From Desulfatiglandales bacterium (GTDB lineage: Bacteria > Desulfobacterota > DSM-4660 > Desulfatiglandales > HGW-15), in assembly GCA_041685835.1 (NCBI GenBank), contig JAWLEX010000001.1, forward strand, positions 11,374 to 75,373: a stretch of DNA of 64,000 bases, in the 5' to 3' direction. Made by a program: the position numbers and the translations under genes. Shown in pieces: positions 1 to 64,000 of this stretch. The notes beneath the pieces were generated by a model. The model was not told where the DNA came from. It did not search any database and saw only the letters and a list, made by a program, of their open reading frames with translations. The stretch's first letter is position 1; each line of letters opens with the position of its first letter.

Positions 1-1116
1 GTGCGCTGGTTTGAGGGGCGCGATCGAACCACATGGGTGGAGCCGGTAGAGAGCAACCCGGACGGTTGGGACGACGGGATACCTTCGCAGCGTGACACGA
101 AGTTCCGCGGGGCCCAGGCCCAGATTTCACTGGACCAGGACATCTACGTGGTGACGGCGGGTGCCGACTGGGTCGATTACAGGATAGACAACACATGGCT
201 TCCCCACAGGACCCGCTATGAAAACCCCTCCGGGTTCCTCCTGGGAAAGGTACGCCTCCTGGACAGGCGTCTGATCTTGAGCGGGGGGCTTCGCTATGAC
301 GACTACAAGGTGGAGGTAGTGGATCCGGCGGGCAGGACGGAGACCGACGACCGGGTTACCCCGCGATTCGGGGCCGCGTTCATGCTCGCGGAAGGACTCA
401 AGCTGCGCGCGAATTACGGGGAGGCCTTTGTCATGCCCGGGGCGGATCAACTGGCTGCCGACTACATGGCCTTCGGCAGGCGGCGGCTTGGGAACCCCGA
501 CCTGAAACCGGAGACCAGCCGTACCCTGGACTTCGGTATCGACTATGTCAGGGGGGCCATGGAGGCGTCGTTTACCTACTTCATGACCCGGTACAAGGAC
601 AAGATTCAGGCGACGTCAACGGCCGGAGGCGACAACACATGGGCGAACCTGGGAGAGGCCTCGCTGGAAGGCCTGGAGGCCGGGTTCAGCTACGACGTGG
701 GTGCGCTGTTCAATTGGACATGGGAGGTGCGGCCCGAGGTGCAGGCTGCATACCTGACAAAGTACCGGGACGACCTCACCGGAGAAGATCTTCTACAGGT
801 GTCCGACATCAATGTGTCAATGGGACTGATTGTGTCCTATCAGGATGATTTCTGGGCAAGGGTTCAGGCGTCCTACTGGGGGCCTCAACGCGTGGAGGAC
901 TTTGAGAGCGGGCGGTTCCCGGTGCCCGTGGTGGATAAGGGGGGATTCACAGTGGTGAACCTGGCCGCCGGGAAGGCAATTGTTCGAACAGAGAGGGCGG
1001 GGACGGTGAGTGCGCGCATCGAGGTGAAGAACCTGCTTGACCATTCCTATGATCACGTAAAGGGCTACCCCATGCCCGGAAGGCGTATTTTCGGGGGGTT
1101 GGAGTGGCGGTTCTGA
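1..1116 (+). CDS. TonB-dependent outer-membrane receptor, C-terminal part (5' end lies outside the window)
   Basis: The ORF is open at the window start. It has beta-barrel-type sequence ending ...GYPMPGRRIFGGLEWRF, with the terminal aromatic Phe typical of TonB-dependent receptors. ABC, ExbBD and TonB uptake genes follow it. Confidence 0.8.
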   Translation: MRWFEGRDRTTWVEPVESNPDGWDDGIPSQRDTKFRGAQAQISLDQDIYVVTAGADWVDYRIDNTWLPHRTRYENPSGFLLGKVRLLDRRLILSGGLRYDDYKVEVVDPAGRTETDDRVTPRFGAAFMLAEGLKLRANYGEAFVMPGADQLAADYMAFGRRRLGNPDLKPETSRTLDFGIDYVRGAMEASFTYFMTRYKDKIQATSTAGGDNTWANLGEASLEGLEAGFSYDVGALFNWTWEVRPEVQAAYLTKYRDDLTGEDLLQVSDINVSMGLIVSYQDDFWARVQASYWGPQRVEDFESGRFPVPVVDKGGFTVVNLAAGKAIVRTERAGTVSARIEVKNLLDHSYDHVKGYPMPGRRIFGGLEWRF

Positions 1117-1251
1117 AGGGCTACAAACCTCCGGTTCAGCGACGCATCTCCAATGGCCCGGGATTTAATTGCGCCTGTGGGAAGTTGAGCGATAGGATAT
1201 CAAGTGCCGAAAGCGGCGTCTGTCATTGGTTGGTTGAAAGCGGAGGGGAAC

Positions 1252-2043
1252 ATGAAAGAGAGCATTCCCATCGTGATCTCGGCCTTCGGGACCACCACAA
1301 AGGCCTTGAAGACCTATGATCGCGTGGATGCGTTTGTCCGGAAACGGTTTCCGGGTCACGAGATCCGCTGGGCCTACACATCGCGCATTGTCAAGGACCG
1401 GGTGAAGCAAAGCCGGAACCTGCATTTCCCCGGCCCGGGCGAAGTGCTTTCGGCCCTGCACGATGAGGGGCACACCTGGGCGGTGGTCCAGTCCCTGCAC
1501 GTCCTGTGCGGGCACGAGTTCGACCGGCTGGTGGAGGTCGCAGCGGCAGGCCCGATTCGGACGGCCATGGGCCTTCCCCTGCTCTCGGCGCCGGAGGATT
1601 TCGACGAGGTTGTCGCTGTTATGGCTCCGGAACTGCGGCCGGGCGAGGACGGGGCCGTGGTCCTGGTGGGTCACGGCACGGACCACCCCATGTGGTGCGC
1701 CTACGATGCGCTCGAACAACGGTTCCAACGGGCGGTGGGACCTCAGGCATACGTGGGCCTGGTTGAAGGCTCGCCCGGACCAGGTGTGATCCTTGGCCGG
1801 GTGCAGGCGGCCGGCTGCTCCCGGGTACGTCTTGTCCCGTTCATGCTGGTGGCCGGGAGGCACGTGCTCGAGGACCTGGCGGGCCCGGAGGACTCATGGA
1901 AGGCCGCATTCGAGGCCCTTGGTATTGAGGTCTCCCTGGACGAGCAAGGGCTGGGGGTCCGGGACGGGATCATTGAGATCTTTTGCCGTCATATAGCTCA
2001 GGTACTTGACGTGATTCCCCCGGACCGGGAGGTGAAGCGGTGA
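1252..2043 (+). CDS. cbiK: Sirohydrochlorin cobaltochelatase (CbiK-type class II chelatase)
   Basis: Motifs MKESIPIVISAFGTT... and VVLVGHGTDHP, with two-lobed CbiK-like length (263 aa). GGAGG lies 5 nt upstream of ATG 1252; the ORF track starts at GTG 1204. No signal peptide is visible. Confidence 0.75.
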   Translation: MKESIPIVISAFGTTTKALKTYDRVDAFVRKRFPGHEIRWAYTSRIVKDRVKQSRNLHFPGPGEVLSALHDEGHTWAVVQSLHVLCGHEFDRLVEVAAAGPIRTAMGLPLLSAPEDFDEVVAVMAPELRPGEDGAVVLVGHGTDHPMWCAYDALEQRFQRAVGPQAYVGLVEGSPGPGVILGRVQAAGCSRVRLVPFMLVAGRHVLEDLAGPEDSWKAAFEALGIEVSLDEQGLGVRDGIIEIFCRHIAQVLDVIPPDREVKR

Positions 2044-2936
2044 ACCAAAGGGGCCCTGTGTGCATGGTTATCCTGCTTGCGGCCTGTCTCCTCATTTCCG
2101 GGCCTGCGGCTGCGGGTGTTTTTTTGGATGAGGCGGGACGAAGGGTCAAGGTCCCGAAGGAACCTAGGCGTATCGTATCGCTGGCCCCGAGCGTCACGGA
2201 GATCCTGTTCGCCCTGGGTCTTGAAGACAGGGTGGTCGGGGTCACCGAGTTCAGCAACTATCCGCCCGAGGCCGCGGCAAAACCGAAAGTCGGGAGCTTT
2301 GTCCGGCTGAATGCGGAGCGCATCCTCGACCTGGAACCGGACCTGGCCGTGGGGACCGTGGAGGGAAACCGCATTGATCTGGTCCGGCTTCTCGAGGACG
2401 CGGGAGTGGCGGTCTATGCCGTGAACCCGCAAAGCGTGGAAGGCATGATCCGCACCGTGGCCGGGCTGGGGGCCGCGTGCGGCGTCGAGGAGCGTGGAGA
2501 CTCCCTGGCACGGGATCTTCGAGCAAGACTCGCCCGCGTTGCCGAGCGGACCAGGGCGTCGGAGCGGCCCCGGGTGTTTTTGCAGATCAACACCCGCCCC
2601 ATCATGAGCGTGAACAGGGACACCCTGCACCATGACGTGATTCGCCTGGCCGGAGGCGAGAACCTCACGGCGGATCATGCGGTCACATACCCCCGGGTCA
2701 GCCTTGAGGAGGTGCTGGGCAAGGGACCTGATGTGATCCTGATTTCGTCCATGGAGCGCGGAGGGGCCTTTGAGGAGGCACGTCAGGCCTGGTTTAAGTG
2801 GAATACCATCCCGGCCGTCAGGACCGGGCGCGTTCACCTGATCGACTCGGACTTGATAGACCGGCCTTCGCCGCGGGTGATAGAGGGCCTCGAGGCCATG
2901 GCCGATCTCCTGCATCCGGAGGACGGTCTGCCATGA
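2040..2936 (+). CDS. ABC transporter periplasmic substrate-binding protein (BtuF/FhuD/HmuT-type, corrinoid or Fe-chelate)
   Basis: Signal-like N-terminus VCMVILLAACLLISGPAAAG. The motif IVSLAPSVTEILFALGLEDRVVGVTEFSNYP is typical of this binding-protein class. The GTG start overlaps the cbiK stop; ATG 2064 is an alternative start. Confidence 0.8.
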   Translation: MNQRGPVCMVILLAACLLISGPAAAGVFLDEAGRRVKVPKEPRRIVSLAPSVTEILFALGLEDRVVGVTEFSNYPPEAAAKPKVGSFVRLNAERILDLEPDLAVGTVEGNRIDLVRLLEDAGVAVYAVNPQSVEGMIRTVAGLGAACGVEERGDSLARDLRARLARVAERTRASERPRVFLQINTRPIMSVNRDTLHHDVIRLAGGENLTADHAVTYPRVSLEEVLGKGPDVILISSMERGGAFEEARQAWFKWNTIPAVRTGRVHLIDSDLIDRPSPRVIEGLEAMADLLHPEDGLP

Positions 2937-2950
2937 GTGGGACGCCCGGA

Positions 2951-3024
2951 GTACCCAAAACCCGGGTGCTGCGGTTCTTTTCCACGAACCACGAGCTACG
3001 GACACAATCTTTTCACTGCCACCG
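2951..3024 (+). repeat. Left copy of a 74-bp inverted repeat (partner 6904-6977)
   Basis: Manual gap-free alignment to the reverse complement of 6904-6977 gives 67/74 identical. The core is TACCCAAAACCCGGGKGCTGCGGTTCTTTYCCACGAACCACGAGCYACGRACAC. Confidence 0.85.
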
Positions 3025-3027
3025 GCG

Positions 3028-3076
3028 CAGACACGAATCACAGACACGAATCACAGACACGAATCACAGACACGGC
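3028..3076 (+). repeat. Tandem 13-bp repeat CAGACACGAATCA, three perfect units plus a partial fourth
   Basis: Perfect units at 3028-3040, 3041-3053 and 3054-3066, then CAGACACGGC. It lies between the binding-protein and permease genes. Confidence 0.9.
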
Positions 3077-3121
3077 TCACGACGCCTTTTAACGCCCGGG
3101 TAGTGGCTGTGCCTGGAAAGA

Positions 3122-4165
3122 ATGGAACAGATTAAAATGAGCGAAAAGGTGCGGATAGTCACGCCGGGCAGGGTGATCGCGGTGACCGCGGCCATGATTG
3201 TACTCCTGGGAGTCGTCATGTCCGGGGCCATGGTCCTGGGCACGGCGGATCTCTCCCCTGGTGAGATCCTGGTTCGCCTGATGAATCCGTCCGGAGAATC
3301 GGATTCGGCGGGGCTCATCCTGTTTCGCATCCGGCTGCCGCGGATCCTTCTTGCTGCGGTTGTAGGGTTCTCTTTGTCCCTGGGGGGCGTGGTGTTTCAG
3401 GCGATCCTTCGAAATCCCCTGGCCGATCCTTTTATCCTCGGGGTGTCGAGCGGCGCCGCTCTTGGGGCGGTGCTCGGGATAATACTCGGGCTGGGTTTCA
3501 GCCTGGGTATTCCCGTGGCGGCCTTTACGGGAACGCTTCTCACGCTGGTGCTCCTCTTGGCTCTGGGTCGCCGCCGCATGGGTACGGAGTCGGCCACGAT
3601 CCTGCTCACCGGCGTGATCATCAACGCCTTTTTCACGGCCCTGATCATGTTCTTTATCACGACCACCACGGACAGCCGGCTTCACAGCATGCTGTTCTGG
3701 CTCTACGGCGACCTGGGCCAGACCCGGTACGCACACCTGGCCGTCTGTGCGCCCATTGTGGCCGTGGGAGGTGCAGTCCTGTTTGCCTTTTCCCGTGACC
3801 TGAACCTGCTCACGGCCGGCGAGGAAACGGCCCGCCAGCTCGGCGTTAGAGTGGAGCGCACCAAGATCGTCTGCCTGGTCACGGTCTCCCTGCTGGTGGG
3901 TCTCGTGGTCTCCTTTTCAGGGCTTATCGGTTTTGTGGGGCTCATCGTCCCGCACCTGGCCCGTATGACCTTCGGGGCGGACCATCGCGTGCTGATTCCG
4001 ACCGCCGCCGTGGGCGGGGCCGCGTTTCTGGTGGCGGCGGACACCCTGGCCCGGACCGTGATCTCTCCCGGCGAGCTTCCGGTGGGTGTAATCACCGCCT
4101 TCCTGGGCGCCCCGTTTTTCCTCTACCTGCTCAAGACGAGAGGAAGTCGATGGACGCGATCCTGA
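3122..4165 (+). CDS. FecCD-family ABC permease (BtuC/FhuB-like)
   Basis: Polytopic hydrophobic protein with LRNPLADPFILGVSSGAALGAV and GVITAFLGAPFFLYLL, typical of FecCD permeases. Confidence 0.85.
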   Translation: MEQIKMSEKVRIVTPGRVIAVTAAMIVLLGVVMSGAMVLGTADLSPGEILVRLMNPSGESDSAGLILFRIRLPRILLAAVVGFSLSLGGVVFQAILRNPLADPFILGVSSGAALGAVLGIILGLGFSLGIPVAAFTGTLLTLVLLLALGRRRMGTESATILLTGVIINAFFTALIMFFITTTTDSRLHSMLFWLYGDLGQTRYAHLAVCAPIVAVGGAVLFAFSRDLNLLTAGEETARQLGVRVERTKIVCLVTVSLLVGLVVSFSGLIGFVGLIVPHLARMTFGADHRVLIPTAAVGGAAFLVAADTLARTVISPGELPVGVITAFLGAPFFLYLLKTRGSRWTRS

Positions 4166-4929
4166 GCGTGGAACAGGCTGGATACCGGTATGGGGACGCG
4201 TGGGCCCTTAAGGACGTGAGCTTGAAGGCCTTCAGCGGGGAAATGTTGGGCGTGCTGGGACCCAATGGTTCGGGAAAGAGCACTCTTCTTCGCATAATGG
4301 ACGGGCTTCTGGAGCCTCACGAGGGCTGCGTTCGCCTTGACGGGCGCCTGATTCGGGATCTCTCTCGGACCGAGGTGGCGCGCACCGTGGCCATGGTCTC
4401 CCAGGAGAGCCACTTCCAATTCTCGTTTTCCGTGATGGAGGTCGTCCTCATGGGGCGCTTTCCCCGCATGGGGCGTCTTCAGTTCGAGGAGGAGAGGGAT
4501 TGGATTGCGGCCCGAAAGGCCCTTCAGGCCACAAACGCCCTGGACCTTGCGGACCGGGACATCCACGCGCTTTCGGGAGGAGAAAGGCAGCGTGTGGTGA
4601 TCGCCCGGGCCCTGGCCCAGGAGCCTTCGGTGCTGCTCCTGGACGAACCCACGTCGTTTTTGGATCTCAGGCACAAGCGGGAGATCTTTCAATTGGCCGC
4701 CTCCCTGGCCGGGGACGCGGGACTGGGTGTGGTGGTGGTCTCCCACGACCTGGATCAGGCATCGCAGTATTGCGATCGCCTGATCGTGCTGAAGCAGGGT
4801 CTCGTGGTCGCGGAGGGGCCGCCCCGGGACGTGCTCACGCCCGAGACGATTGAAGCCGTGTTCGATTGTCCGGTGCGTGTGGACGCGCACCCGGACACCG
4901 GCAGGCCCAGGGTGACTATGGTGCCGTGA
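4150..4929 (+). CDS. ABC transporter ATP-binding protein (BtuD/FepC-like)
   Basis: Walker A GPNGSGKSTLL, ABC signature LSGGERQRV, Walker B LLLDEP. It overlaps the permease gene by 16 nt. Confidence 0.9.
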   Translation: MDAILSVEQAGYRYGDAWALKDVSLKAFSGEMLGVLGPNGSGKSTLLRIMDGLLEPHEGCVRLDGRLIRDLSRTEVARTVAMVSQESHFQFSFSVMEVVLMGRFPRMGRLQFEEERDWIAARKALQATNALDLADRDIHALSGGERQRVVIARALAQEPSVLLLDEPTSFLDLRHKREIFQLAASLAGDAGLGVVVVSHDLDQASQYCDRLIVLKQGLVVAEGPPRDVLTPETIEAVFDCPVRVDAHPDTGRPRVTMVP

Positions 4930-5060
4930 GGGCCGCTTTGTTAACGGTGTAAGTGTCTGTGTCAGTGAGAAAGGAAAAGCACTGATATTCAGCTTAAGGA
5001 TCGATTAAGGGAAAGACGCTTTAGTGTCAACATAGCTTTTTAAAAGGATTTCATAAGACC

Positions 5061-5693
5061 ATGATGGAGATCTTTATGAGAGGGGGGCCGGTTATGATCC
5101 CCCTGGTTGGCTGCTCGCTCATCGCCCTTACCGTGATCATCGAGCGGGCCTTCTTCTGGGCCCTGGAGGACATGCGCCGGGACGCAGGTCTGGTGGACCG
5201 GGTCCTGGAGTTATGCCGGAATGGGGACTGGAATGCGGTGCGCCGCGCCGTGGCGGGATCAAAAGACTATGTGGTGCGTATCCTGGTGAGCGGAATCCTG
5301 CACCGTGAATTTTCCATGGGCAAGGCCATGGAAACCGCGGCTGCGGACGAGGTCCAGCGAATGCGGCGGTACCTGAACGTCCTGGACACCATGATCACAG
5401 TAGCGCCGCTCCTGGGGATCTTCGGTACGGTCCTCGGAATCATCCACTCCTTTGACCTGCTCGGGCAGGCGGGCATCGAAGACCCACGCGCGGTGACGGC
5501 CGGGATCGCCCAGGCCCTCATCACAACGGCCTCGGGCCTGGGTATCGCCATCCTGTCGGTCTTCCCCTACAACTACTTCAATGCGCGGGCCGAAAATGCG
5601 GCCATGCTCATCGAAAAGTACGCTACTAGCCTGGAGATCGTCTACGAAAAGCTGAGCCAGGGGTCCGCAGGCCTTAAGGGGGAGCCGTTATGA
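5061..5693 (+). CDS. exbB: MotA/TolQ/ExbB proton-channel protein
   Basis: Three TM segments and the motif PLLGIFGTVLGII...GIAQALITTASGLGIA. An exbD-like gene follows directly. Confidence 0.85.
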   Translation: MMEIFMRGGPVMIPLVGCSLIALTVIIERAFFWALEDMRRDAGLVDRVLELCRNGDWNAVRRAVAGSKDYVVRILVSGILHREFSMGKAMETAAADEVQRMRRYLNVLDTMITVAPLLGIFGTVLGIIHSFDLLGQAGIEDPRAVTAGIAQALITTASGLGIAILSVFPYNYFNARAENAAMLIEKYATSLEIVYEKLSQGSAGLKGEPL

Positions 5694-6100
5694 AGGTCCC
5701 CCGCATGCCCGCGCGAAGACCCAGGATCGAAATGCTTCCACTCATAGATATTGTGTTTCTCCTCCTCGTGTTCTTCATCTACGCTATGCTCTCCATGGCG
5801 CTTCACCGTGGGATGCCCGTCCGCCTGCCTGTCTCATCACACAGCGAGGTGGATCGGCAACTGGTGCTCTCGGTGACGGTGCGGGCGGAAGGCGGGGTCT
5901 TTGTGGACCGGGTTGCCGTTCCCTTGGATTCCCTGACCGATGTGCTGGAGAGGCGGGCCATGGATTCGAAAGACCCGGGCGTGCTCCTCTTTGCCGACCG
6001 TTCCGTCTCCTACCAGCAACTCTTTGCAGTGCTCGACCGGATCCGCAAGGCTGGGATCGCCCGCATCTCCCTCCAGTCGGAGGCTGAAGCCCGGAAGTGA
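5690..6100 (+). CDS. exbD: Biopolymer transport protein ExbD/TolR
   Basis: N-terminal TM segment with LIDIVFLLLVFFI. The 136-aa size fits, and the start overlaps the exbB stop. Confidence 0.85.
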   Translation: MKVPRMPARRPRIEMLPLIDIVFLLLVFFIYAMLSMALHRGMPVRLPVSSHSEVDRQLVLSVTVRAEGGVFVDRVAVPLDSLTDVLERRAMDSKDPGVLLFADRSVSYQQLFAVLDRIRKAGIARISLQSEAEARK

Positions 6101-6822
6101 GACGCCTTCTCCCAGCCGCGGGCATGGCAGTGGCCCTGCACGGCCTGTTTTTTCTGGCGGGAGATTTTCGGCCGGAGACGGCAGGGCCGTTGAATTCAAG
6201 GCACACGCGCGTGGTAACGATTCAACTCCAGGAGTTGAAACCTCCCTCAGATTCGCCGGCCCCTGAGTCTTCCGTTTCGGAACCCGAACAGCCGAATTTA
6301 AGCACCAAGAAGCCCGAGGTCGTGTTCGACTGTCCCGCACCCCGGCCTAAGGCGATACGGACGCGCACCGGGCACCCATCCCCCTTGCGCCCCCGTGCCC
6401 TGTCTTCAGGACCGGCCCCGGCTAAGAGGCCGGTGATTCGGAATGAGCAGGTGGATAGTGCCGACTCCACGCCGGGCGGCCTTTCGGACTCGGCCCCGGA
6501 GAGCCCGAAGGGTCCGCTTGACGGGAAAGCTGAAGCACCTGTTCCCCTGGTGGAGGCCGTGCCCCTTTACCGGGAAAACCCGCCGCCCCTGTACCCGGAC
6601 CTTGCACGGCGCAGGGGATACGAGGGGGTGGTGCTTCTGGAGGTCCTGGTGACCGAGGAAGGGGGTGTGAGTGAACTTCGTGTTGCCCGATCCAGCGGCC
6701 ACACCCTCCTGGACAGGGCCGCGGAGCAAGCGGTCAGGGAATGGCGCTTCGAGCCGGGACAAAGGGGGGATCGACCGGTGGCCATGAGGGTCCGCATTCC
6801 TGTGCGGTTCCGACTGCAGTAG
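6097..6822 (+). CDS. tonB: TonB-family energy transducer
   Basis: N-terminal anchor, Pro-rich linker (PSDSPAPESS...PAPRPKA) and C-terminal TonB domain YPDLARRRGYEGVVLLEVLVTEEGGV...RFEP. The GTG start overlaps the exbD stop. Confidence 0.8.
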   Translation: MRRLLPAAGMAVALHGLFFLAGDFRPETAGPLNSRHTRVVTIQLQELKPPSDSPAPESSVSEPEQPNLSTKKPEVVFDCPAPRPKAIRTRTGHPSPLRPRALSSGPAPAKRPVIRNEQVDSADSTPGGLSDSAPESPKGPLDGKAEAPVPLVEAVPLYRENPPPLYPDLARRRGYEGVVLLEVLVTEEGGVSELRVARSSGHTLLDRAAEQAVREWRFEPGQRGDRPVAMRVRIPVRFRLQ

Positions 6823-6903
6823 GAAACCGTTTCCCAGGACCCGTCACAAAAGCCGTGGTCCGTGGTTCGTGCCGGTGCCTGTGGCAGTGTCTGTGAGGCG
6901 TGT

Positions 6904-6977
6904 CGGTGTCAGTGAAAAGATCGTGTTCGTGGCTCGTGGTTCGTGGGAAAGAACCGCAGCCCCCGGGTTTTGGGTAT
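6904..6977 (-). repeat. Right copy of the 74-bp inverted repeat (partner 2951-3024)
   Basis: Its reverse complement matches 2951-3024 at 67/74 positions. It is flanked by more TTCGTG/CAGTGTCTGTG-type short-period sequence (6858-6903). Confidence 0.85.
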
Positions 6978-7004
6978 TCCCTCGGCAGCTTCAGAGCTCA
7001 AAAG

Positions 7005-7745
7005 CTATCTCTCCTGTTTTTTCCATGGCCGCACAGATCCGAACTGCTCGTCGCACCAACGTGTGCCCCGGTTCAGCCGGTCCTCGAAGAGCTTGCGATA
7101 CGACTCGAGGGTATCGGCGTTGGTTTCCGGCGGCACCAGGATGGGCTCCTCGTAAAGGATCACCACCCGGGCAAAGGGCTTGGGTACCAGATAGCGGTCC
7201 CAGGAGTTGAACTGCCAGCAGCGGTCCGCCCCCCAGAGGACAGGGATGAGAGGGACACCTGCGTTTCGTGCCATGATCACAGAGCCGATTTTGGCCACCC
7301 GGGGCGGGCCCTGGGGGCCGTCTGCAAGCATGCCGCCTATTTCCCCCTGCTGCATCCTCTGAATAATCTCTTTCAGGGCCTTTAACCCTCCCCGGCTGGA
7401 GGAGCCGCGCACATCCCGGAAACCCAGCCATCGGGCCATCCGGGCCGCGTACTCCCCGTCCCGGCTTCTGCTTATCATCGTGGTGACATGCTGCGATCCG
7501 AAGTGATGGAAGTGGTATGACATTCGCTGGTGCCAGGTGGCGTAGACCGCGCCCCCGGCCGACCTCTCGACGGCGTTCCGGGCACGTTCAAACCCCTCGA
7601 TCCTGATTACCCGGCAGGAAAGCATGAGGAGCTTGATAAGAATGGCCGCGATCGGGGGCAGCACCCGGAGGAGCACGGGGTCGTACCATCGAAGGCTGGG
7701 GGAGGTGTCACGGGGCAATTCTTTCTCCTTGATAAAAGGTCTCAC
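7005..7745 (-). CDS. DUF374 / lysophospholipid acyltransferase-like protein
   Basis: The sequence ...YATWHQRM...ISRSRDGEYAARMARWLGFRDVRGSSSRGG...GMLADGPQGPPRVAKIGSVIMARNAGVPLIP matches my recollection of the DUF374 family. Confidence 0.65.
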   Translation of the reverse strand: MRPFIKEKELPRDTSPSLRWYDPVLLRVLPPIAAILIKLLMLSCRVIRIEGFERARNAVERSAGGAVYATWHQRMSYHFHHFGSQHVTTMISRSRDGEYAARMARWLGFRDVRGSSSRGGLKALKEIIQRMQQGEIGGMLADGPQGPPRVAKIGSVIMARNAGVPLIPVLWGADRCWQFNSWDRYLVPKPFARVVILYEEPILVPPETNADTLESYRKLFEDRLNRGTRWCDEQFGSVRPWKKQER

Positions 7746-7860
7746 GGCGTGGAGGATCCCCGGCCGAAAGTCAAAGGAAGCCTACCCTACATTTGTGCGT
7801 GATGGCAAGTGCCTGGGTCTCCGCATGATAATCGGTTTTCCCGCAAAGCAGTGCCCGCAT

Positions 7861-7931
7861 TGAATTCGATTTCGATTTGGATACAAAGAATCCCAGGGTG
7901 ATGCACCGGACGCTCATCCTTCGCGCTGGTG
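7861..7931 (+). repeat. Composite repeat: short CGATTT hexamer run plus a 24-nt box GGACGCTCATCCTTCGCGCTGGTG
   Basis: The box at 7908-7931 matches 19779-19802 at 21/24 positions. Both boxes are preceded by CGATTTCGAT-type hexamers. Confidence 0.75.
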
Positions 7932-8041
7932 ATTCTAGATTATAGAAGGCTGTCTCTTGTGTGTCGCCTTCCTTTGGACTATCGTATGGAGTAGATGGAG
8001 GAGAAACCAGCAGCCGGGCGGAAGGGGGCTTTTTAGGAGGC

Positions 8042-8869
8042 ATGGAAGAGATGCGGGTGGCGGCCGTGTGCATGCGCTCGAGGCCGGGCGCGATCGAGGA
8101 GAACCTGGAGAGGATGGAGGCCCTTGCAGGCCGGGCAGCCGAAGCGGGCGCGGAGATCCTTTGCTTTCCCGAGTTTTCCGTTACCGGGTATGTGCTGAAG
8201 GATCCGCAAGGGGTCTACTCGGGATTGACTTATGACGCCGTCCTGGATCGGTTGATCCGCATGGCCCGGGAATACGGTATAGTGGTGCTTGCCGGGGTCA
8301 TCGAACCGTCCCGGGACGGGCGGCCCGCCATAGGCCAGGTCGTGGCCGGCCCGGAAGGGATCATGGGCGTTCACCGGAAGACCCACCTTTCCCCACCGGA
8401 AAAGGCGGCATTTCGACCGGGAAATCGTATGCCGGTCTTTCGTTGGAAGGAGAAGGTGTTCGGCATTCAACTCTGCTATGAGAGCCATTTCCCCGAGATC
8501 AGCACCATGATGGCCCTGAACGGCGCGGACATCCTCTTCATGCCTCATGCATCACCCAGGGGTACGCCCGAAGAGAAGCTGGAGAGCTGGCTGCGTCACC
8601 TGACCGGGCGCGCATTTGACAACGCCCTGTTCATTGTCGCCTGCAATGCAGTGGGCGAGAGCCCGGGGGGCTTTCCTTTTCCCGGAGTCATCGTCTTTCT
8701 GGGCCCTGACGGCCGGGTGGTCAAACAACACCTTGGAGAGAGTGAGCATCTCCTCCCCGCGACCCTGGATTTTTCGTTTCTGAAAGGGATCAGGCGTCAC
8801 CGGATGAAGTACTTCCTGCCTTATCGCCGCCCGGATATTTACGGCCCGTTGAGCGACTCATCCAGTTAG
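8042..8869 (+). CDS. Carbon-nitrogen hydrolase (nitrilase superfamily) protein
   Basis: Glu-Lys-Cys triad contexts: CFPEFSVTGY, HRKTHL, GIQLCYESHFPE. AGGAGG sits directly upstream of ATG 8042; the ORF track begins at 7961. Confidence 0.8.
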   Translation: MEEMRVAAVCMRSRPGAIEENLERMEALAGRAAEAGAEILCFPEFSVTGYVLKDPQGVYSGLTYDAVLDRLIRMAREYGIVVLAGVIEPSRDGRPAIGQVVAGPEGIMGVHRKTHLSPPEKAAFRPGNRMPVFRWKEKVFGIQLCYESHFPEISTMMALNGADILFMPHASPRGTPEEKLESWLRHLTGRAFDNALFIVACNAVGESPGGFPFPGVIVFLGPDGRVVKQHLGESEHLLPATLDFSFLKGIRRHRMKYFLPYRRPDIYGPLSDSSS

Positions 8870-8954
8870 CGGCTTAAAGGCGTGACAGGTGCTGTTTATG
8901 GAAAGGGAACGGTTCCGGCGTAGTCTTCCGCCAGACAGGGCTGCGTGAGGGGAG

Positions 8955-8996
8955 AACACAAAAAGCGCAAGGCCGGATTGAGGAGCCCTGCGCTTC
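8955..8996 (-). terminator. Rho-independent terminator downstream of dsrC
   Basis: The minus strand reads AAGCGCAGGG-loop-CCTTGCGCTT followed by TTTTGTGTT. This is a 10-bp stem with one G-U pair. Confidence 0.6.
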
Positions 8997-9034
8997 CTGG
9001 TTGTTGTGAATCGAGGTAGCCCGGCCGGCTCGAT

Positions 9035-9352
9035 CTAGACGCAGCCGGTCGGCTTCGGGAGTCCCGCCATTTTGCAGGCGCCCTTGCCCGGGCCGGAGGG
9101 GAACAGCTCGTAGATGTACTTCAGCTTGAATCCGGTCACCTTTGAGAGGATCCTTACCATGGGAGCGATGCCGTTCTTCTTGTAATAGTCCTGTAGGACA
9201 TTGAGCACTTTCCAGTGCTCGTCGGTGAGCTCCTCGATGCCTTCTTCCTTTTTCACGTGCTGGACCCAGGATTCGTTCCAATTGTTGAAATCGTCAATGA
9301 AGCCGTCTTCGTCCACATTAAAGGTATTTCCTTGAAATTCAATTGTCGGCAT
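9035..9352 (-). CDS. dsrC: Dissimilatory sulfite reductase gamma subunit / sulfur carrier DsrC
   Basis: 105 aa, MPTIEFQGNTFNVDEDGFI..., with a C-terminal arm ...GKGACKMAGLPKPTGCV carrying both conserved Cys (penultimate Cys and the Cys 10 residues upstream). GAGGAGG ribosome-binding site precedes ATG 9352. Confidence 0.9.
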   Translation of the reverse strand: MPTIEFQGNTFNVDEDGFIDDFNNWNESWVQHVKKEEGIEELTDEHWKVLNVLQDYYKKNGIAPMVRILSKVTGFKLKYIYELFPSGPGKGACKMAGLPKPTGCV

Positions 9353-9422
9353 AACCTGAAACCTCCTCTTCTTGGGAATAATGCTCAATATATTTAGACA
9401 CTTAGCTGTAGGCGGATTACAT

Positions 9423-9451
9423 TGTATATCGTAAAATTTTATGGATGTCAA
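9423..9451 (-). promoter_or_regulatory. Putative sigma-70 promoter for dsrC
   Basis: The minus strand reads TTGACA (9451-9446), a 17-nt spacer, then TATACA (9428-9423). It lies about 70 nt upstream of the dsrC start in an AT-rich gap. Confidence 0.5.
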
Positions 9452-9466
9452 TCCCCCTTTTAAAAA

Positions 9467-10885
9467 TCAAGAAATTTTACTCCTGCAGATTTCACGGTAT
9501 TCAGATGCTTTTCGAACAAAGCCTCCGGCCCACGAGGCGGTCCCCAATGCGTGGATGTGAGTATACAGGGCCAGGAGGTTTTTCCGGCTCAGGCCGTCCG
9601 ATTCGCCGTTGAGCCCGCGTCCTCGTTCCACCCTGAAGACCGGCCGGACGTCCTTTGTGGACCGGAAAACCGGCCTTGAGTAGTGAAACTCGTGTCCCCT
9701 GAGGACCGTGCCCTGCTCATAAAACGGGTTGTCTCCGGTCACTTCGAGGATGGTGTACCCGTGTCCCTGGGGTTTTCGCTCGAGCACGAAATCCACCGGC
9801 AGGGCCCCTACCATGGGGTGGGGCTCGCCGTTTACCACGAGGTTTTCCCCCAGATACATGAGGCCGCCGCATTCGGCATAGACCGGGAGGTCGGCCTCGA
9901 TCCTCTCCCGCAGGTCCGCCCGGAAGGTCTGGTTGGCCGTGAGCAGTTCTACCTGGGTCTCTGGAAACCCCCCCCCGATATAGAGCCCGTCCAGTTCGGG
10001 AAGCCGCGGGCTGTTAATTGCACTGATTTCAACAAGTTCAGCTCCCTCATTCTGCAAGGCCGAGAGGTTTTCCGGGTAGTAGAACCAGAAGGCGCTGTCC
10101 AGGAGGAAGCCGATTCGAGGTCCTGGTCCGGATGGAGGCGCCGGGGTCTCCGTGCCTTCGGGTGATTCCGGAAGAGGCCCGTCAACAGGGGGGGCATTGC
10201 AGGCCAGTGCCCACAGGGCGTCCAGATTCAGGCTCTCCCGAACCACCCGGCATGCCCAGGACACCGCTTCCTCGGCCCGGGAGCGCTCCTGGCGGGGGAT
10301 GAGTCCCATGTGACGTTCGGGAAAGTGGTTTTCCCGAAGCTTGCGTACGGAGCCGAGCACAGGCACTCCACAGTAGTGCTCCACGGCGCTTCGAACCACG
10401 GACTCCTGCCTGGGTCCGCCGACTCGGTTGAGGATGACCCCGCACAGGTCCAGCCCGGGGTCGAAAACTCGACACCCCATGACCACGGCTGCAATGGTCC
10501 TGGTGGTCATGGTTACGTCCACGATCAAAATCACGGGGCACCGAAGGCTCCGGGCCAGTTCAGCCGAGCTGTAGCGGCCCTCCAGGTCCAGGCCGTCGAA
10601 CAGCCCGCGGTTACCTTCGATGAGGGCCACGTCGGCCTGACGGGTATACCGCATGAAGGAATTCAGGATCTGGGTCTCGTTCATCATGAAAGGATCGAGG
10701 TTGTGGCAGGGCCTGCCGGCGGAAAGGGACAGCCAGCCCGGATCGATGAAGTCCGGCCCTTTCTTGAAAGGAGCCACCCGTTTCCCTTCCCCGGTCCACG
10801 CGGCGGTCAGGCCCAGGGAGAGAAAGGTCTTTCCCGATCCGCCTCTCAAGGCGGCAACCATCATTCGGGGTGGGGAGAAAGTCAT
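9467..10885 (-). CDS. dsrN: Cobyrinic acid a,c-diamide synthase family protein; by context DsrN (sirohaem amidase)
   Basis: P-loop ALRGGSGKTFLSLGL and a C-terminal glutamine amidotransferase motif YAECGGLMYLG. It lies between dsrC and the divergent dsrABD. Start chosen at MTFSPPRMM (10885); the ORF track begins at 10984. Confidence 0.75.
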   Translation of the reverse strand: MTFSPPRMMVAALRGGSGKTFLSLGLTAAWTGEGKRVAPFKKGPDFIDPGWLSLSAGRPCHNLDPFMMNETQILNSFMRYTRQADVALIEGNRGLFDGLDLEGRYSSAELARSLRCPVILIVDVTMTTRTIAAVVMGCRVFDPGLDLCGVILNRVGGPRQESVVRSAVEHYCGVPVLGSVRKLRENHFPERHMGLIPRQERSRAEEAVSWACRVVRESLNLDALWALACNAPPVDGPLPESPEGTETPAPPSGPGPRIGFLLDSAFWFYYPENLSALQNEGAELVEISAINSPRLPELDGLYIGGGFPETQVELLTANQTFRADLRERIEADLPVYAECGGLMYLGENLVVNGEPHPMVGALPVDFVLERKPQGHGYTILEVTGDNPFYEQGTVLRGHEFHYSRPVFRSTKDVRPVFRVERGRGLNGESDGLSRKNLLALYTHIHALGTASWAGGFVRKASEYREICRSKIS

Positions 10886-11198
10886 AGGATGTGTTCCGGT
10901 TTCCCGCCTGTGGCGGATTCCGTCCCCTGCTTTCCGGCCTTGGCGGTGCTGTAATCTTACGTCTTGTTTATTCGGGCCGTCCACGGCCGGGAAAGGAGGC
11001 GCTTTTTCAACCTGGAGGGCGGTTCCACATGATGTCGAGAGGAACGTCCTTTAAGGCGGTCGCAGGACAATGGCCGTTGATTCGGAACGGTTGCCCCTTG
11101 AGGCGGCCCCTTGGCTGCGGTGATAGAATCTTCGGGCGGGATTGTCAATCAAATATGGAAAATCCCAAGGATCTTCTCAACGCAGCTGCTGATTTTTA

Positions 11199-11227
11199 TT
11201 GACATCTCGACCCGATTCTGATTTAAA
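11199..11227 (+). promoter_or_regulatory. Candidate dsrA promoter
   Basis: TTGACA (11199-11204), a 17-nt spacer, then TTTAAA (11222-11227), in an AT-rich stretch. This would give a 5' UTR of about 220 nt. Confidence 0.3.
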
Positions 11228-11450
11228 TTCTAAACTGTTAAATAAAAATCTAGTAATTTCCGGCATTTGTGGTTGTTTGCGCCTTTGGGCGAACCCATAG
11301 CTCAAACGATCGGGTCCGTTTGTCCGGGCCGCGATGGAATTCTTATTTTTTGTGGGGAGGAGGTGAAGAACGCGACTGTCGACTACTCGGGGTTTTCCCC
11401 TTCGTCCTGAGAGGAACCAACCTTTTGTACCCTAAAAGGAGGCATGGATA

Positions 11451-12869
11451 ATGGAGTTTGAACCAAGAGAAGAACAAAAGAAACTAAAATACAGCGAGCT
11501 TCGAATTTACAGTGATGAGGAGCTGAACAATTACACAGAAGAAGAACTCAAGAACTTCAAGGTCAAGCACAATATCCCGGACCTGGAAGATCTGGAAAAG
11601 GGTCCTTGGCCGAGCTTCGTGGCCGATGCAAAGCGGGAGGCCCTGCACAGGAAAAATCTGCCTGCCGACCGCATGATGGTCGCTTCAGAAGCCGTGGAAG
11701 ATGTGCTGGGTCAGCTCCAGGTCTCCTTTGACAACGGGGAAACCCACTGGAAGCACGGCGGCATCGTGGGGGTGTTCGGATACGGCGGCGGCGTGATCGG
11801 CCGATACTCCGACATGCCCGAAGCGTTCCCGGCCGTGGCTCACTTCCACACCATGCGCGTGAACCAGCCCGCGAGCAAGTTCTATACGTCCGACTATCTC
11901 CGGTCCATCTGCGACCTGTGGGAGTACCGAGGCAGCGGCTTGATGAACTTCCACGGCTCCACCGGCGACATCATTTTCCTGGGGACCTCCACCGAACAGC
12001 TCGAGCCCATCTTCTACGAACTGGGCCATGTGCTTCAGCAGGACCTTGGTGGTTCCGGATCCAACCTGCGCACGCCTTCCTGCTGCGTCGGCAAGGCCCG
12101 TTGTGAGTGGTCCTGCATCGATACCCAGGCCCTGTGCTACGAGCTGACCCACTATTACCAGGACGAGCTTCACAGGCCGGCGTTCCCCTATAAGTTCAAG
12201 TTCAAGTTCGACGGCTGCCCCAACGGTTGCGTGGCCTCGATCGCCCGGGCCGACATGTCCTTCATCGGTACCTGGAAGGACGATATCCGGATCGACCAGG
12301 AGGCCGTCAAGGCTTACATGGGCGGCGATATCGTGCCCAACGGCGGGGCCCACGCGGGAAGAGACTGGGGCGAGTTCGACATTCAGAAAGAGGTCATCGA
12401 CCTCTGTCCCACGAAGTGCATGTGGCTGGAAGGTGACACGCTCAAGATCGATAACAAGGAGTGCATCAGGTGTATGCACTGCATCAATACTATGCCCCAG
12501 GCCCTGCGGCCCGGTGAGGATACCGGTGTAAGCCTGCTTTTCGGCGCCAAGGCACCGATCCTCGAGGGCGCCCAGATGTCCGTGCTCACCATTCCCTTCA
12601 TGAAGGCGGAGCACCCCTACGACAACATCAAGGAAGTGATCGAAAAGGTCTGGGACTGGTGGATGGAAGAAGGTAAAAACCGGGAACGCTTGGGCGAGCT
12701 CATTCAGCGCTACGGCATCCCCAAGTTCCTCGAGGTACTGGAATTGCCGCCCATGCCTCAGATGGTCACCGCGCCGCGGGCCAACCCCTACATTTTCTGG
12801 AAAGAGGAAGATGTCCCCGGCGGTTGGGAGCGAGACATCAACGACTACCGATCCAGGCATAAGAGATAG
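11451..12869 (+). CDS. dsrA: Dissimilatory sulfite reductase alpha subunit
   Basis: Motifs GPWPSFV, THWKHGGIVGVFGYGGGVIGRY, CPNGCVASIAR and the ferredoxin domain CPTKCM...CIRCMHCINTMP. GGAGG lies 8 nt upstream of the ATG, and an in-frame TAA sits at 11433. Confidence 0.95.
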   Translation: MEFEPREEQKKLKYSELRIYSDEELNNYTEEELKNFKVKHNIPDLEDLEKGPWPSFVADAKREALHRKNLPADRMMVASEAVEDVLGQLQVSFDNGETHWKHGGIVGVFGYGGGVIGRYSDMPEAFPAVAHFHTMRVNQPASKFYTSDYLRSICDLWEYRGSGLMNFHGSTGDIIFLGTSTEQLEPIFYELGHVLQQDLGGSGSNLRTPSCCVGKARCEWSCIDTQALCYELTHYYQDELHRPAFPYKFKFKFDGCPNGCVASIARADMSFIGTWKDDIRIDQEAVKAYMGGDIVPNGGAHAGRDWGEFDIQKEVIDLCPTKCMWLEGDTLKIDNKECIRCMHCINTMPQALRPGEDTGVSLLFGAKAPILEGAQMSVLTIPFMKAEHPYDNIKEVIEKVWDWWMEEGKNRERLGELIQRYGIPKFLEVLELPPMPQMVTAPRANPYIFWKEEDVPGGWERDINDYRSRHKR

Positions 12870-12881
12870 GAGGGAAAGGAT

Positions 12882-14069
12882 ATGGCATTATCTCAGGAAA
12901 GACTCGGACTTTTCAATCCCGATAAACCCATGGAGAACCGGCTCACGGACCTCGGTCCGCGGCATTTCTGGCAGAACTTCCCTCCCATTATTCAGAATAA
13001 CTACGGCAAGTGGAAGTACCATGAGATCCTGGAACCGGGTGTTCTCGTTCACGTCTCCGAGACCGGCGACAAGCTGTTTACCGTGCGAGTGGGCGGCTGC
13101 CGGTTCATGTCTGCGGAGCACGTTCGCGAGCTCTGTGAAATCGCGGACAAATTCTGTGACGGATATGTCCGCTTCACCACGCGGAACAACATAGAATTCA
13201 TGGTGGACACCCAGGACAAGATGGAGGCCCTGAAAAAAGATCTCCAGGGCCGCAAGCATGTCTCCGGCAGCTACAAGTTCCCCCTCGGCGGGACCGGTGC
13301 CGGCCTGACGAACATAGTTCACACCCAGGGGTACCTGCACTGCCACACCCCGGCCACGGACGCTTCCTCCATGGTAAAGGCCGTGCTGGACGATCTCTTT
13401 GAGTATTTCCAGGGCATGACCTTTCCGGCCCAGGTGCGTATCTCCATGGCATGCTGCCTGAACATGTGCGGTGCCGTGCACTGCTCCGATATCGCCCTGC
13501 TCGGGTACCACCGCAAACCACCGGTGATCGACCATGAGGTCATGGACTCGCTCTGTGAGATTCCTCTGGTCATCGCGGCCTGCCCCACGGGCGCCATCTC
13601 GCCGGCCAAGACGGAAGACGGCAAGAAGACCGTGAAGATAAAGAACGAACGCTGCATGTTCTGCGGCAACTGTTACACCATGTGCATGGCCGTTCCGCTC
13701 TCTGACAAGGAAGGCGACGGCGTGACCATCCTGGCCGGCGGCAAGATCTCCAACCGGATCAGCCCGCCGATGTTCTCCAAGGTCGTGGTGCCCTGGCTGC
13801 CCAACAACTTTCCTCGGTATCCTGAGGTCTGTGCGGACGTCAAGAAGATCATCGAGGCCTACGCGGCCGATGCCAACAAGTACGAGCGGATCGGGGACTG
13901 GGCCGAGCGTATTGGTTGGGAGAGATTTTTCGAGAAGTGCGACCTGCCGTTCACCGAGCACCTCATCGACGACTACCGGCTCCAGTACGACACCTACCGG
14001 ACCTCCACGCACTTTAAGTACACGGAAGCGGCCTGGGCGGTGTCCAGGGCGGCCGGAGGAATCGAGTAG
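12882..14069 (+). CDS. dsrB: Dissimilatory sulfite reductase beta subunit
   Basis: Motifs [32 protein letters not shown]...[11 protein letters not shown]. It starts 12 nt after dsrA behind a GGAGGGAAAGG ribosome-binding site. Confidence 0.95.
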
Positions 14070-14108
14070 CCGGAGCGTCCGCCTCCGCGGACAGAAAGGG
14101 AACAGGCG

Positions 14109-14339
14109 ATGGAAGACATCAAAAAGGCCATCATGGACTTTGCCGAGGGCAGTAAAAAGACAAAGTTTTATTTCAGCGACTTGGAAAAGGCCGTGAAAAA
14201 AGTCAAACCCGACACCAAAGCCAGGGAAGTCAAGAAGGCTGCAACGGCTTTGATCAACGAGGAGAAGTTGATCTACTTCTCCACGGGAAGCAGCACCATG
14301 TACGGCATGAAGGGGCGGGGGCAGACAGAGGATCACTAG
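14109..14339 (+). CDS. dsrD: DsrD
   Basis: 76 aa, Lys-rich, with KFYFSDLEKA and YFSTGSSTMYGMKG. It lies directly downstream of dsrB as in the classical dsrABD arrangement. Confidence 0.85.
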   Translation: MEDIKKAIMDFAEGSKKTKFYFSDLEKAVKKVKPDTKAREVKKAATALINEEKLIYFSTGSSTMYGMKGRGQTEDH

Positions 14340-14373
14340 CCTTCGTTTCATACGCCTTGAATGAGTAGCGGTA

Positions 14374-14410
14374 GGAGGCCGCTTCTCCCATGGGAGGTGC
14401 GGCCTCTTTC
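14374..14410 (+). terminator. Stem-loop / weak terminator after dsrD
   Basis: GGAGGCCGC-TTCTCCCATGGGAGGT-GCGGCCTC followed by TTTC. The U-tract is short. Confidence 0.4.
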
Positions 14411-14573
14411 CGTATGCATACATCGGACAAAGACACAACGATCTCGCAAAACGCGGTATTTTCCGAAACACGTCGAGAACGCGTTCGCTCCTGGTATTCT
14501 CTGGGTCGTGACAGGAGGATAAACGGGTTTTGCGAAATCGACGGGAAGACCGCGTAAGTCGAAAGTGGAGAGC

Positions 14574-15209
14574 ATGATGAAGACACCCCAGGGCGCAGAG
14601 GAGTTTATTGCCGAGCAGAAGCAGAACCTGACGGAAAACCCCGAGTGCGCCAACTCAAGCTACAACATGGGCGTAGCGCTCATGGAGCAGGGAAGGCTGG
14701 ATGAGGCGATAGGCGCTTTTAACGACGCCATCAGCAACAGTGCTCGAATGTTCGAGGGATACGTCAATCTGGGATATATCTACTTCCAGAAGGGTGATCT
14801 GGAGCACGTGGTGTTCGCCAACAAGAAGGCCGTCGAGATCGAATCGCGTTATGCGCGCGGGTACGCGAATCTGGGTTTCGCCTACCTCCAGATGCAGCAG
14901 ACGGATGCGGCGATCGAGGCCCTGGAGCAGGCCATTGAGCTGAACCCGAAGATCGTCCAGGCTTGGGCCAACCTTATCAACGCCTACCTCCAGAAAGAGG
15001 ATGTGGACAAGGCCGTTGAAACGGGCGAGAAACTGACGGCCTTTGCCCCCGACTTTGGTCTGGGGCGCAACAACCTGGCATTTGCCTATTACTGTCGGGA
15101 CGAGTACCAAAAGGCGATCGAGCACGTGGATCAAGCCGTTTCCCTGGGGTTTGAGGTCCATCCCGAGTTTTTGAAAAGGCTGGAACCGTACCGCCGGGCC
15201 TCATTTTAG
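14574..15209 (+). CDS. Tetratricopeptide (TPR) repeat protein
   Basis: About five consecutive 34-aa TPR units, for example YNMGVALMEQGRLDEAIGAFNDAI and ANLGFAYLQMQQTDAAIEALEQAIELNP. Codon usage is host-like with C-ending codons. Confidence 0.75.
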   Translation: MMKTPQGAEEFIAEQKQNLTENPECANSSYNMGVALMEQGRLDEAIGAFNDAISNSARMFEGYVNLGYIYFQKGDLEHVVFANKKAVEIESRYARGYANLGFAYLQMQQTDAAIEALEQAIELNPKIVQAWANLINAYLQKEDVDKAVETGEKLTAFAPDFGLGRNNLAFAYYCRDEYQKAIEHVDQAVSLGFEVHPEFLKRLEPYRRASF

Positions 15210-15384
15210 ACGATCCCTGCAGCGGCTGTGACGGCACCAATTCCCACCAATTGCCTTGACAATGGGATTCAGCTCATAGTAGAGAAACGGACGGTATACG
15301 GGGTTTTCCGCTCCCCTACTCGGGGGCCCCGGTTTCGGCCCGGGGAAGGTACGAGTGGACTCACAATGGAAAGGAGATCCATCC

Positions 15385-15711
15385 ATGGCAGATTGTTTGA
15401 TCAACGTGTTCCTCAGCGATGACGACCAGAAAAAATTGGACGAGGCGGGACTGGGCGAGCAAGTCCTCGAGGTGGAGGGAAAGAAGGCGGTTCAGGTCCC
15501 CATGAGCAAAAAGGACCAGAAGAAACTGGTCAAGGGGTTCCCGGACCTGACGTTCGATGAGGCGAATGCCTGTGCGCTCCCGGACGAGGCCCAGAAGCAA
15601 CTGCTGGATATCGTCCTGGATCTCAAGACCCTGGACGTGATGAAGTTCGCTATCACCAAGCTGTACAACCCGCTTGCGGGAAAGGCGATTCGAAGCAAGA
15701 CCTTCGGGTAG
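15385..15711 (+). CDS. Hypothetical protein (108 aa)
   Basis: AAGGAG lies upstream of ATG 15385 and third positions are host-like and C-rich. I recognise no motif. Confidence 0.55.
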   Translation: MADCLINVFLSDDDQKKLDEAGLGEQVLEVEGKKAVQVPMSKKDQKKLVKGFPDLTFDEANACALPDEAQKQLLDIVLDLKTLDVMKFAITKLYNPLAGKAIRSKTFG

Positions 15712-15870
15712 ACCGTACTGGGCCCGCTTTTGATCATGCACCCCCGATTTCCTGCACCGTTGTGCGGCCACCTCTAGAGTATGGACTCTGTGGCCGCATG
15801 GGTTGACAGCCTCTTTTGCTGTTTTCGCCTCCAGATGCGGGGAAACGGCGTTTTAAAGTCAGGAAAGATC

Positions 15871-16521
15871 ATGGGGGTCGACGCGCTTTTTCGTTCCTAC
15901 GAGCAGCTCATGGCCCGGGCCGACGCCGTTTTCGAGCAAATGGCCCTGGATTACCCCGACGCCGTCCAATGTCAAAGGCACTGCGATGACTGTTGCCATG
16001 CCGTGTTCGGTCTGTTTCTGGTGGAGGCGGCATATCTTCAGCAGCAGTTCGCACGCCTGTCCAGCTCCGAGAAGGCTGAAACCGTTCTCCGTTGCGGCCG
16101 TGCGGATCGGGAACTTGCCCGTCTTCAGCAACAGCTTCGTGAACAGGAAGGAAAAGGGCCCGTGGAAGGGGACCCCCTTGCACTGGGGAGGGTCCGTTGC
16201 CCGCTCCTGAATGAGGAGCGGGATTGCGTTCTCTACGCCCAGAGGCCCATTACCTGCCGAATATACGGGGTCCCAACAAAAATTAAGGGCAAGGCCAGGG
16301 TATGCGGGCTATCCGGGTTCGATTCTGGCACCTCCTACCCGACCTTTGATCTTGACGGTGTGTTTCGGGACCTCTACGACATGTCCCGGGAACTCGTCCT
16401 GGACGCGGAGGGGGAAGATCCGGACAGGGCCGGGCTCCTCATCTCCGTGTCCAAGGTCCTCACCACTCCCCTTGAAAGTCTTATCCACGAACCCTTGGAA
16501 GGACCCGGTGAAGGGCGGTGA
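15871..16521 (+). CDS. YkgJ-family (CxxCxxCC) cysteine-cluster protein
   Basis: The motif CQRHCDDCCHAVFGL plus the downstream cysteines CPLL...C and RPITCRIYGVP matches the UPF0153/YkgJ pattern. AGGAAAG precedes ATG 15871; 15781 is an alternative start. Confidence 0.6.
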   Translation: MGVDALFRSYEQLMARADAVFEQMALDYPDAVQCQRHCDDCCHAVFGLFLVEAAYLQQQFARLSSSEKAETVLRCGRADRELARLQQQLREQEGKGPVEGDPLALGRVRCPLLNEERDCVLYAQRPITCRIYGVPTKIKGKARVCGLSGFDSGTSYPTFDLDGVFRDLYDMSRELVLDAEGEDPDRAGLLISVSKVLTTPLESLIHEPLEGPGEGR

Positions 16522-17632
16522 CGTGATCGTCGAGACGACTCTCGATCAGAGCCCGCTCTAAGACGGCTTCCTCCGCCAGGAACCCAAGTACGGGCCCGTG
16601 GAGGGTAAGCAGATCCTTTGTGGAGAAGGAGCATAAGAGATCAAGCACCTTGGTGTTTTCCTCCAAGACGGGGCCCCCTGACAGCCGGCGCTGAGCCAGG
16701 CCGGCGAAAAACCCTTCAACCGCCGCCTCGAGGGCATCATCTCCGGCCCACAGGGCCTTGCCCACCCCCTCCTTCCTGTCCAGCCTCATGCGAAGGACCG
16801 TATCCAGGAAGAAGTAGGCAAGGGCCACGGCCGGCATGGTTCCGTCGGCCGGTGACAGGCCCGGAAGTGGCGTGTAGGCCCGGGCTGTGGTGAGCCGGAC
16901 GTCCAGTTCGTTGTTCCGCGGCCGGACAACGAAGTCCCCGGCCGCGTGATGCCAGGCCCGCACCTGCATGAATCCGTCGGGATCGTAATATCGGCTGAGG
17001 ATTCGGGTCGCTCCCCGGAACAGGGACCGGCTTTCCCCTTCGGTGGCCCATCGGTAGCCTCGGGCCTGATCCCAGATCTCCACCCTGGGCCGCCCGCCGG
17101 GCTTTACCGCATTTAAGTGCCACTCGTGAAAGCCCTCAAACCAGTCGGCCAGGAGCACGAGGGCGGATATCTCGCGGTTTCCGGACCCGAAAGCCGCTTT
17201 GCCGAATAAGACCGGAACGGGCAGGTGAGGCAGACCGAACCGCCGGTGGAGTTCCTTGAGCGTCTCGACCTCCCTGGTGAGCCAGTTCCGGGCTTGTTCG
17301 GAGAAAGCCGTGCTCGAACACAGCTTGATCTGGTCCAGGCCCGCCTGAATCTCTATGCTTGCCACGTGATACATTGCGCCGTGCTTTTCAGTGCGGATCA
17401 GCAGGGACCCGAGCTTCTCCGGAGGGATTTCATGACGGACCTTGTCGCCCAGAATGCGGGAAAGCATTCGGCCCCCGTCCGCAAGGAGGAAGTCCCGCAG
17501 CCCGTTCAGATAATCTCCAAGGCTCAAGAAAGGGTGGGATTCGTCCAGAGAGAGCCGGAAAGGCGCGGAAAGGTGATCCGGGCCCAGTGGAATGTCGCCG
17601 TTGGGAGATGATGCGAGGTAGGTCACTTCCAA
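16481..17632 (-). CDS. Hypothetical protein (383 aa), last gene of a tightly packed minus-strand operon
   Basis: It lies 5 nt after the upstream gene and has host-like codon usage. No family could be assigned by eye. Confidence 0.6.
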   Translation of the reverse strand: MEVTYLASSPNGDIPLGPDHLSAPFRLSLDESHPFLSLGDYLNGLRDFLLADGGRMLSRILGDKVRHEIPPEKLGSLLIRTEKHGAMYHVASIEIQAGLDQIKLCSSTAFSEQARNWLTREVETLKELHRRFGLPHLPVPVLFGKAAFGSGNREISALVLLADWFEGFHEWHLNAVKPGGRPRVEIWDQARGYRWATEGESRSLFRGATRILSRYYDPDGFMQVRAWHHAAGDFVVRPRNNELDVRLTTARAYTPLPGLSPADGTMPAVALAYFFLDTVLRMRLDRKEGVGKALWAGDDALEAAVEGFFAGLAQRRLSGGPVLEENTKVLDLLCSFSTKDLLTLHGPVLGFLAEEAVLERALIESRLDDHVTALHRVLPRVRG

Positions 17633-17637
17633 GGTGG

Positions 17638-18744
17638 TTACATCCGCTCCAGGGCCTCGCCGGCAAGCCGACCGACGGTTACGGAATGGACGTTGCCATC
17701 GTAATAGATTTGGACCTGGTTCGCGTCATCAAGGAGCGCTTCCAGGTCTTCACTCATTTCGCGTGCGCCCAGGTGACCGAGAAGCCGGGCGGTCTGACCC
17801 CGTACCGCCGGGTCCGGGTCTTTCAGGAAAGGCTGGAAATGAAAGGAGTGTTTTCGAAGAAGGTCAGGCCGGTGGCCGGCAACCGTGGCAATGGCCTCGA
17901 TGGTTGCGGCACGCTTGCTCTCGTCGCCGAGAAAAGGGTAGAGGTGGGGCAGGTATCCTGCGTAGAACTCAGGTTTGTGGCGGATGATCTCCCCGATGGC
18001 CTCGAAAGCCCCCCAGCTCGAGGCCGCCGTGTCTGTAACGGCATATAAAAGTCCCTGAAGAAGCTTGGACACTGAGGCCGGGCTGGTTTCACCGACTACC
18101 TCACTCACTCGTCCCATGGCCTCTGCGGCCCGGCGTCGAAGCGTGTCGTCGCCCGAATAAAGCAGCCGCTGAATCCTGCGGAGGAGCTTGCGGTCGGTGG
18201 AAGCAGCGTCCACAAGCGGTTTTATGTTCCATTCCTGAACGCAGGTTTCAACATCGCGTTTTGTCAGGGAGTGTGTCTTGGCAGCGCGGGCTCCGGGAGG
18301 GTCGGGAGCCGAAGGTGTGACTGCGGCCCTCTCGAGACGCTTCCGGACCCCTTCGGCGGTGACCTCCAGGACATCGTCGTGGAGTCTTACGAATACCAGC
18401 ACCCCGGCGATACGCCGGCTCTCGAAGTACCCGCCTGGCACGATGAGATGGTTCTGGAAGTCATAGGTTTCCACGATCTCCAGGCGGTAGTCTTCATCGG
18501 GAAGGAGGCTCCAGGCCAGGTCCCAGTCCATATCGCAGCCGAAGACGAGGGCCTCGATCTGGGCCGAGCCCACGTTCCGGCCGCTTTCGTCACAGGAATA
18601 AACCGCACCGCAGGCGCAGGAGCCCACGGGCATTTCGCCCTGCCTTCGTGTGGTCAGATCCCGGGGCTTGTCCACGATCATCCCGCAGAAGGGGCAGGTC
18701 GGGCGCTTGATGGAATCCCGGCCGTAAAAAACGCGGTCCAGCAT
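17638..18744 (-). CDS. Zinc-ribbon plus HEAT-repeat protein (368 aa)
   Basis: N-terminal CPFCG...(21 aa)...CACG four-Cys motif. C-terminal HEAT/PBS-lyase-like repeats, for example DPDPAVRGQTARLLGHLG and DDTLRRRAAEAMGRV. Confidence 0.6.
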   Translation of the reverse strand: MLDRVFYGRDSIKRPTCPFCGMIVDKPRDLTTRRQGEMPVGSCACGAVYSCDESGRNVGSAQIEALVFGCDMDWDLAWSLLPDEDYRLEIVETYDFQNHLIVPGGYFESRRIAGVLVFVRLHDDVLEVTAEGVRKRLERAAVTPSAPDPPGARAAKTHSLTKRDVETCVQEWNIKPLVDAASTDRKLLRRIQRLLYSGDDTLRRRAAEAMGRVSEVVGETSPASVSKLLQGLLYAVTDTAASSWGAFEAIGEIIRHKPEFYAGYLPHLYPFLGDESKRAATIEAIATVAGHRPDLLRKHSFHFQPFLKDPDPAVRGQTARLLGHLGAREMSEDLEALLDDANQVQIYYDGNVHSVTVGRLAGEALERM

Positions 18745-18758
18745 AGATCTCCTCCCTT

Positions 18759-19016
18759 TCAGAGATCCAGGTCGAGCCCGTCACCGTCCTGGTCGTACTC
18801 GTAGTCGATGATTTCGAAATCATTCCCAATGGATCTGAAGCGGAGAATCCAGCCGGCATACGCCGGGCCGGCGAACTCGCAGCTCAGTGTACCGGTGCGT
18901 GCATGGCGCCGCCTCAGCTTCGGTGTGATCTTTTCATCGAAGACATCACGGATGACGGCCAGGTCGTCTTCATCGAGCTCGAGTTTCCGGGTGGGTGTAT
19001 CGTCGGTTGTGCTCAT
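18759..19016 (-). CDS. Hypothetical small acidic protein (85 aa)
   Basis: Host-like codon usage. It lies 14 nt upstream of the next gene and has acidic termini (DEDDLAVI..., ...YEYDQDGDGLDLDL). Confidence 0.5.
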   Translation of the reverse strand: MSTTDDTPTRKLELDEDDLAVIRDVFDEKITPKLRRRHARTGTLSCEFAGPAYAGWILRFRSIGNDFEIIDYEYDQDGDGLDLDL

Positions 19017-19124
19017 GGGATAATCGGATTCAGATTGTAGGATTACAGGGTAATCCCACCGCCCGAACGGAAAAACGCAACCAACCGTAGGCGGATGCGT
19101 TTGACGAGGGTGTGTAGCGCAAAT

Positions 19125-19370
19125 TCAGCGGCTGTGTCCGGGAAGCTCGAGCGTGGTGCATGAGTTGCCGGGTCCGCACGACTTGGTGTCCAGTCTGGCC
19201 TGCTTTTCCCCGGACGCGATTCCTACTGTGTGGTTAGTGACGCTCACCACCCTTTCAACGGTAGTGGCTTTGCAGTCCGGGCAGGCGAGTTCCACCTGGT
19301 CATCAGAAGTCTTGAAGATCATTTCAAAGACCCGGCCGCACCCGGCGCAACGGAATTCGTAAATAGGCAT
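19125..19370 (-). CDS. FmdB-family zinc-ribbon protein
   Basis: MPIYEFRCAGCG...CPDCK, the classic FmdB/CxxC-CxxC N-terminus. GGAGG ribosome-binding site precedes ATG 19370. Confidence 0.75.
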   Translation of the reverse strand: MPIYEFRCAGCGRVFEMIFKTSDDQVELACPDCKATTVERVVSVTNHTVGIASGEKQARLDTKSCGPGNSCTTLELPGHSR

Positions 19371-19602
19371 GCGTTTCCTCCCTATAAGGGGCCCGTTCGC
19401 TTGTGATATTCTTCCCATGCACTATAATGCCAAAGGGGGATGAAGTCAAACGGCAAAAACACCGTGACTCGTGTCTCGTGGTTCGTGCTGCGTGACCATA
19501 GCCGACACCTTGATATATTGAGCAGGCAGGGTTCACTACTTTAGTGCCTTACCCCTGAAAAGCTGTCAGAAAAAACAAGAAGTGTTGATGTTGAGATAAT
19601 CC

Positions 19603-19644
19603 AAATCGAAATCGGGATCGGGATCGGGATCGGGATCGCAATCG
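19603..19644 (+). repeat. Hexamer array (NNATCG) x7
   Basis: AAATCG AAATCG GGATCG GGATCG GGATCG GGATCG CAATCG. Confidence 0.9.
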
Positions 19645-19733
19645 ACAGAGAATAAAATTATACTTGGACACGAAAAGCTTGCTCTCTTCCGCTGTGTTAA
19701 GGAAGGCTCCGGGGGCCATGGATTGGAAGAAAT

Positions 19734-19802
19734 CGATTTCGATCCCGATAGCGATTTCGATCCCGAAGAAACCAAACTGGACGCTCATTCTTCGCGCCAG
19801 TG
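19734..19802 (+). repeat. Inverted hexamer array (CGATNN) x6 plus a 24-nt box GGACGCTCATTCTTCGCGCCAGTG
   Basis: CGATTT CGATCC CGATAG CGATTT CGATCC CGAAGA (19734-19769) is the reverse-complement type of the 19603-19644 array. The box at 19779-19802 matches 7908-7931 at 21/24 positions. Confidence 0.85.
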
Positions 19803-19959
19803 CTCCTTGACTTTGGGTCGCGGGCAAGGGCCCGCTTTAGGTTTATTCGTGGTTTCTGTTTTTTCTAATTCTTTGTGGTTTTCATGTCCTTCGTGATGAT
19901 AAAATGAGAATAAATGGGTCACGAGGACAAATCAGCCTTGGAGAGGCACCGAAGGCCCC

Positions 19960-20811
19960 ATGATCCTCTCCTTCCATCCGTGCATAACGGCTGACCGCCA
20001 GGTCATCCTGGGGTCTCGATCCCCCGGTCTGCACGAAGCGAAGCTGGCGGCACGCGCAGACGCCGTCTTGCTGCCCCAGACCTGCCGGGAATCCCTGTAC
20101 AGGCTTTGCAGGGATGGCGGTGCCAAGATTTTTCCATCGTATGATCTGCGATTTGCCTATCCCGGGAAAAGCGGTCAGGCCCAGCTGTTTTCGGAGCGGG
20201 GACTTCCACATCCGGACACCAGGATCTGGTCTTCGGTCGCAGTGCTTCGGGATGCTGTCCGTGTTTCAGAAGATCTTCCTCTTAAGCCGCCTTTTCTAGT
20301 AAAGACCGATACGGACCATGAAGGACTCGGCATTTATGTGATTCGCAGCCTCCACGACCTGGAGTCCGCGCTGGCCGATCTGGGGAGGCGCAGGGGCGAG
20401 TACGGCGAAAAGATTCTCACGCAGGAGCTGGTTCCCGTCGAGGGAAACGTTCTCCGCGCGGTCATCCTGGCTCGCAGGGTGCTTACATACTGGAAGCGGT
20501 CCCGGGGTGCCTTCATCACTACTATCGGGAAGGGAGCGATGGTCGATATCTCATGGAGGAAGGATCTTCAGGAAAAAGGGAGACGCCTGGCCGGTGAAAT
20601 ATGCAAGGCCCTCGGCATCAATCTGGCAGCCGTAGACATGGTGTTCAACATGCAGGAACCGGAACCCGAGCCCTTGGTCCTGGAGATCAACTACATGTTC
20701 GGTCGGCGGGGGCTGGGCGGGAGTGAGGTGTATTACCGGCTCTTGTTCGAGGCGGTCAAGGAGTGGCTCGAGGAAAACGGGCTGGATTCGAAGGGCATCG
20801 GACTTGTGTAA
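19960..20811 (+). CDS. ATP-grasp domain protein (RimK/glutathione-synthetase-like fold)
   Basis: Motifs FLVKTDTDHEGLGIYV, ILTQELV and AAVDMVF...PLVLEINYMFG resemble the ATP-grasp Lys-, Glu- and Mg-binding regions. Confidence 0.65.
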   Translation: MILSFHPCITADRQVILGSRSPGLHEAKLAARADAVLLPQTCRESLYRLCRDGGAKIFPSYDLRFAYPGKSGQAQLFSERGLPHPDTRIWSSVAVLRDAVRVSEDLPLKPPFLVKTDTDHEGLGIYVIRSLHDLESALADLGRRRGEYGEKILTQELVPVEGNVLRAVILARRVLTYWKRSRGAFITTIGKGAMVDISWRKDLQEKGRRLAGEICKALGINLAAVDMVFNMQEPEPEPLVLEINYMFGRRGLGGSEVYYRLLFEAVKEWLEENGLDSKGIGLV

Positions 20812-20860
20812 GAGCGTTCATTGTGGTGGTGGTTTCCGCTTCGGCTGCCTGCGGCAGGGC

Positions 20861-21256
20861 TCATTTTGAAAATGACACATACGCCTTTCTCGTGCGGGGA
20901 CCGTCGAAGTCGCAGAAAAAGATCTTTTGCCAGGTACCCAGGACAGGCAGGCCGCTTTCCACTATCACCGAGACGGAACTCCCCATGAGGGAAGCCTTCA
21001 CGTGGCTGTCCGCATTGCCTTCCATGTGCCGGTAGTCCCCGTTGGGTGGGACCAGATCCTCGAGCTTGCTCAGAATGTCCCGGCAGACCGCGGGGTCGGC
21101 CCCTTCATTGATGGTAACGCCCGCGGTGGTGTGGGGCACATATACCGTGCAGATGCCTTCCCGGATTCCGGCGTTGGAGATCTCCTTTTTCACGTCGCTC
21201 GTGATGTCCACCATCTGGTTCCGGCTACGCGTTTTGACCTGTATGACGGCCGGCAT
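20861..21256 (-). CDS. yjbQ: YjbQ/UPF0047 family protein (secondary thiamine-phosphate synthase)
   Basis: Motifs VYVPHTTAGVTINE and GNADSHVKASLMG, 131 aa. Confidence 0.85.
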   Translation of the reverse strand: MPAVIQVKTRSRNQMVDITSDVKKEISNAGIREGICTVYVPHTTAGVTINEGADPAVCRDILSKLEDLVPPNGDYRHMEGNADSHVKASLMGSSVSVIVESGLPVLGTWQKIFFCDFDGPRTRKAYVSFSK

Positions 21257-21409
21257 GACACACCTCCTCGCTTTACAGGGCGAGCCCGAAGGCGCCCCTG
21301 ATTCGACAGGATGAAAAGGTTTATGGGATGATAAGGCGGCCCTTCGCGTGCCTTTTGAACGTGCTTTTCGTCGAAGGCACCGCGGACTGCCGTCAGGATA
21401 GGGAAGAGG

Positions 21410-21958
21410 TCAGGCCGCCTCTTTACTTTCAATGGTGACGAGGTCCTCGAAGCCCTCTTCTTCCAGGTAGACATTGATTGTCTCATGGTGGGAAGTCGTC
21501 CAGACGCCCCCAACGTAGTTAGCCATGATAGGAAGTTCCCGGTCTCCGTCCCCTCGGTCCGCGAGTATTGCCAGTTCGATCTTTTTGGGGCGCCCGTAAT
21601 CGATAAGCGCGTCCATAGCCGCTCGGACGGTTCGTCCGGTGAATAGAACGTCGTCCACCAGGATTACGGTCTTGTCTTCTATGGGGCAAGGGAGTTCTGT
21701 CTTGCCCACGATGGGCTTGGGGCCGATTCGTGTCCAGTCGTCACGGTAGAGGGTAATGTCCAGGACACCCGCCTGGGGTTTGGAGCCTTTGATGCGCTCA
21801 ATGGCCTCCTGGATCCGGGTGGCGAGAAAAGCCCCGCCCGTTCGAATGCCGACCAGGACCACATCCTGTGTCGAGGGGTTTCTTTTGAGGATGTCCTCGG
21901 CGATCCGCCGAATTCGTTCGGCGATCTCTTCCCGCTTGAGAATGACCTGTTTCTTCAT
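21410..21958 (-). CDS. pyrR: PyrR bifunctional pyrimidine regulator / uracil phosphoribosyltransferase
   Basis: Motifs VLVGIRTGGAFLA and the phosphoribosyltransferase motif VILVDDVLFTGRTVRAA, then ADRG..RELPI.ANYVG. Confidence 0.9.
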   Translation of the reverse strand: MKKQVILKREEIAERIRRIAEDILKRNPSTQDVVLVGIRTGGAFLATRIQEAIERIKGSKPQAGVLDITLYRDDWTRIGPKPIVGKTELPCPIEDKTVILVDDVLFTGRTVRAAMDALIDYGRPKKIELAILADRGDGDRELPIMANYVGGVWTTSHHETINVYLEEEGFEDLVTIESKEAA

Positions 21959-21999
21959 GATGGAAATTCCATTGCAATTCCGGCACGTAAAAAGATAAA

Positions 22000-22028
22000 A
22001 TTATAGTATGAAATAAATTGAAAAACAA
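22000..22028 (-). promoter_or_regulatory. Candidate pyrR promoter
   Basis: The minus strand reads TTGTTT (22028-22023), a 17-nt spacer, then a perfect TATAAT (22005-22000). Confidence 0.3.
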
Positions 22029-22075
22029 GGAGAAAAGGTTCGCGAGCAAGGGCTTTCGAGGTCATCAACTCATCC

Positions 22076-22783
22076 ATGAGAGACAAGCTGGACAACCTGA
22101 CGGGTAAGCTTGGGTACTCGTTTCGGAATCGGGAACTTATCGAGGAGGCTTTTCGTCACTCCTCGTATGTGAATGAGGCAGGCGTCCCGACCCTCCGGGA
22201 CAACGAGCGGCTGGAGTTCCTTGGGGATGCCGTCCTCGACCTGTCCATCAGCCATCTGCTGATGGATCGGTTCAAAGAGGCTCGGGAAGGCGAGTTGTCA
22301 AAGCTACGTGCCATGATGGTCGACGAGAGAAGCCTGTCCCGAATCGCTCTAAAACTGAATCTCGGCGAATTCCTTCTCCTGGGATGTGGTGAGGAGAGGA
22401 CGAACGGCCGCCAAAAGCCTTCCATACTGGCCAATGCCGTAGAGGCGTTGATAGGCGCGGTGTATCTCGACGGGGGATTCGCGAGAACCGATGAGATCGT
22501 AAGGCGGCTTTTCGCCGGTACGGCCCGGGAGGTAGAGCTGGAAGCATCTTCCCGCGACCACAAGAGCCTGATGCAGGAGTACACGCAGCGCCGGTACGAG
22601 ACACGGCCCGAATACGTGCTGTTAGGCGAGAGCGGCCCACCCCACGACCGCGTCTTTCGAATGGCCCTCCGCCTGCACGGCCGCGTGCTGGCCGAAGGGT
22701 CGGGCAGGAGTAAGAAGGCGGCCGAACAGGAGGTGGCCCGGAAGGCGTATCAATGTCTCACCAAAGACATGCCGGAACCCTGA
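22076..22783 (+). CDS. rnc: Ribonuclease III
   Basis: RNase III signature ERLEFLGDAVLDL and a C-terminal dsRNA-binding domain (...GSGRSKKAAEQEVA). Confidence 0.9.
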   Translation: MRDKLDNLTGKLGYSFRNRELIEEAFRHSSYVNEAGVPTLRDNERLEFLGDAVLDLSISHLLMDRFKEAREGELSKLRAMMVDERSLSRIALKLNLGEFLLLGCGEERTNGRQKPSILANAVEALIGAVYLDGGFARTDEIVRRLFAGTAREVELEASSRDHKSLMQEYTQRRYETRPEYVLLGESGPPHDRVFRMALRLHGRVLAEGSGRSKKAAEQEVARKAYQCLTKDMPEP

Positions 22784-23784
22784 TTGTCCCGATATTCATT
22801 CCCAACCAGGGATGTCCCCACCGTTGCGTCTACTGCCGGCAGGAAGACATCACCGGGATGGGGAGGCGTGTTCCGGGGCCGTCAGAAGTCAGGGAAACCC
22901 TTGGCATGGCGGTCCGGTCACCAAGGTTCGCCTCGTCCCTTGATCGAGAAATAGCCTTTTATGGGGGCACGTTCACGGGCCTTTCCCTGGATTCCATGGA
23001 GGTCCTGCTGGGGGCCGCCTTTCCCTGGGTGGGTGACGGGTCCTTCCGGTGCGTGCGCGTCTCCACCCGCCCCGACGCCCTGGACGAGGAGCGCCTGTCC
23101 CTGATGCGGCGGCATGGTGTGGCCACGGTGGAACTCGGGGTGCAGTCCCTTCACGACGACGTGCTTCTAAAGACCCGGAGGGGTTACCTGTCCGGGGACG
23201 TGGAAAAGGCCGTGGCCATGCTGCGGCAATTCGGTTTCAGGGTGGGAGTTCAGCTCATGCCGGGGCTTCCGGGAGACAGTCATGCCCGGTTTATTGAAAC
23301 CGTGAAAAGGGCCGTCGGACTGGGGCCTGATCTGGTTCGACTCTACCCCACGGTTGTCCTGAGGGACACGGTCCTTGCAGGCTGGTACCGTCGGGGGAGT
23401 TACAGGCCCCTCTCCCTTGACGATGCGGTGGACCTGTGCACCGAGGCGTGCATTCGATTTGAGTCAAGAGGGATTCCGGTTATTCGAATCGGGCTTCTTG
23501 CTCCTGACGATCTGGTGGCTGACGGGGGCGTCCTGGCCGGCCCGTGGCACCCCGCCTTCGGTTTCCTGGTCCGATCCGCCGTCTACCATCGGGAGCTTTG
23601 GCGGCTTATTCCCGAGGGCGCCAAGGCAGTCCGGATCCGTGTGCATTCCCGGGATGTGTCCCTGGTGCGGGGATACCGAAACCAGGGCCTTGTGGCGTTG
23701 GCTGAAAATGCCGGAATCGCAATGCCGGAAATAGTGGCGGATGATACCCTTTGCCCGCGAAGCCCGGTGGTGGAGACGGCGTGA
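22753..23784 (+). CDS. Radical SAM protein (ELP3/MiaB-like core)
   Basis: The motif GCPHRCVYCRQ (CxxxCxxC) lies near the N-terminus. It overlaps the rnc end by 31 nt. Confidence 0.75.
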   Translation: MSHQRHAGTLIVPIFIPNQGCPHRCVYCRQEDITGMGRRVPGPSEVRETLGMAVRSPRFASSLDREIAFYGGTFTGLSLDSMEVLLGAAFPWVGDGSFRCVRVSTRPDALDEERLSLMRRHGVATVELGVQSLHDDVLLKTRRGYLSGDVEKAVAMLRQFGFRVGVQLMPGLPGDSHARFIETVKRAVGLGPDLVRLYPTVVLRDTVLAGWYRRGSYRPLSLDDAVDLCTEACIRFESRGIPVIRIGLLAPDDLVADGGVLAGPWHPAFGFLVRSAVYHRELWRLIPEGAKAVRIRVHSRDVSLVRGYRNQGLVALAENAGIAMPEIVADDTLCPRSPVVETA

Positions 23785-23934
23785 GAGAAGAAAGAGGCTG
23801 TTGAGCCGGCGAGCTTTAGCGCCTCCAGGTGTTAAGGGATAAAGAAACTGAAAACCCACCAGTTGCGGATATAGAGCGCGGCCCTTTCTCACGAACACGA
23901 ATCACGGCCCTTCGGGCCTTTGAAAGGTTTTTCA

Positions 23935-24849
23935 ATGGAAATCGACCATTCGTCGGGGGAGGGCGGGGTATTCCGTTCCGGGTTCATCGCCCTGGTGGGT
24001 CCGCCCAACGCAGGGAAGTCCACACTCATGAACCGTATACTCGGCCGTAAAGTGGCGATCGTCTCTCCTAAGCCACAGACCACCCGTAACCGGATTGCCG
24101 GGATCTGCCACGGCGAGGATTTCCAGATAGTTTTCATGGACACACCCGGCATGCATCGGGCCCGAACCGCGCTTCATCGGAGCATGGTGGCCTCAGCGCG
24201 GGAGGCCTTCCATGAGGTGGACCTGGTGGCCGTATTGATCGAGAGAGCGAAGCCCGACGACCCCGACATCGACTTGCTCCTTTCGCAGTTGAGGCAGACC
24301 CGGAAACCGGCCGTCCTGGTCATCAACAAGATCGACACCGGCCCCAGGGAGACCCTGCTTCCCATAATGGATAACTACTCCGGTCGCTATCCGTTCGGTG
24401 CCATAGTGCCGATATCAGCCCTTACCGGGGAAGGCGTAGAAGATCTCCTCGAGGAGTTAAAGTCCCGCCTAACGCCGGGCCCCCCGTTTTTCCCGGACGA
24501 CATGGACACTGACCGGTCCGAAGCGTTCATGGCGGCCGAGATCATTCGGGAGAAAATTTACCTTACAGTACAACAAGAAATCCCCTACTCAGCGGCGGTC
24601 ACGGTGGACGTCCTTGAGGAACGGCCCCAAAAGGGGATCTTGTACATTGCAGGCCGGATTCATGTGGAGACCCCGGGCCAGAAGAAAATCCTGGTGGGCC
24701 GGGGCGGAAGCGTGATCAAGACGTTGGGCGAAAAGGCGCGGAAGGAGCTGGAAGCCCGGTTGGCGACCCGCGTTTACCTGGACCTCACGGTCCGTGTGGA
24801 GAAGAAGTGGAGCCGGGACACGCGGTCACTGCGGCGCCTCGGATACTAA
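23935..24849 (+). CDS. era: GTPase Era
   Basis: G1 GPPNAGKST, G3 DTPG, G4 NKID and a C-terminal KH domain. ATG 23935 was chosen; the ORF track starts at TTG 23920. Confidence 0.9.
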   Translation: MEIDHSSGEGGVFRSGFIALVGPPNAGKSTLMNRILGRKVAIVSPKPQTTRNRIAGICHGEDFQIVFMDTPGMHRARTALHRSMVASAREAFHEVDLVAVLIERAKPDDPDIDLLLSQLRQTRKPAVLVINKIDTGPRETLLPIMDNYSGRYPFGAIVPISALTGEGVEDLLEELKSRLTPGPPFFPDDMDTDRSEAFMAAEIIREKIYLTVQQEIPYSAAVTVDVLEERPQKGILYIAGRIHVETPGQKKILVGRGGSVIKTLGEKARKELEARLATRVYLDLTVRVEKKWSRDTRSLRRLGY

Positions 24850-24852
24850 AAA

Positions 24853-24888
24853 AAACCAACCCCGGGAGATGGGTTGGTTTTCTTTTTT
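24853..24888 (+). terminator. Rho-independent terminator after era
   Basis: AAACCAACCC-CGGGAGAT-GGGTTGGTTT followed by TCTTTTTT. Confidence 0.75.
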
Positions 24889-25125
24889 AAGAGGAAAGAG
24901 TTCGTTTTCTGATTTCGACTTCCTGTAATGCAACAGCCTTGCCAAAAAAAGCCTTCTTTGCTAACCGATTGATATTTAAGCCATATTTTTCTTAATGCCT
25001 CGACCTCTTTTCTTGCGGTGCCCGGAATCTGTTACGATATTGTAACCGTTGGAGGAGGAGGCCAAGGCATTTTTCCCCAACATGCTGATTTAGATAGCTA
25101 AAATGCTGTTACAATTTTTGGGCTT

Positions 25126-26499
25126 CTAAGTGCCCAAACCGTACTTGTTCATCTTGTAGTGCATAACCCTTCGACTGATCCCCAGCATCGCCGCGGCCTT
25201 GCTTTGGACGTTGTCACAGTACTCCAACGCCCTTTGAATCAGTTTTTCCTCTATTTTTTCAACGGCTTCTGGTAGCGGCATGTCCGGGGGCACGAGGTTG
25301 TTCAGATCGATGCCCTCTCCTGTGTCCCTGGGTTCCAGAAGGTGCTCCGGCAGTTCCTTTGCGCCGATTGTGTGACCGGATTTCAGGATGAGGGCCCGCT
25401 CGATCACGTTCTCCAGCTCGCGGACGTTGCCGGGCCAGGAGTATTCATAAAGCGCTTTCCAGGCCTCCTGGCTAAGTTGAATTTTGTCCCTTTCCTCCTC
25501 TTCCACATACTTATCGATAAAGTGCTTGACCAGGAGGGGGATGTCTTCCACTCGCTCCTTGAGAGAAGGGACCTTGATGTGCATCACGTTGAGACGGTAA
25601 AAGAGATCCTCCCGAAAGAGGTCGTTGGCCACGTCCTCATTGATGTTGCGATTGGAGGCCGAGAGCACCCGCACATCCACCTTGATCGTGCGCGTCCCTC
25701 CCACCCTCTCGAACTCCATCTCCTGAAGCACGCGCAAAAGCTTGACCTGTAGTGAAGGGGGCATCTCGCCCACCTCATCCAGGAACAGGGTCCCGCCGTC
25801 GGCGACCTCGAACCGGCCCTTTTTCATGGCGGCAGCCCCGGTGAAGGCACCCTTTTCGTGCCCGAACAGTTCGCTTTCGAGCAGGGTCTCTGTCAATGCT
25901 CCGCAGTTGATGGATACGAACGGACGGTTGCTTCGGGGGCTGTTGTAGTGGATCGCCTTGGCGATGAGTTCCTTGCCCGTGCCGGAAGATCCGGTGATCA
26001 GCACGGAAGCCCTGGTCTTGGAGACCTTTCCCACCAGGTCGAAGATCGCCTGCATGGGCTTGCTCTTGCCTATGATGTTGTCGAATCGGTACCGGGAGAG
26101 CAGTTCATCGTTGAGCCGCTGGTTTTCGCGGAGGAGCCGGTGGTTCTCGAGGGCCTTCTTTACGGTCAGCTTGAGCTCCTCGTTCCGGAACGGCTTGGTG
26201 ATGTAATCGAAGGCCTGCTTCTTCATCGCTTCCACGGCCATCTCGATGGTGCCGTAGGCGGTCATCATTATCAGTGGCAAATAGGGGTCGATCTTCTTTA
26301 CTTCCTCGAGCAGTTCCATGCCGCTCATACCAGGCATTTTCATGTCCGTGATGATCAGATCAACCTCCGCCTCGCGGACCTGGCGCAGGGCTTCCCGTGC
26401 GGTCCCGGCCGTCAGTATTTCATAGCCTTCGGGCCCGAGAAGGGCCTCAAGGACCACCAGGTAGTTTTTTTCGTCGTCAACGATCAGGATGGTTTCCAT
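25126..26499 (-). CDS. Sigma-54-dependent response regulator (NtrC family)
   Basis: Receiver domain ([14 protein letters not shown]), AAA+ domain ([30 protein letters not shown]) and a C-terminal Fis-type helix-turn-helix. Confidence 0.9.
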
Positions 26500-27995
26500 T
26501 GCTGGGGCTCCTTGGGGAGTTGGATAACGACCCTGGTTCCCTTTCCGGTTTCGCTGTGGATTGCGATCACGCCGTTGTGGCCTTCCACGATTTTCCTGAC
26601 GATAGAGAGGCCGAGTCCGGTCCCCCTCTCCTTGGTTGTGAAAAAGGGGTTGAAGAGCTTTCTCAGGCTCTCTTCCGGAATGCCGTTACCCTGGTCCTCA
26701 ATTTCCACCCTCAAGGCTTTGGGCTCCTCAGTGAGGCGGACTTCAATGACGCCCCCCTTTTCCTGAGCCTGGATTGCATTGATCAGGATGTTCAGAAAGG
26801 CGCGGTGCAGGAGATTCGGGTCGGCCTTTAGGCTGCAGGTCCGCCCGTCCAGGTTGTGGGTGATTTGAATCCCATGCTTATCCAGTTCCGGTTTCAGGAA
26901 GGACAGATTTTTCTCGAGTACGTCCACCAGGGAAACATCGCGAAAGTCGGGGGACTGCGGTCGCGCAAAGTCCAGGAATTCCATGACGATCCCGTTCAGG
27001 CGCACCGACTCCTCTCGAATCACTCCTGACAGGCGTCGCTGGGTCTCATCGGCGCCCGGCAGGCCGGCCATGAGTTCGGCCGTGCTCTGGATGATTCCGA
27101 GCGGGTTCTTGATTTCATGGGAGACTCCCGCCACCATCTCGCCCAGTGCGGCCAAACGCTCGGCCTGGTGAAGCTGTTCCTCCAACTCCCGCCGTTCGCG
27201 GGCGCGCTCTTCGATGAGGGTTTCCGCCTTTCGAACTATCAAAAGAAGCGCCAGGAAAATCGCGCCCATGATCAGTATGGAAAGACCGAAAACCAGGTAC
27301 TGGAACCTCGCGATGGATTCGTACTGCTCGCCCATGTCCTGAATGATCTCGAATACTCCGGCCACATAGCTTCTTGACCCCAGGAACGGGTGGGTGCCCC
27401 GGAAGGGAATGTAGGTCCGCAGCTTGTGTTCCCCTGATATGGGATTGAACTCCAGGTCCCATAGGGCTTCCTTTTCGGAGATCATGCGTGAAGAGCTCTC
27501 CCCGTCCACAGCCTCTTCGTATCCGGGGGTCCTTTTTACCTCCTCTCCGATGAGCCTGGGATCGGTGCTGTATGCGATAACCCCTTTTTCGATGTCGTAA
27601 ATGTTTACGAGATCGATCTTCAGCCCGTGAATCGTATTTTGGACGACGCGGTCCATCAGGGCCTGCTGGTCCTCGTCCCTGAGCCGGATCTGGCCGTATC
27701 GACGGAGGACGGGTGTGGCGAAGTTCTGAAAGACTTGGTGATTAAGGTTCTGTCCTACGATCAGCGCATAGTCCTCATAGCTTCCGAGCAGGATCTCCTT
27801 CGCTTTCTGCGAGATGGCAAGGGAAAAGGGAAAGCTGAATATGACCAGCACGATAAAGCTCGCCGAGGCGAAGAATTTCACCAGCCTGAACTGTTTGCCT
27901 TCGGGGAGCCGGTTGTTGTGATTTGTTGACAATTCTTTCACCCGTCCCGGGAGTAGACGCTCGAGGAAATCGACGGTGGACAACGCGAACCGCAT
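26484..27995 (-). CDS. Sensor histidine kinase
   Basis: Two TM segments flank an extracytoplasmic domain of about 190 aa. H-box VSHEIKNPLG and ATPase boxes DQGNGI and GTGLGLSIV. The stop overlaps the regulator start by 16 nt. Confidence 0.85.
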   Translation of the reverse strand: MRFALSTVDFLERLLPGRVKELSTNHNNRLPEGKQFRLVKFFASASFIVLVIFSFPFSLAISQKAKEILLGSYEDYALIVGQNLNHQVFQNFATPVLRRYGQIRLRDEDQQALMDRVVQNTIHGLKIDLVNIYDIEKGVIAYSTDPRLIGEEVKRTPGYEEAVDGESSSRMISEKEALWDLEFNPISGEHKLRTYIPFRGTHPFLGSRSYVAGVFEIIQDMGEQYESIARFQYLVFGLSILIMGAIFLALLLIVRKAETLIEERARERRELEEQLHQAERLAALGEMVAGVSHEIKNPLGIIQSTAELMAGLPGADETQRRLSGVIREESVRLNGIVMEFLDFARPQSPDFRDVSLVDVLEKNLSFLKPELDKHGIQITHNLDGRTCSLKADPNLLHRAFLNILINAIQAQEKGGVIEVRLTEEPKALRVEIEDQGNGIPEESLRKLFNPFFTTKERGTGLGLSIVRKIVEGHNGVIAIHSETGKGTRVVIQLPKEPQQWKPS

Positions 27996-28163
27996 TGCCT
28001 ATCATCGAATGGAACAATCGGCCCAAGCCAACAAGTTGACGCTTCCCCGCCGCACGGTTTCCGGCTTGTTATATCACCATCCTGCAAGGCGGTAAACCCT
28101 GGGTTGCATCTGCGACAGGGCTGATTTGTTATCGTTTCTTCAACCTGCGAGGCCCAATTCGCC

Positions 28164-29444
28164 ATGGCGCCAACTAAAGGAGACAAAGAGGCCCCTTTTC
28201 TGCTTTATGCCGATGACCGGGGCCGGCTCCTCGAGCATCCGTTTCTCCGCATGGCCGGTTTCTCGGGGTATGAGCCGTTTCCCCTGGAGGAGGCCGACCT
28301 TGTCCCCGTGCCGGAGTACAGCAAGATGTTTTTCCTTCCCGGATGTCCACCGGTGGGCGTGGACCCGGACACCGGGCGATACGAAATCCTGGAGGAGGCC
28401 CGCGTGGGGCGATGCTACGCCGTGGCGGCCTTTCTCGAGCCCGGGATCGTACGCACCCATCTCCCTGCATCGGATTGCCGGGACAAGGATACCGTGCTTC
28501 CCACCTGGGCGTACACGGCGGTCGGGTTCCGTGACGGGGCCTGCTGGGCCGCGGGTTTTAGAGTGGAGGAAAACCCCCGGTGGGACCCCCGGAATTACGA
28601 TGACCGGGAACTCATTCCCGCCATGGAGACCTACAGGCTCGACCACGATGGTCCCCTGGTGGAGCACCTGGCCCACTGCGCCACGAGCAACCACTGCTTT
28701 GCTGCCAAGAACCTATTTCTGAGGAGGTGGGAGGCGCCCCTGCCGGTGAGCCGGGCCTGCAATGCGGCCTGCCTGGGGTGCCTGTCCCTCCAGCCCGACG
28801 CGGGCTGCGAGGCCTCCCATCAGCGGATATCGTTCAAACCGTCGGTGGAGGAGATAGCCTCTCTGGCCGTGGACCACCTGGAGGCCTCGCCCAGGGCGAT
28901 CGTGAGCTTCGGCCAGGGTTGCGAAGGGGAGCCGCTCACCGAACATGAGCTGATCGCGGAGAGCATTCGAAGGATTCGCAAACGGACGGATCGAGGGACC
29001 ATCAACCTGAACACCAACGGGAGCATGCCGGATCGAGTGCGTGAGATCGCAAAGAGCGGACTGGATTCGATTCGCATCAGCATGAACAGCGCCAGGCCCG
29101 CATTCTACCGGGCTTACTACAATCCGCAGGGATACGACTTCGACGATGTGATCGAGTCCGTTAGGATGTCTCACGAAATGGGGCTCTACACCATGATCAA
29201 CTACCTGGTCTTCCCCGGGGTCTCGGACCAGGAGGCGGAGGTGGAGGCCTTAAAGGAAATGATCGCCGGGACCGGGGCCCAGTTCCTCCACCTCAAGAAC
29301 CTGTGCATCGATTCCCAGCTATACCTCGAGAGCATGCCCCAGGACCATTCTCCGGTCCTGGGGGTGCGACGTATGGCGTCCGAACTGACCAGGGTGTTTC
29401 CCGACTTGTCCCTGGGTTACTTCAACCAGGCCGTCCGCGACTGA
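28164..29444 (+). CDS. Radical SAM protein with an uncharacterised N-terminal domain of about 190 aa
   Basis: The CxxxCxxC motif SRACNAACLGC lies at about residue 197. SFGQGCEGEPL and NTNGS are consistent with a radical SAM core. Confidence 0.7.
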   Translation: MAPTKGDKEAPFLLYADDRGRLLEHPFLRMAGFSGYEPFPLEEADLVPVPEYSKMFFLPGCPPVGVDPDTGRYEILEEARVGRCYAVAAFLEPGIVRTHLPASDCRDKDTVLPTWAYTAVGFRDGACWAAGFRVEENPRWDPRNYDDRELIPAMETYRLDHDGPLVEHLAHCATSNHCFAAKNLFLRRWEAPLPVSRACNAACLGCLSLQPDAGCEASHQRISFKPSVEEIASLAVDHLEASPRAIVSFGQGCEGEPLTEHELIAESIRRIRKRTDRGTINLNTNGSMPDRVREIAKSGLDSIRISMNSARPAFYRAYYNPQGYDFDDVIESVRMSHEMGLYTMINYLVFPGVSDQEAEVEALKEMIAGTGAQFLHLKNLCIDSQLYLESMPQDHSPVLGVRRMASELTRVFPDLSLGYFNQAVRD

Positions 29445-29452
29445 TTTGCGGC

Positions 29453-30742
29453 CTAAGCCTCCTTTTCCCGGGCTACGGCCCGGTATCCGATGTCGGTTCG
29501 AAAATAGGCCCCTTCCCACGTGATCCGCCGGGCCTGTTCGTAGGCCCTCGACTGGGCCTCCGCCACGCTCCGGCCGAGGGCGGTCACGCAGAGGACGCGC
29601 CCCCCGCTGGTGACGACCCGGCCGTCCTGTATGGCCGTGCCGGCATGAAAGACCTTGAGATCGTCCGGTTCGTCCTCCGGAAGGCCGCTGATGGGGTCTC
29701 CCTTGCGGTAGGACTCTGGATAGCCGCCCGCGGCCATCACCACTCCCAGGGACGCGCGCTCGTCCCACTCCGCCTCTAACCGGCCCAAGGTCCCGTCCAG
29801 GGCTGCGTTAGAGAGTTCAGTGAGGTCTGAGCGCAGACGCAGCAATATGGGCTGGGTTTCGGGGTCCCCGAACCGGCAGTTGTACTCCAGCACCCGGGGC
29901 ACCCCGTCGCCGCCTATCATGAGGCCCGCATAGAGGAAGCCCTGGTAAGGGTGCCCGTCAGCGGCCATTCCCCGGACCGTGGGCTCTATCACCTCGACCA
30001 TTATCCGCTCGAATACCTCGGGGGTTACCACAGGTGCCGGGGAGTAGGCGCCCATGCCTCCGGTGTTGGGGCCGGCGTCTCCATTATCCCGTGCCTTGTG
30101 GTCCTGGGATGTGGCCAGGGGCAGGATGCCCTTGCCGTCCACCATGACGATGAAGCTGGCTTCCTCTCCGACGAGGAGTTCCTCGATGACGATCGTTCGC
30201 CCGGCATCTCCAAAGTCACGTCCCGACAGCATTCCCTCGGCCGCCTCCAGGGCTTCCTGTTCGGTGCGGGCCAGAATCACGCCCTTTCCGGCTGCCAGCC
30301 CGTCCGCCTTCACCACGATGGGGGCGCCCCGCTCGCGGATGTAACGCCTTGCCGGCTCCAGCTCCCGGAAAACGGCGTACTCGGCCGTTGGAATGCCGTG
30401 CCTGTGCATGAAGTCTTTGGTGAAGGCCTTGGATCCTTCGAGCCGGGCGGCGGCCCGTGTGGGACCGAGACAGCGGAGACCGGCCCGGTCGAAAGAGTCC
30501 CTTATCCCCGCCACCAGTGGGGCCTCGGGTCCTACGATGGTGAGCCCTACATCCTGATCCTGCGCGATGTGTATGAGACCCTCGATGTCCGTTGCCTGTA
30601 CGGGTATGTTTTCGACTCCGTGTTCCCGTGCCGTGCCGGCATTACCGGGAGCCACGAGGACCCTGCGGACATGGTCCGATCGCGCGATTTTCCAGGCCAG
30701 GGCGTGCTCACGCCCGCCGCCGCCGACGATCATCACGTTCAT
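29453..30742 (-). CDS. purD: Phosphoribosylamine-glycine ligase
   Basis: MNVMIVGGGGREHALAWK..., with ATP-grasp core and conserved length. It is convergent with the radical SAM gene, 8 nt apart. Confidence 0.9.
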   Translation of the reverse strand: MNVMIVGGGGREHALAWKIARSDHVRRVLVAPGNAGTAREHGVENIPVQATDIEGLIHIAQDQDVGLTIVGPEAPLVAGIRDSFDRAGLRCLGPTRAAARLEGSKAFTKDFMHRHGIPTAEYAVFRELEPARRYIRERGAPIVVKADGLAAGKGVILARTEQEALEAAEGMLSGRDFGDAGRTIVIEELLVGEEASFIVMVDGKGILPLATSQDHKARDNGDAGPNTGGMGAYSPAPVVTPEVFERIMVEVIEPTVRGMAADGHPYQGFLYAGLMIGGDGVPRVLEYNCRFGDPETQPILLRLRSDLTELSNAALDGTLGRLEAEWDERASLGVVMAAGGYPESYRKGDPISGLPEDEPDDLKVFHAGTAIQDGRVVTSGGRVLCVTALGRSVAEAQSRAYEQARRITWEGAYFRTDIGYRAVAREKEA

Positions 30743-31011
30743 GGGAACTCCTTTCCACAATCGGTTTTTTTGAGAGTAACATCCCTTTATTCTTTAGCTT
30801 CCCACCTTCACCCCTCACACTCACCTTTTCTTGACGGTGATGGGACGATGCATATTTTCGAGGTAAATGATTTATTGAGCAACTGATTTCTGTTGTCATG
30901 AGTGGGATTTTGCGATTTAATTATTATCCGGCTGAAGCGAAGCAGAAAAGTCCATGAAGCCACAGGTGGCGTATACATTGACGGCTTTCTTAACTGCAGC
31001 GGCCGGGCGAC

Positions 31012-31899
31012 ATGCTTGAGGGGTTGTATATGCGGTCTCGGGACATGCTGGCGTTTGTTGCGCTCTTCGTGCTTGTATGGATGATCGGGTGTTCGTCCGA
31101 AGACCCCCCTCCACCGACTCAGGACCCCGAGGTGGTCAAGAGATCCATCGAGCCGCTTTCTAAATCTGCTTCCGTGGACGTGAGGACTGAGGAGCAAGAA
31201 AAACCGGCCGCGAATATGACTAAACCGGTTGCGTCCGGGGTCACGGCGCTCCGGGAATCGGCGATTGGGGCCCTGGGGGGCGGCGGGACGGATTCACGGA
31301 TTGAGTTGACGGGCCTGGAAACGCCTTCCAGGCTGCTTCCGGGGACAAAGTATGAGAAGGCCGATCCTGTGCCCCTGCCGGATGAGGGGGAATACATTGC
31401 CCTCCCGGGGGACTCCCTGGCCGTGATCGCCGGCCGCAAAGACGTGTTCGGAGATCCGCTCAAATGGATTGTGCTCTACCAATTGAACCGGGGCAAACTG
31501 GAAGGGCTTGTCCTGGATGAACGGCTTCCTGAACGCCCGGTCCCCGAGGGGACCCGGCTTCGATACAGCTTAACGGAAGAGGAAACCAGGCGGGTCGAGG
31601 CGGCTTCGGATCGGACGTGGGTCGTCAACGTGGTTTCTTCCATCACAGCGGACCGTATCGATGGGCCTGCTGTTCAGCTCCTGGAGAAGGGCTATCCTGT
31701 CTACATCAGCCGGGCTACGGTGGATGCTCAGAAGTGGATGCGGCTCAGGGTAGGGTTTTTCAATGACCGGGAATCGGCCGTGAAGGAGGGGGAGAAGCTC
31801 CAGGGTGTTCTGCAGCAGGACGATTCATGGCCCGTGAGGATCGGGCAGGAGGAAATAGCCGAATATGCAGATCTGTTGAGGCCTCTTTATGAGGGATGA
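31012..31899 (+). CDS. SPOR-domain (probable lipo)protein with a LysM-like segment
   Basis: Signal sequence with Cys (FVLVWMIGCSS), a LysM-like YIALPGDSLAVIAG...W, and a C-terminal SPOR-like WVVNVVS...WMRLRVGFFNDRESA. Alternative starts are at 31030 and 31045. Confidence 0.6.
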   Translation: MLEGLYMRSRDMLAFVALFVLVWMIGCSSEDPPPPTQDPEVVKRSIEPLSKSASVDVRTEEQEKPAANMTKPVASGVTALRESAIGALGGGGTDSRIELTGLETPSRLLPGTKYEKADPVPLPDEGEYIALPGDSLAVIAGRKDVFGDPLKWIVLYQLNRGKLEGLVLDERLPERPVPEGTRLRYSLTEEETRRVEAASDRTWVVNVVSSITADRIDGPAVQLLEKGYPVYISRATVDAQKWMRLRVGFFNDRESAVKEGEKLQGVLQQDDSWPVRIGQEEIAEYADLLRPLYEG

Positions 31900-31974
31900 C
31901 TCGGGTGGAAGCACAAGGGGTGCCGGTGCCGGTTGTCTGTGTCTGTGGAAGTGGTGGGCCTGAAGATCTCTTAG

Positions 31975-32050
31975 TCCAATCAAGCCGCAAAAATCGCAAA
32001 GGCAATAATATCGTAAGGTTTTCTTGGCGCCTTGGCTTCTCAGCGAGAGA
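31975..32050 (-). repeat. GCAAAG/CCAAGG-type intergenic repeat copy
   Basis: Its reverse complement AGAAGCCAAGGCGCCAAGAAAACCTTACGATATTATTGCCTTTGCGATTTTTGCGG aligns by eye to 38516-38571 at about 80% with one or two single-nt gaps. Confidence 0.7.
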
Positions 32051-32155
32051 TAAAATGTTTAATGGGTCTATACGCTCTTGGTTGCGGCCAGGTCACGCCG
32101 AATTCGTCGTGGCGGAATAAATGAGCGCAAGAAGGTGGGTGCGAGGTTGCAGGTG

Positions 32156-33370
32156 ATGAAGGGCAAGCGGGTCGTTCTGGGGGTGACAGGCGGCATTGCC
32201 GCATACAAGGCGGCGGAACTGGCCCGGATGCTGGTCAGAAACGGGGCCGAAACCAGGGTAGCCATGACAAAAAACGCTACTAACTTCGTCACCCCCTTGA
32301 CATTTGAGGCCCTCACGGGAAACCGTGTGGTGTGGAACCAGTTCGACTCCCTGAATGACCCCATGGATCACATATCATGGGGGCAGGACGCGGATATCAT
32401 CATCGTAGCACCGGCAACGGCCAACTTCCTGGCAAAGACGGCCCTGGGTATAGCAGACGATTTCCTGTCGACCATGATGGTTGCAGCCACGGCCCCTGTT
32501 CTCGTCTGCCCGGCCATGAACGATCGTATGCTTGAGCACCCCGCGGTCCGGGAAAACCTGCATGTGCTTCGCAAAAGGGGGGTTGCCGTCATGGAGCCCG
32601 GCACCGGGGACCTGGCCTGCGGCACAGTCGGGCCGGGGCGGCTCCCGGAACCGGAAGACATCCTTGACAGGGCCCTGGCCGTTATCGCGCCCAAGGACCT
32701 CGAGGGCCGGACCATACTGATTACGGCCGGCCCGACAATGGAGCCGATGGACCCCGTTCGGTTCATCTCCAACCGCTCCAGCGGCAAGATGGGATATGCC
32801 CTGGCCAGGATTGCCAGCCGAAGAGGGGCGTCGGTCATCCTCGTGAGCGGCCCCACGGGATTGAAGCCTCCTTCGGGCGTCACGTTTGTGGACGTTCGTT
32901 CCGCGGAAGAGATGAGGGCGGCGGTCCTGGAACACTGGACTACATGCGACGCCGTCATCAAGGCCGCCGCCGTTGCGGACTATCGGCCGCGGGAAGCCTC
33001 GGGGCGGAAAGTGAAAAAGGGGAAGGATGACCGGGTGCTGGAACTGGTCTGCAACCCGGACATCCTGGCCGAGCTGGGAAAAGAGCGGGAAGACGGGGCT
33101 TGCGTCCTGGTGGGATTTGCAGCGGAAACCGAATCGCTGTTGGAGAATGCGCAGGAAAAGCTTCAGAGAAAAAACGTGGATATGATAGTCGCCAACGACG
33201 TCTCGCGACCGGACGCGGGTTTTGATGTGGACACCAACCTCGTCAACATCCTCCACCGCGGCGGAGACGTGGAGACGTTGTCCATGATGACCAAGGAAGA
33301 GGTCGCCGACCGAATTCTGGACAGGATATTGGAACTATGGAAGGACGGCCCACCCCTGAAGAGGAGTTGA
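32156..33370 (+). CDS. coaBC: Bifunctional phosphopantothenoylcysteine decarboxylase / synthetase
   Basis: MKGKRVVLGVTGGIAAYKA (flavoprotein domain) plus a C-terminal CoaB domain (ISNRSSGKMG). The ORF track starts at 32078. Confidence 0.9.
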   Translation: MKGKRVVLGVTGGIAAYKAAELARMLVRNGAETRVAMTKNATNFVTPLTFEALTGNRVVWNQFDSLNDPMDHISWGQDADIIIVAPATANFLAKTALGIADDFLSTMMVAATAPVLVCPAMNDRMLEHPAVRENLHVLRKRGVAVMEPGTGDLACGTVGPGRLPEPEDILDRALAVIAPKDLEGRTILITAGPTMEPMDPVRFISNRSSGKMGYALARIASRRGASVILVSGPTGLKPPSGVTFVDVRSAEEMRAAVLEHWTTCDAVIKAAAVADYRPREASGRKVKKGKDDRVLELVCNPDILAELGKEREDGACVLVGFAAETESLLENAQEKLQRKNVDMIVANDVSRPDAGFDVDTNLVNILHRGGDVETLSMMTKEEVADRILDRILELWKDGPPLKRS

Positions 33371-34080
33371 GGGACGCGGTCCGGCTCATGAGGGTTCTTT
33401 TGGCGGGGAACCGGGAACTCGGGCTGGATCCTCCGGCCGTGTCCGCCCCGGTGCTCGAGAGCCTGGAGAGGAAACCGCCGGCGGCCAACGGCCTGTCAGG
33501 GGAGGCGGGAGGGGCTCGAACACTCGATGAGCTTCGGGCGATCCTGGGCGACTGCCGGCGATGCCCTCTTCACACCGGCCGGAACCGGCTGGTGTTTGGA
33601 GAAGGCAACCTTCGGGCGGACCTCCTTTTCGTTGGGGAAGGGCCCGGTGGAGACGAGGATCGGACCGGGCGGCCTTTTGTGGGTGAAGCGGGCCGCCTGC
33701 TTACACGGATCATCAACGCCATGGGCCTGTCACGGAGTGATGTCTATATATGTAACGTGGTGAAGTGCAGGCCGCCCCGGAACCGTAATCCCGAAGGCCT
33801 CGAGATCGCCGCCTGCCGTCCGTTCCTTGAGCGGCAGATCGACCTGGTGAAGCCGAAGGTGATCTGCACCCTAGGAAGAGTTGCGGGAGAAGAGCTCCTG
33901 GGTAAGACCTTTTCCGTTACCAGGGACCGGGGTGCCTGGTTCGAGTATCGAGGCGTACCGGTAATGCCGACGTTTCATCCGGCATACCTCCTCAGGAACC
34001 CTGCGGCCAAACGGAATGTCTGGGAAGATGTTCAGAAGATCATGAAACGTCTGGCCCAGGGTGGAGGAAATCATGGATAA
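33337..34080 (+). CDS. Uracil-DNA glycosylase, family 4
   Basis: Motifs CRRCPL, GEGPGGDEDRTGRPFVGEAG and HPAYLLRNP. Confidence 0.85.
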   Translation: MEGRPTPEEELRDAVRLMRVLLAGNRELGLDPPAVSAPVLESLERKPPAANGLSGEAGGARTLDELRAILGDCRRCPLHTGRNRLVFGEGNLRADLLFVGEGPGGDEDRTGRPFVGEAGRLLTRIINAMGLSRSDVYICNVVKCRPPRNRNPEGLEIAACRPFLERQIDLVKPKVICTLGRVAGEELLGKTFSVTRDRGAWFEYRGVPVMPTFHPAYLLRNPAAKRNVWEDVQKIMKRLAQGGGNHG

Positions 34081-35389
34081 AGTTCGTACGGGGCGGATGA
34101 TTTTCTTCCTCTTCCTTGTGTTTTATCTTGCTTTTGTGCAGGATCTTTCTGCGAGGGAATTCAGCGCCGGAACCGCTGTGATCATAGAACTCGATGGAGC
34201 GATAAACCCGGGCACCGCCTTGTATGTGGCCCGGGGTATCGAAGAGGCCCCGGATCTCGATGCGGAACTCATTGTTCTCCACGTTGACACGCCGGGGGGG
34301 CTGGCCTCCTCCATGAGGACGATAGTCAAGTCTATCCTGAACTCTCCTGTTCCTGTGGCAGTCTATGTGAGCCCGCCTGGAGCCGGTGCTGCATCGGCCG
34401 GTGTCATGGTCACGGTAGCGGGTCACGTCGCCGCCATGGCGCCCGGGACCAACATCGGCGCGGCCCACCCGGTTTCCGCTGGAGGCAAGGACATCCAGGC
34501 TGAGATGTCCAGGAAGGTCATCAACGACATGGCCTCCTACGGCCGCGGAATAGCCGATGAAAAGGGCCGGAACGGAGATTGGGTGGAAGAGGCGATCCGG
34601 GAGAGCGTGTCCGTGACCGCGGAGGAGGCCCTTGAAAAGAACATAATCGACCTCATTGCCGAGGACCTGGACGACCTCCTGCAAAAGCTGGATGGAAGGG
34701 AGATTGTGGTACAGGGTAAGACTATGACCCTGGCCACGGCGGACCTCGAGCGCGTTAATTTTGAACCGGGGTTCCGCGACAGGGTCCTTCGGACCATCAG
34801 CGATCCGAACATCGCCTACATCCTCATGATGATCGGCCTTGCAGGCCTCTACTTCGAGCTCAGCAACCCAGGTGCGATCCTGCCGGGAGTAATAGGCGCG
34901 ATTTCCCTGATTCTGGCCTTTTTCTCGTTCCAGGCCCTGCCGGTGAATTATGCCGGGCTGCTGCTCATACTGCTCGGCGTCGTGCTGTTCATAGCGGAGA
35001 TCAAGGTCACCAGCTACGGGCTTCTTTCGGTGGGTGGATTGATTTCCCTGACACTGGGGTCTATCATGCTGTTCGAGGACGTGGGAGTGCCTTTTCGAGT
35101 TATCCTGCCGACGGTCGCCTTGGTTGGAGGGTTTTTCATTGTGGTGGCCGCATTGGCCGTTCGGGCTTATCGGGGTCGGCCCAAGGGTGGATCTGAAGGA
35201 ATTATCGGAGATATCGGGGTCGTGCAGACACGCCTTGATCCCGACGGCCTGGTCTTTGTTCATGGAGAGACCTGGAAGGCCCGGGCGGATGAAGCGATTG
35301 AGCCGGACGAGGAAGTGGAAGTCATCGCCATCCGGGGGCTGTCGTTGATTGTGAGACGTGCAGCGGGCAAGGCCCGGGCGGTTCGGTGA
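34061..35389 (+). CDS. nfeD: NfeD-family membrane-bound serine protease (ClpP-class)
   Basis: Signal peptide, a ClpP-like domain (GGLASSM...SAGV), a multi-TM middle region and a C-terminal NfeD OB domain. An SPFH gene follows. Confidence 0.85.
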   Translation: MEEIMDKVRTGRMIFFLFLVFYLAFVQDLSAREFSAGTAVIIELDGAINPGTALYVARGIEEAPDLDAELIVLHVDTPGGLASSMRTIVKSILNSPVPVAVYVSPPGAGAASAGVMVTVAGHVAAMAPGTNIGAAHPVSAGGKDIQAEMSRKVINDMASYGRGIADEKGRNGDWVEEAIRESVSVTAEEALEKNIIDLIAEDLDDLLQKLDGREIVVQGKTMTLATADLERVNFEPGFRDRVLRTISDPNIAYILMMIGLAGLYFELSNPGAILPGVIGAISLILAFFSFQALPVNYAGLLLILLGVVLFIAEIKVTSYGLLSVGGLISLTLGSIMLFEDVGVPFRVILPTVALVGGFFIVVAALAVRAYRGRPKGGSEGIIGDIGVVQTRLDPDGLVFVHGETWKARADEAIEPDEEVEVIAIRGLSLIVRRAAGKARAVR

Positions 35390-35456
35390 GGGTTGCAAGG
35401 AGGGCCGGCTCCTGATATTAATATCCGGCGATTAGCGCCGGAGGGGAGGGAAGGCG

Positions 35457-36203
35457 ATGTCTTATGTAATAGTACTCGTGCTGATCGTCATGTTCCTGGC
35501 GTCGGCTGTGAGGGTTCTCAGGGAGTACGAGCGGGGCGTTATCTTTCGCCTGGGGCGCGTTATCAAGACCAAGGGACCGGGCCTGATCATACTCATTCCG
35601 GTGATTGATAAGATGGTCAAGGTGAGCCTGCGCCTCGTGGCCATGGACGTTCCTTCGCAGGACGTCATCACCAGGGACAATGTTTCGATCAAGGTGAACG
35701 CGGTTATCTATTTTCGCGTCATGAACCCGACGAACGCCACGGTGGAGGTGGAAAACTTCCTGTTCGCCACCTCCCAACTGGCCCAGACCACACTTCGAAG
35801 CGTCTGCGGCACTGTGGAGCTGGACGAACTGCTGGCGGAGCGGGAGAAGATCAACACCCGTATCCAGGAGATCCTGGACAGTCATACAGACCCGTGGGGC
35901 ATCAAGGTTTCCAATGTGGAGGTCAAGCACATCGACTTGCCGGACGAGATGCAGCGATCCATGGCCCGGCAGGCCGAGGCCGAGCGGGACAGGCGGGCCA
36001 AAGTGATCAACGCCGAAGGAGAGTACCAGGCGGCAAACCGGCTGGCCGATGCGGCGGAGATCATTCAGAGATATCCGGAAGCGCTTCAGCTCCGGTATCT
36101 CCAGACCCTGCGGGAAATCTCGTCGGAGAGCAACTCAACCACCCTCTTTCCGATTCCCATTGACCTGTTGACCCCCTTTATTCGCAAGAAATTGGAATCG
36201 TAG
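35457..36203 (+). CDS. SPFH/band 7 (stomatin-like) protein
   Basis: The sequence [15 protein letters not shown]...[18 protein letters not shown] and a coiled [15 protein letters not shown] region fit the family. It is the classical partner of nfeD. Confidence 0.9.
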
Positions 36204-36270
36204 CGATGGCGCATCGAGGGAGACTCGAATAATTATTCAACCTTCAAACACAATAGGACCGGAGTAAAAC

Positions 36271-36660
36271 ATGGAGGAAGAAACCAAAACGCAGGAAGAA
36301 ACCAGGGACAAGGCAAGGCTTAAGGCGGAGGAGATCGGCAAGCCGCTGGACAAGATGACGGCGATCGAACTCCGCGAAGTGGCCGTGCTCATCGAAGGCA
36401 TAACCGGCGCCAGCGCAATGAAAAAGGATGAACTCCTTAAACTGATCAAGGAGGCCTGGGACATTTCAGAGGAAGAGGCGCCCGCCGAAAAGAAGGCGGT
36501 TCGTTCCGGGGTCACGGTCAAGGAGCTTAAGCAGAAAGTCGCACGGTTCAAGGATGAAAAAGCGGCCGCCCGAAACGCCGGTGACCGGTCCAGGGTGGAT
36601 ATCTTGAGACGGCGGATCAACCGGCTCAAGAAACAGAGCAGAAAAGCGGCCCGGGCCTGA
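36271..36660 (+). CDS. Small basic protein with a Rho_N/SAP-like segment (hypothetical)
   Basis: The segment MTAIELREVAVLIEGITGASAMKKDELLKLI resembles the Rho N-terminal helical motif. The rest is Lys/Arg/Glu-rich. Confidence 0.45.
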   Translation: MEEETKTQEETRDKARLKAEEIGKPLDKMTAIELREVAVLIEGITGASAMKKDELLKLIKEAWDISEEEAPAEKKAVRSGVTVKELKQKVARFKDEKAAARNAGDRSRVDILRRRINRLKKQSRKAARA

Positions 36661-36686
36661 GCCGGGGACGGATGGAAACTAATAAA

Positions 36687-36732
36687 AGGCCGTCAGGGGG
36701 GTACGGGTGGACCCGCCCGGGCCTCTTTTTTT
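36687..36732 (+). terminator. GC-rich imperfect hairpin plus T7 tract
   Basis: AGGCCGTCAGGGGGG...CCCGCCCGGGCCT followed by CTTTTTTT. Confidence 0.5.
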
Positions 36733-36751
36733 GCTGCGGGGCCGCTGCTGA

Positions 36752-37498
36752 ATGAATACGAAAGGGGAAGGCCTGGAACCCGGGTCCGGAACAGCCGCCG
36801 CAGTGATCCCAGCCGCCGGAGCCGGGATCCGTATGGGAGCGGACCGACCCAAGCAGTTCCTGTATCTCGGCGGGAAATCCATGCTTGCCGTCACACTTGG
36901 GGCCTTCGAACGATGTGCGGCGATCCGGACCGTGGTCCTGGTCGTACCCGCCGGGGAGCTGGAGCACTGTGAACGGGAGGTTGTCCGCGGGCAGGGCCTG
37001 ACCAAGGTCCGGCATATCGTTCCGGGGGGAGCGCGTCGCCAGGATTCAGTCCGGCGCGGCCTGGAGGCATGCCCTCCGGACTGCGATATCGTGGTCGTCC
37101 ATGACGGGGTCCGCCCGCTGGTGCGCCCCGGTTTGATCGAGCATATCGTGGCCGAGGCTCGAGAGCACGGGGCGGCGATTGCGGCCCTGCCGGCCAGGGA
37201 GACGGTCAAGGAGGTCCTGGGCGGGGGCTGGGTCGGACGGACACTGGACCGCCGGAAGCTCTGGATGATACAGACGCCCCAGGCGTTTCGCCTTTCAGTG
37301 CTTCTCGAGGTCCATAAAAGGGCCGCTGAACAAGGCTGGGAGGAGATGTCCGATGACGCCCTTATGCTGGAAAGATCCGGCATTCCGGTGCGGGTGGTCG
37401 AGGGGGCTGAGGACAACATCAAGGTCACCACACAAAACGACCTCGAGGTGGCCCGGTTTCTCCTGGAAGGACGAAGGGGCGAAGATTCCGCTTTGTGA
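36752..37498 (+). CDS. ispD: 2-C-methyl-D-erythritol 4-phosphate cytidylyltransferase
   Basis: Motifs AVIPAAGAGIRMG..PKQF and VHDGVRP. Confidence 0.9.
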   Translation: MNTKGEGLEPGSGTAAAVIPAAGAGIRMGADRPKQFLYLGGKSMLAVTLGAFERCAAIRTVVLVVPAGELEHCEREVVRGQGLTKVRHIVPGGARRQDSVRRGLEACPPDCDIVVVHDGVRPLVRPGLIEHIVAEAREHGAAIAALPARETVKEVLGGGWVGRTLDRRKLWMIQTPQAFRLSVLLEVHKRAAEQGWEEMSDDALMLERSGIPVRVVEGAEDNIKVTTQNDLEVARFLLEGRRGEDSAL

Positions 37499-37518
37499 AC
37501 TCAGCCCGGGCCTTGAAG

Positions 37519-38463
37519 ATGAGCATGATTATACGAATCGGCACGAGAGGAAGCAGGCTGGCCCTGGCCCAGAGCGAGTGGGTGCGGGAGCGCGTGGAGA
37601 AACGCCATGCCGGCGTGAAGGTTGAACTGGTCCGCATCAAGACCCGGGGCGACAAGATCCTGGACTCGCCCCTCAGCCTGGTGGGCGGCAAGGGGTTGTT
37701 CGTCAAGGAAATAGAGGAGGCCTTGATAAGGGAGGAGGTGGACGCGGCTGTACACAGCATGAAGGATGTCCCCACCGAACTTCCTCAAGGTCTGGGACTG
37801 CGTGTTTTTCCGGAGCGGGAAGACCCGAGGGACGTGCTGGTTTCGGTTCGGGGTGAGCTGTTCGACAGCTTGCCAAGGGAGGCCAGGGTAGGGACGAGCA
37901 GCCTGAGGCGCGGAGCCCAGATCCTGCACCGTCGCCCGGACTTGAAGGTGTGTTCCATCCGCGGTAACGTGGAAACAAGACTAAAAAAACTTGAAACAGG
38001 AGAGGTCGAAGCGGTCGTGCTTGCGGCGGCCGGGATGCGTCGACTGGGGCTGGAAGGAAAAGTCACCCAGTTTCTCTCTATTTCCCATTTGCTGCCGGCC
38101 ATGGGACAGGGGGCATTGGGTGTGGAGATGAGGCTGGACGACGAAAAGACATGGGACACCTTTCGTTTTCTCAACCACGAGACCACCGAAATTCGTGTCA
38201 GGGCAGAGCGCGCCCTTCTGGAGACGCTGGAGGGCGGGTGTCAGGTCCCCATCGCCGGTCACGCGGTCTTGGAAGGCGATATGCTGGCATTGAGGGGCCT
38301 TGTGGCGGAACTTGACGGAAGCGTCCTCATCGCCGATGAAGCGACTGGAGACCCGGCCCGGCCCGAAGAACTCGGCCGCCGGTTGGCCCGAATGCTCCTC
38401 GATGCCGGGGCGCGGGATATCCTTCGGAGGTTGTACGGCGGCGTCGAGGGGACTACGCAGTAA
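37519..38463 (+). CDS. hemC: Hydroxymethylbilane synthase (porphobilinogen deaminase)
   Basis: Motifs IRIGTRGSRLALAQ, RGNVETRLKKL and LEGGCQVPI. The ORF track starts at GTG 37495. Confidence 0.9.
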   Translation: MSMIIRIGTRGSRLALAQSEWVRERVEKRHAGVKVELVRIKTRGDKILDSPLSLVGGKGLFVKEIEEALIREEVDAAVHSMKDVPTELPQGLGLRVFPEREDPRDVLVSVRGELFDSLPREARVGTSSLRRGAQILHRRPDLKVCSIRGNVETRLKKLETGEVEAVVLAAAGMRRLGLEGKVTQFLSISHLLPAMGQGALGVEMRLDDEKTWDTFRFLNHETTEIRVRAERALLETLEGGCQVPIAGHAVLEGDMLALRGLVAELDGSVLIADEATGDPARPEELGRRLARMLLDAGARDILRRLYGGVEGTTQ

Positions 38464-38504
38464 TACCAAAATGAGCCTTGCCGCCGGCCGCCGAAAAAGT
38501 CTTT

Positions 38505-38577
38505 TGTCTCTTGCCAAGACACCAAGGCGCAGGAAAACCTTTTAATTTATTTGCCTTTGCGACTTTGCGGGATAAAT
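38505..38577 (+). repeat. GCAAAG/CCAAGG-type intergenic repeat copy
   Basis: CCAAGACACCAAGGCGCAGGAAAACC...TTTGCCTTTGCGACTTTGCGG, directly upstream of cobA-hemD. See 31975-32050. Confidence 0.7.
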
Positions 38578-38581
38578 CACT

Positions 38582-40138
38582 ATGACAGACAATAAATCCG
38601 GCATGGTCTACCTTGTGGGGGCCGGCCCGGGCGATCCCGGGCTCCTGACGATCAAGGCCCGCGACTGCCTCCTTCAGGCGGAGGCCGTGGTGTACGATTA
38701 CCTCGCCAACCCGGCCTTCCTGGACTTCGCGCCGGAGGGGGCCGAACTTGTTTATGTGGGCAAGAAGGCGGGGTCTCAAACCCTCAGCCAGGATGAAATC
38801 AATCGTCTCATCGTGGACCTGGCCCGCACCGGCAAGCGGGTGGTCCGTCTCAAGGGGGGGGATCCGTTTATCTTCGGCCGCGGAGGGGAAGAGGCCGAAG
38901 AACTGGCTGCCGCGGGCATCCCGTTCGAGGTGGTACCCGGGGTCACTTCCGCCGTCGCAGTGCCGGCCTATGCAGGGATCCCGCTCACGCATCGGGACAT
39001 GACCGCCACCGTGGCCTTTATAACCGGGCACGAAGATCCTTCCAAAGAGCAGACCTCCATCGCCTGGGATCGGTTGGCCACCGGGGCGGGCACGCTTGTC
39101 TTCCTGATGGGCGTGGGGAACCTGCCGAACATAGCGGAACGGTTGATGGATCACGGGCGGTCAGGGGAGACCCCCACGGCCGTAGTCCGGCGGGGGACGG
39201 TGTCACGACAGCGGACCGTCACCGGCCCTCTCAAGGACATCGCCCGTATAGTGCGGGATGAAGGGATCAAACCTCCGGCCATCATCGTGGTCGGCGAGGT
39301 GGTTTCTCTAAGGGATACGCTCAACTGGTACGAGCGTCGCCCTCTGTTCGGCCGCAGGGTGGTGGTGACCCGGGCCCGCGAGCAGGCCAGCGGTTTCATG
39401 GCCCGCCTGAGCGGGCTGGGCGCCGAGTGCATCCAGTTTCCCACCATCCGGGTGGTGCCTCCTGAGAGCTGGACACCTCTCGACGAGGCGATTCGAAACC
39501 TTGGAACATACGGCTGGATTCTCTTCACCAGCGTGAACGGCGTCCGTTTCTTTTTCGAGCGGCTGGAGGCAGGAGAAAAGGATGCACGCGACCTTAAAGG
39601 TGCTTGCGTCGGCGCCATCGGTCCGGCCACGGCCGATGCGCTGAAGAGGCGCGGCATTCGACCGGACCTGGTGCCGCCGGAATACCGGGCCGAATCCATT
39701 GCGGAGGCCCTTGGGTGCGAACCGCTTGAAGGCGTGAGAGTGCTGCTGCCGCGGGCGGAAAAGGCCCGGGAGGTCCTTCCCGGCGAACTCGAGCGCAGGG
39801 GGGCCATAGTGGATGTGGTCCCGGCATACCGGACCGTGAGGCCCGACCGGGACACGACAAGGGTGCGCACCATGTTCGAGAGGGGTGAGATCGACCTGAT
39901 CACTTTTACGAGCTCCTCCACGGTAACGAATTTCGCGGACATGTTCGCCGGAGACGCCGTCTCTCTGCGGGACTGGATGAAACGGACCGCTGTGGCCTGC
40001 ATCGGGCCGATAACAGCGAAGACGGCTCAAGGGCTGGGTTTTTCCGTGGATGTTATGCCGACCAGTTACACGATCGACTCCCTGACCAAGGCGGTCTTGG
40101 ACTATTTTTCGAGTGAACAGTCGGATTCGGTGTCCTGA
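38582..40138 (+). CDS. cobA-hemD: Uroporphyrinogen-III C-methyltransferase / uroporphyrinogen-III synthase fusion
   Basis: N-terminal methyltransferase domain ([30 protein letters not shown]) plus a C-terminal HemD-like domain of about 250 aa. Confidence 0.9.
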
Positions 40139-40184
40139 TCGCCGGGCCGGGGCCTGCATCCTGCGTCCGGAAGGAGCATGATAC

Positions 40185-41564
40185 ATGGAATTCGAAAAGG
40201 ACATCCTCTGCATCGGAGCCGGGTATGTGGGCGGGCCCACCATGTCGGTGATCGCCGACCGGTGTCCGCAATACCGGGTGACCGTAGTGGACATCGATGA
40301 AGAGCGGATCCGTGCCTGGAACAGCGACCGCCTGCCCATTTATGAGCCCGGCCTGGACGAGGTCGTGGCAAGGGCCCGGGGGCGAAACCTCTTTTTCTCC
40401 GCGGACATAGAGGAGGGTATTCGGCAGGCCCATATCATCTTTGTCTCGGTGAACACGCCTACCAAGACCTTCGGCCAGGGTGCCGGGCGGGCCGCCGACC
40501 TCCAGTACTGGGAAAAGACCGCACGGCAGATCCTGGAGAACTCCTCCTCAGACAAGATCATAGTTGAAAAGTCCACCCTGCCCGTGCGCACGGCGGCCGC
40601 CATGGAGAGGATCCTGAATTCGACCTCCCGAAAACCGCATTTCGAGGTGGTCTCCAACCCCGAGTTCCTGGCCGAGGGCACGGCCATCCATGACCTGGAA
40701 AACCCGGACAGGGTACTGGTGGGCTCCCGGGAGACACCGGAAGGGATCCGCGCACGAAAGGAGATCGTAAAGATCTATGACAACTGGGTCCCGGAAGAAC
40801 GGATTTTAGAGAGCAACATCTGGAGCTCCGAACTCTCCAAGCTTACGGCCAACGCCTTCCTGGCCCAGCGGATTTCGTCCATTAATTCCATCTCGGCCCT
40901 GTGCGAGAAGACCGAGGCGGAGGTCGACGAGGTGGCATTCGCCATCGGGATGGACTCTCGCATAGGAGACAAGTTTCTTAAGGCCGGCGTGGGGTTCGGG
41001 GGGTCCTGCTTCAAGAAGGACATTCTCAACCTCGTCTACATCTGCGAGAATTACGGGCTGGATGAAGTCGCCCGGTACTGGGAGTCTGTGATTCGAATAA
41101 ACGAGTGGCAGGAGGACCGGTTCGTCCGGAACATGGTGGGCAACATGTTCAACACGGTGGCGGGAAAGCGGATCGCACTGTTCGGCTTTGCCTTCAAGGC
41201 GAATACGGGTGACACCCGGGAGTCTCCGGCCATCCATGTGGCAAGGGGCTTACTGGATGAGCATGCCCAACTCGTAGTCACCGACCCCAAGGCCCTGGAA
41301 AACGCCCGTGCTGATCTGGCCGATGTGGACGGAGACGTGACGTTCGAGGAGGACCCTTACAAGGCCGCGGACGGCGCGCACGCCATCGCCGTGGTTACGG
41401 AATGGGACTTCTTCCGGACTCTGGATTATGAGCGCATCTTTCGGGGCATGGTCTGGCCGTCCTTTATCTTCGACGGGCGCAATATCCTGGACCACGAAAA
41501 ACTATACGAGATAGGCTTCAACGTGTTTGCCATAGGAAAGGCCCCGTTGAAGCACTTCAAATAA
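40185..41564 (+). CDS. ugd: UDP-glucose 6-dehydrogenase, long (eukaryote-like) form
   Basis: Motifs [32 protein letters not shown] and [13 protein letters not shown]. It is colinear with my recollection of animal UGDH across the whole length. Confidence 0.9.
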
Positions 41565-42923
<1,359 letters not shown>

Positions 42924-42959
42924 GCGGAATTCGCCGTCGCGCGGGGCCCCGGCTCCTCC

Positions 42960-44846
42960 ATGAATCCCATGCATACCTGCAGCAAGACATACGACGTGAT
43001 CGTTGTAGGGGCCGGCCACGCCGGTTGCGAGGCGGCCCTTGCCGCTTCCCGAATGGGCCACCCGACCCTGCTTCTTACGATCAACCTGGATCACATTGCG
43101 GCCATGAGTTGCAATCCGGCGATCGGGGGACTCGCCAAGGGACACCTTGTCAAGGAGATCGACGCCCTGGGCGGTGAGATGGCCAAGGCGGCCGATCAGA
43201 CGGGGATCCAGTTCCGCCGGCTGAACACCAGGAAGGGCGTGGCCGTGAGAGGCTCCCGCAGTCAGAATGACCGGGACCTCTACAGAAAACGGATGAAGGC
43301 GATCGTGGAACGGCAGCCCAATCTGGACGTCCGGCAGGCGATGGTGGACCGGCTCCTGGTGGAGGAGAGGCAAATCCGGGGGGTGGAGACCAATGTCCGG
43401 GAGCGGTTTCTGTCCAGGACGGTCATCCTGACCACGGGCACGTTCCTGCGCGGCCTGATACACATCGGCCTGCAACACTTTCCCGCCGGGCGCATGGGCG
43501 ACCCGCCGAGCACGAGTCTATCGTTGCAGCTCCAAGAGCTGGGATTCGACATCGGCCGGCTCAAGACCGGCACAACACCGCGGCTGAACGGCAGGACCAT
43601 AGATTATGACGGCCTTGAAATTCAGCACGGAGACCCGGTGCCGAGGCCGTTCTCCTTTGAAACCGAAGTGCTCCCTCTGCCCCAGGTTCCCTGCCATGTC
43701 ACCTACACGAACGAGCCCTGTCACGAGGCTGTTCGCTCGGGGCTCGAGCGCTCGCCGCTTTTCAGTGGAGTCATAGAGGGGACCGGGGCCAGGTACTGCC
43801 CGTCCATTGAGGACAAGGTCGTCCGCTTCGCCGAGAAGCCCAGGCACCAGGTCTTCCTGGAACCGGAGGGGCTGGACACGGAGGAGGTGTACCCCAACGG
43901 TCTGGCAACGAGCCTTCCCGTGGATGTGCAGATTCGAATGGTCAGGGCTGTTCCGGGCCTGGAACGCGCCGAGATTCTCAGATCCGGCTATGCCATTGAG
44001 TACGATTACGTGAATCCTCTCCAGTTGAGGCCGACCCAGGAGACCAAGCTCGTGGAGGGGCTGTTTCACGCCGGCCAGATCAACGGCACAAGCGGATATG
44101 AGGAAGCCGCCGCCCAGGGGCTCTTGGCGGGGATCAACGCGGCCTTGAAAATCAGGGGGGAGGACCCTCTTATCCTTCAGAGATCCCAGGCATACGCAGG
44201 AGTCCTGATCGATGACCTTGTCACCCGGGGAACGTCAGAGCCTTACCGGATGTTCACGTCCCGCGCCGAGTACAGGCTTCTTCTCCGGGAAGACAACGCC
44301 GACCTGCGCCTGAGGGATATCGGGCACCGTCTCGGCCTGGTCTCTGACGAATTGTACCGGGCTTTTTGTCGTAAGCGGGACGCGATCGAAGGGCTTATGG
44401 GTCGCCTGGAGAAGGTGGTCCTGCGTCCGGAGCCGGGGGTTTGTGACCGGCTTCAGGAACTGGGATCATCTCCGATCAGGAATCCGACCTCTTTGGCCCG
44501 GCTTCTTAGGAGGAGTGAGATCTCCTTCCCGTCCCTCCGTGCATTCGACCCCGATCCGGCCGAAATCGACCCCAGTATCTCAGAGGAGGTGGAGGTCCGC
44601 GTTAAATACCAGGGATACATTGACAGGCAGGAGCGGCAGGTGGAGCGTCTTGCCAGAATTGAGGAGCAGCCGATTCCCGGGTCAATGGACTACGCTCAAG
44701 TGCACAGCCTGTCTAATGAGGTACGGGAAAAGCTATCACTGGTAAGGCCGGTGTCCCTGGGACAGGCCTCGCGAATCTCCGGCGTGACGCCCGCCGCCAT
44801 AATGGCTCTGCAGATTCACATCAAGCGATTTAGGGGTGACACGTAA
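42960..44846 (+). CDS. mnmG: tRNA uridine 5-carboxymethylaminomethyl modification enzyme MnmG (GidA)
   Basis: FAD motif YDVIVVGAGHAGCEAA, then GPRYCPSIE-type ARYCPSIEDK, 628 aa. Confidence 0.95.
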   Translation: MNPMHTCSKTYDVIVVGAGHAGCEAALAASRMGHPTLLLTINLDHIAAMSCNPAIGGLAKGHLVKEIDALGGEMAKAADQTGIQFRRLNTRKGVAVRGSRSQNDRDLYRKRMKAIVERQPNLDVRQAMVDRLLVEERQIRGVETNVRERFLSRTVILTTGTFLRGLIHIGLQHFPAGRMGDPPSTSLSLQLQELGFDIGRLKTGTTPRLNGRTIDYDGLEIQHGDPVPRPFSFETEVLPLPQVPCHVTYTNEPCHEAVRSGLERSPLFSGVIEGTGARYCPSIEDKVVRFAEKPRHQVFLEPEGLDTEEVYPNGLATSLPVDVQIRMVRAVPGLERAEILRSGYAIEYDYVNPLQLRPTQETKLVEGLFHAGQINGTSGYEEAAAQGLLAGINAALKIRGEDPLILQRSQAYAGVLIDDLVTRGTSEPYRMFTSRAEYRLLLREDNADLRLRDIGHRLGLVSDELYRAFCRKRDAIEGLMGRLEKVVLRPEPGVCDRLQELGSSPIRNPTSLARLLRRSEISFPSLRAFDPDPAEIDPSISEEVEVRVKYQGYIDRQERQVERLARIEEQPIPGSMDYAQVHSLSNEVREKLSLVRPVSLGQASRISGVTPAAIMALQIHIKRFRGDT

Positions 44847-44933
44847 GCGGCCCAGGTCTTCCCCAGGGAGCGCTTCTTGCAGAAAATCCTTAGTATACCC
44901 GGGAACTTCCGAGTTTTTAAAAATTGACGGGCC

Positions 44934-44961
44934 TTGACATTCAAAGGCGGGCTGGTATAAT
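44934..44961 (+). promoter_or_regulatory. Near-consensus sigma-70 promoter with an extended -10
   Basis: TTGACA (44934-44939), a 16-nt spacer ending in TGG, then TATAAT (44956-44961). An A/T-rich stretch (GAGTTTTTAAAAATT) lies upstream. Confidence 0.55.
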
Positions 44962-45273
44962 AAATGGTTTAAAAATTGATTGACTGTAGAAACCTTTAAT
45001 CTCTCGCCGACACGCCGGGAGCGCTGAGTAAAAAATAATGATTTTTGATGTGTCACCTGATTGATCTTTGCCGCCCGGGTTTTGTCTTCGTGTCCTTCAT
45101 GCTCTTCGCGGTGAATTCTCTCTGTCCTTACCACGAAGGGCACGAAGAGTACGATGGGGCGGAAGCGTAAGAATGCGCAGCTGTCTTTGTGAAACCAAGC
45201 GGTTAGGAGTTTTTGCGGCAACGCCGGACCAATGGGAGCCGGAAATGATCACGGGGCTGGAAGGGAGATTGGA

Positions 45274-46854
45274 ATGAAAGTACTGGTCAGTGACGTGCTG
45301 TCGGATGTTGGTGTTCGAATATTTGAGGAGACGCCGGGTATAGAGGTGACAGTAAAGACGGAACTTGGTCCGGAAGGAATTCTGAAGGAGATCGGGGAAT
45401 ACGATGCGCTTGTGATCCGTAGCGCCACAAAGGTGACCCGGGAGGTGATCGAGGCGGGAGAGAGGCTTAAGGTTGTAGGTCGTGCGGGTATTGGTCTTGA
45501 CAACGTGGATATTGAGGCTGCCAGTCGACGTGGTATCGTGGTTATGAATACCCCTGAGGGTAACACGATCACTACCGCGGAGCACGCCATTGCACTTCTG
45601 ATGTCGCTTACGCGTAACATACCGCGTGCTACGGCCTCGATGAAGGCGGGAAAATGGGAGAAAAAGGCGCTTAAAGGTCATGAGGTATATGGTAAGACGC
45701 TGGGGCTGGTGGGACTGGGTCATATAGGCCGGATAGTTGCGGATCGTGCCCAGGGGCTGAAGATGAAGGTGGTTGTTTATGATCCGTATCTTAAGCCGTC
45801 TGTGATCGAGGAGGCGGACTGCGAGCCTGTGGGGCTTGAAGAGCTTTTGAGGCATTCGGACTATGTCACGGTACACGTCCCGAGAACAGAGGAGACGGCC
45901 GGGCTTCTCGGTGCGGATGCGTTTTCAAAGATGAAGCCCGGGGCTATGCTGGTTAACTGTGCGCGAGGGGGGATCGTTGACGAGGAAGCCCTTTATGAGG
46001 CCCTGGCGAGCGGTCATTTGGGGGGAGCGGCGCTGGACGTATTTGAGACTGAGCCTCCCGGCGGTCACAGGCTGATGCAACTGGATAATTTTGTGTGTAC
46101 GCCGCACCTCGGCGCCTCGACGATGGAGGCCCAGGACAATGTGGCGAAGGACGTAGCCGAGCAGATAGTGTCCTACCTTCTACACGGGAGCGTAAAGAAC
46201 GCTGTTAACGTTCCCAGTGTAAGTTCTGAGCTGATGACGGTATTAAGGCCGTGGGTTGTGCTTGGTGAGAAGCTGGGCCTGTTTCAGGGGCAACTGGCGT
46301 CGAGCGGGGTTGAAGAGGTTGAGGTGAGGTATTTGGGTAAGGTGACGGAGTACGATGTCAGGCCTCTTACAACAGGGGTTTTGAAGGGGATCCTTACGCC
46401 TGTGATGAAGGATGATGTGAACTACATCAACGCTCGAATGGTGGCGTCGGATCGAGGAATCAAGGTGCTGGAGTCGACATCTGAGAAGTCGGAGGATTTC
46501 GGCAGCCTGATCATGGTGAGGGTGAAGTCGGTGGATGGAGAGAGAGTGGTTTCGGGGACGATATTCGGTAAGACGCTGCCTCGTATTCTCCGAATCAACG
46601 ATTTTTACCTGGAGGCTGTTCCTGAGGGACACATGCTTCTGATCCACAACGAGGACAAGCCCGGGGTGATCGGCCGAATCTGCTCGTCCCTTGGGGAGCA
46701 GGGCATAAACATCAGCCGCATGCATGTGGGCCAGGACCCGCACAAGGCCAGGAACATCATTATCCTGAGCACCGAGGTCCCGGCCGGTGACGAGGTGCTT
46801 CAGGAAATCCGGGGGCTGAAAGACGTTTCTTCAGCCCATCGAATCGAACTCTGA
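45274..46854 (+). CDS. serA: D-3-phosphoglycerate dehydrogenase (long form with ACT domain)
   Basis: NAD-binding motif GLVGLGHIGRIVA, then ARGGIVDE and a C-terminal ACT domain (LLIHNEDKPGVIGRI). ATG 45274 follows GGGAG. Confidence 0.9.
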   Translation: MKVLVSDVLSDVGVRIFEETPGIEVTVKTELGPEGILKEIGEYDALVIRSATKVTREVIEAGERLKVVGRAGIGLDNVDIEAASRRGIVVMNTPEGNTITTAEHAIALLMSLTRNIPRATASMKAGKWEKKALKGHEVYGKTLGLVGLGHIGRIVADRAQGLKMKVVVYDPYLKPSVIEEADCEPVGLEELLRHSDYVTVHVPRTEETAGLLGADAFSKMKPGAMLVNCARGGIVDEEALYEALASGHLGGAALDVFETEPPGGHRLMQLDNFVCTPHLGASTMEAQDNVAKDVAEQIVSYLLHGSVKNAVNVPSVSSELMTVLRPWVVLGEKLGLFQGQLASSGVEEVEVRYLGKVTEYDVRPLTTGVLKGILTPVMKDDVNYINARMVASDRGIKVLESTSEKSEDFGSLIMVRVKSVDGERVVSGTIFGKTLPRILRINDFYLEAVPEGHMLLIHNEDKPGVIGRICSSLGEQGINISRMHVGQDPHKARNIIILSTEVPAGDEVLQEIRGLKDVSSAHRIEL

Positions 46855-46969
46855 ACCAGCCGGGAAATCGGCTGTTATAGGCGGGTGTTTTTGCAGGGCG
46901 GAACATGGTGGAATAATGGGCGGATCGGCGGTCCCGGCCGCTGTGCCGGGTGCGATGAGGAGGGATGCC

Positions 46970-47425
46970 ATGGAAACCGATGAAAAAGGATTTGTTGTCA
47001 AGGACAGGCGGGTTTTCGATGACAGAGGCGATCCACGCGAGGAGGAGACCAAGGAGACTCCGGACTCAAACGTTGAAGCCGATGCCGGCAAGCAGGATCG
47101 GTCCGAAGAGATAACCAGTGAAAAGAATCAGGGAGAAAAATCCAGGGAGGAAGCCGACCAGCAGTGGAGATCCCAACCGCTTCCGGAGGTCAATTTCAGC
47201 ACGCTGATAATGAGCCTCAGCTCTTCGGCCCTGCTACATATGGGAGAGATCCCTGATCCCCAAACCGGTCGAAAAACCAAAGATCTTAGCCTGGCCAAGC
47301 ACACAATCGACACCATCGGCATGCTTAAGGACAAGACAAAAGGCAACCTTGATGACGAGGAGCAGAGGTTCCTGGACACTATGCTGGCTGACTTGAGGTG
47401 GCGTTTCGTCAAGGCGTCGGGATGA
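46970..47425 (+). CDS. DUF1844-like protein
   Basis: Acidic N-terminal half, then LPEVNFSTLIMSLSSSALLHMGEIPDP...LAKHTIDTIGMLKDKTKGNL as I recall for DUF1844. GAGGAGGG precedes ATG 46970. Confidence 0.6.
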   Translation: METDEKGFVVKDRRVFDDRGDPREEETKETPDSNVEADAGKQDRSEEITSEKNQGEKSREEADQQWRSQPLPEVNFSTLIMSLSSSALLHMGEIPDPQTGRKTKDLSLAKHTIDTIGMLKDKTKGNLDDEEQRFLDTMLADLRWRFVKASG

Positions 47426-47573
47426 TCCTGACCGCCGCCTCTCGAACGCCACGCTCTCACATTTTACAGAGTGCTGAGGGCCGGCTGATCGTCGTGCAGG
47501 CGGAAATGCCGCGGGTTCCGGCTTAGGGCGGAATTGCAGCGGCTTTCTTGAGATTGAGACAGGGAGCAATACA

Positions 47574-49034
47574 ATGATTAAGACAAAGAGCATCAAGAGA
47601 GCGGTAGCTTATGCGATCTGCTTCACTATCCTACCGTTAATAGCGGGTACCATAATCACAACCGCTGCTAATCAGACCCCAACCGTATTGGCACAGACGT
47701 CCGACATCGTCCCCGGCGCCCCGGGATCGTTCAGTGATCTGGTTAATGAGGCACGGGACTCGGTGGTAAACATCAGTACGGTCAAGATCGTAAAGAGGGA
47801 CAGCCTACCCATGTTCCGTGGCCCCATGGATCAAGAGGATCCCTTCCATGACTTTTTCGAGCGTTTCTTCAGGGACCAGATCCCGAAGGAGTATAGGCAG
47901 AAGAGCCTGGGAAGCGGGTTTGTCATCGATGAGAAAGGGTATATTCTCACGAACAACCACGTGGTGGAGAAGACCGATGAGATCAAGGTGGTCCTGTCGG
48001 ACAGCCGTGAATACGAAGCGGAGATCGTGGGCAGGGACTCCAAGACGGACCTCGCCCTTATCAAGATAAAGCCCGATACTCCTCTTAAACCCCTTCCTCT
48101 GGGTGACTCGGACGACATGAACGTCGGGGACTGGGTCCTGGCGATAGGGAACCCCTTCGGTCTGGAATGGACGGTTACTGCGGGAATCGTAAGCGCCAAG
48201 TACCGTAGAATCGGAATGGACTCCTACGCAAACTTTATCCAGACCGACGCCTCCATCAACCCGGGTAACAGTGGAGGGCCCTTACTGAACACCAAGGGGG
48301 AAGTGGTGGGAATCAGTTCCGCCATCTTCTCGCGGACAGGGGGCAGTATCGGGATCGGATTCGCCGTTCCCGTGAACCTGGCCAAGGAACTCCTTCCGCA
48401 GCTCAAGGAAGGCCGGGTGGTGCGAGGGTGGCTCGGTGTGATGATCCAGCAGATTACCGCCGAACTCCAGGACAAACTGGACCTGAAAGATCAGAAAGGC
48501 GCGCTGGTTGCAGACGTGACCGCGGGCGGACCGGCCGATAAGGCCGGCATAAAACGGGGCGACGTCATCATTTCCTTTGACGGGAACGAAGTCCAGGAGA
48601 TGAATGAGCTTCCCATGATGGTCGGTTCTACGCCGGTGGGGAAAAAAGTCGAAGTCGAGGTGATTCGAAAAGGACGGAAGAAGACCATCAAAGTCAAGCT
48701 GGGGCGGCTGGACGAGGAAGATGAGCCTTCAGAGCCGGTCGAGGCCCGGACTGACCTGGGCATGACGGTGGAGGAAATCACTCCTGATCATGCCAGGCAT
48801 TTCAACCTCCCTTCCGAGGAGGGTCTGGTAGTGGTTCGGGTGCACTCCGATTCTCCGGCCGCGGAGGCCGGTCTTCGTCCCGGCGACATGATTATCGAGA
48901 TAGACCAGAAAGTGGTTCGGACCCTGTCCCAGTATCAGGAGGTCGTCTCAGGTTACGGCAAGGGTGAGACGATCCTCTTTCTTGTCCAGCGTGGGGGGAA
49001 CACGCTGTACTTGACAGTCAAGGTATGGGAATAA
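47574..49034 (+). CDS. Periplasmic serine endoprotease DegP/DegQ (HtrA family)
   Basis: Signal peptide, catalytic contexts TNNHVV, DLALIKI and GNSGGPLL, and two PDZ domains. Confidence 0.9.
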   Translation: MIKTKSIKRAVAYAICFTILPLIAGTIITTAANQTPTVLAQTSDIVPGAPGSFSDLVNEARDSVVNISTVKIVKRDSLPMFRGPMDQEDPFHDFFERFFRDQIPKEYRQKSLGSGFVIDEKGYILTNNHVVEKTDEIKVVLSDSREYEAEIVGRDSKTDLALIKIKPDTPLKPLPLGDSDDMNVGDWVLAIGNPFGLEWTVTAGIVSAKYRRIGMDSYANFIQTDASINPGNSGGPLLNTKGEVVGISSAIFSRTGGSIGIGFAVPVNLAKELLPQLKEGRVVRGWLGVMIQQITAELQDKLDLKDQKGALVADVTAGGPADKAGIKRGDVIISFDGNEVQEMNELPMMVGSTPVGKKVEVEVIRKGRKKTIKVKLGRLDEEDEPSEPVEARTDLGMTVEEITPDHARHFNLPSEEGLVVVRVHSDSPAAEAGLRPGDMIIEIDQKVVRTLSQYQEVVSGYGKGETILFLVQRGGNTLYLTVKVWE

Positions 49035-49930
49035 GCGCAGGCGGTACTGCTTCCCGGGCTGTGGTTGAGGCCCCGGCCAAGCTTAACATTCATCTCACCA
49101 TCACGGCCCGCCGGCCGGATGGGTACCACGAACTGATCTCCGTCATGGTTCCGGTGAGCCTGGCGGATCGGATCGAGGTGCAGGCCGGGCCGGGCGAGGG
49201 AATCGAGCTGTACTGTTCGGGAAGGCCTGTGCCGGGAGACGAGACCAACCTTGTATGGCAGGCGGCCCGGGCGTTCCTGTCCAAAAGCGGCCTCCGTCAT
49301 GGCTTCTCCATACGCCTTCATAAGGAGATACCCGTGGCGGCTGGGCTGGGCGGTGGAAGCAGCGATGCGGCCGCCGTCCTTATCGGGCTGAATGAGGCCT
49401 GGCCCGGTCGCCTGAAAGCGGCGGATCTGTATGAAACAGCACTGGAATTAGGCTCTGATGTGCCCTTTTTTCTCTCCGCCGTACCATCCCTGGTCCGAGG
49501 CATCGGTGAGGACCTGGAAAGTCTGGATTATTGGCCCGATTTGTGGTATGTACTTGTTAACCCGCCTGTAGCGATTTCCACCGCATGGGTCTACAGGCAG
49601 GTGGAAATTGGGTTGACAAGACCCGAAAAAGACTATATATTCAAAGCTTTAAATCAGGATACGTTCTCCGTTTTTGATCTCCTGGAAAACGATCTGGAAC
49701 ATGTGACCGAGCCCCGGTTTCCGGTCGTGACCCGAATCAAGGAGGCCCTCTTGGAAGCGGGTGCCGAAGGGGCCCTCATGACCGGAAGCGGACCGACGGT
49801 GTTCGGCGTCTTCCGGGCGAAGAGTGAAGCGGAAGCCGCTGCGAAGAGGCTCATCCTTCAGGACCTGGGGGATGTCTTCGTGACTAACAACTGGTCGGGC
49901 GAACGATTCGGGGGTACTCGGGACGGATAG
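49025..49930 (+). CDS. ispE: 4-diphosphocytidyl-2-C-methyl-D-erythritol kinase
   Basis: APAKLNIHL start and the GHMP kinase motif PVAAGLGGGSSDAAAVL. Confidence 0.9.
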   Translation: MGISAGGTASRAVVEAPAKLNIHLTITARRPDGYHELISVMVPVSLADRIEVQAGPGEGIELYCSGRPVPGDETNLVWQAARAFLSKSGLRHGFSIRLHKEIPVAAGLGGGSSDAAAVLIGLNEAWPGRLKAADLYETALELGSDVPFFLSAVPSLVRGIGEDLESLDYWPDLWYVLVNPPVAISTAWVYRQVEIGLTRPEKDYIFKALNQDTFSVFDLLENDLEHVTEPRFPVVTRIKEALLEAGAEGALMTGSGPTVFGVFRAKSEAEAAAKRLILQDLGDVFVTNNWSGERFGGTRDG

Positions 49931-49977
49931 ACCGATCCTGCATCCCTTCTCCTTCAAAGAGGATCCGAAAGGCGTGC

Positions 49978-50052
49978 TGGGGTGTCGTCAAGTGGTAAGA
50001 CACGGGCCTTTGGAGCCCGCATTCGGAGGTTCGAATCCTCCCACCCCAGCCA
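49978..50052 (+). tRNA. tRNA-Gln (anticodon TTG)
   Basis: 75 nt and colinear with E. coli tRNA-Gln: acceptor TGGGGTG/CACCCCA, anticodon arm CGGGC-CTTTGGA-GCCCG, T-arm GGAGG-TTCGAAT-CCTCC, encoded CCA. Confidence 0.9.
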
Positions 50053-50064
50053 GGCGATGAATCA

Positions 50065-50994
50065 ATGAAACTGTTCGGCGGATCATCAAACCCTGAATTG
50101 ACCGAAAGGGTCTGCGCTTACCTCGAGATCGAACCGGGTAAGATCAGCGCCAAAAAATTCAGTGACGGAGAGACCCAGGTGGAGATCCACGAGAACGTTC
50201 GCGGCATGGACGTCTTCATCCTGCAGTCCACCTGCACTCCAGTGAATGACAACCTGATGGAGTTGCTCATCATCATTGATGCGCTAAAGAGGGCTTCGGC
50301 CAAGCGGATCACGGCCATGATCCCCTATTATGGTTACGGCAGGCAGGACCGGAAAGTCAAGCCGCGCGTCCCAATCAGCGCAAAGCTCGTGGCGGACCTG
50401 ATCACCGTGGCAGGCGTGCACCGCGTGGTATCAACGGACCTTCATGCCGGTCAGATCCAGGGGTATTTCAATATTCCGGTGGACAACCTGTTCGCCGCAC
50501 CGATTCTTTTGAAACACATTCGGGCCCACCTTGAAAACGACCTGGTCATGGTTTCCCCCGACGCAGGAGGTGTGGAGCGGGCCCGCGCCTTTGCCAAGAG
50601 GCTGGACTGCGGCCTGGCAATCATTGACAAGAGGAGGGACGCGCCCAACGTGGCCGAGGCAATGAACATCATCGGCGAGGTGGCTGACAAGACGGCCATT
50701 ATTCTGGATGACATGGTGGATACTGCCGGGACGCTGACCCAGGCCGCGGGCGCACTCAAGAAGTATGGGGCTGCCCATATCCACGCCTGTTGCACCCATG
50801 CGGTCCTTTCGGGACCCTCTCTCGAGCGAATCGAAGAGTCGCCCATCGACAGCCTGGTGGTGACCGACACGATTCCTCTAAACGACAGGGCGGCGGAGTG
50901 CTCGAAGATCAAAGTGCTTTCGGTGGCCGAACTTCTTGGAGAGACGGCCAAGCGTATTCACACGTCCCATTCCGTAAGCACGCTCTTCGTGTAG
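50065..50994 (+). CDS. prs: Ribose-phosphate pyrophosphokinase
   Basis: Motifs [11 protein letters not shown] and [12 protein letters not shown]. Confidence 0.95.
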
Positions 50995-51032
50995 CGGTGA
51001 GGAACCACGGTACGAAGAGCGTTTCGTTTTTT
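50980..51032 (+). terminator. Hairpin plus T-tract overlapping the prs stop
   Basis: ACGCTCTTCGT (50980-50990) pairs perfectly with ACGAAGAGCGT (51012-51022) and is followed by TTCGTTTTTT. Confidence 0.55.
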
Positions 51033-51093
51033 GTGCCTTGTGAAATATTTTATTAATGCCCCGGCACCACCGGGGTTGATCAGGAGGAAGAAT

Positions 51094-51759
51094 ATGGCGC
51101 ATTTCAACCTGGCCGTCGATGTCCGAAATCAAAAGGGCAAGGAGGCGGCAAAAAAACTCCGGAATGAAAAGCGCATTCCGGCTGTGTTTTACGGTCCCAA
51201 GGCTGAACCCGTTCCTGTCTCCGTAACTACTCGGGATCTCCAGGGTATTTTGAAGAAAGTCAGCCGAGAGAGCGCGATAATCGATCTAAAGATTTCCTCA
51301 GGCGAGGGTGGGGTTCAGGATGCCACCGTTATGATAAAGGAACTCCAGGTGGATCCGCTTCGAGGGGACTACCTCCATGCGGACTTCTACGAGATCTCTA
51401 TGGACACGGAGATTACCGCCGACATCTCGGTCAATCTGGTGGGTGAGCCCGTGGGCGTGGTTAATGGCGGGATCCTTCAGTATGTGCGCCGGGAGATCAC
51501 GGTGTCCTGCCTGCCGGACAAGCTCATTGAAAAGCTTGATGTGGACGTATCAGGGTTGGACATAGGCGACGCCGTGCACATAGATGACATTGTTTTCCCG
51601 GAAGGTATCACCACGGCCCAGGAGGGACACCTGACCGTAGCCGTGGTGGCCGCACCAAGCGTGGAGGCTGAGGCCGAGGTAGAGGCCGAGGAGGCCGAAG
51701 GGCTCGAAGAAGGTGGAGAAAGCGGGAAGGAGTTAGAGGAAGGGGCCGGCGAAGAGTAG
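51094..51759 (+). CDS. rplY: 50S ribosomal protein L25 / general stress protein Ctc
   Basis: The sequence KLRNEKRIPAVFYG, two-domain Ctc length and an acidic C-terminal tail. AGGAGG precedes ATG 51094. Confidence 0.9.
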   Translation: MAHFNLAVDVRNQKGKEAAKKLRNEKRIPAVFYGPKAEPVPVSVTTRDLQGILKKVSRESAIIDLKISSGEGGVQDATVMIKELQVDPLRGDYLHADFYEISMDTEITADISVNLVGEPVGVVNGGILQYVRREITVSCLPDKLIEKLDVDVSGLDIGDAVHIDDIVFPEGITTAQEGHLTVAVVAAPSVEAEAEVEAEEAEGLEEGGESGKELEEGAGEE

Positions 51760-51779
51760 AATGCCTGAGGCGAAAGGGG

Positions 51780-52394
51780 GTGAAGGGAGATCCTTGGGAA
51801 GTGTATCTGATTGCGGGACTTGGAAATCCCGGACCTGACTACCGGTTCACGCGTCACAACATGGGCTTTCGGATCCTGGAGGCATGGGCCGAGAGCTTGG
51901 GGGTCCGGCTGTCGGGACGCCACTTTCAGTCCGGCAGCGCCCGGACGATGTTTCTCGGAAGAAGCCTCATACTTCTTTGCCCCATGACGTTTATGAACCG
52001 CAGCGGCGAAGCGGTTCAGGCGTGCGCTCGTTACTACCGGGTCGAGAAGAAGGATATCCTGATTGTTCACGACGACCTTGATCTTCCTCTCGGCCGGGTC
52101 CGGATCGCCGCAGGAGGTGGGGCCGGAGGCCATAAGGGTGTTGCTTCGGTCGTCAGGCATCTGGGTTCCCCGGACATTCCTCGCTTGAAGGTCGGGATCG
52201 ACAGGCCTGAGCAAAGGCAGGCGGTGGATGATTATGTATTAAGCAATTTTTCACGTGAAGAGCATGAAATGGTTATTCAAGTGATTCAATTAGGGGTTCG
52301 GGCGTGCGAGGTGTTTGTTGTGGAAGGCGTTGATGCGGCGATGAACGCCATCAACGGAATAAGTCTAATTCAACCGAAGGAGGGAATAAGCTGA
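51780..52394 (+). CDS. pth: Peptidyl-tRNA hydrolase
   Basis: The motif [21 protein letters not shown]. Confidence 0.9.
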
Positions 52395-54445
52395 TGCAGG
52401 GATTAACTGTTTTTGCCCCCTTTTTGGGGATCCTGAGTCTGATTATCGCCTGGCTGGTTTTCGGATACGTCAAGAAGCAGCCGAACGGAAGCCCGCTGAT
52501 GCAGGAACTCGAAGAACAGATCCACATTGGGGCCATGACGTTCCTCAGGCGGGAGTACACCATCCTTGTCTTTTTCATAGCCGTGGTATTCCTGTTGCTG
52601 GGTTTCGCAGTAGCCTGGCAGACCGCCATCGCCTTTTTGACCGGTGCGTTTTGTTCCATGGCCGCCGGATTTTCAGGAATGACGGCCGCCACCCGTGGGA
52701 ACTCCCGAACAGCCGAGGCGGCGAATAAATTCGGGCAGGCCAAGGCCCTGAACGTATCCTACTTCTCCGGCTCCGTCATGGGACTTGCAGTGGCCGGTCT
52801 GGGAATGCTCGGCCTGGGCTTCTGGTTTTGGATCTGGGGAGGTTCTATCGAGTCGTCCACGTACATCAACGGCTTCGCCATGGGCGCAAGTTCCATTGCC
52901 CTGTTCGCCCGTGTCGGCGGTGGAGTTTACACCAAGGCGGCCGATGTTGGAGCGGACCTGGTTGGAAAGGTTGAAGCCGGTATCCCGGAAGACGATCCCC
53001 GCAATCCCGGCGTCATCGCGGACAATGTGGGTGACAACGTTGGCGACATTGCCGGCATGGGAGCGGACATATTCGAGTCCTTCGTCGGTTCGGTGATCGC
53101 AACCATAGCCATCGGTGCCACTCTGGCCATCACGCCTCAGTTTATGGCTGACTTTCCGGCTCTCGAAGGCATGTCTCCCGAGAACATCAAACTGATGTAC
53201 ATGTCCTTCCCGATTCTGGTTGTAATGGCGGGGCTCCTGAGCTCTTTCGCAGGTGTCTTCTCCATAAAGATCTTTCAGAGTGGGGACCCTGCAGGCGCCC
53301 TGCGGTACACTACCTTTGTCGCAGCCGTTATTTTCATCATCCTTACCATTATAGTCACGAGTTCCCTCGGCATGCCCTGGGGCGCTTTCTGGGCGGTATT
53401 CTCGGGACTCCTTTGCGGAATCGCAATCGGGCTCTTGGCCGAGTACTACACCTCGGGTCCACCGATCCGGCGCATTGCCGGGCAGTCTGAGACCGGAGCC
53501 GCCACTGTGATCATCGCCGGCCTGGCAGTGGGCATGATTTCCACCTGGCTCCCCATGATGGGTATCTGCGTGGCTACGTTTATCGGGTTCAAGACCGCCG
53601 GTATCTACGGCATCGGCCTTTCCGCGGTCGGCATGCTTGCAACGGTAGGCGCGACCATGACGGTGGATGCGTACGGCCCCATTGCAGACAACGCGGGCGG
53701 CATCACCGAGATGAGCGAACTGGGTCCTGAGACCCGGAAGATCACGGACAGCCTGGACGCCCTGGGCAACACGACCGCTGCCATCGGCAAGGGCTTTGCC
53801 ATCGGTTCGGCGGCCCTTACCGCCCTGGCCCTGTTTGTGGCCTATACCCAGGCAGTGGGACTGGAAGTTATCGATATCAAAAATCCGATGGTGGTCATCG
53901 GGGTGTTCATCGGCGGTATGGTGCCCATGGTCTGCGCCGCGCTGACCATGACCTCCGTCGGTAAGGCGGCCTTCAGTATCGTGGAGGAGATCCGGCGGCA
54001 GTTCAGGGAGATCCCCGGCCTTCTGGAAGGGAAGGAAGGTGCCAAGCCGGATCCCGCGACCATCGTGGACATCGCTACTACCTCGGCCCTGAAGGAAATG
54101 GTCGCGCCCGGCCTGGTGGCCGTGCTGACCCCGGTTGCCGTTGGCTTCATCCTGGGTCCCGAGACCCTGGGCGGTATGCTTCTGGGGGCCACGACCATGG
54201 GCGCGTTCCTGGCGCTCTTTATGGCCAACAGCGGTGGCGCCTGGGACAATGCCAAGAAGTATATCGAGGAAGGAAACCTGGGCGGCAAGGGAAGCGATAA
54301 TCACAAGGCGGCCGTGGTGGGCGACACTGTAGGCGATCCGTTCAAGGACACCTCGGGTCCCGCCATGAACATCCTGATAAAGCTGATGTCGGTGGTCTCT
54401 CTGGTAATCGCCCCGATCCTTGCAGGCTGGGCCGGGCTGTTCTAG
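52394..54445 (+). CDS. hppA: Membrane-bound proton/sodium-translocating pyrophosphatase (K+-dependent type)
   Basis: Motifs [40 protein letters not shown] and [10 protein letters not shown] (Ala, not Lys, at the K+-dependence position). Confidence 0.95.
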
Positions 54446-54473
54446 CCTCGAGGCAAGACCTTCCCCGGAATCG

Positions 54474-54502
54474 CGAGGGGCGGAATTCCTTTCCGCCCCT
54501 CG
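54474..54502 (+). terminator. Strong stem-loop after hppA with no U-tract
   Basis: CGAGGGGCGGAA-TTCCT-TTCCGCCCCTCG, a 12-bp stem. Confidence 0.35.
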
Positions 54503-54644
54503 TCTCCGGATCAATGAATCGGGACTTCATACCCGCCGCGGAATTCGTCACAAAGGGAGAGCCCGGCCCTTAATGAAAGGCACAAGAAGGGCCGGGCGGC
54601 CGCGGTGAAGGGCGTTGCGCCCTTTGGAAACGGGGGTTTTGTCA

Positions 54645-55124
54645 ATGTTTAGCATAGGTGACTTGGCCGTATATCCTGCGCACGGGGTCGGCGTTATCGA
54701 GAAGATCGAAAGCCAGGAGATATCCGGGTGCTGCCAGGATTTTTATGTCATGCGCATTCTCGAGAACGACATGAAAATCATGATACCAACCGGTAATGTT
54801 AATAATGTGGGATTGAGGGAACTCATAGAGAAGAGCGAAGTGCCGAAACTGTACAATATTTTAAAGAAAAGGGACATTATTGTTGACAATCAGACTTGGA
54901 ATCGACGTTATAGAGAATATATGGAGAAAATTAAAACAGGTTCTGTATATGAAGTTGCTGAAGTATACAGAGATCTGCTTATGTTAAAAACAGAAAAAGA
55001 GTTGTCTTTTGGTGAGAGAAAGATGCTTGATACAGCGAGAAGCCTTTTGGTCAAGGAGATTTCCCTGGCAAAGAAAGTCGCGGAAACACAGATAGAGAAG
55101 GATCTGGACAAGATATTTGCCTGA
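54645..55124 (+). CDS. carD: CarD/CdnL-family transcriptional regulator
   Basis: N-terminal motif FSIGDLAVYPAHGVGVIEKIE and a size of about 160 aa. Confidence 0.85.
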   Translation: MFSIGDLAVYPAHGVGVIEKIESQEISGCCQDFYVMRILENDMKIMIPTGNVNNVGLRELIEKSEVPKLYNILKKRDIIVDNQTWNRRYREYMEKIKTGSVYEVAEVYRDLLMLKTEKELSFGERKMLDTARSLLVKEISLAKKVAETQIEKDLDKIFA

Positions 55125-55299
55125 AATATGATTTCAAAAACCAAGGCAACACTGACGGGTCCGTAAAGACGTTATATCTCGCTCAGAGACGCAGATACGC
55201 AGAGAAAAAAATAGATAAAATTAATATGTTATGTTTACGGTTTCGGTGCACCCTGCTGGAAAAGTGCTTTTTACCGGATTATAAACACAGTAGTGTAAA

Positions 55300-56292
55300 G
55301 TGAATCACGTGCCGGGCAGGAGCTTTCACTTCCTCATCTCCGCGAGTCATGCCGGTGAGCGCTTTGACGCTTTTCTCGCCTCCCGGGTGGAAGGGCTGAC
55401 CAGGTCCAGGGCCCATGAGCTGATTCGGGCCGCTCATGCGACCGTGAACAATCGGACAGCGAAGGCGAGCTACCACCTAAAAGCGAAAGACTGCGTCGTC
55501 CTTACCATCCCGCCGCCACGTCCCTGCCGTCTGGAGCCGGAGCAGGTCGAATTTGCGATTGTTCACGAGGACGCCTCCCTGATCGTCCTGGACAAACCCG
55601 CGGGCATTGTGGTCCATCCCGCTCCCGGCCATGCCACTGGGACCCTGGTCCATGGGCTCCTGGAACACTGCCGGAACTTGTCATGTATAGGGGATGTAAT
55701 GCGCCCGGGAATTGTACACCGTCTGGACAAGGATACGTCCGGTCTCATGGTGGTCGCAAAGACCGACATGGCCCATGAGGCCCTGTCCAGGCAGTTCAAA
55801 TCCGGCGAGATTATGAAGGAATACGAGGTGTTCGTCCATGGGAGTTTCAGGCGGGATGAGGGTAAGATCGACCGTCCCATAGGACGGGATCAGAAGCACA
55901 GAAAAAGGATGGCCGTGGTCCCGGTCTCGGGTAGGCAGGCAGTCACGCTCTGGAGCGTATCAGAACGGTGGGGCGGCCGATTCGCCCGTCTTCGCGTTAG
56001 ACTGTTGACCGGCCGAACCCACCAGATCCGGGTTCACCTGGCGCACGAGGGGCACCCGGTCGTGGGAGACCCTCTTTACGGCCTTAAGCGTGCATGGTGG
56101 AAACAGCGGTATCCCCAGGCAGCGCCGGTTGTGGAAGAACTTCTGGGAAGGCAGATGCTGCACGCCCAACGCCTTGGGTTCAAACATCCGGAGACCGGTT
56201 GCTATGGGGAGTTCACCTCCCCTTTACCCCCGGACATGATTCGTGTGGGCAGGGTTCTTGCCGCAATCGGGAAAGGTGATAAAATCCCTTGA
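55300..56292 (+). CDS. rluD: RluA-family 23S rRNA pseudouridine synthase (RluD-like)
   Basis: S4-like N-terminus, catalytic motif HRLDKDTSGLMVVAK, then TGRTHQIRVH. Confidence 0.85.
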   Translation: MNHVPGRSFHFLISASHAGERFDAFLASRVEGLTRSRAHELIRAAHATVNNRTAKASYHLKAKDCVVLTIPPPRPCRLEPEQVEFAIVHEDASLIVLDKPAGIVVHPAPGHATGTLVHGLLEHCRNLSCIGDVMRPGIVHRLDKDTSGLMVVAKTDMAHEALSRQFKSGEIMKEYEVFVHGSFRRDEGKIDRPIGRDQKHRKRMAVVPVSGRQAVTLWSVSERWGGRFARLRVRLLTGRTHQIRVHLAHEGHPVVGDPLYGLKRAWWKQRYPQAAPVVEELLGRQMLHAQRLGFKHPETGCYGEFTSPLPPDMIRVGRVLAAIGKGDKIP

Positions 56293-56781
56293 CACGGTGG
56301 GGAACATGGTTATAAGAACATCCATAATTATCCCTCCTGCCTTTCAGAGGATTCGTTTTTTCCCGGATATCAACAAGGACTTCAAGGATATTCTACTGCG
56401 CCATCTTTAGCTCAACGCATAGTATCAGGAATGTCATATAGATCTGTAGGCCCCCGCCTGCGGGGGTGGTTTTCCGTCAGGGCCGGTCTGCGGCCTGCAG
56501 GGCCCATGAGGCATCTACCTTTCAATGAACCGGGGCATCGACCGGTTGAAAACAAACAGGATGGCCATGCAACAAGCTCGTTTTCTCGCATAGCACCCGG
56601 AGGTCCCAAAAGTAACACATAAAAAAATAGTTATTTTTACTTGGCGATTTTGCGTCTTTGCGAGAGACGCTTGGTTTTAGGGCCTGGGCTGACGATGCAT
56701 GGGCCGGAACAGAGTGGGGGAATCAGCCGAAACGGACAGATAGAATTCCAAGAACCGCGCTCAAATCACTGGAGATGGAAT

Positions 56782-58029
56782 ATGAACATTGTTGAATTGA
56801 AACAGATGAAGATTAATGAACTGACCGAGATGGCCAAGGCGGCAAACATCGACGGGGCTTCGGGAATGCCCAAACCGGAGTTGATTTTTTCACTGCTCCA
56901 GGCCCAGTCAGAGAAAAACGGCTTGATTTACGGCGAAGGAGTCCTGGAAATCCTTCCGGACGGGTTCGGTTTTCTCCGGGCCACTGACTCGAACTACCTG
57001 CCGGGGCCGGACGACATCTACATCTCTCCCTCACAGATCCGCCGTTTTAACCTGCGAACCGGTGACACCATCTCCGGGCAGATTCGGCCTCCCAAGGACT
57101 CTGAGCGCTATTTCGCACTGCTGAAGGTGGAACAGGTCAACCACGAGAACCCGGAGGTTTCAAGAGATAAGATTCTATTTGATAACCTCACCCCGCTTTA
57201 TCCCGAAGAAGGGATCGCGCTGGAGACCACGTCCGACAACTATTCCACCCGCATAATGGACCTCATGACCCCGATCGGCAAGGGGCAGCGAGGCCTGATA
57301 GTGGCTCCGCCCAGGACCGGAAAGACCATGCTTCTTCAGAACATCGCCAACAGCGTTACAGCTAACCATCCGGACATCCATAAAATTGTCCTCCTCATCG
57401 ACGAACGGCCCGAAGAGGTGACGGATATGCAACGCTCCGTCAAGGCCGAGGTCATCAGTTCCACCTTTGACGAACCTCAGCACAGGCATGTTCAGGTCGC
57501 GGAGATGGTGATTGAAAAGGCTAAACGCCTTGTGGAGCACAAGCGGGATGTGCTGATCCTGCTCGACAGCATCACGAGATTGGCACGTGCATACAACGCG
57601 ACGGTTCCGCCGAGCGGAAAGATACTGTCCGGCGGCCTCGACTCCAATGCGCTTCACAAGCCGAAGCGGTTTTTCGGGGCCGCCCGAAACGTGGAACAGG
57701 GAGGGAGCCTCACCATCATCGCCACGGCGTTGGTCGACACGGGAAGCAGGATGGATGAGGTGATTTTCGAGGAGTTCAAGGGGACGGGAAACATGGAGAT
57801 CCACCTGGACCGCAAGCTGACCGACCGCCGTGTGTTTCCGTCCATGGACATCAATCGCTCCGGGACCCGGAAGGAAGAACTGCTCGTGGAGCAGGCGGAC
57901 CTGTACCGGATCTGGATCCTTCGAAAGCTCCTGGCGCCGCTCACACCCGTAGACAGCATGGAGTTTTTACTGGACAAAATGAAGGGCACAAAGGATAATA
58001 AAGAGTTTTTGGCATCCATGAGCGAGTAG
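56782..58029 (+). CDS. rho: Transcription termination factor Rho
   Basis: Rho_N domain ([15 protein letters not shown]), cold-shock-like RNA-binding domain, Walker [14 protein letters not shown] 56782 follows GGAGATGG; the ORF track starts at 56641. Confidence 0.95.
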
Positions 58030-58053
58030 TATAAGGAGAATAGGGGTTTTACA

Positions 58054-58278
58054 ATGAAGAAAGACATTCATCCCGAGTTTCACAAGACCATAGTTCACTG
58101 CGCCTGCGGAAATGAATTCGAGACGGGATCCACCTCAAAGGAAATCAGGGTGGAGATCTGCTCCGCATGCCACCCCTTCTTCACCGGCAAACAGAAGCTT
58201 GTGGACTCCGCCGGTCGAGTGGAACGTTTCAAGAAAAAGTATGCCAAGTACACCGATAAGGAGGGCGGCAAGGCTTGA
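58054..58278 (+). CDS. rpmE: 50S ribosomal protein L31
   Basis: MKKDIHPEF...CACGN...[10 protein letters not shown]. Confidence 0.9.
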
Positions 58279-58354
58279 TGTTTGACCTCCAACCGCCTGG
58301 TTCGTGCGAATTCCCCCGCCATGGGGGAATTTCTTTGCCCGGGGCTGTCGCTTC

Positions 58355-59422
58355 ATGTTCGAGAAGCTGAGAGAAATAGAAAGCCGTTTCGACCACCTGG
58401 AAAGGGCTTTGTCCGATCCCGAGGTGATCTCCGACCAGAAGACATACCAGAAGCTCATGAAGGAGCACAGCAACCTCTCACCCATAGTCTCCGCCTACAG
58501 GTCTTACAAGGACTTGCACGAAGAGCTCCAAGGCAGCCGGAGTCTCCTGGAGGATGAGGACGCCGAGATAAGGAAACTGGCGCACGAGGAGATCCAGGGG
58601 CTCAAAGACGGACTCGAGCAGCTGGAAAAGCAACTCAAAATTCTTCTTCTCCCCAATGACCCCAACGATGACAAGAACATTATACTGGAGATAAGGGCCG
58701 GAACAGGAGGAGACGAGGCCGGCCTTTTCGCGGCGGACCTCTTTCGGATGTACACACGGTATGCCGAACTCCGGGGTTGGCGGACGGAGATCCTGAGTCA
58801 GAGCTATACGGGCATCGGGGGAATCAAAGAAGTGATTTTCCTGATTCAGGGGCATAGGGCCTACAGCCGTCTCAAGCACGAAGGGGGTGGTCACCGGGTC
58901 CAGCGGGTCCCGGAGACCGAGACCCAGGGCCGTATTCACACCTCCGCGGTGACCGTGGCTGTTCTGCCGGAGGCCGAAGAGGTGGACGTGGAGGTCAATC
59001 CGGAAGACCTGCGTATCGACGTCTTTCGGTCCTCGGGACGCGGGGGACAGCACGTGAACGTAACGGATTCGGCCGTGCGGATCACCCACCTGCCTACAGG
59101 TCTCGTAGTGACCTGCCAGGATGAAAAGAGCCAGCACAAGAACAAGGCCAAGGCCATGAAAGTTCTTCGCAGCCGTCTCCTGAACCGGCACCAGGACGAA
59201 CAGCAGTCACGCATCTCCGAGGAACGCCGAGTCATGGTGGGATCCGGGGACCGGAGTGAAAAAATCCGCACCTATAACTTTCCCCAAGGCCGTGTCTCGG
59301 ACCACCGGATCGGCCTCACGCTCTACAAGCTGGACTCTATCCTTCAGGGGGAGCTGGACCCTCTCATCGATCCGCTCATAACCCACTTCCAGGCCGAAGC
59401 GCTCAAAGGATCCGGGGAATAA
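58355..59422 (+). CDS. prfA: Peptide chain release factor 1
   Basis: The GGQ motif [21 protein letters not shown] and an RF1-type PxT tripeptide context [13 protein letters not shown]. No frameshift is present. Confidence 0.95.
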
Positions 59423-59454
59423 CGACATTATCGCCTGTTTGCCGAAAGACACCC

Positions 59455-60348
59455 ATGCAGCCCCGATCATGGACCATCAAAGGCATCTTGGAGGTTACCA
59501 CCGCCTACCTTGAACAGAAGGGCGTCCCGGGCCCGCGGCTTGATGCGGAGGTCCTGCTGGCTCACCTGCTGGATTGCCGCCGCCTGGACCTGTACCTTCG
59601 CTTTGATCAGCCTCTGAGTGAAGAGGAGGTCGCCGGTTACAGGGATCTTGTGCGAAGGAGGGCGGGGCGGGAGCCCCTGCAGTACATCAGGGGCCGGCAG
59701 GAGTTCTGGTCCCTGGATTTCGAGGTGGCTTCGGGGGTACTCATTCCCAGGCCGGAGACCGAGGTCCTTGTGGAACAGGCCATGGCCCTTTTTAACGGGG
59801 GTGCAATCCCGGGCAAGGAGGCCCCGAAGGTTCTCGATCTGGGCACGGGATCCGGGATCCTGGCGGTCTGTGTGGCCCGTGAGATAAGCGGTGCCCGGAT
59901 CTGGGCCAGCGACACCTCTTTATACGCCCTGGCCCTTGCACGGAAAAACGCGCGAACCCATGGAGTTGAGAATAGGATCAGCTTCGTGAGGGGAGATCTC
60001 CTGGCCCCGTTTCGAGAGGGAGGCACAGGGTTTGATCTCATTGTCTCCAATCCGCCCTATGTGGATTCCGAAGAATTGAACAGGCTGGGGCCGGAGGTGC
60101 GTGACTACGAGCCCAGGCAGGCCCTGGACGGCGGCCCGGGAGGGATGGAGGTCGTCAAGCGCATTCTGCGGGATGCGCCGGCATTCCTTTCTCCCGGCGG
60201 CCGGCTCCTTTTGGAGATGGATCCGCGACAGATGGATGAGGCCTTTAAGACGGCCGAGGCGCTGGGCGCATATGACAATCCCGAGTCGATTCCAGACTAC
60301 ACACGGCGGCCACGAGTAATCTCTCTCGAGAAGGGTGATGGGAGGTGA
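59455..60348 (+). CDS. prmC: Release factor glutamine N5-methyltransferase
   Basis: SAM-binding site DLGTGSGILA and catalytic motif VSNPPYV. Confidence 0.9.
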   Translation: MQPRSWTIKGILEVTTAYLEQKGVPGPRLDAEVLLAHLLDCRRLDLYLRFDQPLSEEEVAGYRDLVRRRAGREPLQYIRGRQEFWSLDFEVASGVLIPRPETEVLVEQAMALFNGGAIPGKEAPKVLDLGTGSGILAVCVAREISGARIWASDTSLYALALARKNARTHGVENRISFVRGDLLAPFREGGTGFDLIVSNPPYVDSEELNRLGPEVRDYEPRQALDGGPGGMEVVKRILRDAPAFLSPGGRLLLEMDPRQMDEAFKTAEALGAYDNPESIPDYTRRPRVISLEKGDGR

Positions 60349-60554
60349 AAAGGGTTTCCTTTTACGGGTGGTATCATTGGCGATTTCGCCTTGTCTCCCA
60401 AGATTAGAGACGACGCATTATGTGGCAGACATTTCTCTCCGGCGGCAATTGGATCCATCTGCCTCTGCCCTGAACTCCTCATCAACTTGAAAAATCAGGC
60501 AGGGAAGGTCTGCGCAAAGCGGGTGCTTTCAAGTAACGCTCTTTTCTTATCATA

Positions 60555-63152
60555 TCAGGGATTTCCCATGAAAACAAAGGCGCCCCAGTAACGCGGGGCC
60601 GGATGGCCGTAGCGATCGCGGGCGATTTCCATCTCTTTCAGGGCCGCGCTCCTCAGGGCGTCGCACCGATTCATTTTCCCGGAAAGAATATTCCGATAAA
60701 ACCAGATCATCAACTCCCTGGTCTCTTTATCCGGCACGGGCCACATGCTCATCACGAGACTCCCGGCACCGGCCTGGGTAAACGCCCTTCTCAGCCCGAA
60801 AACCCCTTCGCCCCTTCTCACCTCACCCTCTCCCGTATTGCATGCAGACATGACAACCATCTCCGTTCCATGCAGTCTGAGCCCGAGAATCTTTTCAGCC
60901 GTGACAACACCCGAGAGGTCCCATGAGCCCGGAGAGGTCAAAGCCCTGTTTGCTCCTGCGAGCACAAAACCCGATTGCATGAGTGGATTTGCGATCTGAA
61001 TCCTTTTGGGAATCCGGGAATCCTCCTTGACCGGTACGCTTATAATACCCCGCTCGGAAGCCCCGGGCCTGATCTCGATATCCCGGAGGAAAAACCCGTG
61101 CGTTGCAAGGTGGAGGATGCGAGGACCGGTGATCTGCCGAAGGACCTGTTCAGTTGCCCCATCACCGGTGAAAAGGTCGGCCGTAGCTTTTCCCAGGATT
61201 TCCTGAATGGTTCTCACCTCTTCAAGCGTCTCGGGGAGCCGATCAAATCGAAGCCCGCGCAGCGTGCCGTTTGGCATGTGGAGAAGAGCCTTTTTGGCAG
61301 AGGCTTCGTTTGGATATTGACGGCTTTCATCCGCCGGGACGGCGTCAAAATCCGGATCCCCCAGGATGAGTGATTTGCCTTCCGCACGCCCTTTTTTCCC
61401 GAAGCCGAGGATGTCCCTTCCCGATGAGACATAGTTGAAGGTATACTCTTCAATAAGGAAGCCGCTTTCCGGTTTTCGGAAGACCTCAAAGGGAATCAGG
61501 TTGAGGTTGCCGTCAGGAGATAAAAAAAGATGCCGTGCATTCCCCAGTTCCCGTTCGATGGGCTGGAAGACGTCGGCATAGAGGTGTTCCGCAAGCGAGG
61601 CCACGGCCTCACCCGTTCCCGAAAAATCCCTGGTGATTTCCCTTTTGAATCGCACAATCAAGTTATCAATACTATCGGCATCGCCCAGGTCCCTGATTTT
61701 CACTTCATCCGCCTTACCAGGCAAGAGGATAAAGGCCACATACCGGTCATGAGCCCAGTGGTCTTTCACATCCGCTTCAAAAAGAAAAGGAGTCAGGCGA
61801 ACTATCTCCACCAATGCCTGTCCTTTGTCTCGGTCTAAAACGGCGGCGACGTTTCTGCTCCGGGCGTTTGCCGTTTCCAAATAAACTGAATAGGACCGGC
61901 TGAGACCGCTCAGTTCTCTTTCCAGGCTTTCCTTTTCGGCCCTCAGAAGTTCCAATTTCCGGCGGTACGCCGCCGTGCTCTTGCCGCCCGGTCCGGAAAA
62001 GGCCATTGCAGTCAGGTGGGAGCGCACATCAGACAGTCTTTGAAATGTACCGGATATGCTTTCATCACCTGAAAAAAGGGTCTCCTGAAACTGTTTTTGG
62101 ACTTCCAGAATAATGCCCTTCCGCCTCAAAACAGTATTCAGCCCTTCCTCCAAAGCATGGGGGTATTCCGGTGTATTCAGGATGATAAGAGAAAGAAATA
62201 CCTGCAGGTCCTCTTCGCTTTTCTTTACGAACTGAAGCTTCTGGGCCTCTGATGTAAAACCCTTCATGTGATCAATGGCGAGGAAGTCGATTTCCTGTGC
62301 CCTTTTAAGGAAAAGAAAGGCCTTTTCATAAAGACCTCGGGAAGCGTGGATCTTTCCCAGGAGAACCAGGGTATCGGCCAAGTGGGGGTGGGTGTCTCCA
62401 AGGGCATACTCCCCCAGCTCCAGGGCGGCTTCAGCCAGGGGCACGGCCGAGTCGATATCCCCCTCTTCATAATAAAGCCTTGCCAGGTTATTGAGGCTGA
62501 TGACAAGGCCGTGAGGGTTTTCGTGAGCTTTTCGAAGTCTGACTGCACGCTGCAGCAGCTCTTCCGCTTTATCAAATCGACGAAGATGCAGGTCGATTTC
62601 GCCCAGTGTGTTGAGGGAGGTCGATACCATGAAATGATCCAGGCCTTCGAACCGCTCACGTATTTCAAGGGCCTTTACCGCATAAGGTTTTGCGGTCTCG
62701 TACTCGCCTTTGTTCATATGAAGCCTGGCCAGCAGCCCCAGGGTCGTCGCCGCCATGGAGCCGGCTTCTCTTCCAAGATCGCCGTAGAGCTTCAATGCTC
62801 GTCTGAGTGTGGTCTCGGCGTTTTCATAATCACCGAATGAGGTGTAGAGCCCCCCCAGAAGGTTGAGGCACACACCGACACCTTCATGATCCGGGCCCTT
62901 TTCTTTTTCCACAATCTCCAGGACCCTGACGGCCTGCGGAATGGCCTCTGCATACCTTCCCTGCTCATTGAGTTCATTGATCCGCCCGAGGAGGGCCGTG
63001 GCTTCCTCCCTGTCCTCTCTTTCCAGAACCACGGACTCCGGACTCCTGTCAACGGTCTTGCAGGCCACCGGCAGAAACAGGACCAGAAGAAGCGGAAAAC
63101 GCACCAACCACTTTCCAGCCGACGCCGAAAACAGCTTTACGTGCCGCCCCAT
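60555..63152 (-). CDS. Exported TPR-repeat / CHAT-domain (caspase-like) protease
   Basis: N-terminal signal sequence with Cys (LLLVLFLPVAC) and about seven TPR units (for example LNLLGGLYTSFGDYENAETTLRRAL). The C-terminal CHAT domain has the His context ILHLATHGFF and the Cys context MVVMSACNTGEG. Confidence 0.85.
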   Translation of the reverse strand: MGRHVKLFSASAGKWLVRFPLLLVLFLPVACKTVDRSPESVVLEREDREEATALLGRINELNEQGRYAEAIPQAVRVLEIVEKEKGPDHEGVGVCLNLLGGLYTSFGDYENAETTLRRALKLYGDLGREAGSMAATTLGLLARLHMNKGEYETAKPYAVKALEIRERFEGLDHFMVSTSLNTLGEIDLHLRRFDKAEELLQRAVRLRKAHENPHGLVISLNNLARLYYEEGDIDSAVPLAEAALELGEYALGDTHPHLADTLVLLGKIHASRGLYEKAFLFLKRAQEIDFLAIDHMKGFTSEAQKLQFVKKSEEDLQVFLSLIILNTPEYPHALEEGLNTVLRRKGIILEVQKQFQETLFSGDESISGTFQRLSDVRSHLTAMAFSGPGGKSTAAYRRKLELLRAEKESLERELSGLSRSYSVYLETANARSRNVAAVLDRDKGQALVEIVRLTPFLFEADVKDHWAHDRYVAFILLPGKADEVKIRDLGDADSIDNLIVRFKREITRDFSGTGEAVASLAEHLYADVFQPIERELGNARHLFLSPDGNLNLIPFEVFRKPESGFLIEEYTFNYVSSGRDILGFGKKGRAEGKSLILGDPDFDAVPADESRQYPNEASAKKALLHMPNGTLRGLRFDRLPETLEEVRTIQEILGKATADLFTGDGATEQVLRQITGPRILHLATHGFFLRDIEIRPGASERGIISVPVKEDSRIPKRIQIANPLMQSGFVLAGANRALTSPGSWDLSGVVTAEKILGLRLHGTEMVVMSACNTGEGEVRRGEGVFGLRRAFTQAGAGSLVMSMWPVPDKETRELMIWFYRNILSGKMNRCDALRSAALKEMEIARDRYGHPAPRYWGAFVFMGNP

Positions 63153-63164
63153 TGGATCACTCCT

Positions 63165-63581
63165 CTAGCCCGCCAGGGATGCGGCCTCCATTCTATCCTG
63201 GGCCGCCTTCCTCATATTCTGAACATTGGCAAGTACCCTATCGAGTTTATTCGCATAAACCTTGTCCAGCTTTTTTCGGGAGAGGATAGAGATCTCGGAT
63301 TCCACGTCATTGGCCTGTGCAATCAACTTGGCCAGGATATTTTCGGCCTCCTGGAGCAGCCTCTTTTTGCGATCCACGGACTCTTCTCTATCAAACCGGT
63401 CCATGACTGAATTGAATTGATCAGCCAGGGATTGCACTTCTCCGGCGGCGTGAACGGCATCAGCTACTGATGTGGCCGCACTCCCACCCCCGCTTGCGTC
63501 TGCATACGAGTTCACAGGGGAGATCAAGACAAAGGTCAAGACCACCAGAGTGCAAATCGACCAAAGAATGTTTCGTTTCAT
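63165..63581 (-). CDS. Hypothetical secreted helical protein (138 aa)
   Basis: Signal peptide MKRNILWSICTLVVLTFVLISPVNSYA, then predicted helical or coiled sequence. It ends 12 nt upstream of the CHAT gene. Confidence 0.5.
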   Translation of the reverse strand: MKRNILWSICTLVVLTFVLISPVNSYADASGGGSAATSVADAVHAAGEVQSLADQFNSVMDRFDREESVDRKKRLLQEAENILAKLIAQANDVESEISILSRKKLDKVYANKLDRVLANVQNMRKAAQDRMEAASLAG

Positions 63582-63637
63582 TTTTTCCCCCTCATGGGCC
63601 TCAACGTTTCATGATTGCGGTTTAATTGGTGGAGGTA

Positions 63638-64000
63638 TTATCGCTCGCCCGTAGCCTCAATCCTCCATCGCCCGCCCTGTTTTATGAAGAGCGCCTCTAC
63701 GGATTTAACAAATCTGGTACCGTTTCGATTGTACCCGACCAGTACAAACCTGCCTGCGGCATCATCGTTAATAATACTGAGCTTCTTGAGGGATTGGACA
63801 TTGTAGCGCATACCGTTTTGCCGCCACATGGGAATGCCGGTATTGGAAATCCAGCCCAATTCAGGAGAGTCATGAACGTAAATATCTTCAAAAAGTCTCA
63901 ACTCGGCCTTATTGAGCGCCTCGCATCGTGCCACCATGAGCTCGTAAAGGGCCTTCTTGTCGGGTGTGTCGAGAAGATCGGTGTCCACCTTCTTCTCAAC
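63638..64000 (-). CDS. Hypothetical protein, possibly NTF2/SnoaL-like (the 5' end may extend past the window)
   Basis: The C-terminus ...FIKQGGRWRIEATGER resembles NTF2-like fold endings. The frame stays open to the window edge upstream of GTG 63988. Confidence 0.35.
   Translation of the reverse strand, partial: VEKKVDTDLLDTPDKKALYELMVARCEALNKAELRLFEDIYVHDSPELGWISNTGIPMWRQNGMRYNVQSLKKLSIINDDAAGRFVLVGYNRNGTRFVKSVEALFIKQGGRWRIEATGER

Follow-up and report, generated by a model that had tools for sequence, protein, structure and literature searches.

Four minus-strand genes, here called A, B, C and D, form a real operon in one orientation in the window, by which we mean the whole 64,000-nucleotide stretch of DNA that was analysed. 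They are probably co-transcribed, and they make up one half of a conserved, undescribed gene set that is attached to the genes of dissimilatory sulfite reductase. The linkage of this gene set to dsr is not due to chance. With about even confidence, we propose that it encodes an accessory complex in the cytoplasm whose role is to mature or regulate Dsr proteins.

The operon and its linkage to dsrABD

Are these genuine genes? Homologues of all four are conserved elsewhere, so A, B, C and D are real genes, as an earlier sequence-only reading had supposed; the positions it gave and its intergenic gaps of 108, 14 and 5 nt (from the coordinates in table 1) were reproduced. GC3 is 0.71–0.74 for C and D versus 0.66–0.80 for the neighbours, dsrC through the ATP-grasp gene. 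Between the ends of D and dsrD (14339) there are 2.1 kb, within the 2.2 kb that had been claimed, and dsrN and dsrC (9467–10984 and 9038–9352, both on the minus strand) do belong to the same locus. Pfam and NCBIfam place none of A–D in a named Dsr protein family, in agreement with the first impression. Against defence-system models there was no match except weak HEAT/TPR repeat similarity; the region matched no Rfam family, and no paper describing the A–D gene set was found.

Table 1. Features of the dsr locus and the A–D operon, in window coordinates.
Feature	Position	Strand	Basis
dsrC	9035–9352 (incl. stop codon)	-	tblastn with L002 DsrC: 85% identity over 9038–9352
dsrN-like CbiA amidase gene	9467–10984	-	ORF list; dsrN synteny in 43 loci
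dsrA, dsrB, dsrD	11451–12869, 12882–14069, 14109–14339	+	ORFs; NIR_SIR/DsrD Pfam on orthologues, related loci
TPR protein, 214 aa, downstream of dsrD	14565–15209	+	in 64/83 loci
DUF6955 small acidic protein	15355–15711	+	PF22271, 9e-21
CxxCxxCC (YkgJ-like) Cys-cluster protein, 11 Cys	15781–16521	+	PF03692, 26.5 bits, cut-off 23
D/CxxCxxCC convergent 3' overlap, 41 bp	16481–16521	.	coordinates
gene D, orphan family, predicted protein-kinase-like fold, 383 aa, TTG start	16481–17632	-	ORF list; AlphaFold + Foldseek
D motif WHHAAGDF, residues 227–234	16931–16954	-	conservation in 253 members; translation checked
gene C, 368 aa	17638–18744	-	ORF list
C C-terminal HEAT solenoid, residues 162–368 (DVU0298-family domain)	17638–18261	-	NF045662, HEAT_EZ, HEAT_2
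C N-terminal domain, residues 1–141, zinc-ribbon-like	18322–18744	-	six conserved Cys in alignments
gene B, acidic, 85 aa, pI 4.36	18759–19016	-	ORF; conserved in 45/83 loci
A–B spacer: terminator-like hairpin, U-run, second hairpin	19017–19124	-	RNA fold, -34.4 kcal/mol
gene A, FmdB-type zinc ribbon (CxxC...CxxC), 81 aa	19125–19370	-	ORF list; Pfam + NCBIfam matches
A C-terminal tail KSCGPGNSCTTLELPGHSR	19128–19184	-	alignment of 53 homologues; coordinates via translation
promoter-like TTGACT-17-TATAGT, ~50 nt upstream of A	19421–19449	-	consensus scan, 10/12; consensus match only
RimK-like ATP-grasp gene, divergent from A	19960–20811	+	Pfam RimK, 29.4 bits, cut-off 21

If the genes are real, does their position beside dsrABD mean anything? 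A genome scan found relatives of D encoded by at least 585 species genomes. One or more of dsrA, dsrB and dsrD was present within the fetched flank in 66 of 82 distinct loci, and in 25 of the 30 fully flanked loci (flanks of 6 kb or more either side of D), the other five not being near dsr; the median D–dsrD distance is 1.5 kb. The linkage spans Desulfobacterota, Nitrospirota and Desulfotomaculum copahuensis, and D stays about 1–4 kb from dsrABD across at least five gene orders in three phyla: D convergent on dsrABD–TPR–CxxCxxCC; D–TPR–C (SEEP-SRB2 type); dsrA divergent from D; D directly convergent on dsrD; and TPR, D and dsrABDN following one another co-directionally. In Nitrospirota one dsr supercluster encloses C and D, and a homologue of A lies directly upstream of dsrN–dsrC–dsrT–dsrMKJO. 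Conservation of the neighbourhood, put forward earlier as a check, is clear through several gene orders and phyla. Because it holds in three phyla, mere adjacency, which the sequence-only reading had considered equally possible, is no longer equally likely.

Is the four-gene operon itself the unit that evolution has kept? It had been drawn as one unit, but across lineages it is D and the TPR gene that accompany dsrABD instead, often joined by the CxxCxxCC gene and the DUF6955 gene. Desulfovibrio-type loci lack C, B and A, so the operon is not an indivisible Dsr unit; together with the divergent ATP-grasp gene they are lineage-specific additions. The TPR protein is the best-conserved partner of D, with 60–69% identity to the copies found in Nitrospirota and Firmicutes and 42% identity to a Desulfovibrio-type copy (L087), and in one locus (L085) the TPR and D genes overlap by 1 nt. 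C is directly upstream of D in 56 loci, with zero gap between the matched regions in 22. The CxxCxxCC gene occurs in 64 of 83 loci and its 3' end overlaps that of D in 46 of 50 (mode 41 bp), while the DUF6955 gene is found near dsr again in loci of other arrangement (54–62% identity). In 29 of the 38 canonical loci with enough flank, the ATP-grasp gene and A point away from each other; the product of the ATP-grasp gene falls under every NCBIfam equivalog cut-off, and far under those for RimK, LysX and MptN.

The four proteins

The assignment of A as an FmdB zinc ribbon is sound: it exceeds the curated cut-offs of both Pfam Zn_ribbon_8 (55.2 bits, cut-off 34.4, 7e-15) and TIGR02605 FmdB (58.8 bits, cut-off 31.3, 4e-16), and has homologues in 52 of 83 loci. 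Its mechanical ORF extends to 19418. The start at 19370 is supported by MPI[YF]EF, the common start of the homologues, by GGGAGG upstream of A, and by the promoter-like site (table 1). In 53 homologues the tail has the consensus K-S-C-G-x2-N-x-C-x-T-L-[DE]-[LIV]-P-G-[PH]-x-[KR], and this Cys-containing tail is kept across Desulfobacterota, Nitrospirota and Desulfotomaculum. Heptad and hexamer repeats occur within the shared upstream region. The A–B spacer, a putative terminator-like element, folds with z = -2.55 versus shuffles.

B is acidic, as had been noted. Its conserved core, ..AR.G.L.C.FAG..Y..W..F..FEYD, contains a single invariant cysteine (C46), and its C-terminus varies across homologues; no Pfam or PDB relative was found.

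C had been described as a protein with a four-Cys ribbon (CPFCG...CACG) and HEAT-like repeats (DPDPAVRGQTARLLGHLG), and counted among the unknown proteins. Both sequence elements are present, and the HEAT repeats are borne out by Pfam (HEAT_EZ, HEAT_2, HEAT), but the ribbon is only part of a domain that has six conserved cysteines (C17, C20, C43, C45, C51 and C70, of seven in all), and C does have a family, since residues 165–365 match the NCBIfam model NF045662 ‘DVU0298 family’ at 158.5 bits (cut-off 75, 1.7e-46). The NCBI record of a protein identical to C bears the same family name. This family is named yet functionally uncharacterised; the sole paper found for ‘DVU0298’ calls it a CO-dehydrogenase gene locus, apparently wrongly. 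Foldseek and PDB profile matches of the solenoid are alphaRep, HEAT and ARM proteins, and the closest structures include peptide-binding repeat proteins. The N-terminal domain is not covered by any Pfam or PDB match; AlphaFold models residues 10–141 at pLDDT 70–92 in most 10-residue blocks.

How, then, is D to be classified? The earlier failure to assign it a family is upheld, there being no match in Pfam or NCBIfam. Its family is closed, with 861 clusters among 1.84 billion representatives. The AlphaFold model (pLDDT 90.6, pTM 0.89) was compared with Foldseek, and all 50 of the 50 matches listed are kinases or kinase-like, one of them a pseudokinase domain (best E 1e-4, probability up to 1.0). 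With modest TM-scores of 0.3–0.46, D appears protein-kinase-like by predicted fold alone; at the sequence level no similarity to kinases is detectable. Ten residues, K83, E170, H172, D233, R251 and D285 among them, are 100% invariant in 253 members whose mean pairwise divergence is 0.57. In the WHHAAGDF motif G232 and D233 are conserved in 100% of these members, and W227 and F234 in 99%; the order of secondary structures would place this motif at the position of the kinase catalytic loop. The family does not conserve, as such, the positions expected for a β3 Lys, an HRD Asp and a DFG Asp, and the αC Glu (E121) is likewise not conserved family-wide.

A proposed accessory complex and its alternatives

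What might such a gene set do? The sequence-only reading had thought of an assembly, regulatory or scaffold module. We suggest that it encodes a soluble cytoplasmic accessory complex, not a new redox enzyme, and that D would be its working part. The predicted pocket of D is strictly conserved and polar (K83, E170, H172, D233, R251, R283, D285), and the kinase-like fold together with this pocket makes a nucleotide, or some other anionic compound, the probable ligand of D, although the chemistry of D differs from that of a canonical kinase. In both locus types a helical-repeat protein, the putative adaptor, is encoded beside D: in window-type loci the HEAT protein C, whose gene lies directly upstream of that of D and is often start/stop-coupled to it, and in Desulfovibrio-type loci the TPR protein. 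Such a solenoid would bring D to its client, be it DsrAB, DsrC, DsrD or the conserved Cys/Thr tail of A, and in some lineages B, A and an ATP-grasp ligase encoded divergently would assist. Overall, the complex would serve to mature the sulfite reductase system post-translationally or to regulate its activity. We infer that the complex forms, and likewise its ligand, its client and the direction of its effect. If the proposal is true, sulfate respiration has an undescribed helper module, built of a kinase-like protein and repeat-protein scaffolds.

Might the block instead have hitch-hiked, its general function (a modification pathway around the ATP-grasp ligase, for example, or the quality control of proteins) unrelated to sulfite reduction, and its genes inherited and transferred together with dsr? 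Three loci (L045, L047, L050) do carry the A–B–C–D and ATP-grasp block without dsr within 10 kb, and two have D alone (L076 and L078, with groEL adjoining D in the latter). D. copahuensis and the window share 82% identity in DsrAB, which suggests transfer of the whole block, and the distance matrices of D and DsrB are weakly correlated (Spearman 0.28). However, passive linkage would break under repeated rearrangement, whereas D and dsrABD have stayed together through all of the gene orders described above; nearly all sampled loci of the closed D family lie in dsr-carrying contexts. We consider hitch-hiking unlikely. Thiol, sulfur or metal handling we judge improbable to a similar degree. By this account the Cys-rich proteins would be a sulfur relay, or a Zn or Fe-S donor, for DsrC/DsrAB, and D a non-catalytic pseudokinase scaffold. 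Cysteines are certainly plentiful (six in the A protein, with its tail; six conserved of seven in C; C46 in B; 11 in the CxxCxxCC protein), and D is without canonical kinase motifs. But no match to TusA, DsrE, rhodanese or an Fe-S scaffold was found in Pfam or NCBIfam, the CxxC pairs are consistent with structural zinc ribbons, and the ten invariant polar and glycine residues of D resemble a working pocket more than a dead scaffold.

The nature of A invites two further explanations. FmdB was originally put forward as a possible regulator, A is promoter-proximal and followed by a terminator-like hairpin, and the upstream repeats could be added to the case for A, perhaps aided by the ribbon of C, as a nucleic-acid-binding protein that governs dsr expression, with D as the sensor of a metabolite. 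Against this, no DNA-binding domain, helix-turn-helix or otherwise, came up in Pfam and NCBIfam searches, solenoids of the HEAT and TPR kind bind proteins, and what is conserved in the tail of A is a peptide motif; we think gene regulation distinctly unlikely. That conserved tail (S-C...C-x-T-L-D) might itself be a substrate, its Ser, Thr or Cys modified by D and the ATP-grasp ligase and the product used by the Dsr system. The frequent divergence of the ATP-grasp gene from A would fit, as would a B12-binding radical-SAM gene that immediately precedes the A homologue in one locus (L003), whose enzyme would replace the ligase in a Nitrospirota version. This basis is purely positional, no RiPP-type recognition, lyase or cyclase domain was found in the Pfam and NCBIfam searches, and Desulfovibrio-type loci keep D without A, so that we regard peptide modification as very improbable.

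Comparison with known systems

The predicted fold of D has two lobes, with elements in the same order as in the protein-kinase-like superfamily (eukaryotic-type protein kinases such as GAK, AAK1, RIPK2 and PknB; small-molecule kinases such as NahK). D differs in having its own invariant set with no canonical Lys/Glu pair, HRD or DFG, and in its 73-residue N-terminal extension and a β insertion past the hinge. Atypical kinase folds include the SCYL1 pseudokinase with HEAT repeats, the UbiB/Coq8 ATPase, the AMPylase SelO and the glutamylase SidJ. These join a kinase-like fold and altered motifs to solenoid adaptors or to cofactor or complex assembly, and are for D analogies only, not family assignments. 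C spans the whole 213-position model of NF045662, a HEAT-repeat protein of sulfate reducers, but adds the highly conserved 140-residue six-Cys domain outside it.

A has the N-terminal CxxC-x17-CxxC ribbon of FmdB / Zn_ribbon_8 (TIGR02605, PF09723). FmdB proteins mostly have low-complexity tails; the sub-group that includes A stands apart by a conserved C-terminal tail of its own and a dsr-linked position. In LysW/LysX and RimK systems an ATP-grasp ligase extends the acidic C-terminus of a small zinc-ribbon or ribosomal protein. The zinc-ribbon gene A likewise adjoins a RimK/LysX-like ATP-grasp gene, but its tail, with K or R as the last residue, is not acidic.

DsrD, encoded after dsrAB, was long without a known function and is now recognised as an allosteric activator of DsrAB (PMC8794893). 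A–D are unrelated to DsrD in sequence and size; what they have in common with this small protein, which is not itself a redox enzyme, is a tight and wide linkage to reductive dsrAB.

The four-gene block and its surroundings

Are the four minus-strand reading frames beside dsrABD real genes? All four, A to D, lie where the sequence-only reading had placed them, separated, as it claimed, by 108, 14 and 5 nt. For two of the four, the host-like codon pattern ascribed to the operon fits as well: the GC3 of the genes for the HEAT protein C and the orphan protein D is 0.71–0.74, inside the range of 0.66–0.80 spanned by the neighbours from dsrC to the ATP-grasp gene. The window's D and C are identical to proteins from a Thermodesulfobacteriota metagenome-assembled genome. 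The four-gene observation is real.

Features of the dsr neighbourhood in the window
Feature	Coordinates	Strand	Remarks
gene A (FmdB ribbon)	19125-19370	minus	81 aa
gene B (acidic)	18759-19016	minus	85 aa
gene C (HEAT)	17638-18744	minus	368 aa
gene D (orphan)	16481-17632	minus	383 aa, TTG start
dsrC	9038-9352	minus
dsrN	9467-10984	minus
dsrA, dsrB, dsrD		plus	divergent from dsrC/dsrN
TPR gene	14565-15209	plus	214 aa, after dsrD
DUF6955 gene	15355-15711	plus
CxxCxxCC gene	15781-16521	plus	D-C-B-A converge on this unit
ATP-grasp gene	19960-20811	plus	divergent from A
D/CxxCxxCC 3′ overlap	16481-16521
A-B spacer	19017-19124	minus	108 nt
promoter-like site TTGACT-17-TATAGT	19449-19421		upstream of A
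tandem repeat (CGTGACT) x 4.9	19463-19496		directly upstream of A's promoter-like site
perfect tandem repeat (ATCGGG) x 4.7	19605-19644
hemC-like gene and uroporphyrinogen-III methyltransferase/synthase fusion-like gene	37495-40138		putative, read from N-terminal sequences

How closely are these genes coupled? Among the loci fetched from other genomes for their D relative (designated L001 and so on), 56 have C as the gene directly before D, in 22 cases without a gap between the matched regions, and L085 shows a one-base overlap of the TPR gene with D. In 46 of 50 loci, L002 and L003 among them, the D and CxxCxxCC genes converge so that their 3′ ends overlap, most commonly by 41 bp (15 loci; the same length as in the window) and next by 23 bp (nine loci). 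No intrinsic terminator is predicted between the two units. Because this overlap recurs, the D-side and CxxCxxCC-side transcription units behave as one packed block. Two hairpins are predicted in the A-B spacer (-34.4 kcal/mol, z = -2.55), a terminator-like one with a U-run behind it and, farther on, one of 10 bp; they may attenuate read-through into B-C-D and could raise the expression of A above that of B, C and D. An Rfam search of the region for riboswitches and small RNAs returned nothing credible.

A longer mechanical reading frame of A, reaching 19418, is unlikely to be used, since every A homologue starts with MPI[YF]EF, the motif GGGAGG precedes the ATG at 19370, and the promoter-like site lies upstream. 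The intergenic region between A and the ATP-grasp gene is 590 bp long and low in GC (about 48%); its two tandem repeats may be regulator binding sites or simply slippage-prone repeats. Some 20 kb from the dsr locus lie what look like genes of the tetrapyrrole/siroheme branch of biosynthesis, if the reading of the hemC-like pair holds.

Linkage of the module to dsr

Does the neighbourhood persist in other genomes? With each GTDB species represented by one genome, at least 585 genomes proved to encode a D relative. The 80 best were fetched, further loci were added via protein look-ups, and homologues of each window gene were placed by tblastn. Conservation of the neighbourhood with dsr, a check proposed by the sequence-only reading, is borne out: dsrA, dsrB or dsrD lies in the fetched flank of 66 of 82 distinct loci, and near D in 25 of the 30 that have at least 6 kb on either side. 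D lies a median of 1.5 kb from dsrD. Homologues counted over 83 loci (two duplicates) number 67 for C, 64 each for the TPR and CxxCxxCC proteins, 52 for A, 45 for B, 43 for dsrN and 33 for the ATP-grasp protein; in 29 of the 38 canonical loci with enough flank, A and the ATP-grasp gene are divergent.

D accompanies dsr in many lineages of Desulfobacterota, in Nitrospirota and, among Firmicutes, in Desulfotomaculum copahuensis, and the association persists through at least five gene orders. These are (i) the window type, D-C-B-A convergent on dsrABD-TPR-CxxCxxCC; (ii) the SEEP-SRB2 type, in which D, TPR and C share a strand and face CxxCxxCC-dsrDBA; (iii) D and dsrA divergent (L066, L040, L042, L069); (iv) D converging straight on dsrD, where neither TPR nor CxxCxxCC has a match (L079, L070, L052, L060); and (v) the Desulfovibrio type, in which TPR, D and dsrA-dsrB-dsrD-dsrN follow one another in the same direction and a DUF6955 or CxxCxxCC gene lies within a few kb (L084-L087). 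In Nitrospirota a single dsr supercluster encloses C and D, and an A homologue stands immediately upstream of dsrN-dsrC-dsrT-dsrMKJO, after a B12-binding radical-SAM gene. In the Nitrospirota locus L003 the radical-SAM protein (6533-8578) carries TPR repeats and takes the position of the Desulfobacterota ATP-grasp gene, directly upstream of the A-type zinc ribbon gene, which overlaps the start of dsrN.

DsrA in type (v) loci is 437-439 aa long, and in L087 its N-terminus (MAKHKTPLLDQLESGPWPSFVSD...) presumably matches that of Desulfovibrio vulgaris DsrA. The L087 D protein is 33% identical to that of the window (E 3e-54) with the signature residues retained, and its TPR protein is 42% identical over the full length. 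Since type (v) loci retain both, D and the TPR protein make up the evolutionary core, and C, B, A and the ATP-grasp gene are additions, mainly in non-Desulfovibrio lineages. Between phyla the TPR protein is 60-69% identical (Nitrospirota and Firmicutes copies), whereas D is 35-41% and C 35-54% identical; the 214-aa TPR protein may itself be associated with Dsr, independently of the others. The small acidic DUF6955 protein turns up again near dsrAB, at 54-62% identity, where the genes are arranged differently (L084 10905-11237, L086 4330-4662).

L001, the D. copahuensis locus, has DsrA and DsrB 82% identical to those of the window, with the A-B-C-D module alongside; this identity suggests lateral acquisition of the whole block from Desulfobacterota. 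The same locus encodes a stand-alone 216-aa HEAT protein (7368-8018), possibly DVU0298-like, on the opposite strand about 380 bp upstream of A. Three loci labelled 'archaeon', 'Promethearchaeota archaeon' and 'Pseudomonadota bacterium' (L014, L040, L042) place D beside Desulfobacterota-like dsrAB (60-65% identity to those of the window) and are probably mis-binned contigs.

On the other hand, five of the 30 fully flanked loci have no dsr neighbours in the flank. The A-B-C-D and ATP-grasp block stands alone, away from dsr, in L045, L047 and L050, and D is alone in L076 and L078, with groEL beside it in the latter. Correlations of distance matrices with that of DsrB (mirror-tree) are modest and, for D, weak (D 0.28, C 0.59, TPR 0.65), a test that is uninformative because D is near saturation. 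We conclude that the linkage of the module to dsr is strongly supported.

The proteins and the fold of D

What can be said of the proteins themselves? The sequence-only reading of A as an FmdB zinc ribbon was correct: the protein has the N-terminal pair of CxxC motifs and scores above both curated cut-offs (PF09723 Zn_ribbon_8, 55.2 bits against 34.4; TIGR02605, 58.8 bits against 31.3). Behind the ribbon the alignment reveals a tail, K-S-C-G-x2-N-x-C-x-T-L-[DE]-[LIV]-P-G-[PH]-x-[KR], that is kept in all three phyla. B is as acidic as had been read (pI 4.36). Its conserved core holds an invariant Cys and an FEYD motif, and neither Pfam nor the PDB yielded a relative.

C had been described as an N-terminal four-Cys ribbon followed by HEAT-like repeats. 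The repeats stand; the ribbon is part of a very well conserved domain, residues 1-141, with six conserved Cys (C17, C20, C43, C45, C51, C70). The C-terminal half scores as a HEAT/ARM alpha-solenoid (HEAT_EZ, 41.1 bits, cut-off 27; HEAT_2, 34.5 bits, cut-off 27.7), its helices occupy residues 162-335 of the AlphaFold model, and it resembles alphaRep, importin and adaptin/AP-complex repeats by Foldseek and PDB profile. It also matches the DVU0298 family (NF045662) at 158.5 bits against a cut-off of 75, residues 165-365 covering positions 2-212 of the 213 in the model, with the first 140 residues falling outside. The two parts are connected by a disordered stretch (pLDDT < 50 at residues 142-156). 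No structural or sequence relative of the N-terminal domain was found, the Foldseek and PDB matches being confined to the HEAT half.

No family could be assigned to D from sequence, and Pfam and NCBIfam indeed match none. D and 47 aligned homologues (48 members) have no Pfam match at E <= 10, kinase families included; a PDB profile search found nothing; and hhalign against APH(3′)-IIIa and PknB, using approximate sequences of both, gave a probability of 0.1. In a profile search of 1.84 billion representative proteins the family is closed, with 861 clusters at E <= 1e-3, 587 of them at E <= 1e-30, and no wider relatives beyond it.

The AlphaFold model of D is confident (pLDDT 90.6, pTM 0.89). 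The 50 PDB matches listed by Foldseek are all kinase or kinase-like, one of them a pseudokinase domain; they include GAK, AAK1, RIPK2, PknB and N-acetylhexosamine kinase, with a best E of 1e-4 and probabilities up to 1.0. D thus probably has a two-lobe fold of the protein-kinase kind, an assignment of moderate confidence because the TM-scores are only 0.3-0.46, and one drawn from the fold since every attempt at placement by sequence was negative.

Does D keep the residues of a kinase? Among 253 aligned members K83, G85, E170, H172, G232, D233, R251, D285, G289 and G307 are 100% invariant, and W164, W187, W227, R283 and H370 are 98-99% conserved. The canonical set (beta3 Lys/alphaC Glu, HRD/HxD Asp, DFG Asp) is not conserved as such. 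From the order of secondary structure in the model, rather than by superposition, we infer that K83 and G85 lie not in beta3 but in the turn between beta1 and beta2, the expected site of a glycine-rich loop; that E121, at the alphaC Glu position, is not conserved across the family; that WHHAAGDF (227-234) takes the place of the catalytic loop; and that after beta8, at the DFG position, there is T-A-R, with R251 invariant and no Asp. The mean pairwise distance is 0.57 for D against 0.16 for DsrB. Given that D diverges so fast while its polar set is unchanged, the pattern fits a pocket for ligand binding or catalysis better than it does an inert scaffold.

Possible function and comparison with known systems

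What might such a module do? The best-supported reading, to which we give about an even chance, is that its products form a complex that assists the sulfite reductase system, with D as the core. D would be the ligand-binding, possibly catalytic, kinase-fold component, brought to its client by helical-repeat adaptors, the HEAT protein C and the TPR protein. The small, Cys-bearing A, B and CxxCxxCC proteins and the ATP-grasp ligase would be lineage-specific partners. HEAT, ARM and TPR solenoids typically take extended peptides as ligands; candidates here would be A's conserved tail, B's acidic end and, in DsrC, the C-terminal arm. The outcome might be either maturation of DsrAB (cofactor insertion or assembly) or control of its activity.

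Other readings have to be set beside this one. Passive hitch-hiking of genes next to dsr has the dsr-free blocks on its side and the many gene orders against it, and we consider it unlikely. Just as unlikely is a role in thiol, sulfur or metal handling with D a pseudokinase; the conserved Cys and the displaced kinase positions would be at home there, the fixed polar set less so. We hold it a little more doubtful that D is an atypical kinase-fold enzyme which, docked by its TPR or HEAT adaptor, attaches a covalent modification to some part of the sulfite reductase system, by phosphorylation or nucleotidylation for example, with the DsrC arm, DsrD, DsrAB or the conserved Cys/Thr tail of A as conceivable targets. 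Gene regulation via the zinc ribbons, for which the ribbon of A would speak, is improbable. That A is itself modified as a small-protein substrate, for which its conserved tail and the neighbouring ATP-grasp gene would speak, is very improbable. An anti-phage defence system is excluded for practical purposes: PADLOC gives only generic HEAT/TPR similarity (best OloA, 1.2e-07, on the HEAT part of C), and its models match none of A, B, D or the ATP-grasp protein.

Returning to the accessory complex, why would it matter? Dissimilatory sulfite reductase powers a large part of anaerobic carbon turnover, and to our knowledge the maturation of DsrAB and the control of its activity are largely open questions. 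DsrD was shown to be an activator only in 2022 (PMC8794893). The uncharacterised set beside dsrABD in three phyla and several orders, namely D, the TPR protein, the HEAT protein C with its Cys domain and the small Cys-bearing proteins, offers concrete candidates for missing Dsr accessory functions; its components supply a testable hypothesis, and its genes could act as extra metagenome markers for reductive Dsr loci. Covalent modification by D, if true, would give dissimilatory sulfite reduction its first known switch at the post-translational level, or its first known dedicated step of maturation, and, if the Desulfovibrio-type loci are representative, would be at work in most sulfate-reducing lineages. 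If D and TPR genes lie just upstream of dsrA in Desulfovibrio, as loci of the L087 type suggest, a model organism amenable to genetics would allow an immediate test. In Desulfovibrio vulgaris Hildenborough DVU0400 and DVU0401, the pair that presumably precedes dsrA, may be the TPR and D orthologues. Two proteomic tables list DVU0401, a possible member of the D family, and label its product uncharacterised or hypothetical.

How does the module compare with what is known? That A-D are unlike the named Dsr proteins is confirmed by Pfam and NCBIfam, which show no match at E <= 0.1 to DsrC, DsrD, DsrN, DsrT, DsrMKJOP, DsrEFH or DsrL. A full-text literature search that included dsr synteny papers found no description of the A-D genes, and recent papers on dsr synteny and repertoire give dsrABCDNT-MKJOP without mention of them. 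One published locus-tag table has several unnamed genes between dsrB and dsrN of a Nitrospirae genome, with no comment. 'DVU0298' was found in the literature once, listed under CO dehydrogenase, apparently by mistake. The ATP-grasp protein matches Pfam RimK (29.4 bits, cut-off 21) and is far under the NCBIfam cut-offs (rimK_fam, 39 against 143.4; MptN, 30.1 against 350; LysX, 20.1 against 275.6). A falls in the FmdB family and bears a distinct tail of its own, and C belongs to the named, uncharacterised DVU0298 family, its extra N-terminal domain being its own. D belongs to the kinase-like fold class, but no sequence or motif test places it in a known kinase family. We judge the module to be an undescribed, widely distributed companion of reductive dsrABD.
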